A program made the translations under genes and the position numbers. The notes beneath the pieces were generated by a model. It was given only the letters and a program-made list of their open reading frames with translations, was not told the DNA's origin and searched no databases. Below, piece by piece: positions 1 to 64,000 of a stretch of 64,000 bases of DNA (positions are counted from its first letter, which is position 1; every line of letters starts with the position of its first letter). Source of the DNA: Nemertoderma westbladi (taxonomy: Eukaryota; Animalia; Xenacoelomorpha); the NCBI GenBank assembly GCA_032718475.1, contig JAUCBJ010009046.1, forward strand, positions 31,896 to 95,895, read 5' to 3'.

Positions 1-254
1 CTACTAGTGGTGTTGGCGATGTATTGGTTATGCCTACTAGTGGTGTTGGCGATGTATTGGTTATGCCTACTAGTGGTGTTGGCGATGTATTGGTTATGCC
101 TACTAGTGGTGTTGGCGATATATTGGTTATGCCTACTAGTGGTGTTGGCGATGTATTGGTTATGCCTACTAGTGGTGTTAGCGATGTATTGGTTATGCCT
201 ACTAGTGGTGTTGGCGATGTATTGGTTATGCCTACTAGTGGTGTTGGCGATGTA
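1..254. repeat. 33-bp minisatellite (CTACTAGTGGTGTTGGCGATGTATTGGTTATGC), ~7.5 copies, truncated by window edge
   Basis: Direct tandem repeat visible in the sequence; explains ORFs 7..306 and 24..275. Confidence 0.95.
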
Positions 255-518
255 TATATTTTATGTACAATTTAAGTTCGCAGTCATTTATTGTAAGAAA
301 TTATAAATTTTATATGGTTTGTACAATTTTACGTTATCATCTTCCCGAAAACTTTATAATTCCTTTAGTAACCGTGTGGTGCTGGCAGCTAACACCATAA
401 ATTAGTTATGCAATACTTCGTTGTTTTTTGTTGCTGATAATATTACCTAGTGATCTGGTAGTTATTAATATCAGATTGATTGAAATAAATGTGTTCACCT
501 TTCTGTGGTGACTTTCGG

Positions 519-694
519 GTTAAATGGTATATCTTATATTCGCGATTAAAATGGTATATCTTATATTCGCGTTTAAAATGGTATATCTTATATTCGCGTT
601 TAAAATGGTATATCTTATATTCGCGATTAAAATGGTATATCCTATATTCGCGTTTAAAATGGTATATCTTATATTCGCGAGTAAAATGGTATAT
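519..694. repeat. 27-bp minisatellite (TTAAAATGGTATATCTTATATTCGCGW), ~6 copies
   Basis: Direct tandem repeat visible in the sequence. Confidence 0.93.
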
Positions 695-1483
695 TCAATG
701 TTGTTAATTATATGTTATTATGCGAATAATGAAATTATATTAATTACAGTTATTCAGGTGTCCCATTGTTACTTTCAGACATCTGACACAGTTATAATTA
801 AACATTTTATTATTTATATTTTATTATAAGGTATGTTATTAATTACAAACTGTATAAAGGGTGTCATTCACTCATTCTAAGTAGTTATAATAAAAATTTA
901 TTGATTTATTTTATTAAACGACTTGTTCTGCCTAATAACGCTTTCTTATTAAACCTACTGACGCAGGACTTCAGGTTAGGCATTGATCCTTGTTGAACCC
1001 TGGCGTGGCTATAGAACTTCTATCTACATATTAATAAAAAAATCGCTACATGTCACACCTGTTAAACACACCGCTTGAATAGGTTCTTAATTAACTGTTC
1101 CAATTGAATGCCCGGCAATGTAATCTCGCACCGTAACCACTTCATATGCTATAACCTTTGTGATACGGAAAGACGCCCTGAACAGGGATATTATTATTAA
1201 GAAATGAATCACAGAAAATTCCCAGAAGTAAATTAATTGGTGATTCAAAAAGAATGACGGATCTCTTCAGATGGGAAGAAATAATAAAATAATTAAATAA
1301 ACTATCAGGCAATTAATTGTTTTATAGTTTATATGTTCTGTCTGAATGATTAGCTGTCCAAGCTATCATGATTTCATTTTATACTATTTAAGAACATTTT
1401 TTTATATTATAATTAAAAATGCATCAAAAAAAATGTTATAAAGGCAAAACATCTCGGGGATGGGCAATTATCCAGGGACACAT

Positions 1484-2447
1484 CACTCACCTTTGATGCA
1501 TCAAAGACCCACGGACCCATAGTGATACACTCACCTTTGATGCATCATAGACACACGGACCCATAGTGTTACACTCACCTTTGATGCATCATAGACCCAC
1601 GGGACCCATAGTGATACACTCACCTTTGATGCATCATAGACCCACGGACCCATAGTGTTACACTCACCTTTAATGCATCATAGACCCACGGACCCATAGT
1701 GTTACACTCACCTTTGATGCATCATAGACCCCATGGACCCATAGTGATACACTTACCTTTGATGCATCATAGACCCACGGACCCATAGAGATACACTCAC
1801 CTTTGATGCATCATAGACCCACGGGACCCATAGTGATACACTCACCTTTGATGCATCAAAGACCCACGGACCCATAGTGATACCACCTTTGATGCATCAT
1901 AGACTCCATGGACCCATAGTGATACACTCACCTTTGATGCATCATAGACCCACGGACCCATAGAGATACACTCACCTTTGATGCATCATAGACCCACGGG
2001 ACCCATAGTGATACACTCACCTTTGATGCATCAAAGACCCACGGACCCATAGTGATACCACCTTTGATGCATCATAGACCCCATGGACCCATAGTGATAC
2101 ACTCACCTTTGATGCATCATAGACCCACTGACCCATAGTGATACACTCACCTTTGATGCATCATAGACCCACGGTCCCATAGAGATACACTCACCTTTGA
2201 TGCATCATAGACCCACGGGACCCATAGTGATACACTCACCTTTGATGCATCAAAGACCCACGGACCCATAGTGATACCACGTTTGATGCATCATAGACTC
2301 CATGGACCCATAGTGATACCACCTTTGATGCATCATAGACTCCATGGACCCATAGTGATACACTCACCTTTGATGCATCATAGACCCACTGACCCATAGT
2401 GATACACTCACCTTTGATGCATCATAGACCCACGGACCCATAGTGAT
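1484..2447 (-). repeat. 44-bp tandem array (~22 copies) made of the last 36 nt of the Cys-loop exon plus the first 8 nt of its intron (donor AAG|GTGAGTGT)
   Basis: Minus-strand unit ATCACTATGGGTCCGTGGGTCTATGATGCATCAAAG|GTGAGTGT; the rightmost copy is the real exon end (2412-2447). Confidence 0.95.
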
Positions 2448-2595
2448 GTTACAGTGTTGGTAATCAAACGGATAGTATTGGACGTTGATTTTACAGTAAG
2501 TCTCAAAGAATTCTGGTTTCAGCCACCCAAGATTGCCACTGTGGCTTCCAGTAATATCGGTAAGCCAAATCCCTGGGATTTCCTTATCTGCGGCA
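2412..2595 (-). CDS. Cys-loop ligand-gated ion channel (nAChR-type) subunit, coding exon 4, containing the Cys-loop
   Basis: ttttctcttcag acceptor and gtgagt donor. Translates (S)AADKEIPGIWLTDITGSHSGNLGWLKPEFFETYCKINVQYYPFDYQHCNITMGPWVYDASK, with the C-x13-C Cys-loop containing YPFD and loop-B GPWVYD. Phase (1 nt + 61 codons) matches the preceding exon. Confidence 0.95.
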
Positions 2596-3043
2596 CTGAA
2601 GAGAAAATAAATTAAAAATGATGCAAATTAAATGTAAATAAGATATCCGACACCGAAAGTTCCGGTTCGCGCGGTTTCGGCAAGAATGAATCCGGTTAAT
2701 TAAGTAGAGGATTTCTGTATTCAACACGATGAGTAGCATGTGGTTCAGAAAATGGTAATGGGGATAATCCACAAAACGATGGAAGTCCTACTAACTCAAA
2801 CTCAATGTGGATCATTTAGTTTACATTATAATGGAGATAGGCGTGTGGGTGTGGGTATGTTCCTGCCATGAATATACTTACATCTCTAGTCTAGATAGAA
2901 ATGAAAGATATAGATGCTAAAATCACAAGAATTGTGTTGATTCTCTAACGAGTGAATGTTGAATCATGTCATTGCATTTTGATTAAAATGCATTCAGATA
3001 ATAATAATACTACTGAATCAAATGTATTTACTAATATTACTAC

Positions 3044-3195
3044 CTGTTGTAGACCATTACATCGGGTCGCCAACAGTCGTTTGGGTCGAACGCTGTATGC
3101 GAGATATTAAACTCAGAGAGTTTCCAAGACAACAGTTCATCTGTCCAATATAGCCGATTCCAGACCATAAATTTAACCATTTGGTTTTTTTCATC
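3044..3195 (-). CDS. nAChR-type subunit coding exon 3
   Basis: atttcag acceptor and AG|gtagta donor. Translates DEKNQMVKFMVWNRLYWTDELLSWKLSEFNISHTAFDPNDCWRPDVMVYN(S), with the nAChR DEKNQ and WxPD..YN motifs; 50 codons + 2 nt. Confidence 0.95.
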
Positions 3196-3285
3196 CTGAA
3201 ATAATTAGTCCCGCGATGTTATAGAAACAATGTGATTCAGTTAAACTACTTAATAGAGTTAATAATAAGGGCGATGATAAGTTAA

Positions 3286-6200
3286 GTAAGTCGTCCAATA
3301 ACTTACAACATCTGGTACCATCCGTATGTCATACAATCACTTACAACATCTAGTACCATCCGTATGTCATACAATCACTTACAACATCTAGTACCATCCG
3401 TAAGTCATACAATCACTTACAACATCTAGTACCATCCGTAAGTCATACAATCACTTACAACATCTAGTACCATCCGTAAGTCATATACAATCACTTACAA
3501 CATCTAGTACCATCCGTAAGTCATACAATCACTTACAACATCTAGTACCATCCGTAAGTCATATACAATCACTTACAACATCTAGTACCATCCGTAAGTC
3601 ATACAATCACTTACAACATCTAGTACCATCCGTAAGTCATATACAATCACTTACAACATCTAGTACCATCCGTAAGTCATATACAATCACTTACAACATC
3701 TAGTACCATCCGTAAGTCTATACAATCACTTACAACATCTAGTACCATCCGTAAGTCATATACAATCACTTACAACATCTAGTACCATCCGTAAGTCTAT
3801 ACAATCACTTACAACATCTAGTACCATCCGTAAGTCATATACAATCACTTACAACATCTAGTACCATCCGTAAGTCTATACAATCACTTACAACATCTAG
3901 TACCATCCGTAAGTCATATACAATCACTTACAACATCTAGTACCATCCGTATGTCATACAATCACTTACAACATCTAGTACCATCCGTAAGTCATATACA
4001 ATCACTTACAACATCTAGTACCATCCGTATGTCATACAATCACTTACAACATCTAGTACCATCCGTAAGTCATATACAATCACTTACAACATCTAGTACC
4101 ATCCGTATGTCATACAATCACTTACAACATCTAGTACCATCCGTAAGTCATATACAATCACTTACAACATCTAGTACCATCCGTATGTCATACAATCACT
4201 TACAACATCTAGTACCATCCGTAAGTCATACACAATCACTTACAACATCTAGTACCATCCGTATGTCATACAATCACTTACAACATCTAGTACCATCCGT
4301 ATGTCATACAATCACTTACAACATCTAGTACCATCCGTAAGTCATATACAATCACTTACAACATCTAGTACCATCCGTAAGTCACACAATCACTTACAAC
4401 ATCTAGTACCATCCGTAAGTCATACAATCACTTACAACATCTAGTACCATCCGTATGTCATACAATCACTTACAACATCTAGTACCATCCGTAAGTCATA
4501 CACAATCACTTACAACATCTAGTACCATCCGTATGTCATACAATCACTTACAACATCTAGTACCATCCGTATGTCATACAATCACTTACAACATCTAGTA
4601 CCATCCGTAAGTCATATACAATCACTTACAACATCTAGTACCATCCGTAAGTCACACAATCACTTACAACATCTAGTACCATCCGTAAGTCATACAATCA
4701 CTTACAACATCTAGTACCATCCGTAAGTCATACAATCACTTACAACATCTAGTACCATCCGTAAGTCATATACAATCACTTACAACATCTAGTACCATCC
4801 GTAAGTCATATACAATCACTTACAACATCTAGTACCATCCGTAAGTCATATACAATCACTTACAACATCTAGTACCATCCGTAAGTCATATACAATCACT
4901 TACAACATCTAGTACCATCCGTAAGTCATACAATCACTTACAACATCTAGTACCATCCGTAAGTCATATACAATCACTTACAACATCTAGTACCATCCGT
5001 AAGTCATACAATCACTTACAACATCTAGTACCATCCGTAAGTCATACAATCACTTACAACATCTAGTACCATCCGTAAGTCATATACAATCACTTACAAC
5101 ATCTAGTACCATCCGTAAGTCATATACAATCACTTACAACATCTAGTACCATCCGTAAGTCATATACAATCACTTACAACATCTAGTACCATCCGTAAGT
5201 CATATACAATCACTTACAACATCTAGTACCATCCGTAAGTCATACAATCACTTACAACATCTAGTACCATCCGTAAGTCATACAATCACTTACAACATCT
5301 AGTACCATCCGTAAGTCATACAATCACTTACAACATCTAGTACCATCCGTAAGTCATATACAATCACTTACAACATCTAGTACCATCCGTAAGTCATACA
5401 ATCACTTACAACATCTAGTACCATCCGTAAGTCATACAATCACTTACAACATCTAGTACCATCCGTAAGTCATACAATCACTTACAACATCTAGTACCAT
5501 CCGTAAGTCATACAATCACTTACAACATCTAGTACCATCCGTAAGTCATACAATCACTTACAACATCTAGTACCATCCGTAAGTCATACAATCACTTACA
5601 ACATCTAGTACCATCCGTAAGTCATACAATCACTTACAACATCTAGTACCATCCGTAAGTCATACAATCACTTACAACATCTAGTACCATCCGTAAGTCA
5701 TACAATCACTTACAACATCTAGTACCATCCGTAAGTCATACAATCACTTACAACATCTAGTACCATCCGTAAGTCATACAATCACTTACAACATCTAGTA
5801 CCATCCGTAAGTCATACAATCACTTACAACATCTAGTACCATCCGTAAGTCATACAATCACTTACAACATCTAGTACCATCCGTAAGTCATACAATCACT
5901 TACAACATCTAGTACCATCCGTATGTCATACAATCACTTACAACATCTAGTACCATCCGTAAGTCATATACAATCACTTACAACATCTAGTACCATCCGT
6001 AAGTCATATACAATCACTTACAACATCTAGTACCATCCGTAAGTCATATACAATCACTTACAACATCTAGTACCATCCGTAAGTCATATACAATCACTTA
6101 CAACATCTAGTACCATCCGTAAGTCATATACAATCACTTACAACATCTAGTACCATCCGTAAGTCATATACAATCACTTACAACATCTAGTACCATCCGT

Positions 6201-9200
6201 AAGTCATATACAATCACTTACAACATCTAGTACCATCCGTATGTCATACAATCACTTACAACATCTAGTACCATCCGTATGTCATACAATCACTTACAAC
6301 ATCTAGTACCATCCGTATGTCATACAATCACTTACAACATCTAGTACCATCCGTATGTCATATACAATCACTTACAACATCTAGTACCATCCGTAAGTCG
6401 TCATACAATCACTTACAACATCTAGTACCATCCGTAAGTCATATACAATCACTTACAACATCTAGTACCATCCGTATGTCATACAATCACTTACAACATC
6501 TAGTACCATCCGTAAGTCATATACAATCACTTACAACATCTAGTACCATCCGTAAGTCATATACAATCACTTACAACATCTAGTACCATCCGTAAGTCAT
6601 ATACAATCACTTACAACATCTAGTACCATCCGTAAGTCATACAATCACTTACAACATCTAGTACCATCCGTATGTCATACAATCACTTACAACATCTAGT
6701 ACCATCCGTATGTCATATACAATCACTTACAACATCTAGTACCATCCGTAAGTCATATACAATCACTTACAACATCTAGTACCATCCGTATGTCATACAA
6801 TCACTTACAACATCTAGTACCATCCGTATGTCATATACAATCACTTACAACATCTAGTACCATCCGTATGTCATACAATCACTTACAACATCTAGTACCA
6901 TCCGTATGTCATATACAATCACTTACAACATCTAGTACCATCCGTAAGTCATATACAATCACTTACAACATCTAGTACCATCCGTAAGTCATATACAATC
7001 ACTTACAACATCTAGTACCATCCGTAAGTCATACAATCACTTACAACATCTAGTACCATCCGTAAGTCATACAATCACTTACAACATCTAGTACCATCCG
7101 TATGTCATACAATCACTTACAACATCTAGTACCATCCGTAAGTCATATACAATCACTTACAACATCTAGTACCATCCGTATGTCATATACAATCACTTAC
7201 AACATCTAGTACCATCCGTATGTCATACAATCACTTACAACATCTAGTACCATCCGTAAGTCATACAATCACTTACAACATCTAGTACCATCCGTAAGTC
7301 ATATACAATCACTTACAACATCTAGTACCATCCGTAAGTCATATACAATCACTTACAACATCTAGTACCATCCGTAAGTCATACAATCACTTACAACATC
7401 TAGTACCATCCGTAAGTCATATACAATCACTTACAACATCTAGTACCATCCGTAAGTCATACAATCACTTACAACATCTAGTACCATCCGTAAGTCATAC
7501 AATCACTTACAACATCTAGTACCATCCGTAAGTCATACAATCACTTACAACATCTAGTACCATCCGTAAGTCATATACAATCACTTACAACATCTAGTAC
7601 CATCCGTAAGTCATACAATCACTTACAACATCTAGTACCATCCGTATGTCATACAATCACTTACAACATCTAGTACCATCCGTAAGTCATACAATCACTT
7701 ACAACATCTAGTACCATCCGTAAGTCATATACAATCACTTACAACATCTAGTACCATCCGTAAGTCATATACAATCACTTACAACATCTAGTACCATCCG
7801 TAAGTCATATACAATCACTTACAACATCTAGTACCATCCGTAAGTCATACAATCACTTACAACATCTAGTACCATCCGTAAGTCATATACAATCACTTAC
7901 AACATCTAGTACCATCCGTAAGTCATACAATCACTTACAACATCTAGTACCATCCGTATGTCATACAATCACTTACAACATCTAGTACCATCCGTAAGTC
8001 ATACAATCACTTACAACATCTAGTACCATCCGTAAGTCATATACAATCACTTACAACATCTAGTACCATCCGTAAGTCATATACAATCACTTACAACATC
8101 TAGTACCATCCGTAAGTCATATACAATCACTTACAACATCTAGTACCATCCGTAAGTCATACAATCACTTACAACATCTAGTACCATCCGTAAGTCATAT
8201 ACAATCACTTACAACATCTAGTACCATCCGTAAGTCATACAATCACTTACAACATCTAGTACCATCCGTATGTCATACAATCACTTACAACATCTAGTAC
8301 CATCCGTAAGTCATACAATCACTTACAACATCTAGTACCATCCGTAAGTCATATACAATCACTTACAACATCTAGTACCATCCGTAAGTCATACAATCAC
8401 TTACAACATCTAGTACCATCCGTATGTCATACAATCACTTACAACATCTAGTACCATCCGTATGTCATACAATCACTTACAACATCTAGTACCATCCGTA
8501 AGTCATACAATCACTTACAACATCTAGTACCATCCGTAAGTCATATACAATCACTTACAACATCTAGTACCATCCGTAAGTCATATACAATCACTTACAA
8601 CATCTAGTACCATCCGTAAGTCATATACAATCACTTACAACATCTAGTACCATCCGTAAGTCATACAATCACTTACAACATCTAGTACCATCCGTAAGTC
8701 ATATACAATCACTTACAACATCTAGTACCATCCGTAAGTCATACAATCACTTACAACATCTAGTACCATCCGTATGTCATACAATCACTTACAACATCTA
8801 GTACCATCCGTAAGTCATACAATCACTTACAACATCTAGTACCATCCGTATGTCATACAATCACTTACAACATCTAGTACCATCCGTATGTCATATACAA
8901 TCACTTACAACATCTAGTACCATCCGTAAGTCATACAATCACTTACAACATCTAGTACCATCCGTAAGTCATACAATCACTTACAACATCTAGTACCATC
9001 CGTATGTCATACAATCACTTACAACATCTAGTACCATCCGTATGTCATATACAATCACTTACAACATCTAGTACCATCCGTATGTCATACAATCACTTAC
9101 AACATCTAGTACCATCCGTATGTCATACAATCACTTACAACATCTAGTACCATCCGTAAGTCATATACAATCACTTACAACATCTAGTACCATCCGTATG

Positions 9201-12200
9201 TCATACAATCACTTACAACATCTAGTACCATCCGTAAGTCATACAATCACTTACAACATCTAGTACCATCCGTATGTCATACAATCACTTACAACATCTA
9301 GTACCATCCGTAAGTCATACAATCACTTACAACATCTAGTACCATCCGTAAGTCATATACAATCACTTACAACATCTAGTACCATCCGTAAGTCATATAC
9401 AATCACTTACAACATCTAGTACCATCCGTAAGTCATATACAATCACTTACAACATCTAGTACCATCCGTATGTCATACAATCACTTACAACATCTAGTAC
9501 CATCCGTAAGTCATATACAATCACTTACAACATCTAGTACCATCCGTATGTCATACAATCACTTACAACATCTAGTACCATCCGTAAGTCATACAATCAC
9601 TTACAACATCTAGTACCATCCGTAAGTCATACAATCACTTACAACATCTAGTACCATCCGTAAGTCATATACAATCACTTACAACATCTAGTACCATCCG
9701 TATGTCATACAATCACTTACAACATCTAGTACCATCCGTATGTCATACAATCACTTACAACATCTAGTACCATCCGTAAGTCATATACAATCACTTACAA
9801 CATCTAGTACCATCCGTATGTCATACAATCACTTACAACATCTAGTACCATCCGTATGTCATACAATCACTTACAACATCTAGTACCATCCGTATGTCAT
9901 ACAATCACTTACAACATCTAGTACCATCCGTAAGTCATATACAATCACTTACAACATCTAGTACCATCCGTAAGTCATATACAATCACTTACAACATCTA
10001 GTACCATCCGTATGTCATACAATCACTTACAACATCTAGTACCATCCGTATGTCATACAATCACTTACAACATCTAGTACCATCCGTAAGTCATATACAA
10101 TCACTTACAACATCTAGTACCATCCGTAAGTCATACAATCACTTACAACATCTAGTACCATCCGTAAGTCATACAATCACTTACAACATCTAGTACCATC
10201 CGTAAGTCATATACAATCACTTACAACATCTAGTACCATCCGTAAGTCATACAATCACTTACAACATCTAGTACCATCCGTAAGTCATATACAATCACTT
10301 ACAACATCTAGTACCATCCGTAAGTCATACAATCACTTACAACATCTAGTACCATCCGTAAGTCATACAATCACTTACAACATCTAGTACCATCCGTATG
10401 TCATACAATCACTTACAACATCTAGTACCATCCGTATGTCATACAATCACTTACAACATCTAGTACCATCCGTATGTCATACAATCACTTACAACATCTA
10501 GTACCATCCGTATGTCATACAATCACTTACAACATCTAGTACCATCCGTAAGTCATATACAATCACTTACAACATCTAGTACCATCCGTATGTCATACAA
10601 TCACTTACAACATCTAGTACCATCCGTATGTCATACAATCACTTACAACATCTAGTACCATCCGTAAGTCATACAATCACTTACAACATCTAGTACCATC
10701 CGTAAGTCATATACAATCACTTACAACATCTAGTACCATCCGTAAGTCATATACAATCACTTACAACATCTAGTACCATCCGTATGTCATACAATCACTT
10801 ACAACATCTAGTACCATCCGTATGTCATACAATCACTTACAACATCTAGTACCATCCGTATGTCATACAATCACTTACAACATCTAGTACCATCCGTATG
10901 TCATATACAATCACTTACAACATCTAGTACCATCCGTAAGTCGGTCATACAATCACTTACAACATCTAGTACCATCCGTAAGTCATATACAATCACTTAC
11001 AACATCTAGTACCATCCGTATGTCATACAATCACTTACAACATCTAGTACCATCCGTAAGTCATATACAATCACTTACAACATCTAGTACCATCCGTAAG
11101 TCATATACAATCACTTACAACATCTAGTACCATCCGTAAGTCATATACAATCACTTACAACATCTAGTACCATCCGTAAGTCATACAATCACTTACAACA
11201 TCTAGTACCATCCGTATGTCATACAATCACTTACAACATCTAGTACCATCCGTATGTCATATACAATCACTTACAACATCTAGTACCATCCGTAAGTCAT
11301 ATACAATCACTTACAACATCTAGTACCATCCGTATGTCATACAATCACTTACAACATCTAGTACCATCCGTATGTCATATACAATCACTTACAACATCTA
11401 GTACCATCCGTATGTCATACAATCACTTACAACATCTAGTACCATCCGTATGTCATATACAATCACTTACAACATCTAGTACCATCCGTAAGTCATATAC
11501 AATCACTTACAACATCTAGTACCATCCGTAAGTCATATACAATCACTTACAACATCTAGTACCATCCGTAAGTCATACAATCACTTACAACATCTAGTAC
11601 CATCCGTATGTCATACAATCACTTACAACATCTAGTACCATCCGTATGTCATACAATCACTTACAACATCTAGTACCATCCGTAAGTCATATACAATCAC
11701 TTACAACATCTAGTACCATCCGTATGTCATATACAATCACTTACAACATCTAGTACCATCCGTATGTCATACAATCACTTACAACATCTAGTACCATCCG
11801 TAAGTCATACAATCACTTACAACATCTAGTACCATCCGTAAGTCATATACAATCACTTACAACATCTAGTACCATCCGTAAGTCATATACAATCACTTAC
11901 AACATCTAGTACCATCCGTAAGTCATACAATCACTTACAACATCTAGTACCATCCGTAAGTCATACAATCACTTACAACATCTAGTACCATCCGTAAGTC
12001 ATACAATCACTTACAACATCTAGTACCATCCGTAAGTCATACAATCACTTACAACATCTAGTACCATCCGTATGTCATACAATCACTTACAACATCTAGT
12101 ACCATCCGTATGTCATATACAATCACTTACAACATCTAGTACCATCCGTATGTCATACAATCACTTACAACATCTAGTACCATCCGTATGTCATACAATC

Positions 12201-15200
12201 ACTTACAACATCTAGTACCATCCGTAAGTCATATACAATCACTTACAACATCTAGTACCATCCGTATGTCATACAATCACTTACAACATCTAGTACCATC
12301 CGTAAGTCATACAATCACTTACAACATCTAGTACCATCCGTAAGTCATATACAATCACTTACAACATCTAGTACCATCCGTAAGTCATATACAATCACTT
12401 ACAACATCTAGTACCATCCGTAAGTCATATACAATCACTTACAACATCTAGTACCATCCGTAAGTCATACAATCACTTACAACATCTAGTACCATCCGTA
12501 AGTCATATACAATCACTTACAACATCTAGTACCATCCGTATGTCATACAATCACTTACAACATCTAGTACCATCCGTAAGTCATATACAATCACTTACAA
12601 CATCTAGTACCATCCGTAAGTCATACAATCACTTACAACATCTAGTACCATCCGTAAGTCATATACAATCACTTACAACATCTAGTACCATCCGTATGTC
12701 ATACAATCACTTACAACATCTAGTACCATCCGTATGTCATACAATCACTTACAACATCTAGTACCATCCGTAAGTCATATACAATCACTTACAACATCTA
12801 GTACCATCCGTATGTCATACAATCACTTACAACATCTAGTACCATCCGTATGTCATACAATCACTTACAACATCTAGTACCATCCGTATGTCATACAATC
12901 ACTTACAACATCTAGTACCATCCGTAAGTCATACAATCACTTACAACATCTAGTACCATCCGTAAGTCATATACAATCACTTACAACATCTAGTACCATC
13001 CGTAAGTCATACAATCACTTACAACATCTAGTACCATCCGTAAGTCATATACAATCACTTACAACATCTAGTACCATCCGTAAGTCATACAATCACTTAC
13101 AACATCTAGTACCATCCGTAGTCATACAATCACTTACAACATCTAGTACCATCCGTATGTCATACAATCACTTACAACATCTAGTACCATCCGTATGTCA
13201 TACAATCACTTACAACATCTAGTACCATCCGTAAGTCATATACAATCACTTACAACATCTAGTACCATCCGTAAGTCATACAATCACTTACAACATCTAG
13301 TACCATCCGTAAGTCATACAATCACTTACAACATCTAGTACCATCCGTAAGTCATACAATCACTTACAACATCTAGTACCATCCGTAAGTCATATACAAT
13401 CACTTACAACATCTAGTACCATCCGTATGTCATACACAATCACTTACAACATCTAGTACCATCCGTATGTCATACAATCACTTACAACATCTAGTACCAT
13501 CCGTAAGTCATACAATCACTTACAACATCTAGTACCATCCGTAAGTCATATACAATCACTTACAACATCTAGTACCATCCGTAAGTCATATACAATCACT
13601 TACAACATCTAGTACCATCCGTAAGTCATATACAATCACTTACAACATCTAGTACCATCCGTAAGTCATATACAATCACTTACAACATCTAGTACCATCC
13701 GTAAGTCATATACAATCACTTACAACATCTAGTACCATCCGTAAGTCATATACAATCACTTACAACATCTAGTACCATCCGTAAGTCATATACAATCACT
13801 TACAACATCTAGTACCATCCGTAAGTCATATACAATCACTTACAACATCTAGTACCATCCGTAAGTCATATACAATCACTTACAACATCTAGTACCATCC
13901 GTAAGTCATACAATCACTTACAACATCTAGTACCATCCGTAAGTCATACAATCACTTACAACATCTAGTACCATCCGTAAGTCATATACAATCACTTACA
14001 ACATCTAGTACCATCCGTAAGTCACACAATCACTTACAACATCTAGTACCATCCGTAAGTCATACAATCACTTACAACATCTAGTACCATCCGTATGTCA
14101 TACAATCACTTACAACATCTAGTACCATCCGTATGTCATACAATCACTTACAACATCTAGTACCATCCGTAAGTCATATACAATCACTTACAACATCTAG
14201 TACCATCCGTAAGTCATATACAATCACTTACAACATCTAGTACCATCCGTAAGTCATACAATCACTTACAACATCTAGTACCATCCGTAAGTCATATACA
14301 ATCACTTACAACATCTAGTACCATCCGTATGTCACACAATCACTTACAACATCTAGTACCATCCGTAAGTCATATACAATCACTTACAACATCTAGTACC
14401 ATCCGTAAGTCATATACAATCACTTACAACATCTAGTACCATCCGTATGTCACACAATCACTTACAACATCTAGTACCATCCGTAAGTCATATACAATCA
14501 CTTACAACATCTAGTACCATCCGTATGTCACACAATCACTTACAACATCTAGTACCATCCGTATGTCACACAATCACTTACAACATCTAGTACCATCCGT
14601 ATGTCACACAATCACTTACAACATCTAGTACCATCCGTATGTCATACAATCACTTACAACATCTAGTACCATCCGTATGTCACACAATCACTTACAACAT
14701 CTAGTACCATCCGTAAGTCATATACAATCACTTACAACATCTAGTACCATCCGTATGTCACACAATCACTTACAACATCTAGTACCATCCGTATGTCATA
14801 CAATCACTTACAACATCTAGTACCATCCGTAAGTCATACAATCACTTACAACATCTAGTACCATCCGTATGTCATACAATCACTTACAACATCTAGTACC
14901 ATCCGTATGTCATACAATCACTTACAACATCTAGTACCATCCGTAAGTCATACAATCACTTACAACATCTAGTACCATCCGTATGTCATACAATCACTTA
15001 CAACATCTAGTACCATCCGTAAGTCATACAATCACTTACAACATCTAGTACCATCCGTAAGTCATATACAATCACTTACAACATCTAGTACCATCCGTAA
15101 GTCACACAATCACTTACAACATCTAGTACCATCCGTATGTCATACAATCACTTACAACATCTAGTACCATCCGTAAGTCATACAATCACTTACAACATCT

Positions 15201-18200
15201 AGTACCATCCGTAAGTCACACAATCACTTACAACATCTAGTACCATCCGTAAGTCATATACAATCACTTACAACATCTAGTACCATCCGTATGTCATACA
15301 ATCACTTACAACATCTAGTACCATCCGTATGTCATACAATCACTTACAACATCTAGTACCATCCGTAAGTCATATACAATCACTTACAACATCTAGTACC
15401 ATCCGTAAGTCATATACAATCACTTACAACATCTAGTACCATCCGTAAGTCATATACAATCACTTACAACATCTAGTACCATCCGTAAGTCATATACAAT
15501 CACTTACAACATCTAGTACCATCCGTAAGTCATATACAATCACTTACAACATCTAGTACCATCCGTAAGTCATATACAATCACTTACAACATCTAGTACC
15601 ATCCGTAAGTCATATACAATCACTTACAACATCTAGTACCATCCGTAAGTCATATACAATCACTTACAACATCTAGTACCATCCGTAAGTCATATACAAT
15701 CACTTACAACATCTAGTACCATCCGTATGTCATACAATCACTTACAACATCTAGTACCATCCGTAAGTCATATACAATCACTTACAACATCTAGTACCAT
15801 CCGTAAGTCATATACAATCACTTACAACATCTAGTACCATCCGTATGTCATACAATCACTTACAACATCTAGTACCATCCGTATGTCATATACAATCACT
15901 TACAACATCTAGTACCATCCGTATGTCATACAATCACTTACAACATCTAGTACCATCCGTATGTCATACAATCACTTACAACATCTAGTACCATCCGTAT
16001 GTCATACAATCACTTACAACATCTAGTACCATCCGTATGTCATACAATCACTTACAACATCTAGTACCATCCGTAAGTCATATACAATCACTTACAACAT
16101 CTAGTACCATCCGTATGTCATACAATCACTTACAACATCTAGTACCATCCGTATGTCATACAATCACTTACAACATCTAGTACCATCCGTATGTCATACA
16201 ATCACTTACAACATCTAGTACCATCCGTATGTCATACAATCACTTACAACATCTAGTACCATCCGTATGTCATACAATCACTTACAACATCTAGTACCAT
16301 CCGTAAGTCATATACAATCACTTACAACATCTAGTACCATCCGTATGTCATACAATCACTTACAACATCTAGTACCATCCGTATGTCATATACAATCACT
16401 TACAACATCTAGTACCATCCGTATGTCATACAATCACTTACAACATCTAGTACCATCCGTAAGTCATACAATCACTTACAACATCTAGTACCATCCGTAA
16501 GTCATATACAATCACTTACAACATCTAGTACCATCCGTAAGTCATATACAATCACTTACAACATCTAGTACCATCCGTATGTCATACAATCACTTACAAC
16601 ATCTAGTACCATCCGTAAGTCATATACAATCACTTACAACATCTAGTACCATCCGTAAGTCATATACAATCACTTACAACATCTAGTACCATCCGTAAGT
16701 CATACAATCACTTACAACATCTAGTACCATCCGTAAGTCATACAATCACTTACAACATCTAGTACCATCCGTAAGTCATACAATCACTTACAACATCTAG
16801 TACCATCCGTAAGTCATACAATCACTTACAACATCTAGTACCATCCGTATGTCATACAATCACTTACAACATCTAGTACCATCCGTATGTCATACAATCA
16901 CTTACAACATCTAGTACCATCCGTATGTCATATACAATCACTTACAACATCTAGTACCATCCGTATGTCATACAATCACTTACAACATCTAGTACCATCC
17001 GTATGTCATACAATCACTTACAACATCTAGTACCATCCGTATGTCATACAATCACTTACAACATCTAGTACCATCCGTATGTCATACAATCACTTACAAC
17101 ATCTAGTACCATCCGTAAGTCATATACAATCACTTACAACATCTAGTACCATCCGTATGTCATACAATCACTTACAACATCTAGTACCATCCGTATGTCA
17201 TACAATCACTTACAACATCTAGTACCATCCGTATGTCATACAATCACTTACAACATCTAGTACCATCCGTATGTCATACAATCACTTACAACATCTAGTA
17301 CCATCCGTATGTCATATACAATCACTTACAACATCTAGTACCATCCGTATGTCATACAATCACTTACAACATCTAGTACCATCCGTATGTCATACAATCA
17401 CTTACAACATCTAGTACCATCCGTATGTCATACAATCACTTACAACATCTAGTACCATCCGTATGTCATACAATCACTTACAACATCTAGTACCATCCGT
17501 AAGTCATATACAATCACTTACAACATCTAGTACCATCCGTATGTCATACAATCACTTACAACATCTAGTACCATCCGTATGTCATACAATCACTTACAAC
17601 ATCTAGTACCATCCGTATGTCATACAATCACTTACAACATCTAGTACCATCCGTATGTCATACAATCACTTACAACATCTAGTACCATCCGTATGTCATA
17701 TACAATCACTTACAACATCTAGTACCATCCGTATGTCATACAATCACTTACAACATCTAGTACCATCCGTATGTCATACAATCACTTACAACATCTAGTA
17801 CCATCCGTAAGTCATATACAATCACTTACAACATCTAGTACCATCCGTAAGTCATACAATCACTTACAACATCTAGTACCATCCGTAAGTCATACAATCA
17901 CTTACAACATCTAGTACCATCCGTATGTCATACAATCACTTACAACATCTAGTACCATCCGTAAGTCATACAATCACTTACAACATCTAGTACCATCCGT
18001 ATGTCATACAATCACTTACAACATCTAGTACCATCCGTATGTCATACAATCACTTACAACATCTAGTACCATCCGTATGTCATATACAATCACTTACAAC
18101 ATCTAGTACCATCCGTATGTCATACAATCACTTACAACATCTAGTACCATCCGTATGTCATACAATCACTTACAACATCTAGTACCATCCGTATGTCATA

Positions 18201-21200
18201 TACAATCACTTACAACATCTAGTACCATCCGTATGTCATACAATCACTTACAACATCTAGTACCATCCGTATGTCATACAATCACTTACAACATCTAGTA
18301 CCATCCGTATGTCATATACAATCACTTACAACATCTAGTACCATCCGTATGTCATACAATCACTTACAACATCTAGTACCATCCGTATGTCATACAATCA
18401 CTTACAACATCTAGTACCATCCGTAAGTCATATACAATCACTTACAACATCTAGTACCATCCGTAAGTCATACAATCACTTACAACATCTAGTACCATCC
18501 GTATGTCATACAATCACTTACAACATCTAGTACCATCCGTAAGTCATACAATCACTTACAACATCTAGTACCATCCGTATGTCATACAATCACTTACAAC
18601 ATCTAGTACCATCCGTATGTCATACAATCACTTACAACATCTAGTACCATCCGTATGTCATATACAATCACTTACAACATCTAGTACCATCCGTATGTCA
18701 TACAATCACTTACAACATCTAGTACCATCCGTATGTCATACAATCACTTACAACATCTAGTACCATCCGTAAGTCATATACAATCACTTACAACATCTAG
18801 TACCATCCGTAAGTCATACAATCACTTACAACATCTAGTACCATCCGTAAGTCATATACAATCACTTACAACATCTAGTACCATCCGTAAGTCATACAAT
18901 CACTTACAACATCTAGTACCATCCGTAAGTCATACAATCACTTACAACATCTAGTACCATCCGTAAGTCATATACAATCACTTACAACATCTAGTACCAT
19001 CCGTAAGTCATACAATCACTTACAACATCTAGTACCATCCGTATGTCATACAATCACTTACAACATCTAGTACCATCCGTATGTCATACAATCACTTACA
19101 ACATCTAGTACCATCCGTATGTCATACAATCACTTACAACATCTAGTACCATCCGTAAGTCATACAATCACTTACAACATCTAGTACCATCCGTAAGTCA
19201 TACAATCACTTACAACATCTAGTACCATCCGTATGTCATACAATCACTTACAACATCTAGTACCATCCGTATGTCATACAATCACTTACAACATCTAGTA
19301 CCATCCGTAAGTCATATACAATCACTTACAACATCTAGTACCATCCGTAAGTCATACAATCACTTACAACATCTAGTACCATCCGTAAGTCATACAATCA
19401 CTTACAACATCTAGTACCATCCGTAAGTCATACAATCACTTACAACATCTAGTACCATCCGTAAGTCATATACAATCACTTACAACATCTAGTACCATCC
19501 GTATGTCATACACAATCACTTACAACATCTAGTACCATCCGTATGTCATACAATCACTTACAACATCTAGTACCATCCGTAAGTCATACAATCACTTACA
19601 ACATCTAGTACCATCCGTAAGTCATATACAATCACTTACAACATCTAGTACCATCCGTAAGTCATATACAATCACTTACAACATCTAGTACCATCCGTAA
19701 GTCATATACAATCACTTACAACATCTAGTACCATCCGTAAGTCATATACAATCACTTACAACATCTAGTACCATCCGTAAGTCATATACAATCACTTACA
19801 ACATCTAGTACCATCCGTAAGTCATATACAATCACTTACAACATCTAGTACCATCCGTAAGTCATATACAATCACTTACAACATCTAGTACCATCCGTAA
19901 GTCATATACAATCACTTACAACATCTAGTACCATCCGTAAGTCATATACAATCACTTACAACATCTAGTACCATCCGTAAGTCACACAATCACTTACAAC
20001 ATCTAGTACCATCCGTAAGTCATACAATCACTTACAACATCTAGTACCATCCGTAAGTCATATACAATCACTTACAACATCTAGTACCATCCGTAAGTCA
20101 TACAATCACTTACAACATCTAGTACCATCCGTAAGTCATACAATCACTTACAACATCTAGTACCATCCGTATGTCATACAATCACTTACAACATCTAGTA
20201 CCATCCGTATGTCATACAATCACTTACAACATCTAGTACCATCCGTAAGTCATATACAATCACTTACAACATCTAGTACCATCCGTAAGTCATATACAAT
20301 CACTTACAACATCTAGTACCATCCGTAAGTCATACAATCACTTACAACATCTAGTACCATCCGTAAGTCATATACAATCACTTACAACATCTAGTACCAT
20401 CCGTATGTCACACAATCACTTACAACATCTAGTACCATCCGTAAGTCATATACAATCACTTACAACATCTAGTACCATCCGTAAGTCATATACAATCACT
20501 TACAACATCTAGTACCATCCGTATGTCACACAATCACTTACAACATCTAGTACCATCCGTAAGTCATATACAATCACTTACAACATCTAGTACCATCCGT
20601 ATGTCACACAATCACTTACAACATCTAGTACCATCCGTATGTCACACAATCACTTACAACATCTAGTACCATCCGTATGTCACACAATCACTTACAACAT
20701 CTAGTACCATCCGTATGTCATACAATCACTTACAACATCTAGTACCATCCGTATGTCACACAATCACTTACAACATCTAGTACCATCCGTAAGTCATATA
20801 CAATCACTTACAACATCTAGTACCATCCGTATGTCACACAATCACTTACAACATCTAGTACCATCCGTATGTCATACAATCACTTACAACATCTAGTACC
20901 ATCCGTAAGTCATACAATCACTTACAACATCTAGTACCATCCGTATGTCATACAATCACTTACAACATCTAGTACCATCCGTATGTCATACAATCACTTA
21001 CAACATCTAGTACCATCCGTAAGTCATACAATCACTTACAACATCTAGTACCATCCGTATGTCATACAATCACTNNNNNNNNNNNNNNNNNNNNNNNNNN
21101 NNNNNNNNNNNNNNNNNNNNNNNNNNNNNNNNNNNNNNNNNNNNNNNNNNNNNNNNNNNNNNNNNNNNNNNNNNCAATCACTTACAACATCTAGTACCAT

Positions 21201-24200
21201 CCGTATGTCATACAATCACTTACAACATCTAGTACCATCCGTAAGTCATACAATCACTTACAACATCTAGTACCATCCGTAAGTCATACAATCACTTACA
21301 ACATCTAGTACCATCCGTATGTCATACAATCACTTACAACATCTAGTACCATCCGTAAGTCATACAATCACTTACAACATCTAGTACCATCCGTATGTCA
21401 TACAATCACTTACAACATCTAGTACCATCCGTATGTCATACAATCACTTACAACATCTAGTACCATCCGTAAGTCATATACAATCACTTACAACATCTAG
21501 TACCATCCGTAAGTCATATACAATCACTTACAACATCTAGTACCATCCGTAAGTCATATACAATCACTTACAACATCTAGTACCATCCGTAAGTCATACA
21601 ATCACTTACAACATCTAGTACCATCCGTATGTCATACAATCACTTACAACATCTAGTACCATCCGTAAGTCATATACAATCACTTACAACATCTAGTACC
21701 ATCCGTAAGTCATACAATCACTTACAACATCTAGTACCATCCGTAAGTCATACAATCACTTACAACATCTAGTACCATCCGTAAGTCATACAATCACTTA
21801 CAACATCTAGTACCATCCGTAAGTCATACAATCACTTACAACATCTAGTACCATCCGTAAGTCATACAATCACTTACAACATCTAGTACCATCCGTAAGT
21901 CATATACAATCACTTACAACATCTAGTACCATCCGTAAGTCATATACAATCACTTACAACATCTAGTACCATCCGTATGTCATACAATCACTTACAACAT
22001 CTAGTACCATCCGTAAGTCATATACAATCACTTACAACATCTAGTACCATCCGTATGTCATACAATCACTTACAACATCTAGTACCATCCGTAAGTCATA
22101 TACAATCACTTACAACATCTAGTACCATCCGTAAGTCATATACAATCACTTACAACATCTAGTACCATCCGTAAGTCATACAATCACTTACAACATCTAG
22201 TACCATCCGTAAGTCATACAATCACTTACAACATCTAGTACCATCCGTAAGTCATACAATCACTTACAACATCTAGTACCATCCGTAAGTCATATCAATC
22301 ACTTACAACATCTAGTACCATCCGTAAGTCATATACAATCACTTACAACATCTAGTACCATCCGTAAGTCATATACAATCACTTACAACATCTAGTACCA
22401 TCCGTAAGTCATATACAATCACTTACAACATCTAGTACCATCCGTAAGTCATACAATCACTTACAACATCTAGTACCATCCGTAAGTCATACAATCACTT
22501 ACAACATCTAGTACCATCCGTAAGTCATACAATCACTTACAACATCTAGTACCATCCGTAAGTCATATACAATCACTTACAACATCTAGTACCATCCGTA
22601 AGTCATACAATCACTTACAACATCTAGTACCATCCGTAAGTCATACAATCACTTACAACATCTAGTACCATCCGTATGTCATACAATCACTTACAACATC
22701 TAGTACCATCCGTAAGTCATACAATCACTTACAACATCTAGTACCATCCGTAAGTCATACAATCACTTACAACATCTAGTACCATCCGTAAGTCATACAA
22801 TCACTTACAACATCTAGTACCATCCGTAAGTCATACAATCACTTACAACATCTAGTACCATCCGTATGTCATACAATCACTTACAACATCTAGTACCATC
22901 CGTAAGTCATACAATCACTTACAACATCTAGTACCATCCGTAAGTCATATACAATCACTTACAACATCTAGTACCATCCGTAAGTCATATACAATCACTT
23001 ACAACATCTAGTACCATCCGTAAGTCATATACAATCACTTACAACATCTAGTACCATCCGTAAGTCATACAATCACTTACAACATCTAGTACCATCCGTA
23101 AGTCATATACAATCACTTACAACATCTAGTACCATCCGTAAGTCATACAATCACTTACAACATCTAGTACCATCCGTAAGTCATATACAATCACTTACAA
23201 CATCTAGTACCATCCGTAAGTCATATACAATCACTTACAACATCTAGTACCATCCGTAAGTCATACAATCACTTACAACATCTAGTACCATCCGTAAGTC
23301 ATACAATCACTTACAACATCTAGTACCATCCGTAAGTCATACAATCACTTACAACATCTAGTACCATCCGTAAGTCATATACAATCACTTACAACATCTA
23401 GTACCATCCGTAAGTCATATACAATCACTTACAACATCTAGTACCATCCGTAAGTCATACAATCACTTACAACATCTAGTACCATCCGTAAGTCATACAA
23501 TCACTTACAACATCTAGTACCATCCGTAAGTCATATACAATCACTTACAACATCTAGTACCATCCGTAAGTCATACAATCACTTACAACATCTAGTACCA
23601 TCCGTAAGTCATATACAATCACTTACAACATCTAGTACCATCCGTAAGTCATATACAATCACTTACAACATCTAGTACCATCCGTAAGTCATACAATCAC
23701 TTACAACATCTAGTACCATCCGTAAGTCATATACAATCACTTACAACATCTAGTACCATCCGTAAGTCATACAATCACTTACAACATCTAGTACCATCCG
23801 TAAGTCATATACAATCACTTACAACATCTAGTACCATCCGTAAGTCATACAATCACTTACAACATCTAGTACCATCCGTAAGTCATACAATCACTTACAA
23901 CATCTAGTACCATCCGTAAGTCATACAATCACTTACAACATCTAGTACCATCCGTAAGTCATACAATCACTTACAACATCTAGTACCATCCGTAAGTCAT
24001 ATACAATCACTTACAACATCTAGTACCATCCGTAAGTCATACAATCACTTACAACATCTAGTACCATCCGTAAGTCATATACAATCACTTACAACATCTA
24101 GTACCATCCGTAAGTCATATACAATCACTTACAACATCTAGTACCATCCGTAAGTCATATACAATCACTTACAACATCTAGTACCATCCGTAAGTCATAC

Positions 24201-27200
24201 AATCACTTACAACATCTAGTACCATCCGTATGTCATACAATCACTTACAACATCTAGTACCATCCGTAAGTCATATACAATCACTTACAACATCTAGTAC
24301 CATCCGTAAGTCATACAATCACTTACAACATCTAGTACCATCCGTAAGTCATATACAATCACTTACAACATCTAGTACCATCCGTAAGTCATATACAATC
24401 ACTTACAACATCTAGTACCATCCGTAAGTCATATACAATCACTTACAACATCTAGTACCATCCGTAAGTCATATACAATCACTTACAACATCTAGTACCA
24501 TCCGTAAGTCATATACAATCACTTACAACATCTAGTACCATCCGTAAGTCATATACAATCACTTACAACATCTAGTACCATCCGTAAGTCATATACAATC
24601 ACTTACAACATCTAGTACCATCCGTATGTCATACAATCACTTACAACATCTAGTACCATCCGTAAGTCATATACAATCACTTACAACATCTAGTACCATC
24701 CGTAAGTCATATACAATCACTTACAACATCTAGTACCATCCGTATGTCATACAATCACTTACAACATCTAGTACCATCCGTAAGTCATATACAATCACTT
24801 ACAACATCTAGTACCATCCGTATGTCATACAATCACTTACAACATCTAGTACCATCCGTAAGTCATACAATCACTTACAACATCTAGTACCATCCGTATG
24901 TCATACAATCACTTACAACATCTAGTACCATCCGTAAGTCATATACAATCACTTACAACATCTAGTACCATCCGTAAGTCATATACAATCACTTACAACA
25001 TCTAGTACCATCCGTAAGTCATACAATCACTTACAACATCTAGTACCATCCGTATGTCATACAATCACTTACAACATCTAGTACCATCCGTAAGTCATAC
25101 AATCACTTACAACATCTAGTACCATCCGTAAGTCATACAATCACTTACAACATCTAGTACCATCCGTAAGTCATATACAATCACTTACAACATCTAGTAC
25201 CATCCGTAAGTCATATACAATCACTTACAACATCTAGTACCATCCGTAAGTCATATACAATCACTTACAACATCTAGTACCATCCGTAAGTCATACAATC
25301 ACTTACAACATCTAGTACCATCCGTAAGTCATATACAATCACTTACAACATCTAGTACCATCCGTATGTCATACAATCACTTACAACATCTAGTACCATC
25401 CGTAAGTCATATACAATCACTTACAACATCTAGTACCATCCGTAAGTCATATACAATCACTTACAACATCTAGTACCATCCGTATGTCATACAATCACTT
25501 ACAACATCTAGTACCATCCGTAAGTCATACAATCACTTACAACATCTAGTACCATCCGTAAGTCATACAATCACTTACAACATCTAGTACCATCCGTAAG
25601 TCATATACAATCACTTACAACATCTAGTACCATCCGTAAGTCATATACAATCACTTACAACATCTAGTACCATCCGTAAGTCATACAATCACTTACAACA
25701 TCTAGTACCATCCGTAAGTCATATACAATCACTTACAACATCTAGTACCATCCGTATGTCATACAATCACTTACAACATCTAGTACCATCCGTAAGTCAT
25801 ATACAATCACTTACAACATCTAGTACCATCCGTATGTCATACAATCACTTACAACATCTAGTACCATCCGTAAGTCATATACAATCACTTACAACATCTA
25901 GTACCATCCGTAAGTCATATACAATCACTTACAACATCTAGTACCATCCGTAAGTCATACAATCACTTACAACATCTAGTACCATCCGTAAGTCATACAA
26001 TCACTTACAACATCTAGTACCATCCGTATGTCATACAATCACTTACAACATCTAGTACCATCCGTAAGTCATATACAATCACTTACAACATCTAGTACCA
26101 TCCGTAAGTCATATACAATCACTTACAACATCTAGTACCATCCGTAAGTCATACAATCACTTACAACATCTAGTACCATCCGTAAGTCATATACAATCAC
26201 TTACAACATCTAGTACCATCCGTAAGTCATACAATCACTTACAACATCTAGTACCATCCGTAAGTCATACAATCACTTACAACATCTAGTACCATCCGTA
26301 AGTCATATACAATCACTTACAACATCTAGTACCATCCGTAAGTCATACAATCACTTACAACATCTAGTACCATCCGTAAGTCATATACAATCACTTACAA
26401 CATCTAGTACCATCCGTAAGTCATATACAATCACTTACAACATCTAGTACCATCCGTAAGTCATACAATCACTTACAACATCTAGTACCATCCGTAAGTC
26501 ATATACAATCACTTACAACATCTAGTACCATCCGTAAGTCATACAATCACTTACAACATCTAGTACCATCCGTAAGTCATATACAATCACTTACAACATC
26601 TAGTACCATCCGTAAGTCATATACAATCACTTACAACATCTAGTACCATCCGTAAGTCATATACAATCACTTACAACATCTAGTACCATCCGTAAGTCAT
26701 ACAATCACTTACAACATCTAGTACCATCCGTATGTCATACAATCACTTACAACATCTAGTACCATCCGTAAGTCATATACAATCACTTACAACATCTAGT
26801 ACCATCCGTAAGTCATACAATCACTTACAACATCTAGTACCATCCGTAAGTCATATACAATCACTTACAACATCTAGTACCATCCGTAAGTCATACAATC
26901 ACTTACAACATCTAGTACCATCCGTAAGTCATATACAATCACTTACAACATCTAGTACCATCCGTAAGTCGTCATACAATCACTTACAACATCTAGTACC
27001 ATCCGTATGTCATACAATCACTTACAACATCTAGTACCATCCGTAAGTCATATACAATCACTTACAACATCTAGTACCATCCGTAAGTCATATACAATCA
27101 CTTACAACATCTAGTACCATCCGTAAGTCATACAATCACTTACAACATCTAGTACCATCCGTATGTCATATACAATCACTTACAACATCTAGTACCATCC

Positions 27201-30200
27201 GTAAGTCATACAATCACTTACAACATCTAGTACCATCCGTAAGTCATATACAATCACTTACAACATCTAGTACCATCCGTAAGTCATATACAATCACTTA
27301 CAACATCTAGTACCATCCGTATGTCATATACAATCACTTACAACATCTAGTACCATCCGTAAGTCATACAATCACTTACAACATCTAGTACCATCCGTAA
27401 GTCATATACAATCACTTACAACATCTAGTACCATCCGTAAGTCATACAATCACTTACAACATCTAGTACCATCCGTAAGTCATATACAATCACTTACAAC
27501 ATCTAGTACCATCCGTAAGTCATATACAATCACTTACAACATCTAGTACCATCCGTAAGTCATATACAATCACTTACAACATCTAGTACCATCCGTAAGT
27601 CATACAATCACTTACAACATCTAGTACCATCCGTAAGTCATATACAATCACTTACAACATCTAGTACCATCCGTAAGTCGTCATACAATCACTTACAACA
27701 TCTAGTACCATCCGTAAGTCATATACAATCACTTACAACATCTAGTACCATCCGTAAGTCATACAATCACTTACAACATCTAGTACCATCCGTAAGTCAT
27801 ATACAATCACTTACAACATCTAGTACCATCCGTAAGTCATACAATCACTTACAACATCTAGTACCATCCGTATGTCATATACAATCACTTACAACATCTA
27901 GTACCATCCGTAAGTCATATACAATCACTTACAACATCTAGTACCATCCGTAAGTCATATACAATCACTTACAACATCTAGTACCATCCGTAAGTCGGTC
28001 ATACAATCACTTACAACATCTAGTACCATCCGTATGTCATATACAATCACTTACAACATCTAGTACCATCCGTAAGTCGTCATACAATCACTTACAACAT
28101 CTAGTACCATCCGTATGTCATATACAATCACTTACAACATCTAGTACCATCCGTAAGTCGTCATACAATCACTTACAACATCTAGTACCATCCGTAAGTC
28201 ATATACAATCACTTACAACATCTAGTACCATCCGTAAGTCATACAATCACTTACAACATCTAGTACCATCCGTAAGTCATATACAATCACTTACAACATC
28301 TAGTACCATCCGTAAGTCATACAATCACTTACAACATCTAGTACCATCCGTATGTCATATACAATCACTTACAACATCTAGTACCATCCGTAAGTCATAT
28401 ACAATCACTTACAACATCTAGTACCATCCGTAAGTCATATACAATCACTTACAACATCTAGTACCATCCGTAAGTCATACAATCACTTACAACATCTAGT
28501 ACCATCCGTAAGTCATATACAATCACTTACAACATCTAGTACCATCCGTAAGTCATATACAATCACTTACAACATCTAGTACCATCCGTAAGTCATACAA
28601 TCACTTACAACATCTAGTACCATCCGTAAGTCATACAATCACTTACAACATCTAGTACCATCCGTAAGTCATACAATCACTTACAACATCTAGTACCATC
28701 CGTAAGTCATACAATCACTTACAACATCTAGTACCATCCGTAAGTCATACAATCACTTACAACATCTAGTACCATCCGTAAGTCATATACAATCACTTAC
28801 AACATCTAGTACCATCCGTAAGTCATATACAATCACTTACAACATCTAGTACCATCCGTAAGTCATACAATCACTTACAACATCTAGTACCATCCGTAAG
28901 TCATATACAATCACTTACAACATCTAGTACCATCCGTAAGTCATATACAATCACTTACAACATCTAGTACCATCCGTAAGTCATATACAATCACTTACAA
29001 CATCTAGTACCATCCGTAAGTCATATACAATCACTTACAACATCTAGTACCATCCGTATGTCATATACAATCACTTACAACATCTAGTACCATCCGTAAG
29101 TCATATACAATCACTTACAACATCTAGTACCATCCGTATGTCATATACAATCACTTACAACATCTAGTACCATCCGTAAGTCATATACAATCACTTACAA
29201 CATCTAGTACCATCCGTAAGTCATATACAATCACTTACAACATCTAGTACCATCCGTATGTCATATACAATCACTTACAACATCTAGTACCATCCGTAAG
29301 TCATATACAATCACTTACAACATCTAGTACCATCCGTAAGTCATACAATCACTTACAACATCTAGTACCATCCGTAAGTCATATACAATCACTTACAACA
29401 TCTAGTACCATCCGTAAGTCATATACAATCACTTACAACATCTAGTACCATCCGTAAGTCATACAATCACTTACAACATCTAGTACCATCCGTATGTCAT
29501 ATACAATCACTTACAACATCTAGTACCATCCGTATGTCATATACAATCACTTACAACATCTAGTACCATCCGTAAGTCATATACAATCACTTACAACATC
29601 TAGTACCATCCGTATGTCATATACAATCACTTACAACATCTAGTACCATCCGTAAGTCATATACAATCACTTACAACATCTAGTACCATCCGTATGTCAT
29701 ATACAATCACTTACAACATCTAGTACCATCCGTAAGTCATACAATCACTTACAACATCTAGTACCATCCGTAAGTCATATACAATCACTTACAACATCTA
29801 GTACCATCCGTAAGTCATACAATCACTTACAACATCTAGTACCATCCGTAAGTCATATACAATCACTTACAACATCTAGTACCATCCGTAAGTCATACAA
29901 TCACTTACAACATCTAGTACCATCCGTATGTCATATACAATCACTTACAACATCTAGTACCATCCGTATGTCATATACAATCACTTACAACATCTAGTAC
30001 CATCCGTAAGTCATATACAATCACTTACAACATCTAGTACCATCCGTATGTCATATACAATCACTTACAACATCTAGTACCATCCGTAAGTCATATACAA
30101 TCACTTACAACATCTAGTACCATCCGTATGTCATATACAATCACTTACAACATCTAGTACCATCCGTAAGTCATACAATCACTTACAACATCTAGTACCA

Positions 30201-32477
30201 TCCGTAAGTCATATACAATCACTTACAACATCTAGTACCATCCGTAAGTCATACAATCACTTACAACATCTAGTACCATCCGTAAGTCATATACAATCAC
30301 TTACAACATCTAGTACCATCCGTAAGTCATACAATCACTTACAACATCTAGTACCATCCGTAAGTCATATACAATCACTTACAACATCTAGTACCATCCG
30401 TAAGTCATATACAATCACTTACAACATCTAGTACCATCCGTAAGTCATACAATCACTTACAACATCTAGTACCATCCGTAAGTCATACAATCACTTACAA
30501 CATCTAGTACCATCCGTAAGTCATACAATCACTTACAACATCTAGTACCATCCGTAAGTCATACAATCACTTACAACATTTAGTACCATCCGTAAGTCAT
30601 ACAATCACTTACAACATCTAGTACCATCCGTAAGTCATATACAATCACTTACAACATCTAGTACCATCCGTAAGTCATATACAATCACTTACAACATCTA
30701 GTACCATCCGTAAGTCATACAATCACTTACAACATCTAGTACCATCCGTAAGTCATATACAATCACTTACAACATCTAGTACCATCCGTAAGTCATACAA
30801 TCACTTACAACATCTAGTACCATCCGTAAGTCATACAATCACTTACAACATCTAGTACCATCCGTAAGTCATATACAATCACTTACAACATCTAGTACCA
30901 TCCGTAAGTCATATACAATCACTTACAACATCTAGTACCATCCGTAAGTCATACAATCACTTACAACATCTAGTACCATCCGTAAGTCATATACAATCAC
31001 TTACAACATCTAGTACCATCCGTAAGTCATACAATCACTTACAACATCTAGTACCATCCGTATGTCATATACAATCACTTACAACATCTAGTACCATCCG
31101 TAAGTCATATACAATCACTTACAACATTTAGTACCATCCGTAAGTCATATACAATCACTTACAACATCTAGTACCATCCGTAAGTCATATACAATCACTT
31201 ACAACATCTAGTACCATCCGTAAGTCATATACAATCACTTACAACATCTAGTACCATCCGTAAGTCATATACAATCACTTACAACATCTAGTACCATCCG
31301 TAAGTCACACAATCACTTACAACATCTAGTACCATCCGTAAGTCATATACAATCACTTACAACATCTAGTACCATCCGTAAGTCATACAATCACTTACAA
31401 CATCTAGTACCATCCGTAAGTCATACAATCACTTACAACATCTAGTACCATCCGTAAGTCACACAATCACTTACAACATCTAGTACCATCCGTAAGTCAT
31501 ATACAATCACTTACAACATCTAGTACCATCCGTAAGTCATACAATCACTTACAACATCTAGTACCATCCGTAAGTCATACAATCACTTACAACATCTAGT
31601 ACCATCCGTAAGTCATATACAATCACTTACAACATCTAGTACCATCCGTAAGTCATACAATCACTTACAACATCTAGTACCATCCGTAAGTCATATACAA
31701 TCACTTACAACATCTAGTACCATCCGTAAGTCATATACAATCACTTACAACATCTAGTACCATCCGTAAGTCATATACAATCACTTACAACATCTAGTAC
31801 CATCCGTAAGTCATATACAATCACTTACAACATCTAGTACCATCCGTAAGTCATATACAATCACTTACAACATCTAGTACCATCCGTATTTCATACAATC
31901 ACTTACAACATCTAGTACCATCCGTAAGTCATATACAATCACTTACAACATCTAGTACCATCCGTATTTCATACAATCACTTACAACATCTAGTACCATC
32001 CGTAAGTCATATACAATCACTTACAACATCTAGTACCATCCGTAAGTCATATACAATCACTTACAACATCTAGTACCATCCGTATTTCATACAATCACTT
32101 ACAACATCTAGTACCATCCGTAAGTCATATACAATCACTTACAACATCTAGTACCATCCGTAAGTCATATACAATCACTTACAACATCTAGTACCATCCG
32201 TATTTCATACAATCACTTACAACATCTAGTACCATCCGTAAGTCATATACAATCACTTACAACATCTAGTACCATCCGTAAGTCATATACAATCACTTAC
32301 AACATCTAGTACCATCCGTAAGTCATATACAATCACTGACAACATCTAGTACCATCCGTAAGTCATATACAATCACTTACAACATCTAGTACCATCCGTA
32401 AGTCATATACAATCACTTACAACATCTAGTACCATCCGTAAGTCATATACAATCACTTACAACATCTAGTACCATCC
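3286..32477 (-). repeat. ~29-kb satellite of 38/40-bp units (~750 copies) filling intron 2; unit = last 17 nt of exon 2 + GTAAGT donor + 15-17 further intron nt
   Basis: Plus-strand unit ACTTACAACATCTAGTACCATCCGTAWGTCAT(AT)ACAATC. The right end runs directly into exon 2 (…GGATGGTACTAGATGTT|gtaagt). Contains an assembly gap, so true length is unknown. Confidence 0.97.
21075..21174. other. Assembly gap (100 N) inside the satellite
   Basis: Run of n characters. Confidence 1.
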
Positions 32478-32594
32478 TCAGAGACATGTCAATGACAACA
32501 TTGACGGGATTGTTCTGGTCAACAACCGGTCTGATTCTGGGATTGTATCTCCCGCCCTGAAACAATTTCTCGTAGAGACGACCCAAATCTTTAT
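32461..32594 (-). CDS. nAChR-type subunit coding exon 2
   Basis: tttaatag acceptor and gtaagt donor. Translates (N)KDLGRLYEKLFQGGRYNPRIRPVVDQNNPVNVVIDMSLRMVLDV, the typical L..Y....RPV.....V.V..SL..LDV segment; phase-0 intron before DEKNQ as in other nAChR genes. Confidence 0.93.
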
Positions 32595-32635
32595 CTATTA
32601 AATATAATAATCAAGGCAGGGCTAGATTGTAAGAT

Positions 32636-35100
32636 TGGGCATAACTTTATACAGTATAGTGTAATCTTGGACTTACTGTACTGGGTATAACTTTATACAG
32701 TATAGTGTAATCTTGGACTTACTGTACTGGGCATAACTTTATACAGTATAGTGTAATCTTGGACTTACTGTACTGGGTATAACTTTATACAGTATAGTGT
32801 AATCTTGAACTTACTGTACTGGGCATAACTTTATACAGTATAGTGTAATCTTGAACTTACTGTACTGGGCATAACTTTATACAGTATAGTGTAATCTTGG
32901 ACTTACTGTACTGGGCATAACTTTATACAGTATAGTGTAATCTTGGACTTACTGTACTGGGCATAACTTTATACAGTATAGTGTAATCTTGGACTTACTG
33001 TACTGGGCATAACTTTATACAGTATAGTGTAATCTTGAACTTACTGTACTGGGCATAACTTTATACAGTATATTGTAATCTTGAACTTACTGTACTGTAC
33101 TGGGTATAACTTTATACAGTATAGTGTAATCTTGGACTTACTTTACTGGGCATAACTTTATACAGTATAGTGTAATCTTGAACTTACTGTACTGTACTGG
33201 GCATAACTTTATACAGTATAGTGTAATCTTGGACTTACTGTACTGGGCATAACTTTATACAGTATAGTGTAATCTTGAACTTACTGTACTGGGCATAACT
33301 TTATACAGTATAGTGTAATCTTGGACTTACTGTACTGGGCATAACTTTATACAGTATAGTGTAATCTTGGACTTACTGTACTGGGTATAACTTTATACAG
33401 TATAGTGTAATCTTGGACTTACTGTATTGGGCATAACTTTATACAGTATAGTGTAATCTTGGACTTACTGTACTGGGCATAACTTTATACAGTATAGTGT
33501 AATCTTGGACTTACTGTACTGGGCATAACTTTATACAGTATAGTGTAATCTTGGACTTACTTTACTGGGCATAACTTTATACAGTATAGTGTAATCTTGA
33601 ACTTACTGTACTGGGCATAACTTTATACAGTATAGTGTAATCTTGGACATACTGTATTGGGCATAACTTTATACAGTATAGTGTAATCTTGGACTTACTG
33701 TACTGGGCATAACTTTATACAGTATAGTGTAATCTTGGACTTACTGTACTGGGCATAACTTTATACAGTATAGTGTAATCTTGGACTTACTTTACTGGGC
33801 ATAACTTTATACAGTATAGTGTAATCTTGAACTTACTGTACTGGGCATAACTTTATACAGTATAGTGTAATCTTGAACTTACTGTACTGTACTGGGCATA
33901 ACTTTATACAGTATAGTGTAATCTTGGACTTACTGTACTGGGCATAACTTTATACAGTATAGTGTAATCTTGGACTTACTGTACTGGGCATAACTTTATA
34001 CAGTATTGTGTAATCTTGGACTTACTGTACTGGGCATAACTTTATACAGTATAGTGTAATCTTGGACTTACTTTACTGGGCATAACTTTATACAGTAGTG
34101 TAATCTTGGACTTACTGTACTGGGCATAACTTTATACAGTAACAGTATAGTGTAATCTTGGACTTACTGTACTGGGCATAACTTTATACAGTATAGTGTA
34201 ATCTTGAACTTACTGTACTGGGCATAACTTTATACAGTATAGTGTAATCTTGAACTTACTGTACTGTACTGGGCATAACTTTATACAGTATAGTGTAATC
34301 TTGGACTTACTGTACTGGGCATATCTTTATACAGTATAGTGTAATCTTGGACTTACTGTACTGGGCATAACTTTATACAGTATAGTGTAATCTTGGACTT
34401 ACTGTACTGGGCATAACTTTATACAGTATAGTGTAATCTTGAACTTACTGTACTGGGCATAACTTTATACAGTATAGTGTAATCTTGAACTTACTGTACT
34501 GTACTGGGCATAACTTTATACAGTATAGTGTAATCTTGGACTTACTGTACTGGGCATAACTTTATACAGTATAGTGTAATCTTGGACTTACTGTACTGGG
34601 CATAAGTTTATACAGTATAGTGTAATCTTGGACTTACTGTACTGGGCATAACTTTATACAGTATAGTGTAATCTTGGACTTACTGTACTGGGCATAACTT
34701 TATACAGTATAGTGTAATCTTGAACTTACTGTACTGGGCATAACTTTATACAGTATAGTGTAATCTTGGACTTACTTTACTGGGCATAACTTTATACAGT
34801 ATAGTGTAATCTTGAACTTACTGTACTGGGCATAACTTTATACAGTATAGTGTAATCTTGAACTTACTGTACTGTACTGGGCATAACTTTATACAGTATA
34901 GTGTAATCTTGGACTTACTGTACTGGACATAACTTTATACAGTATAGTGTAATCTTGGACTTACTGTACTGGGCATAACTTTATACAGTATAGTGTAATC
35001 TTGGACTTACTTTACTGGGCATAACTTTATACAGTATAATGCAATCTTGAACTTACTGTACTGGGTATAACTTTATACATTATAGTGTAATATTGGACTT
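32636..35100. repeat. 46-bp minisatellite (CTGGGCATAACTTTATACAGTATAGTGTAATCTTGGACTTACTGTA), ~53 copies, near the 3' end of intron 1
   Basis: Direct tandem repeat; each unit reads ACA|GTAAGT on the gene's sense (minus) strand. Confidence 0.95.
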
Positions 35101-35580
35101 ATAAGATTACGTTGTGGAACAAATTTAATTTCGACGGTACAGTGTAGTTACGATTATATATCAGAGACAATAATAAGTGTTACGTAAAGCTGCTATACTC
35201 TGCCTTTGAAAAAGTAATTTATTCTAAAAACTCAAAAGATTTAGGTGTATTATTAAATAATGGAATCATTCACAAGATGAATGAATTAGCTTCACTTGTT
35301 ATGATAACATCTGATATTCAGGGATATATACTTGCTTTCTACTAATTAATCTCATTCTCCAAGATGCGTATTGCACTGCAAGAAATGACAAAATACTGTA
35401 ATAATTTATGCTGTCCCATACAAAGGAACCCCAACTCGTTCTAAGCCATCGATGCATAGATATAAGCGCTATAAAACACTTAATAAAGATAAATTCAAAA
35501 AAAGAAAAAATCTTCATATATAAAATTCCAATAAAAGGTCGACCGAGAAGTGAAATCCTGGTAATCTTCACATGTTGGGC

Positions 35581-35871
35581 GGGTTATTACCAGCTATTAA
35601 GAGCTATCCAATTTTTGCAAAGGCTATCCAACAGTTACCCTATTTTTGCACAGGCTATCCAACAGTTACCCTATTTTTGCACAGGCTATCCAACAGTTAC
35701 CCTATTTTTGCACAGGCTATCCAACAGTTACCCTATTTTTGCACAGGCTATCCAACAGTTACCCTATTTTTGCACAGGCTATCCAACAGTTACCCTATTT
35801 TTGCACAGGCTATCCAACAGTTACCCTATTTTTGCACAGGCTATCCAACAGTTACCCTATTTTTGCACAGG
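35581..35871 (+). repeat. 31-bp satellite array (GCTATCCAACAGTTACCCTATTTTTGCACAG), plus orientation, with conserved head sequence
   Basis: Tandem repeat; same family as the inverted arrays at 36879-37870, 40677-41368 and 45758-46251. Confidence 0.93.
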
Positions 35872-35933
35872 ATACAGTTATCGAAAATCTATTTAACTGT
35901 ATTGGATTTAATTTTTAGATTTATTAAGGTGTA

Positions 35934-36810
35934 AGGGCAGGAGATGTCCTTGAAATAATTTTATAGTTGTACCTGTACCACGTACTGATATCAGGATAGG
36001 CAACCTTTGTTATAATATTGTCTCTTTGGGGTGACCGATTATACCGGTAGACCTACCGCACACCTGACGAGGAGCGGTAACAGTCATAAGTGGTTAAGTT
36101 TCCGATGAACTAGTAGAACTGACTAAACACATGCAGCATGCTCAACACAGCCACAGGCGCAGGTAGGTTAACACACTTACAATTCGGAATTCAAAATTAT
36201 AATTACAAGCCTAATCGGAAACAAAATAGACTTGACTTTCCGGGTCTTAAAATTTTTCATGTATCTCGCGTTTGTTTAACGACCTTACAAACACACTCGG
36301 GTAGGCTTGCAGTGTATGTGATCAAACTCTTAATTACCTACGTATGTGAGTATAGAGTCGTAATTACCTACGAACCTACGGTTAAGTTGACTTAACCACC
36401 CCCCCCCCCCCCCTCCCTTTCGCCTAAATATTAGTTTAGATCTGATTTGTAAGTAAATTTGCTTGTTACATATTTTTTGTCTTTGTTTGTGCTATTGTTA
36501 TTATGTATATTATATTATATTTTTTGTACTGATTTACTGTATGCATATCGAGATACAGTAGATTATCGATTGGTCAGCCGGACATACAGACATATTATTA
36601 TTTGGTGTATTTCTGTGTTGTTTTTTAATTTAAGTGACTTGTTTCCTGTACCATTTAAATGTCAATAAAATACTATTAGTAGGCCTCCGGTATAATCGGT
36701 CAGCCCTTAAAGACAATACTATAACAAAGGATGCATAATATCCTGAATCCAGATATCAGTATGTGGTACCGGTACAACTATAAATTTATTCCAAGGAGGC
36801 CTGCTGCCCT
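35934..36810. mobile_element. Non-autonomous DNA transposon (MITE/foldback-like) with ~125-bp imperfect terminal inverted repeats, flanked by TA
   Basis: 35934-36056 is an imperfect inverted repeat of 36679-36810 (TA|AGGGCAG…CTGCCCT|TA); no coding capacity recognised. Confidence 0.75.
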
Positions 36811-36878
36811 TATTAAATGTAAAAATACAATCCCAGACAGCCTTGAGACCATTTTTGACCTTTTTCAATCCATTTTAG

Positions 36879-37870
36879 GTAACTGTTGGATAGCTGTGTA
36901 AAAATAGGATAACTGTTGGATAGCCTGTGCAAAAATAGGATAACTGTTGGATAGCTGTGCCAAAATAGGATAACTGTTGGATAGCCTGTGCAAAAATAGG
37001 ATAACTGTTGGATAGCTGTGCAAAAATTGGATAACTGTTGGATAGCCTGTGCAAAAATTGGATAACTGTTAGATAGCCTGTGCAAAAATTGGATAACTGT
37101 TGGATAGCCTGTGCAAAAATTGGATAACTGTTGGATAGCCTGTGCAAAAATAGGATAACTGTTGGATAGCTGTGCAAAAATTGGATAACTGTTGGATAGC
37201 CTATGCAAAAATTGGATAACTGTTGGATAGCCTGTGCAAAAATAGGATAACTGTTGGATAGCTGTGCAAAAATTGGATAACTGTTGGATAGCCTGTGCAA
37301 AAATAGGATAACTGTTGGATAGCCTGTGCAAAAATTGGATAACTGTTGGATAGCCTGTGCAAAAATTGGATAACTGTTGGATAGCCTGTGCAAAAATTGG
37401 ATAACTGTTGGATAGCCTGTGCAAAAATTGGATAACTGTTGGATAGCCTGTGCAAAAATTGGATAACTGTTGGATAGCCTGTGCAAAAATAGGATAACTG
37501 TTGGATAGCTGTGCAAAAATTGGATAACTGTTGGATAGCCTGTGCAAAAATTGGATAACTGTTGGATAGCCTGTGCAAAAATTAGATAACTGTTGGATAG
37601 CCTGTGCAAATATAGGATAACTGTTAGCTGTGCCAAAATTGGATAACTGTTTGATAGCCTGTGCAAAAATAGGATAACTGTTGGATTGCCTGTGCAAAAA
37701 TTGGATAACTGTTGGATAGCCTGTGCAAAAATTGGATAACTGTTGGATAGCCTGTGCAAAAATTGGATAACTGTTGGATAGCCTGTGCAAAAATAGGATA
37801 ACTGGTGGATAGCTGTGCAAAAATTGGATAACTGTTGGATAGCCTGTGCAAAAATTGGATAACTGCTGGA
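36879..37870 (-). repeat. 31-bp satellite array, minus orientation (~32 copies)
   Basis: Tandem GGATAACTGTTGGATAGCCTGTGCAAAAATW. Confidence 0.95.
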
Positions 37871-39850
37871 CGGTCAGGGCCCTAAACCGATTAGGTTCTC
37901 TGTTCGCAGAACACCGAACACTATTCCGGCCACGGAACTAGTCCAGCAGAATGCCTTTATAGAATCCTGGAATTTGTGGGACGAGAGGATCTCAGCAACT
38001 AAGCGAAAACGAACAATAGGATGTTCCTAGACCCCCCCCCCCCCAAAATTTATCCAGAAGACTTTTCGCCATACATAATGTGTTAAAAAGGTCTACGGTT
38101 CTCCAGCTAGGGCCAATTTGAGTCAAAAAGTCCGCTTCCCTAGCAACCACGTTGCTATGGAGATAAGTCCAGAACCGCTAATGCTACGGACTTGGGACCG
38201 GCGCCAATCGATAGGCAGCATATGGGTTTACCTTCAAGAGATTTTTTTTGGAGCGATCAGATCATAATCTTGACCATGATCAGCAAAGATCAGTTTTGAT
38301 CAGCAATCGGACACTCAAGGCTTGCTCTAATCGAAAAACTTAACATTACAAAAAGATTCAGCGACCCCACATTAGTCATGATTCCCGTTAAAAGATTTAA
38401 AAAAAAGTGAATTCTTCCCGGTCAAAACGCAAGATCATGATCGCGCAAAGATCGGACTTCGTAAAATCGTAACTAAGCATTTTGGATATAAACAATTACT
38501 GTAGGAAACGTTCAGAACACCGCCCTGAGTCGATTAAAAAAAAATTGGCCCGATCGGACAACCGGTTCTCGAGATCTGATACCTGATCATTAAAGATGAT
38601 ATTTTTCGGTTTTTTCAAATTTTCTCGAAAACTTTGTTTGAGACCCCCGATTTTTTTTTTACGAATCGACTTCTATGATGAAGGGGCAACTTTTGAGCAT
38701 TTCGAAATTTTCAAAAAGCGATTTGATCAGGCCGCGATCAGAAAAGATCGTGTTTTCGGTTTTATTTTGAATACCAAGTCCTGGGAGTTCACCGTTTGGA
38801 AAAACTTAACATCACAAAAAGATTCCTCGCCCTCGAATTATGGGGGGTAGCCAAAATTTGGGCATAAAAAAGTTCAAGTCTAGTGGGTCAAAACTCAAGA
38901 TCATGATCGCGAAAAGATCAGTATATTTAAAATCGAATCTAAGCATTTTTCTAATAAACATTCATTGTAAGAAATGTGCAATGGTCTATTCTGAGTTGAT
39001 TAAAAAAAAAATTGGCTCGATCGGGCAACCAGTTCTCGAGATCAGCTTCCTGATCATAAAAGATCGTGTTTTTCAGTTTTTCCCGATTTTCTCTAAAACT
39101 TTGTTTGAGACCCCCGATTTTTTTTTCACTAATCGACTTCTATTATGAAGGGGCAACTTTTGAGCATTTCAAAATTTTCAAAAAGCGATTTGATCACGCC
39201 ATGATCAGGAAAGATCATGTTTTCGGTTTTATTTCGAAGACCAAGTCCTGTAAGTTCACCGTTTGAAAAAACTTAACATTACAAAAAGATTCCTCACCCT
39301 CGAATTAGGGGGGGTAGCCAAAATTTGACCATAAAAAGTTCAATTCTAGGGGGTCAAAAGATCATGATCGCGAAATGATCAGTTTTTTCGAAATTACTTC
39401 TGAGCATTTTGGGGCAAAACTTTCAAACTAAAAAACATTCACTGGAGTGTTCTAAGTAGATTAAAAAAAAATTCGACTCAATAGGCCTACCGGTACCGGA
39501 GATATTGTCGTCCAAAGTCTGCTTCCGGTAATTCGAAAATATTTCGAAAACCCTTGATCGAATTTTTTCCTTGAAAATATGTGAATGTACAATTAGTGGA
39601 CCCGCATCTAACGATATATCACAATCCATATTTCGGATGATAGGTACCGGTGAAATCAGACTTTACCAAAAAAATTCAAATTTTAGCTACTCATGTCTGA
39701 CTATCTCGAAAACTATAATAGGTATGGAAATACTTTCACTGCAAGAAATGTTCGCCTATCCAATGCGCTTCTAACTCTGTGCTCGGATTTTGCATAGTGT
39801 CAAAACCTACAACTTAACCCCCCCAGCGGAGGGAACTGAGTGACCGGAGC
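37871..39850. mobile_element. Probable transposon-derived segment with ~2.5 diverged internal ~466-bp direct repeats rich in GATC motifs
   Basis: AAAAACTTAACAT recurs at 38334, 38800 and 39267; ORFs 38596 and 39066 are paralogous translations of the repeat. Outer boundaries are approximate. Confidence 0.5.
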
Positions 39851-40514
39851 GCCAGTACTATCTTTCATTATTATGAAGTAATAAGGGCGGTGGGTGGGGT
39901 AGGTGGTGAACACTATTTATAGGGTGGAGGGAGGGTCTAGTATATTACTTTAGGATATTTGATTTCTTTGCAATATAGTTTAGCTGCCTCAGTCTTATTT
40001 GTAATATGTTATACATTACACCAAATTATATCAAGTTTTAACATACTACATTGTCTACCTGTAGGAGAAATATACAATGTAGGGCTCATAATATATTTAT
40101 AAATAGATTTAGTATATTTACATTGTATAACAGAGTTAATTGATACTATTACGGTATTATACTAAAGACGCCGCTTTGATATATCTGATCAAATGGCAAT
40201 TTCTTGTATATTATCTATTTCACTATCTTGGGTATATCATTCAATTTCTAAAACTATAATAATAAACATTTACTTCACTTCTTGTTTACTCGCATGGATA
40301 TATTGATATAAAACACTTCAGTATAATATCTTATAGGGCCAAACGCAGATTAATCGGAATAATATGTTTAATTATTGTTACAATTGGCACATTGAAGTAA
40401 GTAGTACATGAGTTTGATAAAATAATTATGAATCTGTATCTTATTCTACTTTGTCTATATGATTATGTTATATAATAATGTTACTTTATCACTTTGGTTT
40501 AAACCGATCTCCTT

Positions 40515-40585
40515 TACTATTACTTACTACTTATACTACTACTACTACTACTACTACTATTACTACTACTGCTACTGACTACTAC
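40515..40585. repeat. (TAC)n microsatellite
   Basis: Imperfect tactactac run. Confidence 0.85.
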
Positions 40586-40676
40586 AGAGTTATATATTAT
40601 AAGAGGATGGGGTTCGTGATTATTAGTTATTATACAAGTGCCCCTCGGCTATAGAGATTCCACCCTCGGTTGCTTA

Positions 40677-41368
40677 CTGGATAGCCTGTGCAAAAATTGG
40701 ATAACTGTTGGATAGCCTGTGCAAAAATTGGATAACTGTTGGATAGCCTGTGCAAAAATAGGATAACTGTTGGATAGCCTGTGCAAAAATTGGATAACTG
40801 TTGGATAGCTGTGCAAAAATAGGATAACTGTTGGATAGCCTGTGCAAAAATTGGATAACTGTTGGATAGCCTGTGCAAAAATTGGATAACTGTTGGATAG
40901 CCTGTGCAAAAATAGGATAACTGTTGGATAGCCTGTGCAAAAATAGGATAACTGGTGGATAGCCTGTGCAAAAATAGGATAACTGGTGGTTGGATAGACT
41001 GTGCAAATTGGATAACTGTTGGATAGCCTGTGCAAAAATAGGATAACTGGTGGATAGCCTGTGCAAAAATAGGATAACTGGTGGTTGGATAGACTGCACA
41101 AATTGGATAACTGTTGGATAGCCTGTGCAAAAATTAGATAACTGTTGGATAGCCTGTGCAAATATAGGATAACTGTTAGCTGTGCCAAAATTGGATAACT
41201 GTTAGATAGCCTGTGCAAAAATAGGATAACTGTTGGATTGCCTGTGCAAAAATTGGATAACTGTTGGATAGCCTGTGCAAAAATTGGACAACTGTTGTAT
41301 AGCCTGTGCAAAAATTGGATAACTGTTGGATAGCCTGTGCAAAAATTGGATAACTGTTGGATAGCCTG
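40677..41368 (-). repeat. 31-bp satellite array, left part, interrupted by the LTR retrotransposon
   Basis: Tandem repeat ending at the GCCTG target-site duplication. Confidence 0.95.
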
Positions 41369-41543
41369 TATAAGATATAAATGTGTCAGTTATTCAAAAT
41401 GTATTAATCCTATAATCATCTAGCACTGTCAGACTACAAACCGCACAATACTGCAATGACCAGAATACCAACCACCACCACAGTTACACTCAGCAGTCAG
41501 CAGCCTATAATAATCCATCCATCTATCTCACACATATCTTATA
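41369..41543 (-). repeat. 3' LTR (175 bp), termini TATAAGATAT…ATATCTTATA
   Basis: Identical to 45583-45757 by eye. Confidence 0.95.
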
Positions 41544-41551
41544 TTCCCCCC
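41544..41551 (-). other. Polypurine tract GGGGGGAA (a second copy lies at ~41584-41591)
   Basis: Directly abuts the 3' LTR on the element's sense strand. Confidence 0.8.
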
Positions 41552-41657
41552 AGTTTGTAAAATAAACTATCTGTGTTCTCATATTCCCCCCAGTTTATAG
41601 TAAACGTATATTTAACACCATGTTCAAGTAAATAGCTCCAATCGATATTTAGCTAAT

Positions 41658-44600
41658 CTAAATCCCATATCTCTCCGGTGGTTTCGAATTTCTCCCCGCT
41701 CGAGTTACATATCCTAACTCCGGAACGACCTCAATATCATTTGCATTACTTCCATCATCTATATTGTCGTTGTCATCATCCTCATTGTAATTCACTGTAG
41801 TGTCATCATCATTTACAGTTTCATCATCTGAACTGTCCGTGTCCATCTCATCTTCAATGTCAATATTCCTGTCAATGTTCCCATTGTATGTCACGTCCAG
41901 TTGGTTACCGACGTGAATCTTTCTAACATCCTGTAGATGATGTCTGATACCCTTTACTACAACCGACCATTCATCTGGAATTTCCTCTACTTCCATTGGT
42001 CCTTTCCACCTTTTGTAGCAACGCCACTTCTGTTCAGGCTTGACGTAAATCAAATCTCCAATTTTATATGGGTTGTCTATTACCTCTCTGTCTTCTAGCA
42101 GCTTTGTTATGCCAGGCAACTTTTCCACTCGTTCACCCATGACTTTCTGAATTGGTGTCTGGTTATCTTTTACTGATGTTCTGTTGTACCAGAATGTAAC
42201 TTGAACTGGATCTTTCTTAGATCTCGACGCCCACGCTTTTATAGTTCGATGCATTCTTTCGACGGGATTTCCCCTAGGTCTGTATGCGCACGAAGGCTTC
42301 AGTTTCACCTCCCATTTATTTAAGAAACTTTTAAACTCATTGCTGCGGAACGCAGGACCATTATCGGGTATAATTTCTTCAGGGGGTCCCCACTCTATAA
42401 ATATTCGCTGTAGAATTTTAACGGCCTGTGCGCTTGTTTTATTAGGCACTTGATTCCAAATAGTAAAATTAGAGCTACAATCAATAACTGTTAGATAACT
42501 GTGAGTCCCATACTCAGAAAAATCAGTAGATAATCTTTGCCAACTCCTATCAGTTTTACAGCTGCCTGGTTTCAGTTTCACTGGTACAGGGTCGATGCTC
42601 TTACATTCTTCACACTTTCTACAAACCTCTTTAATTGCTTCTTTACAATGGTCTGTTACACTGCCTAGATTCCTGTCTGCTTTACATAGATTCTTTAGTC
42701 TATCAGATCCCACATGTACCACTTCGTGTAATTCCTTCACTCTTTCCTCAATGTCCGCATAATCTGCGGTTCCATTGGTCTCTGTAACAGTTACTGCAGC
42801 TACTTCGACTTCTGGTTTTTTTAGCCATTTTTTTGGTATACGAGTTAAACAGTCAGCTCGATTCTGCTCTGATGGAACTAGATGCAAAGTTGTTTTTAAC
42901 TGAAATTCGTCCACAGTTTTCTTGAGAAGTTCCAATCTTCGTCTTATTAACATTTTAGACATTCCCTTAGTGCGAATGCGGTGTTCATCTTTCAGCATTG
43001 CATTTACCCATCCATATACCGGTGCCGAGTCAGTATATAATTGTATTTCTGTTAATTCCCACTGTATTGCCATATTTACCCCTTCAATTAATGCGCTAAG
43101 CTCGGCTGAGTTTATGTGTTCTGGGTCATCGTTTTTACGTAACCATGATCCATCCTCAGCTGTCTGTCCCCCGATTCTCACCATCGCCCCAATGGCCAAG
43201 TTACTAGCGTCAGCCCAAACTTCGCCACGTTTCGTATCACTTATAGGCCACGAACCACCCACTGGATCTGCTCGTTGCACTCGGTTAACCACCTCAACTA
43301 ATTTATCTCTAGTTCCCTTGTCTATTACTGAATCCATTGGAACATTTGCTGCCTGGCGTTGCAGCCAACTCAATGACACTCGCAACCATCCCTCGATCAA
43401 ATAGTTTCCTCGTAATTGTCCTACCACTGATAGCAGTTTTCTATGAGTTAATGGGTTCTCGATCTTTTCTGGGTCTGGAATGTCACTATCTCGTTTCCAC
43501 TTCCCCCCTTCCACAGCGACTCCGAGGACTCTGGCCCCACCTTTAATTTCTATTGCTTCCTTGGTTTCGAGTCCGAACTTTTTAAGATGTTGCCTTACGT
43601 CATCTGCTGTTACACCTGTTTGTAAATCTGCATATATGTCATCCCTAAAACTGTCTGTCGATTCCTTAATTCGATCATTCTGTCCCAGTACTTTTTCTAC
43701 AATAGTATCCAATATTTTGGGTGCCGGGCCCAACCCAAACCCAAGTCTAGTCATGCAGTACCTTTTTCCTTTGTAACTGACTGTTTGGTATGCCTGTAGT
43801 GCCGGTGCTATTCTTATCTGCATGTACGCCCACTTTAAGTCGATTATTGCTGTATTCTCGCCCATTCTTATCCAGTGCCTTAACTTTTCGTTACTTGCTG
43901 CTGCCTCCACCCCTGGTTGCTTTATTAAGTATTCGTTTAATTCTCTAAAATCCATAATGGGGCGCACTCGATCTTTGCGGGGTTCATTTTTATACATCAG
44001 AGGTATCAGTGCCATATAATCACCCTCAAATTCTTGCAACCATCCCTTCTCTATCCACTCTCCTACTCCTTTCTCATACTTGCTACGTAGTTCTGTTGGA
44101 ATATGATATTCCCGTACTGTATTGTTTAGTCTACCTGGTGGAGAGCCAGCTTCGAATTTGTACTCCACTTGCCAATTAGTACCATCGAAAACTGCACAAA
44201 AATCGTCTTTATCTATTCTTAGGATTGGTTCTGTAGTCGTTTTGGCTACTGCTGATACTGACCATTGTCCCCCTGACCCGACACTTACTTCCATTTTACC
44301 GTCGTCTGTTCCTATAAATGAAATGCCGTTGCTTTTCTTTATTAAGTCCCACCCATATATCATATTTAATTCTCCTACTATATGATCAACAACCAAGAAT
44401 TCCCAAACAAACTCCGGCATCCTGTCAATCTGTAACACAGTACTAACCTTTCCTACCAACTGCGTAGCTGTAGACCCGTCTAACATAGTTATGTTTGATT
44501 TATTACCTGGTTCCTCAAATGTTCCATTAATTCTCGCTGCGAACTTCCGCGATAATATACTCCTGCTACACCCAGAATCGACCAATGCTTCCACAAATTT

Positions 44601-44696
44601 CCCTCCACAATTCACATTTTTCGTCGGAAGATCACCGACTTGTCCTCCGGGGAGACGACCGCTGGCACACACGACGCCTCCCCCTATTCGTTTCCC
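41658..44696 (-). CDS. pol: Pol polyprotein (protease-RT-RNase H-integrase), expressed by -1 frameshift from gag
   Basis: LVDSGCS protease; DLKWAY…RLGFGL…FRDD RT; WADAS/ELSAL/YTDS/ADCLTR RNase H; H-x3-H…C-x2-C zinc finger and D..D(NGPAF)..E(RMHRTIK) integrase. Uninterrupted ORF (41658-44726). Confidence 0.95.
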   Translation of the reverse strand, partial: GKRIGGGVVCASGRLPGGQVGDLPTKNVNCGGKFVEALVDSGCSRSILSRKFAARINGTFEEPGNKSNITMLDGSTATQLVGKVSTVLQIDRMPEFVWEFLVVDHIVGELNMIYGWDLIKKSNGISFIGTDDGKMEVSVGSGGQWSVSAVAKTTTEPILRIDKDDFCAVFDGTNWQVEYKFEAGSPPGRLNNTVREYHIPTELRSKYEKGVGEWIEKGWLQEFEGDYMALIPLMYKNEPRKDRVRPIMDFRELNEYLIKQPGVEAAASNEKLRHWIRMGENTAIIDLKWAYMQIRIAPALQAYQTVSYKGKRYCMTRLGFGLGPAPKILDTIVEKVLGQNDRIKESTDSFRDDIYADLQTGVTADDVRQHLKKFGLETKEAIEIKGGARVLGVAVEGGKWKRDSDIPDPEKIENPLTHRKLLSVVGQLRGNYLIEGWLRVSLSWLQRQAANVPMDSVIDKGTRDKLVEVVNRVQRADPVGGSWPISDTKRGEVWADASNLAIGAMVRIGGQTAEDGSWLRKNDDPEHINSAELSALIEGVNMAIQWELTEIQLYTDSAPVYGWVNAMLKDEHRIRTKGMSKMLIRRRLELLKKTVDEFQLKTTLHLVPSEQNRADCLTRIPKKWLKKPEVEVAAVTVTETNGTADYADIEERVKELHEVVHVGSDRLKNLCKADRNLGSVTDHCKEAIKEVCRKCEECKSIDPVPVKLKPGSCKTDRSWQRLSTDFSEYGTHSYLTVIDCSSNFTIWNQVPNKTSAQAVKILQRIFIEWGPPEEIIPDNGPAFRSNEFKSFLNKWEVKLKPSCAYRPRGNPVERMHRTIKAWASRSKKDPVQVTFWYNRTSVKDNQTPIQKVMGERVEKLPGITKLLEDREVIDNPYKIGDLIYVKPEQKWRCYKRWKGPMEVEEIPDEWSVVVKGIRHHLQDVRKIHVGNQLDVTYNGNIDRNIDIEDEMDTDSSDDETVNDDDTTVNYNEDDDNDNIDDGSNANDIEVVPELGYVTRAGRNSKPPERYGI
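44649..44696 (-). promoter_or_regulatory. -1 programmed ribosomal frameshift signal: slippery G GGA AAC plus downstream GC-rich stem-loop
   Basis: Heptamer in the gag frame (CCG GGA AAC GAA TAG). After a 6-nt spacer, GGGGAGGCG (44683-44675) pairs with CGTCTCCCC (44657-44649). pol lies in the -1 frame. Confidence 0.85.
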
Positions 44697-45559
44697 GGCT
44701 TCGTCGTCGGGATGAATGCCACGCACCCTCTCGCTAAATGGTCAGCACCCCCGCATCTAAAGCAACCCGTGTTCGGTTTAACAGTCCCTGTCGCAGTTCC
44801 GCTCTGGTTTCTATTCCCTAAATTTCCTACGTCGCTGTAGCACTCACGCGCAAAGTGGCCGGGTTTACCGCAACGGAAACATCCTGACCCTCTACCCTGA
44901 TCTCCTCCCCGTGACTCCATACCACTGTCCCGTCGCCAGTTCCCTTTATAATCTCGATTCGAATCCGCAGTTGGACGATAATATCCCTTGTTTCCCTGCC
45001 TATCCCCGTATCTCGCCGCCGCCCCTACCAGCTGAGCTTCGCTTCGCTCCGACTCAGACAATAACCGCCTTGCCTGTGCTAACAGTTTACTCAAATCCGT
45101 CTCACCTGCTAACGCCTTCGTCTCGTTTTGTATTTCATCCGGTAGTCCACTCACGAATTGAACCGCCAAGATCTGCTGCGCGCACCTAGATTGAACATCG
45201 CCCCCAGTGACCAACCCTAATAACCTCTTCAGTTCTGCCAGAAACGTATCTGGCGATTCCTTTTCCTTCAGTCGACGCTGTTTGTATTGCTCGAACGCCG
45301 TATATTCGTTGATTGCGAACGCTGTTATCAATGATCGTTTCAGAATATCATAGTCCGCCTTTTCTGCATCCGATAGCTGACTAATTACGTTGTACGCTGC
45401 GCCCTCCATTGACAGTCGCAAGTAGGTTGCCCGCGATTCCTCTTTCAATCCGGCCTCCGCTTTCATCACGTCGTAAGTGTCATCGAACCTCATTAGCCAA
45501 GCAGATGGATCACCCGTACCATTGTACTTTTTAACATAATCCGAAAGTTTCGGAGCCAT
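44684..45559 (-). CDS. gag: Gag with two CCHC zinc knuckles
   Basis: CFRCGKPGHFAREC and CFRCGGADHLARGC; capsid-like N-terminus (YNGTGDPSAWL…QFVSGLP); ATG at 45559. Confidence 0.93.
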   Translation of the reverse strand: MAPKLSDYVKKYNGTGDPSAWLMRFDDTYDVMKAEAGLKEESRATYLRLSMEGAAYNVISQLSDAEKADYDILKRSLITAFAINEYTAFEQYKQRRLKEKESPDTFLAELKRLLGLVTGGDVQSRCAQQILAVQFVSGLPDEIQNETKALAGETDLSKLLAQARRLLSESERSEAQLVGAAARYGDRQGNKGYYRPTADSNRDYKGNWRRDSGMESRGGDQGRGSGCFRCGKPGHFARECYSDVGNLGNRNQSGTATGTVKPNTGCFRCGGADHLARGCVAFIPTTKPGNE

Positions 45560-45570
45560 CACTGCTGCAA

Positions 45571-45582
45571 GCCCGGTTAGCT
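45571..45582 (-). other. Candidate non-canonical primer-binding site AGCTAACCGGGC
   Basis: Occupies the PBS position directly after the 5' LTR and has no TGG; its complement GCCCGGTTAGCT resembles nt 1-12 of tRNA-Lys. Confidence 0.55.
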
Positions 45583-45757
45583 TATAAGATATAAATGTGT
45601 CAGTTATTCAAAATGTATTAATCCTATAATCATCTAGCACTGTCAGACTACAAACCGCACAATACTGCAATGACCAGAATACCAACCACCACCACAGTTA
45701 CACTCAGCAGTCAGCAGCCTATAATAATCCATCCATCTATCTCACACATATCTTATA
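45583..45757 (-). repeat. 5' LTR (175 bp)
   Basis: Identical to 41369-41543. Confidence 0.95.
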
Positions 45758-46275
45758 GCCTGTGCAAAAATTGGATAACTGTTGGATAGCCTGTGCAAAA
45801 ATAGGATAACTGGTGGATAGCTGTGCAAAAATTGGATAACTGTTGGATAGCCTGTGCAAAAATTGGATAACTGCTGGATAGCCTGTGCAAAAATTGGATA
45901 ACTGTTGGATAGCCTGTGCAAAAATTGGATAACTGTTGGATAGCCTGTGCAAAAATAGGATAACTGTTGGATAGCATGTGCAAAAATTGGATAACTGTTG
46001 GATAGCCTGTGCAAAAATTGGATAACTGTTGGATAGCCTGTGCAAAAATAGGATAACTGTTGGATAGCCTGTGCAAAAATAGGATAACTGGTGGATAGCC
46101 TGTGCAAAAATAGGATAACTGGTGGTTGGATAGACTGTGCAAATTGGATAACTGTTGGATAGCCTGTGCAAAAATAGGATAACTGGTGGATAGCCTGTGC
46201 AAAAATAGGATAACTAGTGGTTGGATAGACTGCACAAATTGGATAACTGTTAATACAGTAGCAGGTAATAACCGG
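45758..46275 (-). repeat. 31-bp satellite array, right part, plus conserved head sequence
   Basis: The array resumes in register after the LTR; 46236-46274 resembles the reverse complement of 35581-35615. Confidence 0.92.
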
Positions 46276-46818
46276 TGACAACCGTCAATAAATATTACTA
46301 TCCATAATAGAATGAATATAAGAACTCAGATTAGGTAATAATTCAATTGGTGCAATCTGTTCACTGTATCATTGTATGTTATCTATTAACAGTTGTTTGT
46401 GATACACAACCATTGAAAGTACCATGGCATGGAATGGCGATATTACAGTAACACGACTGATTTATCTTTCCTTTTCAATAATATTGTTGTTGACTGATTA
46501 TTAGATTACTTGTTTATATACGTAAATAATAGAGATATATGTTTATTGATTAAGGTATTATGTCACAAAATTAGTAATTAGCACGTTTTCACTCAAAATA
46601 ACCAATAGTAGAGGTAGGGGGGTCAATAAACTAACTTAATCCAAATTAAAGGCCAATTAAATACTCCATTTAAGTATTTATGTAAGATGCTCTCGGTTAA
46701 GCCGCGAGCAAAATTAATACCACAAATATTTCATTTAACTAATTTAAACTTAAATCAACCAATAACAATAGTTCTACCAAAAAAAGCAAAATAAATCACG
46801 TTATTAAAGGGTACTTAC

Positions 46819-46912
46819 TAGGATCAGGTAATATTTCTGTTCCATTGTCAGTAATAATAACTCTTACTGAATTCATCACTATTATTGCAGGAACTATGAG
46901 ATTTATATACAT
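46819..46912 (-). CDS. Candidate coding exon 1 (signal peptide) of the nAChR-type subunit
   Basis: AAAATG start; MYINLIVPAIIVMNSVRVIITDNGTEILPDP has a hydrophobic N-terminus. The consensus A|GTAAGT donor is in phase 1, matching the 2-nt start of exon 2 (A+AT = Asn). Not verifiable by homology. Confidence 0.65.
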
Positions 46913-47247
46913 TTTCGTTTAGTAATCTCTTCAATTTTAATTGATTTAAACATATAATACACAACATAAACAGATAACTTTATTAACTGACTTATTTTTC
47001 AACAATTATGAACTCTAGAAATAAAGTTTTGAAGTTTAAAAGAAGTTCAAATGTTTAAAATTCAACGAGGGAAACTGATTATTTCAAACTCCAATTGAAC
47101 AGCGATCTCACTTATTTACAAGATATAATTTATTACGAACATATAAGATGTTAACAAATATGAATTTAATGAGAGAAATATAAGTTTTGTAACATTGTAA
47201 GCTGGGTACAAGGTCAGCTGACCTTGCTGAAGGTGATAACATCTTCT

Positions 47248-50200
47248 ACATCTACTGATCTACTAATACAGTAGGACGAGCCAGCCGGGACATCTACTGA
47301 TACAGTAGGTCGAGCCAGCTCGGACATCTACTGATACAGTAGGACGAGCGAGCTGGGACATCTACTGATACAGTAGGACGATCCAGCTGGGACATTTACT
47401 GATACAGTAGGACAAGCCAGCTGGGACATCTACTGATACAGTAGGACGAGCCAGCCGGGACATCTACTGATACAGTAGGTCGAGCCAGCTGGGACATCTA
47501 CTGATACAGTAGGACGAGCGAGCTGGGACATCTACTGATACAGTAGGACGAGCCAGCTGGGACATCTACTGATACAGTAGGACGAGCCAGCTGGGACATC
47601 TACTGATACAGTAGGACGACCCAGCTGGGACATCTACTGATACTACTAATACAGTAGGACGAGAGAGCTGGGACATCTACTGATACTACTAATACAGTAG
47701 GACGAGCCAGCTGGGACATCTACTGGTACAGTAGGACGAGCCAGCTGGGACATCTACTGATACAGTAGGACGAGCCAGCCGGGACATCTACTGATACAGT
47801 AGGACGATCCAGCTGGGACATCTACTGATACAGTAGGACGAGCCAGCTGGGACATCTACTGATACAGTAGGATGAGCCAGCTGGGACATCTACGGATACA
47901 GTAGGACGACCCAGCTGGGACATCTACTGATACAGTAGGACGAGCCAGCTGGGACATCTACTTATACAGTAGGACGAGCGAGCTGGGACATCTACTGATA
48001 CAGTATGACGAGCCAGCTGGGACATCTACTGATACAGTAGGACGAGCGAGCTGGGACATCTACTGATACAGTAGGACGAGCCAGCTGGGACATCTACTGA
48101 TACAGTAGGACGATCCAGCTGGGACATTTACTGATACAGTAGGACGAGCCAGCTGGGACATATACTGATACAGTAGGACGAGCGAGCTGGGACATCTACT
48201 GATATAGTAGGACGAGCCAGCTGTGACATCTACTGATACAGTAGGACGAGCCAGCTGGGACATCTACTGATACAGTAGGACGAGCCAGCTGGGACATCTA
48301 CTGATACAGTAGGACGAGCCAGATGGGACATCTACTGATACAGTAGGACGAGCCAGCTGGGACATCTACTGATACAGTAGGACGATCCAGCTGGGACATC
48401 TACTGATACAGTAGGACGAGCCAGCTGGGACATCTACGGATACAGTAGGACGAGCCAGCTGGGACATCTACGGATACAGTAGGACGAGCCAGCTGGGACA
48501 TCTACTGATACAGTAGGACGAGCCAGCTGGGACATCTACTTATACAGTAGGACGAGCCAGTTGGGACATCTACTGATACAGTAGGACGAGCCAGCTGGGA
48601 CATCTACGGATACAGTAGGATGAGCCAGCTGGGACATCTACTGATACAGTAGGACGAGCCAGCTGGGACATCTACTGATACAGTAGGACGAGCCAGCTGG
48701 GACATCTACGGATACAGTAGGACGAGCCAGCTGGGACATCTACGGATACAGTAGGACGAGCCAGCTGGGACATCTACTGATACAGTAGGACGAGCCAGCT
48801 GGGACATCTACGGATACAGTAGGACGAGCCAGCTGGGACATCTACGGATACAGTAGGACGAGCCAGCTGGGACATCTACGGATACAGTAGGACGAGCCAG
48901 CTGGGACATCTACGGATACAGTAGGACGAGCCAGCTGGGACATATACTGATACAGTAGGACGAGCGAGCTGGGACATCTACTTATACAGTAGGACGAGCC
49001 AGCTGGGACATCTACTGATACAGTAGGACGAGCCAGCTGGGACATCTACGGATACAGTAGGACGAGCCAGCTGGGACATCTACGGATACAGTAGGACGAG
49101 CCAGCTGGGACATATACTGATACAGTAGGACGAGCGAGCTGGGACATCTACTTATACAGTAGGACGAGCCAGCTGGGACATCTACTTATACAGTAGGACG
49201 AGCCAGCTGGGACATCTACTGATACAGTAGGACGAGCGAGCTGGGACATCTACTGATACAGTAGGACGAGCCAGCTGGGACATCTACGGATACAGTAGGA
49301 CGAGCCAGCTGGGACATCTACGGATACAGTAGGACGAGCCAGCTGGGACATATACTGATACAGTAGGACGAGCCAGCTGGGACATCTACGGATACAGTAG
49401 GACGAGCCAGCTGGGACATCTACTGATACAGTAGGACGAGCCAGCCGGGACATCTACTGATACAGTAGGACGAGCCAGCTGGGACATCTACGGATACAGT
49501 AGGACGACCCAGCTGGGACATCTACTGATACAGTAGGACGAGCCAGCTGGGACATCTACTGATACTACTGATACAGTAGGACGAGCCAGCTGGGACATAT
49601 ACTGATACAGTAGGACGAGCCAGCTGGGACATCTACGGATACAGTAGGACGAGCCAGCTGGGACATCTACTGATACTACTAATACAGTAGGACGAGCCAG
49701 CTGGGACATCTACTGATACAGTAGGACGAGCCAGCTGGGACATCTACTGATACAGTAGGACGAGCCAGCTGGGACATCTACGGATACAGTAGGATGAGCC
49801 AGCTGGGACATCTACGGATACAGTAGGACGAGCCAGCTGGGACATCTACTGATACTACTGATACAGTAGGACGAGCCAGCTGGGACATCTACTGATACAG
49901 TAGGATGAGCCAGCTGGGACATCTACGGATACTGTAGGACGAGCCAGCTGGGACATCTACTGATACTACTAATACAGTAGGACGAGCCAGCCGGGACATC
50001 TACTGATACAGTAGGACGAGCCAGCTGGGACATCTACTGATACAGTAGGACGAGCCAGCTGGGACATCTACTGATACTGTAGGACGAGCCAGCAGGGACA
50101 TCTGCTGATACTACTAATACAGTAGGACGAGCCAGCCGGGACATCTACTGATACAGTAGGACGAGCCAGCAGGGACATCTACTAATAGTACTAATACAGT

Positions 50201-52036
50201 AGGACGAGCCAGCCGGGACATCTACTGATACAGTAGGACGAGCCAGCTGGGACATCTACTGATACAGTAGGACGAGCGAGCTGGGACATCTACTGATACA
50301 GTAGGACGAGCCAGCTGGGACATCTACTGATACAGTAGGACGACCCAGCTGGGACATCTACTGATACAGTAGGACGAGCCAGCAGGGACATCTACTAATA
50401 GTACTAATACAGTAGGACGAGCCAGCCGGGACATCTACTGATACAGTAGGACGAGCCAGCTGGGACATCTACTGATACAGTAGGACGAGCGAGCTGGGAC
50501 ATCTACTGATACAGTAGGACGAGCCAGCTGGGACATCTACTGATACAGTAGGACGACCCAGCTGGGACATCTACTGATACTACTAATACAGTAGGACGAG
50601 CCAGCCGGGACATCTACTGATACAGTAGGACGAGCCAGCCGGGACATCTACTGATACAGTAGGACGACCCAGCTGGGACATCTACTGATACAGTAGGACG
50701 ATCCAGCTGGGACATCTACTAATACAGTAGGACGAGCCAGCTGGGACATCTACGGATACTGTAGGACAAGCCAGCTGGGACATCTACTGATACAGTAGGA
50801 CGATCCAGCTGGGACATCTACTGATACAGTAGGACGAGCCAGATGGGACATCTACTTATACAGTAGGACGAGCCAGCTGGGACATCTACTGATACAGTAG
50901 GACGACCCAGCTGGGACATCTACTGATACTACTAATACAGTAGGACGAGCCAGCTGGGACATCTACGGATACTGTAGGACGAGCCAGCTGGGACATCTAC
51001 TGATACAGTAGGACGATCCAGCTGGGACATCTACTGATACAGTAGGACGAGCCAGATGGGACATCTACTTATACAGTAGGACGAGCGAGATGGGACATCT
51101 ACTGATACAGTAGGACGACCCAGCTGGGACATCTACTGATACAGTAGGACGATCCAGCTGGGACATCTACTGATACAGTAGGACGAGCCAGATGGGACAT
51201 CTACTTATACAGTAGGACGAGCGAGATGGGACATCTACTGATACAGTAGGACGACCCAGATGGGACATCTACTAATACAGTAGGACGAGAGAGCTGGGAC
51301 ATCTACTGATACTGTAGGACGAGCGAGCCGGGGCATCTACTGATACAGTAGGACGAGCTAGCTGGGACATCTACTGATACAGTAGGACGACCCAGCTGGG
51401 ACATCTACTGATACAGTAGGACGACCCAGCTGGGACATCTACTGATACTACTAATACAGTAGGACGAGCCAGCTGGGACATCTACGGATACTGTAGGACA
51501 AGCCAGCTGGGACATCTACTGATACAGTAGGACGATCCAGCTGGGACATCTACTGATACAGTATGACGAGCCAGCTGGGACATCTACTGATACAGTAGGA
51601 CGATCCAGCTGGGACATCTACTGATACAGTAGGACGAGCCAGCTGGGACATCTTCTTATACAGTAGGACGAGCGAGCTGGGACATCTACTGATATAGTAG
51701 GACGAGCCAGCTGGGACATCTACTGATACAGTAGGACGAGCCAGCTGGGACATCTACTGATACAGTAGGACGAGCCAGCTGGGACATCTACTTATACAGT
51801 AGGACGAGCGATCTGGGACATCTACGTATACAGTAGGACGATCCAGCTGGGACATCTACTGATACAGTAGGACGAGCCAGCTGGGACATCTACTTATACA
51901 GTAGGACGAGCGAGCTGGGACATCTACTGATACAGTAGGACGAGCCAGCTGGGACATCTACTGATACAGTAGAACGAGCCAGCTGGGACATCTACTGATA
52001 CAGTAGGACGAGCGATCTTGGACATATACTGATACT
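47248..52036. repeat. 34-bp minisatellite (GATACAGTAGGACGAGCCAGCTGGGACATCTACT), ~140 copies
   Basis: Direct tandem repeat with point variants and occasional 9-bp insertions. Confidence 0.96.
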
Positions 52037-52639
52037 TTAGTAAACTGAATTTATTTAATGTAATGTTGATTCCTATTGAACTAATAATTTTATAGTTATA
52101 TTTCAGTATTGCTCTTGATTGTAATAAAGATATAAAGTTCTTTCATATTAAATTAATCTTGAGTCAAATTGTAATGATAGTTGACATAATCTATAATTAT
52201 AATACGAATCGGAAGGAATTAGATTGAAATAAAATGATTCCCGTTGTTACCTGTATAGCTAAAATACATAAAATAAATTAACTAAAAACCTTCTCAACAT
52301 TTAAAGTGAACCATCTGAATAACCAATCAACTACAGGGTTGTTTCCATCTGAGATGCTGTTACACTGTTATGAGCAGCAGTGTAATATTATGACTGAACC
52401 TAAACACATTTTGATTGGATAATATCATAAGGAAAAGTAGAATGAATGTGCAGTGATAACATTCCCAACCAAGCCGACCTGACATAAAGTCGATAAGATG
52501 ATCCCAAAACATTGCTGTTGGATGGGCCTCTGCTACTAATTTATTACATAAACCGTGGAACAGCAGTAATAATGTAATCTGTATGTTTCATTTCGTCCAA
52601 TTGAGAAAAAACTCTTGTGTATCAATTATTAAGTAGTTG

Positions 52640-52755
52640 AAACAGGACTTTGGATGATCCAAATCTATAGCAAGAAATGGAGGAAAAAATTATCAATGAA
52701 AAATCATTTTTTCCGCTCCATTTTCTATAGAGTTGGATCATCCTAAGTCCTGTTT
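52640..52755. repeat. 116-bp imperfect palindrome (small hairpin MITE-like element)
   Basis: AAACAGGACTTTGGATGATCCAA…TTGGATCATCCTAAGTCCTGTTT, with inner arms also pairing. Confidence 0.75.
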
Positions 52756-53229
52756 AATTTGATTAATAATTTATACATTCTATGGATGTTAAAACATATA
52801 AACAACTCTGAGTATCTTTCTGGTTTTCCTCCTTTTATATTATGAATGTTTGAATAGTTCATTATATTACACTCCGTCGTAGCTGGCGCCAGTGTGACAG
52901 ACACACAGACTACACTTTGACAGCTGAACAACATTTCACTACTTATTGTCAACTGGAGTTACGTACATTAATTATATTATTATTGTTCTATTTCTATTCA
53001 GTCAGTTAGTACAAGTTAGTACAGTTAGTCAAGCAGTACATCATTATTATATATCGTATCTAGGGCCTATTGTCCTCGTTATAATACTGTCATCAACTCA
53101 GGCTAAGCTCAATTGTAATGTAACTAGGTTTACTAGGTTTTGTATATTTGGGACGTTTACAACAGTTGTCGATTAAACTAACAAAACCAGAAAACTGAAC
53201 CACGGTGCCAGCCGGTTACCAACGACTGT

Positions 53230-54835
53230 CCATTTGATATCTGGATTGGCGCCACAATGATTCCATTTGATACCTGGATTGGCGCCACAATGATTCCATT
53301 TGATATCTGGTTTGGCGCCACAATGATTCCATTTGATATCTGGTTTGGCGCCACAATGATTCCATTTGATATCTGGTTTGGCGCCACAATGATTCCATTT
53401 GATATCTGGATTGGCGCCACAATGATTCCATTTGATATCTGCTTTGGCGCCACAATGATTCCATTTGATATCTGGTTTGGCGCCACAATGATTCCATTTG
53501 ATATCTGCTTTGGCGCCACAATGATTCCATTTGATATCTGGATTGGCGCCACAATGATTCCATTTGATATCTGGTTTGGCGCCACAATGATTCCATTTGA
53601 TATCTGGTTTGGCGCCACAATGATTCCATTTGATATCTGGTTTGGCGCCACAATGATTCCATTTGATACCTGGTTTGGCGCCACAATGATTCCATTTGAT
53701 ATCTGGTTTGGCGCCACAATGATTCCATTTGATATCTGGTTTGGCGCCACAATGATTCCATTTGATATCTGCTTTGGCGCCACAATGATTCCATTTGATA
53801 CCTGGTTTGGCGCCACAATGATTCCATTTGATATCTGGTTTGGCGCCACAATGATTCCATTTGATAGCTGGTTTGGCGCCACAATGATTCCATTTGATAT
53901 CTGGTTTGGCGCCACAATGATTCCATTTGATATCTGGTTTGGCGCCACAATGATTCAATTTGATATCTGGTTTGGCGCCACAATGATTCCATTTGATATC
54001 TGGTTTGGCGCCACAATGATTCCATTTGATATCTGGTTTGGCGCCACAATGATTCAATTTGATATCTGGTTTGGCGCCACAATGATTCCATTTGATATCT
54101 GGTTTGGCGCCACAATGATTCCATTTGATATCTGGTTTGGCGCCACAATGATTCCATTTGATATCTGCTTTGGCGCCACAATGATTCCATTTGATATCTG
54201 GTTTGGCGCCACAATGATTCCATTTGATATCTGCTTTGGCGCCACAATGATTCCATTTGATATCTGGATTGGCGCCACAATGATTCCATTTGATATCTGG
54301 TTTGGCGCCACAATGATTCCATTTGATATCTGGTTTGGCGCCACAATGATTCCATTTGATATCTGGTTTGGCGCCACAATGATTCCATTTGATACCTGGT
54401 TTGGCGCCACAATGATTCCATTTGATATCTGGTTTGGCGCCACAATGATTCCATTTGATATCTGGTTTGGCGCCACAATGATTCCATTTGATATCTGCTT
54501 TGGCGCCACAATGATTCCATTTGATACCTGGTTTGGCGCCACAATGATTCCATTTGATATCTGGTTTGGCGCCACAATGATTCCATTTGATATCTGGTTT
54601 GGCGCCACAATGATTCCATTTGATATCTGGTTTGGCGCCACAATGATTCCATTTGATATCTGGTTTGGCGCCACAATGATTCCATTTGATACCTGGTTTG
54701 GCGCCACAATGATTCCATTTGATATCTGGTTTGGCGCCACAATGATTCCATTTGATAGCTGGTTTGGCGCCACAATGATTCCATTTGATATCTGGTTTGG
54801 CGCCACAATGATTCAATTTGATATCTGGATTGGCA
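53230..54835. repeat. 33-bp minisatellite (TTTGATATCTGGTTTGGCGCCACAATGATTCCA), ~48 copies
   Basis: Direct tandem repeat; source of several spurious long ORFs. Confidence 0.96.
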
Positions 54836-55859
54836 AAATTTATATTCTCAATCAATAATTGTCCGACCAAGTAGAGTTAATTTGGTCAGGTTTCATGGAT
54901 AATTGGATTATTGACATTTCCCTAGGTACACACAACATCATTTTATCACTTTTAACGATTTCAACGTTTTGTCGCCTAATAAGCCACTCCCCTAAAGCGT
55001 TGTCACACAAAATTAAATAGCTGAATTGAATTAATTCGTCTCAGAACTGGACGAAAAACTCGCGCTGAACTTTTCTTTTAATCATATTCATATTTGACGT
55101 CAATTCTACCCCGCAGTAATTATTCATATAATTGTTGCTTCACATTGATGGTTCATTAGCTATTCATTGTCCATGTCACGTAAAGTAATCAATGATTAAT
55201 ACATTTTAGGGTTGGCGAGCGAAGAAATGTGTTTGGCTTGAAACTCTTTTGTGTCAACGGGTATCGGAGCACCCGGGATCGAGTGGCGATGAGTGCGGTA
55301 ACGGAGCACCCGTGATCGAGTGGCGATGAGTGCATTTTTGTTAGTGCGCTGAGAAATAGAATTTCGTCAACTTAATGGCATTCCCTTTTATGGGGCGAAA
55401 TGCATATAAGTATCAGGTAATTGTATACTCCGATGATATATTTGAGATTTGATATATTTGATGAGTTTCACTCAGACACTCAGTTAGGAGCTCAAAAATT
55501 ATTTTGTAGCAAGATTTTCAGATATTTATTAATGCTCTAAAATATGTTAGATAAGTAAACAAATTTTAACACTATTTCGTTCTGTCTTTATTAAAGAATT
55601 AAGCAACAAAAATTACCAATTGAAGAATAAAATTACGTATTACATGACAAAAATACTTACTCGGTTTATAAAATACCTCGAGAATAGTGAAATAAGTTCC
55701 ATTTTTTTTCACAAGAAATAAAATTAATAATTTTTATTGTCACGATGTTATATTGCCAGAAGAAGAGTTTATTTGTAACGAGTTTTATTTGTAGCAAATA
55801 CTACTACAAGGATCGGCATGCTGCATTGCAGCTGCATTATATATATATTACATATATAT

Positions 55860-56440
55860 TAAGAATGCTGTGCCGGCTTGTTGACAAAATTGCACCGCCA
55901 CAACTCCCTATCACCCATGATATTTGCTAGATCATCCGCATCTTTAAGGCCAGTGTCCATTAAGATGCGTCTCAAGAAAGTCATGGGCTGTCCACCACGC
56001 TTATTCACTCCATGAGGCCGCCAAAGCACAAGATTATGCACTGGCTGGTCCTCACGGCGAAAGCAATGTCATGCAAAGCGGGGGCGGCTTTGGTCTAGTG
56101 TCAAGCTTGGGGGAACCAATGAGATACCTCCAATGTTATATAGTCTGGTTGGAGATGTGTGCATTGTACTTGACACAATGAATCCGGCGTAGCATTCTTG
56201 TGAATGTGTCATCCAAAGATTTGGTGTCCTCAGCAGTTAGAGCCCAGCATGGACTCCCATAGAGGAGTACTGGAACTACTGCTGCTCTAAATAATAGGAC
56301 ATTAAGTTTCCGATGAATTCTCTGTGACTTCCAAATCCTGGAAAGCCTATTCAAGGCTGCCCATGCCTTTCCCTTACGTATTCGAAGGTCCTCACTTGAC
56401 TTCCGGATCCATGATCCCAGGGCTTTGTAGCAAATAAGGA
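55860..56440 (-). mobile_element. 5'-truncated, degraded RTE-like non-LTR retrotransposon 3' end
   Basis: DLRIRKGKAWAALNRLSRIWKS…VPVLLYGSPCWALT…RMLRRI and LVLWRP…RGGQP…DRELWR are typical RTE ORF C-terminal motifs; broken by stops/frameshift; (TA)n near the 3' end. Confidence 0.8.
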
Positions 56441-56574
56441 ATAGTTTCCGAGGCATTTATTGACTTGCTTGTACTAAATATTCCATATTACCAAAGGTTT
56501 TGTTTAAGATCGAAATATATGTTATAAAGCCGATGTAAAATTCAGAGTTACCAGCGCAGCACAGGGATGTCATG

Positions 56575-58996
56575 GTGGCATGCAGAATGGCAAAGTACTG
56601 CAGAGTAATTGCGGAATCCGTGGCATGCAGAATGGCAAAGTAACACTGATGCTGCAGAGTAATTGCGGAATCCGTGGCATGCAGAATGGCAAAGTAACAC
56701 TGCTGCTGCAGAGTAATTGCGGAATCCGTGGCATGCAGAATGGCAAAGTAACACTGCTGCTGCAGAGCAAGTGTGGAATCCGTGGCATGCATAATGGCAA
56801 AGTAACACTGCTGCTGCAGAGTAATTGCGGAATCCGTGGAATGCAGAATAGCAAAGTAACACTGGTGCTGCAGAGTAATTGCGGAATCCGTGGCATGCGG
56901 AATGGGAAAGCAACACTGCTGCTGCAGAGTAATTGCGGAATCCGTGGCATGCAGAATGGAAAAGCAACACTGCTGCTGCAGAGTAATTGCGGAATCCGTG
57001 GCATGCAGAATGGAAAAGCAACACTGCTGCTGCAGAGTAATTGCGGAATCCGTGGCATGCGGAATGGGAAAGTAACACTGCTGCTGCAGAGTAATTGCGG
57101 AATCAGTGGCATGCGGAATGGGAAAGTAACACTGCTGCTTGCAGTGTAATTGCGGAATCCGTGGCATGCAGAATAGGAAAGTAACACTGCTGCTGCAGTG
57201 TAATTGCGGAATCTGTGGCATGCGGAATGGGAAAGTAACACTGCTGCTGCAGAGTAATTGCGGAATCCGTGGCATGCAGAATGGAAAAGCAACATTGCTG
57301 CTGCAGAGTAATTGCGGAATCCGTGGCATGCAGAATAGCAAAGCAACACTGCTGCTGCAGAGTAATTGCGGAATCCGTGGCATGCAGAATGGGAAAGTAA
57401 CACTGCTGCTGCAGTGTAATTGCGGAATCTGTGGCATGCGGAATGGGAAAGTAACACTGCTGCTGCAGAGTAATTGCGGAATCCGTGGCATGCAGAATGG
57501 AAAAGCAACATTGCTGCTGCAGAGTAATTGCGGAATCCGTGGAATGCAGAATAGCAAAGCAACACTGCTGCTGCAGAGTAATTGCGGAATCCGTGGCATG
57601 CGGAATCGGAAAGCAACACTGCTGCTGCAGAGTAATTGCGGAATCCGTGGCATGCAGAATGGGAAAGGAAGACTGCTGCTGCAGATAAATTGCGGCATCC
57701 GTGGCATGCAGAATGGCAAAGTACTGCAGAGTAATTGCGGAATCCGTGGCATGCAGAATGGCAAAGTAACACTGCTGCTGCAGAGTAATTGCGGAATCCG
57801 TCGCATGCAGCATGGAAAAGTAACACTGATGCTGCAGAGTAATTGCGGAATCCGTGGCATGCAGAATGGGAAAGTAACACTGCTGTTGCAGTGTAATTGC
57901 GGAATCTGTGGCATGCGGAATGGGAAAGTAACACTGCTGCTGCAGAGTAATTGCGGAATCCGTGGAATGCAGAATAGCAAAGTAACACTGCTGCTGCAGA
58001 GTAATTGCGGAATCCGTGGCATGCGGAATGGGAAAGTAACACTGCTGCTGCAGAGTAATTGCGGAATCCGTGGCATGCAGAATGGGAAAGTAACACTGCT
58101 GCTGCAGAGTAATTGCGGAATCCGTGGCATGCGGAATGGGAAAGTAACACTGTTGCTGCAGAGTAATTGCGGAATCCGTGGCATGCGGAATGGGAAAGCA
58201 ACACTGCTGATGCAGAGTAATTGTGGAATCCGTGGCATGCAGAATGGGAAAGTAACACTGCTGCTGCAGAGTAAGGGGCCGTCCAAGTATGACGTCTGCA
58301 CTTTTCCCCAAAATGTTGACCCCCTCCCTCCCCTAAATCAGATGTCATCAGATAGGCGTTGACCCCCCCCCCCCCCCCCCCCCTCCTAAATCAGATTAAA
58401 AAAAAATTTGTAATAAACTTAATAGTTTATTACAAAAATTTTATTATTTTTTTTTTTTATTATGAAGATGTTTCATTTTCAGGCGAACCCCAGTACCGCA
58501 GTACCCCAGTAGCACGCGTCCTAATCACTGAAACATGGTGACTGGTAACTGAAACAGAAGGTTGTGCTAGGGGCCTTCGGGGGCTTCGAACAATTAAAAT
58601 AGGCAAGCTATTTACTCTTCTGCTATATCTCTTCTAGCACCTATAAATGAACATGCTGACGTCAGATTTTGGCTGACCCCCTCCCCTCCCCTCATCAGCA
58701 CGTCATCAGATTTTCCCAACCCCCCTCCCCCCCTAAAGTGCTGACGTCATACTTGGACGGCCCCTAATTGCGGAATCCGTGGCATGCGGAATGGGAAAGC
58801 AACACTGCTGATGCAGAGTAATTGTGGAATCCGTGGCATGCAGAATGGGAAAGTAACACTGCTGCTGCAGAGTAATTGCGGAATCCGTGGCATGCAGAAT
58901 GGGAAAGCAACACTGCTGATGCAGAGTAATTGTGGAATCCGTGGCATGCAGAATGGGAAAGTAACACTGCTGCTGCAGTGTAATTGCGGAATCCGT
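56575..58996. repeat. 54-bp minisatellite (GCAGAGTAATTGCGGAATCCGTGGCATGCAGAATGGGAAAGTAACACTGCTGCT), ~36 copies, interrupted by a MITE
   Basis: Direct tandem repeat. Confidence 0.95.
58275..58764. mobile_element. PIF/Harbinger (Tourist-like) MITE, 490 bp
   Basis: TIR GGGGCCGTCCAAGTATGACGTC(T/A)GCACTTT at both ends; TAA target duplication (58272-74 / 58765-67) inside a satellite unit. Confidence 0.9.
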
Positions 58997-59436
58997 CAAA
59001 ATTCTTTCAACTTACTGCAGTACCGGTACCAGACAGACAGAGTACAGGAATACTGGCAGTGCAGCAGCTGGCAGGCTTGTTTGGCTGTTTGGTTACACTC
59101 CTTCAAAATTTAAATTTCATTGTTTCAACGCGCGGCGCGCTTACATTATTTGTTGGCACGCGGTTTACTTCGTAATTGCATCGGCGCGGTGGCGCGCATA
59201 AAAAATGGTCGGCGCGCTATCCGGCGCACTTTTTGGATGGATTCCATACAGGAACAGGACTAGACCTACTGCATACTGACGGACAGACGTGTTACTGTCC
59301 TAGTACTGTTCTGCCGTTCTGCCGATACCATACAAGTAGGTACATAGGCCTATCAGCCTACTGGCCTATATGCTATAGGAATACAGGAATAGGCCTACTG
59401 GAATAGGATAGGCGTACTGATATATAGGCCTAAATA

Positions 59437-60384
59437 ATGTCGCCCAGCCGAGTTCTAATTCTTCCTTCCTATACTACCGGTACCGGTACTGATGGCTCCG
59501 CTTATAAGGCGAACCCTCGTACAGGTGCGCCTCCCAACACCTCTGACTCCCCACCAGACTCTCCCACTGTCCCCCACCCTCCAGTACACCTCACCACTAC
59601 GCAACTCCCTTGCCCGGCTACAAACAACCCGCGTTTATTCCTCCTCGATGTCGATTCGACCATCGAGCTCCTGGAAGTTGACACCTCCCCGAGCTCGTGG
59701 TTCATTGGCGATTCTGTTGTCCGCAACGGCAACTACTACGTCGGAACACCAATCGACGAACTATTCCTATTACTTCCCTACTTAGACAAACATTGCTCCA
59801 ATGTATTTATGAAATTAGACCAGGCGGTGGCCACAAAATACCAACATATAAATAAACTTATCGATAAGCCAGGGGTTCGGGACAGATTGGAGGAAATTTG
59901 TGACCGAAGGATTGTCGATAACGAGACATACTTCCGTTATAACGTGGATAAAACTTTGTCGTGGTTGGAAGGTAAGGTCGCCCGGGTGGTAGAGGCTCTG
60001 AAGAGCGAAGGGGTTAATGTGTCAGGTGGGGCGACAGCCGATGGATATTTTAAGGCGGAAAATGTTACGGATGAGGATTATAAACTTTGCGCGTGGGAAC
60101 TTGTGTCTCAGTACGTAACTCCGAGTCTTAGTTACAGTCTGAAGCAACGGTTGTGTCTCCCAGAGGTTAAGGTGGAAGTTGTAGCTGATACTAAGGCGTC
60201 TGTTGTAGTGAAGGATGTTGATGATGATGGGGTTGTAGGTCCGCTAGATGATTACAGTAAAGGATTGTCTAACCAAGGAAAACAACCAGGTACTGCCGGT
60301 AAAATGACAATCGCTCAAAAGCGGTTGGCTAAAGTCGATACCAGTGGAATGAAATCCATTACTAGTTTCTTTACTAAGAAATAG
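59437..60384 (+). CDS. RNASEH2B: Ribonuclease H2 subunit B, single coding exon
   Basis: SWFIGDSV..NG..YV.TPID.LFLLLPYL, YFRYN..KTL.WL..KV, and C-terminal LAKVDTSGMKSITSFF PIP-box; intact 315-aa ORF. Confidence 0.92.
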   Translation: MSPSRVLILPSYTTGTGTDGSAYKANPRTGAPPNTSDSPPDSPTVPHPPVHLTTTQLPCPATNNPRLFLLDVDSTIELLEVDTSPSSWFIGDSVVRNGNYYVGTPIDELFLLLPYLDKHCSNVFMKLDQAVATKYQHINKLIDKPGVRDRLEEICDRRIVDNETYFRYNVDKTLSWLEGKVARVVEALKSEGVNVSGGATADGYFKAENVTDEDYKLCAWELVSQYVTPSLSYSLKQRLCLPEVKVEVVADTKASVVVKDVDDDGVVGPLDDYSKGLSNQGKQPGTAGKMTIAQKRLAKVDTSGMKSITSFFTKK

Positions 60385-61207
60385 TTGATGTTCTTTGAGT
60401 TGTTTGTTTTCTATATTATAGGCCTATGATTTATTTACATACTACCTAAGTAAAGTGCATTAGAGTTCAGCTACTTGTTAATTAACTATCGGTATTTCGA
60501 ATTTGTTTGTCAGGGTGAAATTATAAATCTCTATCACTATTGCTTGACTTTGTAATGATTTACTTACCACTGGCCCTATTATTATTATTATCTTTATGCA
60601 ATATATATAATGTGCAATTTATTACAAGTATCGTTTTTCTTCACCCAAATATAATGTATAATTAACCATACAATTAAACTGACAACCTGTATCATCATTT
60701 TACTAGTAATTACGTCAGGTGTTACAACCACTTTAAGTCGACATTGCCAACACAATAAGCCCCTTATATTATAGGCTGTCAAGCCCATTGATTAACCAAT
60801 CCAATTGCTCTATTAATGGGTGATGACGTTGTACTTACATCCCATTGGTGTTCCACTGACGTTTTACTTACTGTCTTCCACTATTTTTTCCACTATAATA
60901 TCCACATGCTCTCGCTCTCGCTCTGCTTTAGTTATTGTTGTTTCCTTTACAACGTAATTAAGTATTATCAATAATTTTTCTCCTAACTTCGGTTTCCATA
61001 AAGCCACAAACTATCAACTACGATATTGTTGTTAAAATAATTAAATTAACTGCTAGATTATAGACTTACTATAATTACTTGATGGAGATTATAACAGTTT
61101 TGGTATTTAGTTGTATTTTTTTTATTAATTTCTGTTGCTAAGGGAGATTGATTTCTGGGACAGTAACTGTAACTAATTGTTGATTGATGATGTGGATACC
61201 ATAGAAG

Positions 61208-63094
61208 TGCCCGTGGGTACACATACTGTAGTAGTGCCCGTGGGTACACATACTGTACTAGTACCCGTGGGTACACATACTGTAGTAGTGCCCGTGGGTA
61301 CACATACTGTAGTAGTGCCCGTGGGTACACATACTGTAGTAGTGCCCGTGGGTACACATACTGTAGTAGTGCCCGTGGGTACACATACTGTAGTAGTGCC
61401 CGTGGGTACACATACTGTAGTAGTGCCCGTGGGTACACATACTGTAGTAGTGCCCGTGGGTACACATACTGTAGTAGTGCCCGTGGGTACACATACTGTA
61501 GTAGTGCCCGTGGGTACACATACTGTAGTAGTGCCCGTGGGTACACATACTGTAGTAGTGCCCGTGGGTACACATACTGTAGTAGTGCCCGTGGGTACAC
61601 ATACTGTAGTAGTGCCCGTGGGTACACATACTGTAGTAGTGCCCGTGGGTACACATACTGTAGTAGTGCCCGTGGGTACACATACTGTAGTAGTGCCCGT
61701 GGGTACACATACTGTAGTAGTGCCCGTGGGTACACATACTGTAGTAGTGCCCGTGGGTACACATACTGTAGTAGTGCCCGTGGGTACACATACTGTAGTA
61801 GTGCCCGTGGGTACACATACTGTAGTAGTGCCCGTGGGTACACATACTGTAGTAGTGCCCGTGGGTACACATACTGTAGTAGTGCCCGTGGGTACACATA
61901 CTGTAGTAGTGCCCGTGGGTACACATACTGTAGTAGTGCCCGTGGGTACACATACTGTAGTAGTGCCCGTGGGTACACATACTGTAGTAGTGCCCGTGGG
62001 TACACATACTGTAGTAGTGCCCGTGGGTACACATACTGTAGTAGTGCCCGTGGGTACACATACTGTAGTAGTGCCCGTGGGTACACATACTGTAGTAGTG
62101 CCCGTGGGTACACATACTGTAGTAGTGCCCGTGGGTACACATACTGTAGTAGTGCCCGTGGGTACACATACTGTAGTAGTGCCCGTGGGTACACATACTG
62201 TAGTAGTGCCCGTGGGTACACATACTGTAGTAGTGCCCGTGGGTACACATACTGTAGTAGTGCCCGTGGGTACACATACTGTAGTAGTGCCCGTGGGTAC
62301 ACATACTGTAGTAGTGCCCGTGGGTACACATACTGTAGTAGTGCCCGTGGGTACACATACTGTAGTAGTGCCCGTGGGTACACATACTGTAGTAGTGCCC
62401 GTGGGTACACATACTGTAGTAGTGCCCGTGGGTACACATACTGTAGTAGTGCCCGTGGGTACACATACTGTAGTAGTGCCCATGGGTACACATACTGTAG
62501 TAGTGCCCGTGGGTACACATACTGTAGTAGTGCCCGTGGGTACACATACTGTAGTAGTGCCCGTGGGTACACATACTGTAGTAGTGCCCATGGGTACACA
62601 TACTGTAGTAGTGCCCGTGGGTACACATACTGTAGTAGTGCCCGTGGGTACACATACTGTAGTAGTGCCCATGGGTACACATACTGTAGTAGTGCCCATG
62701 GGTACACATACTGTAGTAGTGCCCGTGGGTACACATACTGTAGTAGTGCCCATGGGTACACATACTGTAGTAGTGCCCATGGGTACACATACTGTAGTAG
62801 TGCCCATGGGTACACATACTGTAGTAGTGCCCATGGGTACACATACTGTAGTAGTGCCCATGGGTACACATACTGTAGTAGTGCCCATGGGTACACATAC
62901 TGTAGTAGTGCCCATGGGTACACATACTGTAGTAGTGCCCATGGGTACACATACTGTAGTAGTGCCCATGGGTACACATACTGTAGTAGTGCCCATGGGT
63001 ACACATACTGTAGTAGTGCCCATGGGTACACATACTGTAGTAGTGCCCATGGGTACACATACTGTAGTAATGCACGTGGGTACACATACTGTAG
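61208..63094. repeat. 27-bp minisatellite (GTAGTAGTGCCCRTGGGTACACATACT), ~70 copies
   Basis: Nearly perfect tandem repeat. Confidence 0.96.
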
Positions 63095-63757
63095 TGTACT
63101 GTACAGTACAGTAGGCCTTGTTACTACACCTTGGGTACCTAATACCCATTTTTTGACGAATTCTTTCATATGAAAATGGCTTTTACCATGAGGTTTTTTG
63201 TTCTGGAACAATTATTTGAACTTCTGGCAGTAATATGGAGGGGCACTGGTATTGCTTGGGTGACCCTTTTTGACCAATTCTGATTAAAATCAATTAGATA
63301 CTTCCACGGCATTTTTTTGAAAATTTTTTTCTTTGAGTATGGTTTGCTGACATTCGATTTAGTGGTAGCTAGTAAATTTTTTTGGTAGCTAGTGTTTTTA
63401 AAAATACAAAAAAAAATAATTTTTCTGCATTTATTTAAAACTATAGTCACCATTTTTCAATAAATTCTAGAATGTATTTTTTCTCATGTTATAGATCAAT
63501 TATAGTATAGTAGATCATGTATACAGCTAATTCGTGAGAATTTTTATATATTTTTATGGGTATTGTGTTTCATGGCGTTTTATGTTCTAGAACATGTTAA
63601 CAATTTGATATTGTCTACTAAATTTTTTTCTGTTCTAGAACATTATTAGTTATAGTAGCTAAGCTAGTGTATTTATGGAGCTATTTTAGTAGGTATTTAA
63701 AATATTTAAAACTGATTATTTCTTAATGTTGCGAATGGCTATATGTTGGAGGTAGGT

Positions 63758-63964
63758 GTAAAACGCGGATCCGGATTCCAAAATTATAAATTAAGGGAAA
63801 GGAGCAGGTAACAGTGGCACGTTATTTTAACCAAAACAATAAACTAAAGTCAATAGAACAGGTTATATATAGTTTTATTTTTGGGAGTTATAAAAATGTA
63901 AAAAAAATCGACTTCCGTAGGGGCAATGTTAAATGTAGAACCCGGATCCGGATCCGAGTTTTAC
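63758..63964. mobile_element. Small degenerate MITE-like element
   Basis: GTAAAACGCGGATCCGGAT at the left is an imperfect inverted repeat of ATCCGGATCCGAGTTTTAC at the right. Confidence 0.5.
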
Positions 63965-64000
63965 TCTGACCCATATGTCAGTATGTTGGGTGGTTAACAA

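Follow-up and report, generated by a model that had tools for sequence, protein, structure and literature searches.

The window, i.e. the whole stretch of 64,000 nucleotides of eukaryotic DNA that was analysed, carries on its minus strand a nicotinic-receptor-like gene that, judging from its sequence, probably encodes a nicotinic-type Cys-loop receptor subunit. Three exons, E2, EA and EB, were identified, all of them open stretches that match consecutive parts of the Pfam profile Neur_chan_LBD. Exon E2 (32594-32461) matches profile positions 3-40 (24.9 bits, E 1.6e-5, just below the 26-bit cutoff), exon EA (3195-3044), which contains the DEKNQ...WRPD motif, matches positions 41-91 (36.4 bits), and the Cys-loop exon EB (2595-2412) matches positions 109-152 (45.4 bits). 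EA has matches to AChBP, alpha-7 and 5-HT3A, residues 111-155 of the human alpha-3 nAChR align with EB (E 6.6e-11), and the solved structures closest to the EA and EB peptides are nAChR subunits. The Cys-loop of EB has the form C-x13-C and reads CKINVQYYPFDYQHC.

Each of the three exons ends at a recognisable donor. EB ends in phase 0 at AAG/GTGAGT (the slash marks the exon-intron boundary), EA ends at CAG/GTAGTA, which is located outside every array, and E2 ends at GTT/GTAAGT, the final 17 nt of the exon being the beginning of a 38/40-mer repeat unit. The four-helix membrane domain (Neur_chan_memb) was matched by none of the 150 open frames scanned and falls outside the window. The next downstream exon was not found in positions 1-1483, where none of the six minus-strand open frames matches any family. 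Upstream of the 46-mer array described below, Pfam searches of the flanking open frames within the window gave no convincing candidate for an exon 1 or a fourth donor.

Two arrays that span splice donors

The EB donor is included in a tandem array (1484-2447) for which TRF reports a period of 44, 22.0 copies, 92% matches and a score of 1609, with alternative periods of 89 and 175. When parsed along the minus strand from 2447 to 1484, the array resolves into 22 head-to-tail units of 42-45 nt each, 964 bp in all, with unique sequence on either side. Unit 1 (2447-2404) comprises the last 36 nt of EB (2447-2412), which encode ITMGPWVYDASK, and the first 8 nt of the intron (2411-2404), which read GTGAGTGT. 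This unit is identical to the TRF consensus unit and holds the authentic donor, the G of which is at 2411. The other 21 copies (2403-1484, minus strand, from unit parsing and TRF) are intronic and provide the decoy donors. The exon-intron junction thus lies inside the first unit, copies extend intron-ward only and the splice signal is reiterated, i.e. the 44-mer array is a boundary-spanning minisatellite of a known type.

A consensus donor is present in 17 of the 21 intronic copies, as AAG/GTGAGT or, in one copy, as AAG/GTAAGT. In the remaining four (units 3, 4, 9 and 13) the same 3-nt deletion has left GTGGTA in place of the consensus. Several of the intronic copies have lengths of 42 or 45 nt, and such frame-breaking indels indicate that the copies are without coding constraint. 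Splicing at donor 2 would add 44 nt and shift the frame by +2. The first in-frame stop past the authentic donor is a TGA at 2366-2364 (minus strand), where the frame, open as far as 2367, meets the donor of unit 2, which the stop overlaps; donors 3-22 are all behind this stop. Every choice of a decoy leads to a frameshift or to a premature stop. The units were also inspected by eye for a recursive splice site (ratchet point); they read ...GATGCATCAAAG/GTGAGT and have no pyrimidine tract before the AG.

The second donor-spanning array (32477-3286, minus strand, from TRF and unit parsing) consists of about 747 units of 38 or 40 nt. It begins 17 nt inside E2, reaches to 90 nt before the EA acceptor and fills the intron between these exons. 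GTT/GTAAGT is kept in 745 of the 746 units parsed for it, and nearly all positions of the unit are invariant, so that the donor is not singled out. As many as 700 of the 747 parsed units belong to four types. Long strings (about 45 units) are found again at distant places in the array, and the most diverged type is that of the terminal unit. Reading on past the E2 donor, one reaches a TGA after 15 nt. An assembly gap of 100 N (21075-21174) lies inside the array, which means that the intron length of about 29 kb is an estimate. From one unit plus the 90-nt tail we infer that the E2-EA intron was probably about 113 nt long before the expansion. Between 12900 and 21000, a series of about 45 unit types occurs again in nearly unchanged form about 6 kb away (rows starting at 20636 and 16770), owing either to a large duplication within the array or to a repeat in the assembly close to the gap.

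The 44-mer and the 38/40-mer show no significant similarity to each other: their local alignment score is 11 as compared to 8.1 +/- 1.6 in shuffled sequences, 41 of 500 shuffles reaching 11, and we consider the two units unrelated. This agrees with an earlier note on the same DNA, which had also described about 22 copies of a 44-bp unit with 36 exon nt, a second donor that shifts the frame and later donors that pass an in-frame TGA, all of which is borne out by the parsing given above. The note had further placed the beginning of the array exactly at the exon/intron boundary. Here a correction is needed: unit 1 does span the junction, but the additional copies begin at 2403, after the first 8 nt of the intron.

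Neighbouring arrays and genes

Tandem arrays cover 46,646 of the 64,000 bases of the window (73%). TRF gives 25 rows for the window; of the 15 array rows that were counted, all but two are clear of any identified exon. Upstream of E2 there is a 46-mer array of 53 copies (32636-35101, minus strand, TRF), the unit of which holds GTAAGT; the flanking open frames gave no Pfam match and no exon at either end, i.e. this array is not exon-anchored. Two further TRF arrays, a 33-mer (1-255) and a 27-mer (522-694), share the intron with the 44-mer array, have no donor motif and can be used as comparators. Long minisatellites of 31-137 copies are present at 47258-52035, 53229-54834, 56598-58274 and 61202-63095 (34-, 33-, 54- and 27-mers), and an open-frame scan found no recognisable exon beside any of these four. 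It may be that the locus recombines frequently and is prone to form arrays. In the mouse pseudoautosomal region minisatellite-filled introns have been ascribed to frequent recombination, according to the available part of PMC13050634, and by analogy the receptor locus may be of the same sort.

An LTR-type retrotransposon occupies 40678-46251 on the minus strand. Its pol open frame (41661-44741) includes protease, reverse transcriptase, RNase H and integrase, and its gag open frame (44687-45607) includes a zinc knuckle. The two flanks of the element (41408-41557 and 45622-45786) contain the same stretch with the same peptide and are adjoined by 31-mer minisatellites (40678-41369 and 45755-46251); the terminal repeats of the element seem to carry minisatellite arrays. 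The same 31-mer forms two more arrays, mutually opposite in orientation, between the receptor gene and the element (35611-35871 and 36876-37870). A 467-bp unit is present in two copies with 85% identity at 38420-39383. On the plus strand, an uninterrupted open frame of 316 codons (59434-60381) matches RNase H2 subunit B (PF09468, PF17745), the best of its six hits being 36% identical, and it may be either an intronless gene or a retrocopy. The protein clusters nearest to this frame come most commonly from Chordata, which is not decisive as to the taxon.

Growth of the arrays and choice of the donor

The internal structure of the 44-mer array bears on the way it has grown. Identical units recur in the same order (u5=u10=u14, u6=u11=u15=u20, u2=u8 and u3=u13), and on average two units differ least if they lie 4 or 5 units apart (mean differences of 3.7 and 3.5, respectively, as compared to 4.1-4.9 at other lags). 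Taken together with the alternative period of 175, the recurrence of identical units in blocks of 4-5 indicates that block duplication drove the growth of the array, at least partly. Block growth is the usual outcome of unequal exchange and not of repeated events at a donor site. The recurring blocks also show concerted evolution within the 44-mer cluster, the edge effect being weak since only 2 sites distinguish the last unit from unit 1. The same signs of turnover are seen in the 38/40-mer array, i.e. a mosaic of few unit types, long strings repeated at a distance and a diverged terminal unit.

We consider it likely that the 44-mer array goes back to one 44-bp duplication followed by unequal exchange, and that its 21 intronic copies are silent decoys, as predicted from the sequence. 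The founding step was likely a single 44-bp tandem duplication across the EB donor, and the subsequent growth would be ordinary minisatellite turnover, i.e. slippage and unequal crossing-over in steps of one or several units. The exon copy presumably came first, as it is conserved coding sequence and specifies a conserved stretch of nAChRs (ITMGPWVYDASK, as compared to TMKFGSWSYDKAK in human alpha-3). As to splicing, we predict that only the first donor is used, because it alone has a whole exon with an acceptor upstream of it; the gene would then conform with human F7, where the "first site wins" in the 5'-to-3' direction. Human 6-16 and CBS, in which two pseudo-sites serve in addition to the authentic donor (PMC1557585), speak against this prediction. 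The earlier note had offered, as one of two explanations, that such duplications are tolerated since the upstream donor always wins, and this idea agrees with the published cases of the same anatomy and may hold for the present gene as well.

The presence of two arrays in one gene can be explained in similar terms: minisatellites saturate the locus, the E2-EA intron was probably short originally, at about 113 nt, and duplications on the donor side are presumably tolerated. If founding events are placed uniformly on the collapsed window of 18,336 nt, the chance of at least two donor-covering arrays is 0.012 with 3 donors and 0.020 with 4 donors, but this estimate is post hoc, as the window was picked for its arrays, and it ignores the short ancestral intron as well as selection against exonic duplications. 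Pure chance is a poor explanation if one disregards how short the ancestral intron was and that the window was chosen post hoc. Duplications of 40 nt that fall at random in an intron of about 113 nt would frequently include a boundary, and one that touches such an intron would cover the donor in about one quarter of the cases, ~40/(113+40). The folding of the units may also play a part. Folds of two units as single-stranded DNA were compared with shuffled sequences, and both donor-spanning units fold better than these, giving z = -2.35 for the 44-mer (5 of 200 shuffles as good), z = -4.90 for the 40-mer (0 of 200) and values of -2.57 to +0.38 for eight other arrays of the window. The 44-mer contains a perfect 10-nt palindrome, and in the hairpin of the 40-mer the donor GTAAGT can pair with ACTTAC 11 nt downstream. 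It is suggestive that palindromes favour slippage at donor-spanning units, but with n=2 and one comparator equally low this proves nothing.

An alternative, raised in part by the earlier note, is that a process linked to 5' splice sites (polymerase pausing, R-loops or U1-bound nascent RNA) nucleates duplications, so that donors would be mutational hotspots and a general route of intron expansion. The note had counted two of four donors as having seeded arrays. Two donors are indeed inside arrays, but the fourth was not found and three were verified, i.e. the proportion is two of three, as opposed to none of the three acceptors of the gene. This excess and the post hoc chance estimate of 0.012-0.020 speak for a donor-linked process. 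However, the excess is also what selection would produce: decoy acceptors placed upstream would be met first and be harmful, whereas decoy donors placed downstream would lose and be harmless. Selection alone predicts the excess equally well, and for this reason a donor-versus-acceptor test cannot separate mutation bias from selection. The short ancestral E2-EA intron makes overlap with a boundary likely by geometry. In addition, 73% of the window is array, most arrays are away from identified exons (two of them in the very intron of the 44-mer array), growth took place in multi-unit blocks and not by unit-wise events at the donor, and the published mirages span 3' boundaries too, as described in the available part of PMC3087553. 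The donor-linked process finds no support in these data, and we regard it as unlikely.

A second alternative is that the decoys are functional, i.e. that arrays of strong U1 sites tune expression, be it by unproductive splicing and nonsense-mediated decay, by U1 aiding the upstream exon or by shielding a very long intron from premature polyadenylation. The consensus donor is kept in 17/21 copies of the 44-mer and 745/746 of the 38/40-mer, and every decoy choice leads to a frameshift or a premature stop, just as unproductive splicing needs. On the other hand, homogenisation of a young array keeps a motif without selection, the 38/40-mer is invariant at nearly every position and not in the donor alone, and the sole recurrent lesion of the 44-mer (the 3-nt deletion of four units) destroys the donor consensus. 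The pseudo-sites of F7, moreover, are functional and yet silent, as far as the available text of PMC1557585 describes them. We consider functional decoys quite unlikely. In a broader form, one may propose that the arrays are not passive, i.e. that they were either seeded co-transcriptionally at donors or are U1-site arrays kept for transcribing and splicing very long, repeat-filled introns. This seems improbable to us. If it were so, introns of animal genomes rich in minisatellites would really expand by "donor amplification", and the present pair would be the clearest example of it in nature: one intron with 22 copies, and another, once probably about 113 nt long, in which about 747 copies extend over at least 29 kb.

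The arrays were also looked for in sequencing reads, i.e. in three runs from two samples, both of which may be the source of the assembly itself, so that the confirmation is not fully independent. In contigs derived from the reads of the three runs, a single-copy contig covers the stretch from 3300 to 2418, where it ends inside unit 1. Past this point there are short contigs of higher depth, and a unit is joined to the distal flank by a contig. A break inside the 44-mer array is expected with the 31-letter words used. On copy-number variation between the samples, the material is limited to short-word contigs of two samples, all of which break inside the array. In run X1, contig depths are 20.8-80 for the 44-mer, 3,700-12,143 for the 40-mer and 573.5 for the 46-mer, as compared to 21 for single-copy sequence; these values agree with the assembly in order of magnitude only, depth not being a copy count. 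Contig cover is absent at 32484-32626 (exon E2) in all three runs, and at 2230-2337 in run X3. It is highly unlikely that the arrays are assembly artefacts or that the gene is a dead paralogue that tolerates anything: the 29-kb array does contain a 100-N gap, the rest of the gene is outside the window (the six minus-strand frames of 1-1483 being without family matches) and none of the six runs listed is an RNA run, but contigs of three runs connect unique sequence with unit 1 and a unit with the distal flank, the unit variants occur in ordered blocks, unlike assembler stutter, and the three exons are open and match profile parts 3-40, 41-91 and 109-152 in succession.

Comparison with known boundary-spanning minisatellites

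The 44-mer array belongs to a small, known class of natural 5' splice-site "competition experiments", to which it is a clean invertebrate-style addition. Human and lancelet genes have furnished earlier instances of the repeat type; what is unusual here is that one gene has two independent arrays, and that the sister array is so large. With about 747 units it far exceeds the published cases, which have 5-26 copies in the parts of the literature available to us. The gene could serve to test whether the most upstream donor also prevails over 21 and about 746 decoys of strong consensus. Furthermore, it illustrates that a short intron can reach tens of kilobases by minisatellite expansion alone, although a donor-specific mechanism is not thereby shown. 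No systematic survey of arrays at splice donors was recognised in the literature by title or abstract, which is not a proof of absence.

It is instructive to compare the locus with the human cases first. In F7, 6-16, CBS, LMNB2 and PDGF the first monomer of a minisatellite spans an exon-intron boundary, according to the available part of PMC1557585. In intron 7 of F7 (IVS7) the most upstream of 5-9 identical donors alone is used, even though the pseudo-sites are functional (Borensztajn et al. 2006, PMC1557585). The authentic donor is the only one used in F7, LMNB2 and PDGF, while 6-16 and CBS use the first two pseudo-sites besides it (PMC1557585, same part). The 37-bp VNTR of F7 intron 7 resembles the 44-mer array in that the first unit spans the boundary, identical pseudo-donors follow the authentic donor, and the unit has a few tens of base pairs. 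There are differences as well, as far as the F7 array is described in that source. Firstly, it has 5-9 copies and each unit includes 4 exon nt, the corresponding numbers here being 22 and 36. Secondly, the F7 donor is UGG/gugggu, whereas the donor of EB is the strong consensus AAG/GTGAGT. Thirdly, the choice of donor in F7 was assayed with 50 constructs, whereas here it is predicted from sequence. The other human genes are alike in that a boundary-spanning minisatellite reiterates the donor 10-25 times, i.e. in 6-16 (IFI6) intron 2, CBS intron 13, and LMNB2 and PDGF intron 4 (PMC1557585, in the part available). The use of the first two pseudo-sites in 6-16 and CBS sets these genes apart from the present one, in which donor 2 would shift the frame and later donors would pass a stop.

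The second group of relatives are the so-called mirages of lancelet. Those of the Adh3 gene were reportedly described by Canestro et al. in 2002, a work known to us through the papers that cite it. Mirages are recorded for Adh3 and the globins BflGb6 and BflGb9 (PMC3087553) and for TnC and PGBD5 (PMC3902484), and in the available parts of these two papers splicing is said to be undisturbed, with no aberrant mRNA. They occur at both 5' and 3' boundaries (PMC3087553, PMC3902484). Like the arrays described here, the mirages are minisatellite duplications at exon-intron boundaries, belong to a minisatellite-rich genome and affect several loci, as far as these sources go. They likewise show concerted evolution within the cluster with the edge units excluded, and in kind the same is found here. 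In contrast, the units of the globin mirages are 150-160 bp long, the copies number 3-6 and acceptor-side cases are included. Finally, the Rogers model, as cited in the available part of PMC3087553, explains intron gain by a tandem duplication across AG/GT, and it has in common with the present case that the duplication contains the donor signal; the difference is that in the model a new intron is made, whereas here an existing intron has been lengthened.

Follow-up and report, generated by a model that had tools for sequence, protein, structure and literature searches.

How is a splice donor chosen when it recurs, together with the end of its exon, some 750 times in the intron that follows? 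This question is raised by a receptor gene read on the minus strand of the 64,000-nt stretch of DNA analysed here, hereafter the window. We consider it probable that the array of donors arose from one donor-spanning duplication and grew without selection, and that the first donor is still used because only the nearest copies compete with it.

The receptor gene and its two donor arrays

Three exons of the gene lie in the window, labelled here A, B and C; their numbering as exon 2 and exon 3 in the original prediction is inferential only. Exon A (32461..32594, minus strand; 134 nt, phase 1 to phase 0), preceded by AG and followed by GT, encodes part of an nAChR-like (Cys-loop) subunit and matches model positions 3-40 of Pfam PF02931 (E 1.6e-05). 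Exon B (3044..3195, minus strand; 152 nt, DEKNQ...WRPDVMVYN) covers positions 41-91 (E 4.9e-09), its best PDB matches being alpha7, AChBP and 5-HT3A chains. Exon C (2412..2586, minus strand; 175 nt), which holds the Cys loop and the loop-B tryptophan, covers positions 109-151 (E 1.3e-11) and is best matched in the PDB by nAChR alpha chains. The Neur_chan_LBD (PF02931) matches run collinearly across the three exons, and joining these (32594-32461, 3195-3044 and 2586-2412) gave 459 nt with 0 stops, confirming that the exons flanking the array are intact and in phase, as had been claimed. Judged from its sequence, the gene is an nAChR-like subunit of a pentameric ligand-gated channel and a divergent Cys-loop receptor.

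Searching the window by tblastn with 23 homologs revealed exons A, B and C alone, the 3′ part of the gene lying outside; likewise, neither the loop C cysteines nor any of the four transmembrane helices were found inside the window, and their exons would lie beyond its start. Exon B had 86 matches in a profile-free search (best 48% identity), and a word search with exon C among proteins of 101-2000 aa found no relative. RNase H2B of the same animal is at most 37% identical to its 65 matches, which indicates a divergent animal, and by these comparisons none of the protein sets searched includes a close relative of it.

Between exons A and B lies a donor-spanning tandem array (3286..32477, minus strand), which was split on the gene strand into 747 units, 37-42 bp long and belonging to 19 variants; a length of 38 or 40 bp is shared by 734 units. 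TRF described the same interval as 750 copies with period 38 and 96% matches, in line with the roughly 750 units first counted. A unit begins with the final 17 nt of exon A, continues with GTAAGT and closes with a spacer of 14-19 nt. Exon end and donor are identical over all 23 nt in 743 of the 747 units, which bears out the original reading of the unit as exon end plus donor, and GTAAGT occurs 746 times in the 747 units, with the core mutated in donor 4 only. The unit has no occurrence elsewhere in the window, and 0 poly(A) signals were found on the gene strand of the array.

The first unit spans the exon-intron boundary, as its first 17 nt, from 32477, belong to exon A. Its donor GTT/GTAAGT (32455..32460, minus strand), the first of 747, is the one presumably used and alone leaves an open frame. 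Read in frame, unit 1 continues as GTA AGT GAT TGT ATA TGA, and the segment 32438..32445 (minus strand) carries both this TGA (32445-32443) and the hexamer ACTTAC (32443-32438). Among eight donors tested, the first included, donors 2-8 all lead into one and the same stop, which lies five residues beyond the exon, just as had been anticipated for internal donors. At the other end, the last, diverged donor copy (3301-3306) and the remaining intron with its acceptor (3196..3306, minus strand) span 111 nt from GT to the AG at 3196-3197, matching the distance of about 110 nt given before; compared with the closest main variant, this copy has changes at 4 of 38 positions.

The initial description of a ~29-kb array was right about its presence and missed two things, a 100-N scaffold gap inside it (21075..21174) and a second donor-spanning array at exon C (1484..2447, minus strand; 44-bp unit, 22 copies). 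The unit of the latter is the last 33 nt of exon C plus the donor AAG/GTGAGT. The exon-C array contains 21 AAAG/GT sites (17 GTGAGT, 3 GTGGTA and 1 GTAAGT) spaced 44-45 nt apart, compared with 38-40 nt in the exon-A array. Two of the three donors visible in the gene are amplified; the donor of exon B is weak (GTAGTA).

Origin and extent of the main array

The two halves of the unit correspond to the end of exon A and to the first part of the 111-nt remnant, with the first copy joining the exon and the last joining the intron remnant, which supports the proposed origin by duplication across the donor of a small intron. The remnant is likely the ancestral intron. One tandem duplication of 38-40 bp across the exon-A boundary would have started the array, and slippage and unequal exchange would have expanded it, without selection, to about 750 copies. 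This mode of growth is suggested by block duplications, the variant gradient and the diverged edge copy. A block of 47 units has a second copy 157 units away (2 differences) and one of 35 units a second copy 117 units away (3 differences), and the longest exact repeat measures 24 units, compared with at most 12 in 30 shuffles; these multi-kb block duplications look like real unequal exchange. Together, the last copy and the internal block duplications display concerted evolution with a diverged edge unit. Selection keeping the pseudo-donors perfect was also considered and left no sign, substitution events being about equal in the exon-plus-donor part and the spacer. The window is rich in tandem DNA (14 arrays, 45,678 of 64,000 bases, 71%), from which we infer that it is prone to tandem expansion and that the exon-C array is a product of the same process.

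Inflation of the intron amounts to 29,265/111 = 264-fold, a figure valid only for the assembled length; the earlier estimate of more than 250-fold agrees to that extent and overlooked the scaffold gap, because of which the assembly does not fix the exact array length. The gap separates 288 units toward exon A from 458 on the other side. No overlap of the two sides was found, the longest shared block being 11 units compared with a shuffle maximum of 12. The downstream contig carries the exon-A end before exon B and the Pfam positions abut, indicating that exons A and B come from a single gene or else from near-identical paralogs.

Depth was examined in the sequencing runs X1, X2 and X3, of which X2 and X3 are one sample of another study; word depth is a rough measure throughout. 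Two further runs, X4 and X5, yielded no contig matching the window. For five array contigs of X1, word depth divided by the single-copy value (21) was 571, 578, 473, 147 and 272, and the window word counts for the same contigs were 518, 728, 510, 181 and 207, an agreement within about 30%. In X2 and X3 the array exceeds single-copy depth by factors of tens to hundreds. Since X1 and X2 are possible sources of the assembly, their depth support is partly non-independent, but it still checks the layout chosen by the assembler. Most or all of the region 3196-3306 lies together with exons B and C on one contig each of X1 and X2, and one X2 contig extends into the bin 32478-32488. The interval 32489-32631, with most of exon A, has no contig among those listed for X1, X2 and X3, a hole that proves nothing because the filter drops records.

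Donor choice in known systems and in this gene

The original prediction took the array to imply something new in donor selection, a view overtaken by published cases. In human F7, a 37-bp VNTR in intron 7 has a unit that spans the exon 7 donor and is present in 5-9 copies (Borensztajn et al. 2006, PMC1557585). According to the available text of that report, every copy is able to serve as a donor, splicing takes only the functional one lying furthest upstream, as determined by experiment, and donor use drops with distance from the exon as exon skipping rises. Our array shares with that of F7 (PMC1557585, available text) the boundary-spanning first unit, identical downstream donors, a similar spacing (37 bp in F7, 38-40 bp here) and internal donors that mostly yield stops. 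It differs in that F7 carries 5-9 units, each including 4 exon bases, compared with 747 assembled units, 17 exon bases and ~29 kb here; in that splicing was measured in F7, whereas our array is known from sequence alone; and in that the F7 authors, in the same text, found no masking structure, whereas one is predicted here for most units.

Further human cases described in the available part of the same source (PMC1557585) are 6-16 (25 pseudo-sites), CBS intron 13 (15-20 units), LMNB2 (10-15) and PDGF intron 4 (16-18); LMNB2 and PDGF use the first donor only, and 6-16 and CBS also the two next pseudo-donors. These likewise are donor-spanning minisatellites in working genes that use the first or first three donors, and the present array has about 30 times more copies than the largest of them. 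In amphioxus, the 'mirage' minisatellites of globin and Adh3 genes (Ebner et al. 2010, PMC3087553) left normal splicing undisturbed in RT-PCR and, as far as the available text goes, show concerted evolution, diverged edge units and haplotype length differences. Ours resembles these in being an invertebrate duplication of an exon-intron boundary with diverged edge units, and differs in reaching satellite scale, compared with 3-6 units in the globin cases. Introns inflated by tandem DNA are also described, in the parts available, for Drosophila Y genes, whose giant satellite-filled introns span hundreds of kb to Mb (PMC6508621, PMC11207136).

Our array combines a boundary-spanning first unit, unchanged intronic donor repeats and concerted evolution with a diverged edge, the features of the F7-type and mirage repeats. 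To our knowledge, the repeats of the Drosophila Y giant introns are not donor copies. Judged by its architecture, the array is an extreme-size case of the published kind of donor-spanning minisatellite. What is particular to it is the size (~30 times the largest published count seen), the occurrence of two such arrays within a single gene, and the antisense hexamer. A published donor array of this size was not found in open-access text, so that 'largest' is not established.

The F7 work suggests that an exon flanked by long introns would be defined from its acceptor. Exon A measures 134 nt with donor 1 and 174-294 nt with donors 2-5; the remaining ~740 donors, with no acceptor in reach, would behave as ordinary intronic pseudo-donors. 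On this analysis, competition is likely to take place among a handful of donors, not hundreds, and no new rule would be needed. The predicted donor-U1 duplex is -6.2 kcal/mol for exon A compared with -12.6 kcal/mol for exon C, and the exon-A donor is without exon-side pairing, which fits low U1 occupancy. This absence, together with the hairpin predicted in most units, would keep U1 occupancy low, and low occupancy would weaken the known pull toward downstream donors. Rare slips would keep the unit-1 stop, and such RNAs would presumably be degraded.

The pull itself is documented in human cells, where, according to the available text of PMC3413131, the downstream one of two strong donors at least 45 nt apart is almost wholly used, the shift begins from ~30 nt, and the bias is reduced when U1 activity is lowered. 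In this analysis the 38-40-nt spacing falls within the range of that bias, which counts against use of the first donor, as does the fact that the precedents are mammalian and cephalochordate and the animal here is divergent. The exon-C array, with its 44-45-nt spacing, strong donor and lack of hairpin excess, would be at risk and is the weaker point of the reading. In favor of the whole reading stand the anatomy and counts of the units, the word depth, the block duplications, the similarly built array at exon C, the intact frames of exons A, B and C and their collinearity with PF02931 on both sides of the gap, and the F7, amphioxus and U1 findings given above.

Should splicing of the gene prove clean, the first-donor rule would extend from 5-25 copies in human genes to ~750 copies over 29 kb in a distant animal, and the locus would be a natural test of first-come selection, as in F7, against the downstream-donor bias at 30-45 nt spacing. 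The two arrays offer a useful contrast for that purpose, weak hairpin-forming donors 38-40 nt apart in one and strong unmasked donors 44-45 nt apart in the other. As the kind is already known, the gain is one of scale, not principle.

State of the gene and rival explanations

The gene may instead be a dying or dead receptor paralog in which two donor arrays cripple splicing or grew after silencing, an explanation we hold to be possible but doubtful. It would account for the gene having two independent donor arrays, and the uniformity of the main array (743 of 747 units perfect over 23 nt) suggests an event too young for visible exon decay. In a simulation of neutral decay, the fraction of genes left intact ranged from 3% to 70% as substitutions went from 5% down to 1%, and the intact exons fit decay of up to about 1-2.5%; the weak exon B donor and the position of the remaining gene outside the window also agree with a dead copy. 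Against this, frame, phase, GT/AG ends and family residues are kept in all three exons, and a Leu of exon A, replaced by Pro in the last array copy, lies at a site that is hydrophobic in the aligned homologs. When indels were simulated along with 5% substitutions, no more than 3% of the genes remained intact. The two differences found in sample S2 are both intronic, a weak point given a chance of about 0.4 from length alone. Intact exons do not prove function, the share of simulated genes left intact depending on the assumed age.

A working but leaky gene, in which donors 2, 3, 5 or the last one share splicing, the unit-1 stop leads to decay and array length or make-up tunes expression, appears improbable. 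The use of two next pseudo-donors in 6-16 and CBS (PMC1557585, available text) and the downstream-donor bias in human assays (PMC3413131, available text) speak for it, whereas F7, LMNB2 and PDGF use the first donor only (PMC1557585, available text). Folding at emergence (8 nt), sampled for 12 of the 747 donors, predicted an opening cost of 0.4 kcal/mol for donors 2 and 3 compared with 2.1 kcal/mol for donor 1, which favors leakage, but the last donor was the most masked of those tested (7.3 kcal/mol). The make-up of the array also seems to differ between X1 and X3. For two contigs, the rough depth in X3 was 31-44 compared with a window count of 175, and 74-102 compared with 291; by this measure X3 reaches a quarter to a third of the window counts for the variants checked and X1 approximately equals them, a rough hint that individuals differ in the length or make-up of the array.

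The hexamer ACTTAC is the donor's reverse complement and also the donor-pairing stretch of U1. It is present at 521 of 746 junctions and missing at 225, including 4 among the first 20 units, and is kept in 244 of 288 exon-side units compared with 277 of 457 beyond the gap. Opening the donor is predicted to cost 7.4 and 7.9 kcal/mol in the two commonest units compared with 3.2 and 3.6 kcal/mol in shuffled sequences (2 and 3 of 100 shuffles reach the value), and the fold of the exon-A junction region has a z of -2.84. The next two units (59 and 11 of 100 shuffles) and the exon-C unit (56 of 100) show no masking excess. The donor masking offered by the original prediction is borne out by the folding predictions for some of the copies, but these predictions mask the real donor too, at an opening cost of 6.3-9.0 kcal/mol once 25-40 nt follow. 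A privileged window for donor 1 before the hairpin forms was tried as a candidate and is unsupported, donors 2-3 being more open. In these folding models, masking may lower the decoy load but does not select the first donor.

It has been conceivable from these data that the antisense hexamer makes the array tolerable by silencing the pseudo-donors, with U1 catching the real donor before the hairpin forms. The frequency of ACTTAC, its enrichment on the exon side, the two commonest units that bury the donor beyond shuffles and the exon-A junction fold would fit. We nevertheless consider this very improbable: the real donor is predicted to be equally masked after 25-40 nt and at emergence no more open than donors 2-3, many junctions, a few of them near the exon, lack the hexamer, the exon-C array shows no excess, and F7 works without masking (PMC1557585, available text). 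The hexamer is also found in the diverged last copy and so likely predates the array. The fuller proposal of a working receptor gene with ~750 perfect donors over 29 kb, as the largest donor-spanning array described, in which the hexamer acts as a self-silencing U1 mimic that lifted the limit on expansion and the variant mix tunes receptor expression between individuals, is improbable as well, somewhat more so than the leaky gene.

Recursive splicing is defined by intronic AG/GT sites with a pyrimidine tract. Stepwise removal of the intron through the array, another suggestion of the original prediction, could draw on the donor of each unit and on an AG that precedes the cut site by five nt, but the array has 0 AGGT and both AGs of the unit are preceded by purine-rich sequence with no pyrimidine tract, leaving the idea without motif support and scarcely credible.

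An assembly artefact is unlikely, and an array of only a few units, the outcome named beforehand as fatal to the prediction, is about as hard to credit as stepwise removal: the scaffold gap and the fact that none of the contigs listed spans the array would allow it, but X1 depth hundreds of times single copy and matching the window counts, strongly raised depth in X2 and X3, the 19 ordered variants with imperfect block duplications and the lack of overlap between the gap sides speak against it. The exon-C array has a summed depth in X1 of about 23-26 times single copy.

The fourth donor of the main array

Among the 747 units of the main array (3286-32477), the donor core is mutated once, to GTCAGT in the fourth donor counted from exon A (32340-32335, minus strand), and this lone core mutation is probably an edge effect. 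For the human CBS gene, which also carries a donor-spanning array, a title cited in the paper on the human F7 donor-spanning VNTR (PMC1557585) states that a change in the second repeat prevents alternative splicing. Comparison of the window with contigs of a sequenced sample, S2, revealed two single-base differences, at 2729 and 3216, both of them intronic.

Other arrays and a candidate first exon of the receptor gene

Tandem-repeat finding identified a 46-bp array of 53 copies (32636-35101), which stops 41 nt short of the exon-A acceptor and contains 51 donor-like GTRAGT words on the gene strand. Inspection of its upstream end by eye did not find a coding exon. A further array, with a 33-bp unit (1-255), lies in the intron downstream of exon C and runs past the window start. 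A putative signal-peptide exon 1 at 46912-46819 (minus strand) combines a hydrophobic start with a phase-1 GTAAGT donor; a simple scan of the sequence yielded five such candidates, of which this is one.

Minisatellites, mobile elements and a neighboring gene

One 31-bp minisatellite family occupies four places (35611-35871, 36880-37870, 40678-41369 and 45755-46251), the first inverted relative to the other three, and two copies of a 467-bp repeat (38420-39383) lie between its blocks. Within this minisatellite sits an LTR retroelement (41369-45757), which is a very recent insertion. Its two 175-bp LTRs (41369-41543 and 45583-45757) are identical, the target site is duplicated over 5 bp, and two open frames, 298 and 1027 codons long, run on the minus strand. 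An insert of ~490 bp (58275-58764) interrupts a 54-bp array. Inspected by eye, it has terminal inverted repeats, and TAA appears to be duplicated, a structure that we take to resemble a MITE. An intronless RNase H2 subunit B gene (59437-60384, plus strand; Pfam PF09468 and PF17745) encodes a product with at most 37% identity to its 65 matches.

Follow-up and report, generated by a model that had tools for sequence, protein, structure and literature searches.

The window analyzed here, by which we mean the whole stretch of 64,000 nt (1-64000), consists almost entirely of tandem satellites outside one retrotransposon and one gene (Table 1). The gene is represented by a 316-aa frame matching RNase H2 subunit B, and is predicted from its domain matches to be a host gene lying between satellite arrays. 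Pfam matches of long open reading frames inside the satellite arrays were rejected as spurious. The minus strand at 41369-45757 carries an intact LTR retrotransposon of 4,389 bp, which is embedded in a 31-nt satellite.

Table 1. Features of the 64,000-nt window and of the LTR retrotransposon within it
Feature	Position	Strand	Evidence or remark
44-nt satellite	1484-2447		
38-nt satellite	3286-32477		about 750 copies
100-N gap	21075-21174		
46-nt satellite	32636-35101		
31-nt arrays	35611-35871 (inverted), 36876-37870, 40678-46251		
467-nt unit, repeated 2.1 times	38420-39383		85% match
31-nt satellite array split by insertion	40678..46251 (40678-41368 + 45758-46251)	.	tandem repeat
target-site duplication GCCTG, left copy	41364..41368	.	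element removal restores satellite unit
3′ LTR, 175 bp, termini TATAAGATAT...ATATCTTATA	41369..41543	-	175/175 identity to 45583-45757
polypurine tract, sense AAACTGGGGGGAA, abuts 3′ LTR	41544..41556	-	sequence
second polypurine copy, 16 nt, 40 nt upstream of tract	41581-41596	-	sequence
pol frame, stop to stop, 1027 aa: protease, RT, thumb (DUF7047), one RNase H, integrase	41658..44741	-	Pfam, fold
gag CDS, 291 aa, ATG 45559-45557, stop 44686-44684, CCHC zinc knuckles	44684..45559	-	zf-CCHC 2.1e-07
likely -1 frameshift heptamer GGGAAAC in gag/pol overlap	44690..44696	-	ends 3 nt before gag stop
putative primer-binding site, sense AGCTAACCGGGC	45571..45582	-	flush with 5′ LTR, 11 nt upstream of gag ATG
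5′ LTR, 175 bp	45583..45757	-	identity to 41369-41543
target-site duplication GCCTG, right copy	45758..45762	.	sequence
34-nt satellite	47258-52035		
33-nt satellite	53229-54834		
54-nt satellite	56598-58274, 58765-58996		
316-aa frame, match to RNase H2 subunit B	59434-60384	+	Ydr279 wHTH 2.2e-11, Ydr279_N 6.1e-07
27-nt satellite	61202-63095		

The two LTRs form a direct pair without a single difference, and GCCTG flanks the outer ends of both as a 5-bp target duplication; deletion of the element together with one GCCTG copy yields an intact 31-nt satellite unit, GGATAGCCTGTGCAAAAA. The identical LTRs, the open gag and pol frames and the intact target duplication indicate a recent insertion, in agreement with the first-pass annotation of this DNA, which had held that the element transposed recently. 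The pol frame lies in the -1 frame relative to gag, and this arrangement, together with the classical slippery heptamer GGGAAAC, suggests -1 ribosomal frameshifting. No Rfam match was found within the element.

The Pfam matches of pol comprise rve (3.4e-11), DUF7047 (3.7e-09), RVT_1, RVT_3/RNase_H and an Asp protease, with the protease at residues 43-108, RT at 256-389, RNase H at 522-595 and rve at 735-822. The CCHC knuckle of gag and the pol order PR-RT-RNase H-IN correspond to the Ty3/gypsy domain order. The usual Ty3/gypsy Pfam signatures (RT_RNaseH and Integrase_H2C2) are absent from the window pol, which has DUF7047, RVT_3/RNase_H and rve instead, and PF17917/PF17919 were found only in the distant pol matches P0058-P0060 (E 1e-8 to 3e-5). 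In the predicted fold of pol residues 230-700 (mean pLDDT 77, pTM 0.71), RT is followed by a three-helix thumb (model residues 204-261), with which DUF7047 (P0001 residues 432-489) coincides, and by a single RNase H directly after it (266-392), suggesting that the modeled protein lacks the dual RNase H, made up of a degenerate tether domain and a second RNase H, that characterizes retroviruses and Odin elements. By sequence, the integrase (P0001 residues 700-843) is nearest, among solved structures, to the MMTV, HTLV (HTLV-2) and RSV integrases. Foldseek against PDB returned only generic RT matches (HIV, foamy virus, CaMV and XMRV), which do not discriminate the lineage, and ESM Atlas gave scores of 0.88-0.90 to mixed families.

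A conserved 12-nt sequence at the 5′ LTR junction

Directly inside the 5′ LTR lies a 12-mer that reads GCCCGGTTAGCT on the plus strand (45571-45582) and AGCTAACCGGGC on the sense (minus) strand of the element, and that occurs only once within the 64-kb window. Since an A follows the 5′ LTR and a C, belonging to the target duplication, follows the 3′ LTR, the position of the LTR boundary is unambiguous, with the 12-mer immediately adjoining it. The site thus abuts the 5′ LTR directly, with the boundary at 45583, as the first-pass annotation had described. Its statement that no TGG follows the 5′ LTR also holds in the window, where TGG is absent from the first 22 nt past the LTR and first appears in the gag start ATGGCT.

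A database search with the pol protein returned 58 relatives at E 0.001 or better (21-38% identity), one of which (P0042) is, by the naming of its source, a hypothetical protein of Trichuris suis. A profile from 15 pol relatives matched 1,970 cluster representatives with E values no higher than 1e-30, and none of the top 150 of these 1,970 exceeded 6e-135. Metagenome contigs, when scanned, yielded 79 loci with a pol 30-40% identical, mostly on contigs of ~4 kb, several of which are circularly permuted (pol, then one LTR, then gag).

A 12-mer built in the same way (AGCTA-N4-GGC type) stands directly after an LTR-like end on the pol-sense strand of 58 of these 79 loci, with the gag ATG ~0-40 nt after it, and the site starts with AGCTA or CGCTA in the window and in all 58 of these relatives with a visible junction. 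The remaining loci end before the junction, the gag frame being cut by the contig start in ten and no gag-like frame being present in nine; only the C-terminal part of gag is present in L068, as judged by the position of the CCHC motif. A TGG-type site at the LTR junction was found in none of the 79 loci. The motif singled out by the first-pass annotation is therefore conserved in relatives, apparently also in diverged sister lineages of the same host (see below), and neither a copy nor a relative carries a normal TGG site where the junction is visible. On their sense strand, the 79 loci contain the strict pattern AGCTA-N4-GGC 55 times, in 52 cases directly after an LTR-like end; antisense, they contain it 3 times, the expectation from composition being 4.8 per strand; the junction 12-mer exceeds chance.

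Information content was scored on 58 sites (57 loci and the window), which represent 53 distinct flank contexts. It amounts to 1.5-1.9 bits at positions -3 to -1, the ACA of the LTR terminus, to 1.8-2.0 bits at site bases 1-5 (AGCTA), to 1.3 bits at bases 6-7, to 0.1-0.7 bits at bases 8-9 and to 1.6-1.9 bits at bases 10-12 (GGC), and is at most 0.3 bits from base 13 onward. Complemented, this profile reads GCC, four variable positions as of an acceptor stem, and TAGCT, which by its sequence is the look of tRNA nt 1-12. The base preceding the site is A, which is unpairable with the C that follows TAGCT in these tRNAs, indicating that pairing ends at nt 12, and the sharp drop of conservation past base 12 indicates that pairing also ends at the first nucleotide of the mature tRNA.

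The site exists in many variants. About ten loci each carry AGCTATCGCGGC, AGCTATCACGGC, AGCTATCTAGGC and AGCTATTTCGGC; a few loci each carry AGCTATCCCGGC, AGCTATCCGGGC, AGCTAGCCGGGC, AGCTACCTCGGC, AGCTATTACGGC, AGCTAACACGGC and AGCTATCCGGAC; CGCTACCGAGGC is found in L076 and L077; and variants with one or two further changes are present in L001, L011/L023, L031 and L063. In L076 and L077, base 1 has changed from A to C along with the rest of the 12-mer, a co-variation that fits tRNAs with G at nt 12, suggesting that bases 1-2 belong to the tRNA complement and not to an integrase dinucleotide. The LTR end was fixed independently by the junctions of three loci, as the 3′ LTR end ...GCTACA of L020 meets unrelated DNA, while AGCTATCTAGGC comes next after this LTR in L026 and L028.

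In a quick maximum-likelihood tree built from RT-RNase H (76 rows, 411 columns), well-supported pairs of sister elements differ in their site variants, namely L022/L024 (96), L005/L012 (100), L043/L044 (99) and L052/L077 (93), while the AGCTATCTAGGC elements form one clade. A constant register combined with a changing sequence is the outcome that tracking of host tRNAs, or primer switching, would give.

Several further features of the relatives were observed. The LTR ends are mostly ...ACA, with ATA in L017 and AGA in L010. Leaders are extremely short, the gag ATG lying 0-40 nt past the 12-mer in most relatives, and AATAAA is found only 20-45 nt before the LTR end in many of them, indicating that U5 is very short and that the untranslated leader is likewise minimal. 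The contig of L020 opens (1-40) with unrelated bases, after which no more than the terminal 8 nt of the site are present, and represents either a 5′-truncated copy or a chimeric contig end. In L053, ACA followed by AGCTATCACGGC is found on the strand opposite to the pol match, which suggests a second, inverted element. An extra segment between the 12-mer and gag in L027 (1860-1945) contains a T-loop-like stretch, GGTTCGAACC, and a T-run; as a tRNA or other known RNA this stretch was discarded, since neither Rfam (E 1 or better) nor ARAGORN gave a match.

The element was also compared with DNA contigs from sequencing runs of the same host. A contig of 4,244 nt from run X1 covers 41369-45612 with two differences, neither of which lies within the site. 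In a contig of 371 nt, the LTR end is joined to a different flank, indicating at least one further insertion or solo LTR. One diverged contig aligns with the gag start and the site (44/54 letters), ends its alignment exactly at 45583 and continues into a different LTR; another has 5 mismatches and 7 inserted letters over 45536-45590. These two contigs are suggestive, not proof, of sister lineages in the host that keep the site. Run X4 has no cover at the site, and contig depth ratios disagree between runs.

Complementarity of the site to tRNA 5′ ends

Published human tRNA sequences provide direct counterparts of the complemented site. In the available text of the respective papers, GCCCGGCTAGCTCAG is the 5′ end of human tRNA-Lys(CUU) (PMC12140204), GCCGAAATAGCTCAGTTGGGAG that of human tRNA-Phe(GAA) (PMC10505166) and GCCCGGATAGCTCAG... 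that of human tRNA-Lys3 (PMC8715211), and each is the complement of one site variant. Three site variants are thus exact complements of nt 1-12 of human tRNAs as published. The same sequences bear out, for human tRNAs, the statement in the first-pass annotation that tRNA-Lys starts carry C or A at position 7. Its central claim, that the 12-mer is the complement of tRNA nt 1-12 and not of the 3′ CCA end, is supported by the conserved register and by these three matches. In the literature searched, the complement of the window site, GCCCGGTTAGCT, was not found as a tRNA, the 12-mer appearing in one unrelated paper, and the variants of six other relatives were likewise not found as tRNAs, with hits in unrelated papers only.

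The window 12-mer extended by CAG was scanned as a 15-mer in prokaryote genomes, where it occurs at no fewer than 120 loci (at least 120). Among the prokaryote loci listed (at least 120), ARAGORN called 82 tRNAs, 64 of which contain the 15-mer, in 59/64 cases at nt 1. The tRNAs starting with the 15-mer include, among the matches listed, Phe, Thr, Val, Lys and others. The position of the 15-mer at nt 1 in 59 of 64 tRNAs, among the matches listed, indicates that it is a natural tRNA start. ARAGORN found no tRNA gene in the 64-kb window and none in the 79 relative loci.

All site variants pair with an A at tRNA nt 9. Some tRNAs carry 1-methyl-G at position 9, and the variants, by pairing with A at this position, would avoid them.

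A predicted 12-nt primer and alternative explanations

Based on this complementarity, the likely primer for minus-strand DNA is the first 12 nt of a tRNA, a reading that we consider probable, with a predicted cut between nt 12 and 13. In the proposed mechanism, the zinc-knuckle protein of gag would open the acceptor and D stems, allowing tRNA nt 1-12 to pair with the site; the energy of the 12-bp RNA duplex was computed at -23.1 kcal/mol. The annealed tRNA, a mature elongator tRNA, would then be cut at the end of the duplex, leaving a 3′-OH on nt 12. The most likely cutter would be the RNase H of the element itself, acting in trans on the RNA:RNA duplex by analogy with Tf1, and the precedent of the Tf1 RNase H favors such a cut at the duplex end. 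We know of no nuclease that cuts tRNA in the D-stem. RT would extend the 12-mer through the very short U5 and R, and during synthesis of plus-strand strong-stop DNA it would copy the primer and run off at the physical 5′ end of the tRNA. Such a run-off would fix the site at 12 nt and end its conservation there, and no modified-base stop would be needed. Trimming of two bases by integrase, if it occurs, would place the primer 3′ end within nt 10-12.

In its widest form, for which we see belief and doubt as evenly balanced, the proposal is that a large and old LTR lineage takes nt 1-12 of mature elongator tRNAs, Phe and Lys among them, as its primers, which would be cut out by RNase H in trans after annealing, that run-off at the physical 5′ end of the tRNA determines how long the site is, and that this mode has gone unnoticed because annotation looks only for tRNA 3′ ends.

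The same site and tRNA partner might instead be served by a ready-made short 5′ tRNA fragment that is produced by a host nuclease, packaged and annealed, a route presumed for the half-tRNA of copia. We regard this as unlikely, although the sequence data fit it equally well as an RNase H cut, and although primers of the fragment type have found acceptance in the case of copia-like elements. The products of many tRNA nucleases end in a cyclic phosphate, which is not extendable, and this counts against a ready-made fragment. The sites of C. albicans elements, which match internal parts of tRNA-iMet or tRNA-Arg in the available text of PMC4139406, would be in line with such a fragment, whereas the classes of fragment named in the available part of the review PMC7472051 include none of 12 nt with its end in the D-stem. 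A role of the 12-mer other than priming, such as capturing tRNA for packaging, marking the ends for integrase or controlling translation, with priming taking place elsewhere or otherwise, appears very improbable. The conserved ACA just upstream of the 12-mer would suit such a role, but the 12-mer lies exactly where a primer site must be, and its position defines the LTR end; moreover, the gag ATG follows it directly in L011, L014, L025, L034, L057 and L061, leaving no room for another site, and the co-variation in L076/L077 fits a tRNA complement.

Self-priming in the manner of Tf1, in which the 5′ end of the element transcript folds back onto the site, is extremely improbable in our judgment. 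It would agree with the lack of TGG and with the length of the site, 12 nt being close to the 11 nt of Tf1; however, primer-like stretches do not exceed 5 nt in the window LTR, and within the 150-400 nt upstream of the sites of 47 relatives their maximum is 4-7 nt, and here too the first-pass annotation, which had seen no complement in the LTR for this kind of self-priming, was right. The LTR-to-site duplex reaches -18.5 kcal/mol compared to -14.9 ± 2.3 kcal/mol for shuffled sequences, 7% of which reach -18.5, and the tRNA-like TAGCT and GCC would not be kept family-wide if the partner were the element transcript. The least probable of the explanations considered is a displaced canonical site, TGGCTCCGAAAC, 22 nt downstream, pairing with a tRNA 3′ CCA end. 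The window does have ATGGCTCCGAAACTTTCGG at the gag start, but this candidate (TGGCTCC...) consists of the gag start codon and first codons and is not conserved in relatives, and it was rejected; furthermore, a site 22 nt from the LTR would not yield the observed LTR end, and such a site is impossible in relatives whose ATG touches the 12-mer.

Relation to known modes of priming

Three ways of starting reverse transcription in LTR retroelements are textbook knowledge: the tRNA 3′ end, an internal half-tRNA and self-priming. The literature searched, which included few subscription journals, describes in its available text priming from tRNA 3′ ends, internal tRNA regions, self-priming, a polypyrimidine site and a hairpin site; no site for tRNA nt 1-12 was found in it, and an older description is possible. 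A 5′ tRNA fragment reported in PMC11962134 matches Gypsy sites only through acceptor-strand complementarity, with no priming described.

The closest parallel to a primer consisting of tRNA nt 1-12 is offered by Tf1, whose transcript, according to the available text of PMC7175516, anneals to the site with its own first 11 nt and is then cleaved by RNase H between nt 11 and nt 12. Like Tf1/Tf2, the self-primed Ty3/gypsy elements of Schizosaccharomyces pombe, the element described here has no TGG site and would use a short primer (12 nt compared to 11 nt) taken from the very first nucleotides of an RNA, with the length of the site bounded by the RNA 5′ end, and it shares the order PR-RT-RH-IN. 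Unlike in Tf1/Tf2, the partner would be a tRNA-like 5′ end and not the own transcript, and a host RNA would be cut in trans.

Half-tRNA priming is known from the Ty1/copia elements copia, Ty5, 1731 and Osser; the copia primer is about 39 nt long, and its site matches an internal tRNA region. Priming from tRNA nt 1-12 would resemble this mode in that the primer would come from the 5′ part of a tRNA rather than from the 3′ CCA end, and in that tRNA cleavage would be required. It would differ in that the site matches nt 1-12, so that the whole primer would be paired, and in that the matched tRNAs are the elongator tRNAs Phe and Lys, whereas half-tRNA elements use initiator tRNA-Met or tRNA-Arg. 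Judged from the Phe and Lys matches at nt 1-12, a site for the anticodon-arm region of initiator tRNA-Met, as is typical of copia and Ty5, was not found here. Also unlike Ty1/copia elements, in which integrase precedes RT, the integrase of this element is C-terminal.

As in canonical priming by tRNA 3′ ends, which is used by retroviruses and most LTR elements, a host tRNA would pair next to U5 and the site variants shift between relatives; in canonical systems, related elements differ in site variants through primer switching, as described in the available part of PMC7472051. In contrast to canonical priming, the opposite end of the tRNA would be used, TGG is lacking, and the 12-nt site would be bounded by the tRNA 5′ terminus and not by a modified base. 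With Odin retrotransposons and lokiretroviruses the element shares a retrovirus-like pol from invertebrate-type sources. Odin retrotransposons have a dual RNase H, and PBS or tRNA is mentioned 0 times in the available text of their description (PMC9040795); unlike in Odin, one RNase H is predicted directly after the RT thumb of the element.

If the proposed priming is true, a family-wide site for the 5′-terminal 12 nt of elongator tRNAs would constitute a fourth start mode, and would link tRNA priming to the mechanism of Tf1, in which an RNA 5′ end is released by RNase H. It would also explain in simple physical terms why the site has its length, and would imply tRNA cleavage after nt 12, a step for which no enzyme has been described. 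With tools restricted to tRNA 3′ ends, such elements would be wrongly labeled as lacking a primer site, and they would presumably escape silencing by the 3′ tRNA fragments that target canonical sites.

Two further features concern the LTR ends of the element. The LTRs have the ends TA...TA (TATAAG...CTTATA), compared to the usual TG...CA. In addition, AAACTGGGGGGAATAT, which comprises the polypurine tract and the first three LTR bases, is present twice, 40 nt apart, on the minus strand at 41541-41596 of the window, and the upstream copy is followed by GAGA where the LTR has AAGA. This doubled polypurine tract may have arisen by duplication, or may be left over from aberrant plus-strand priming.
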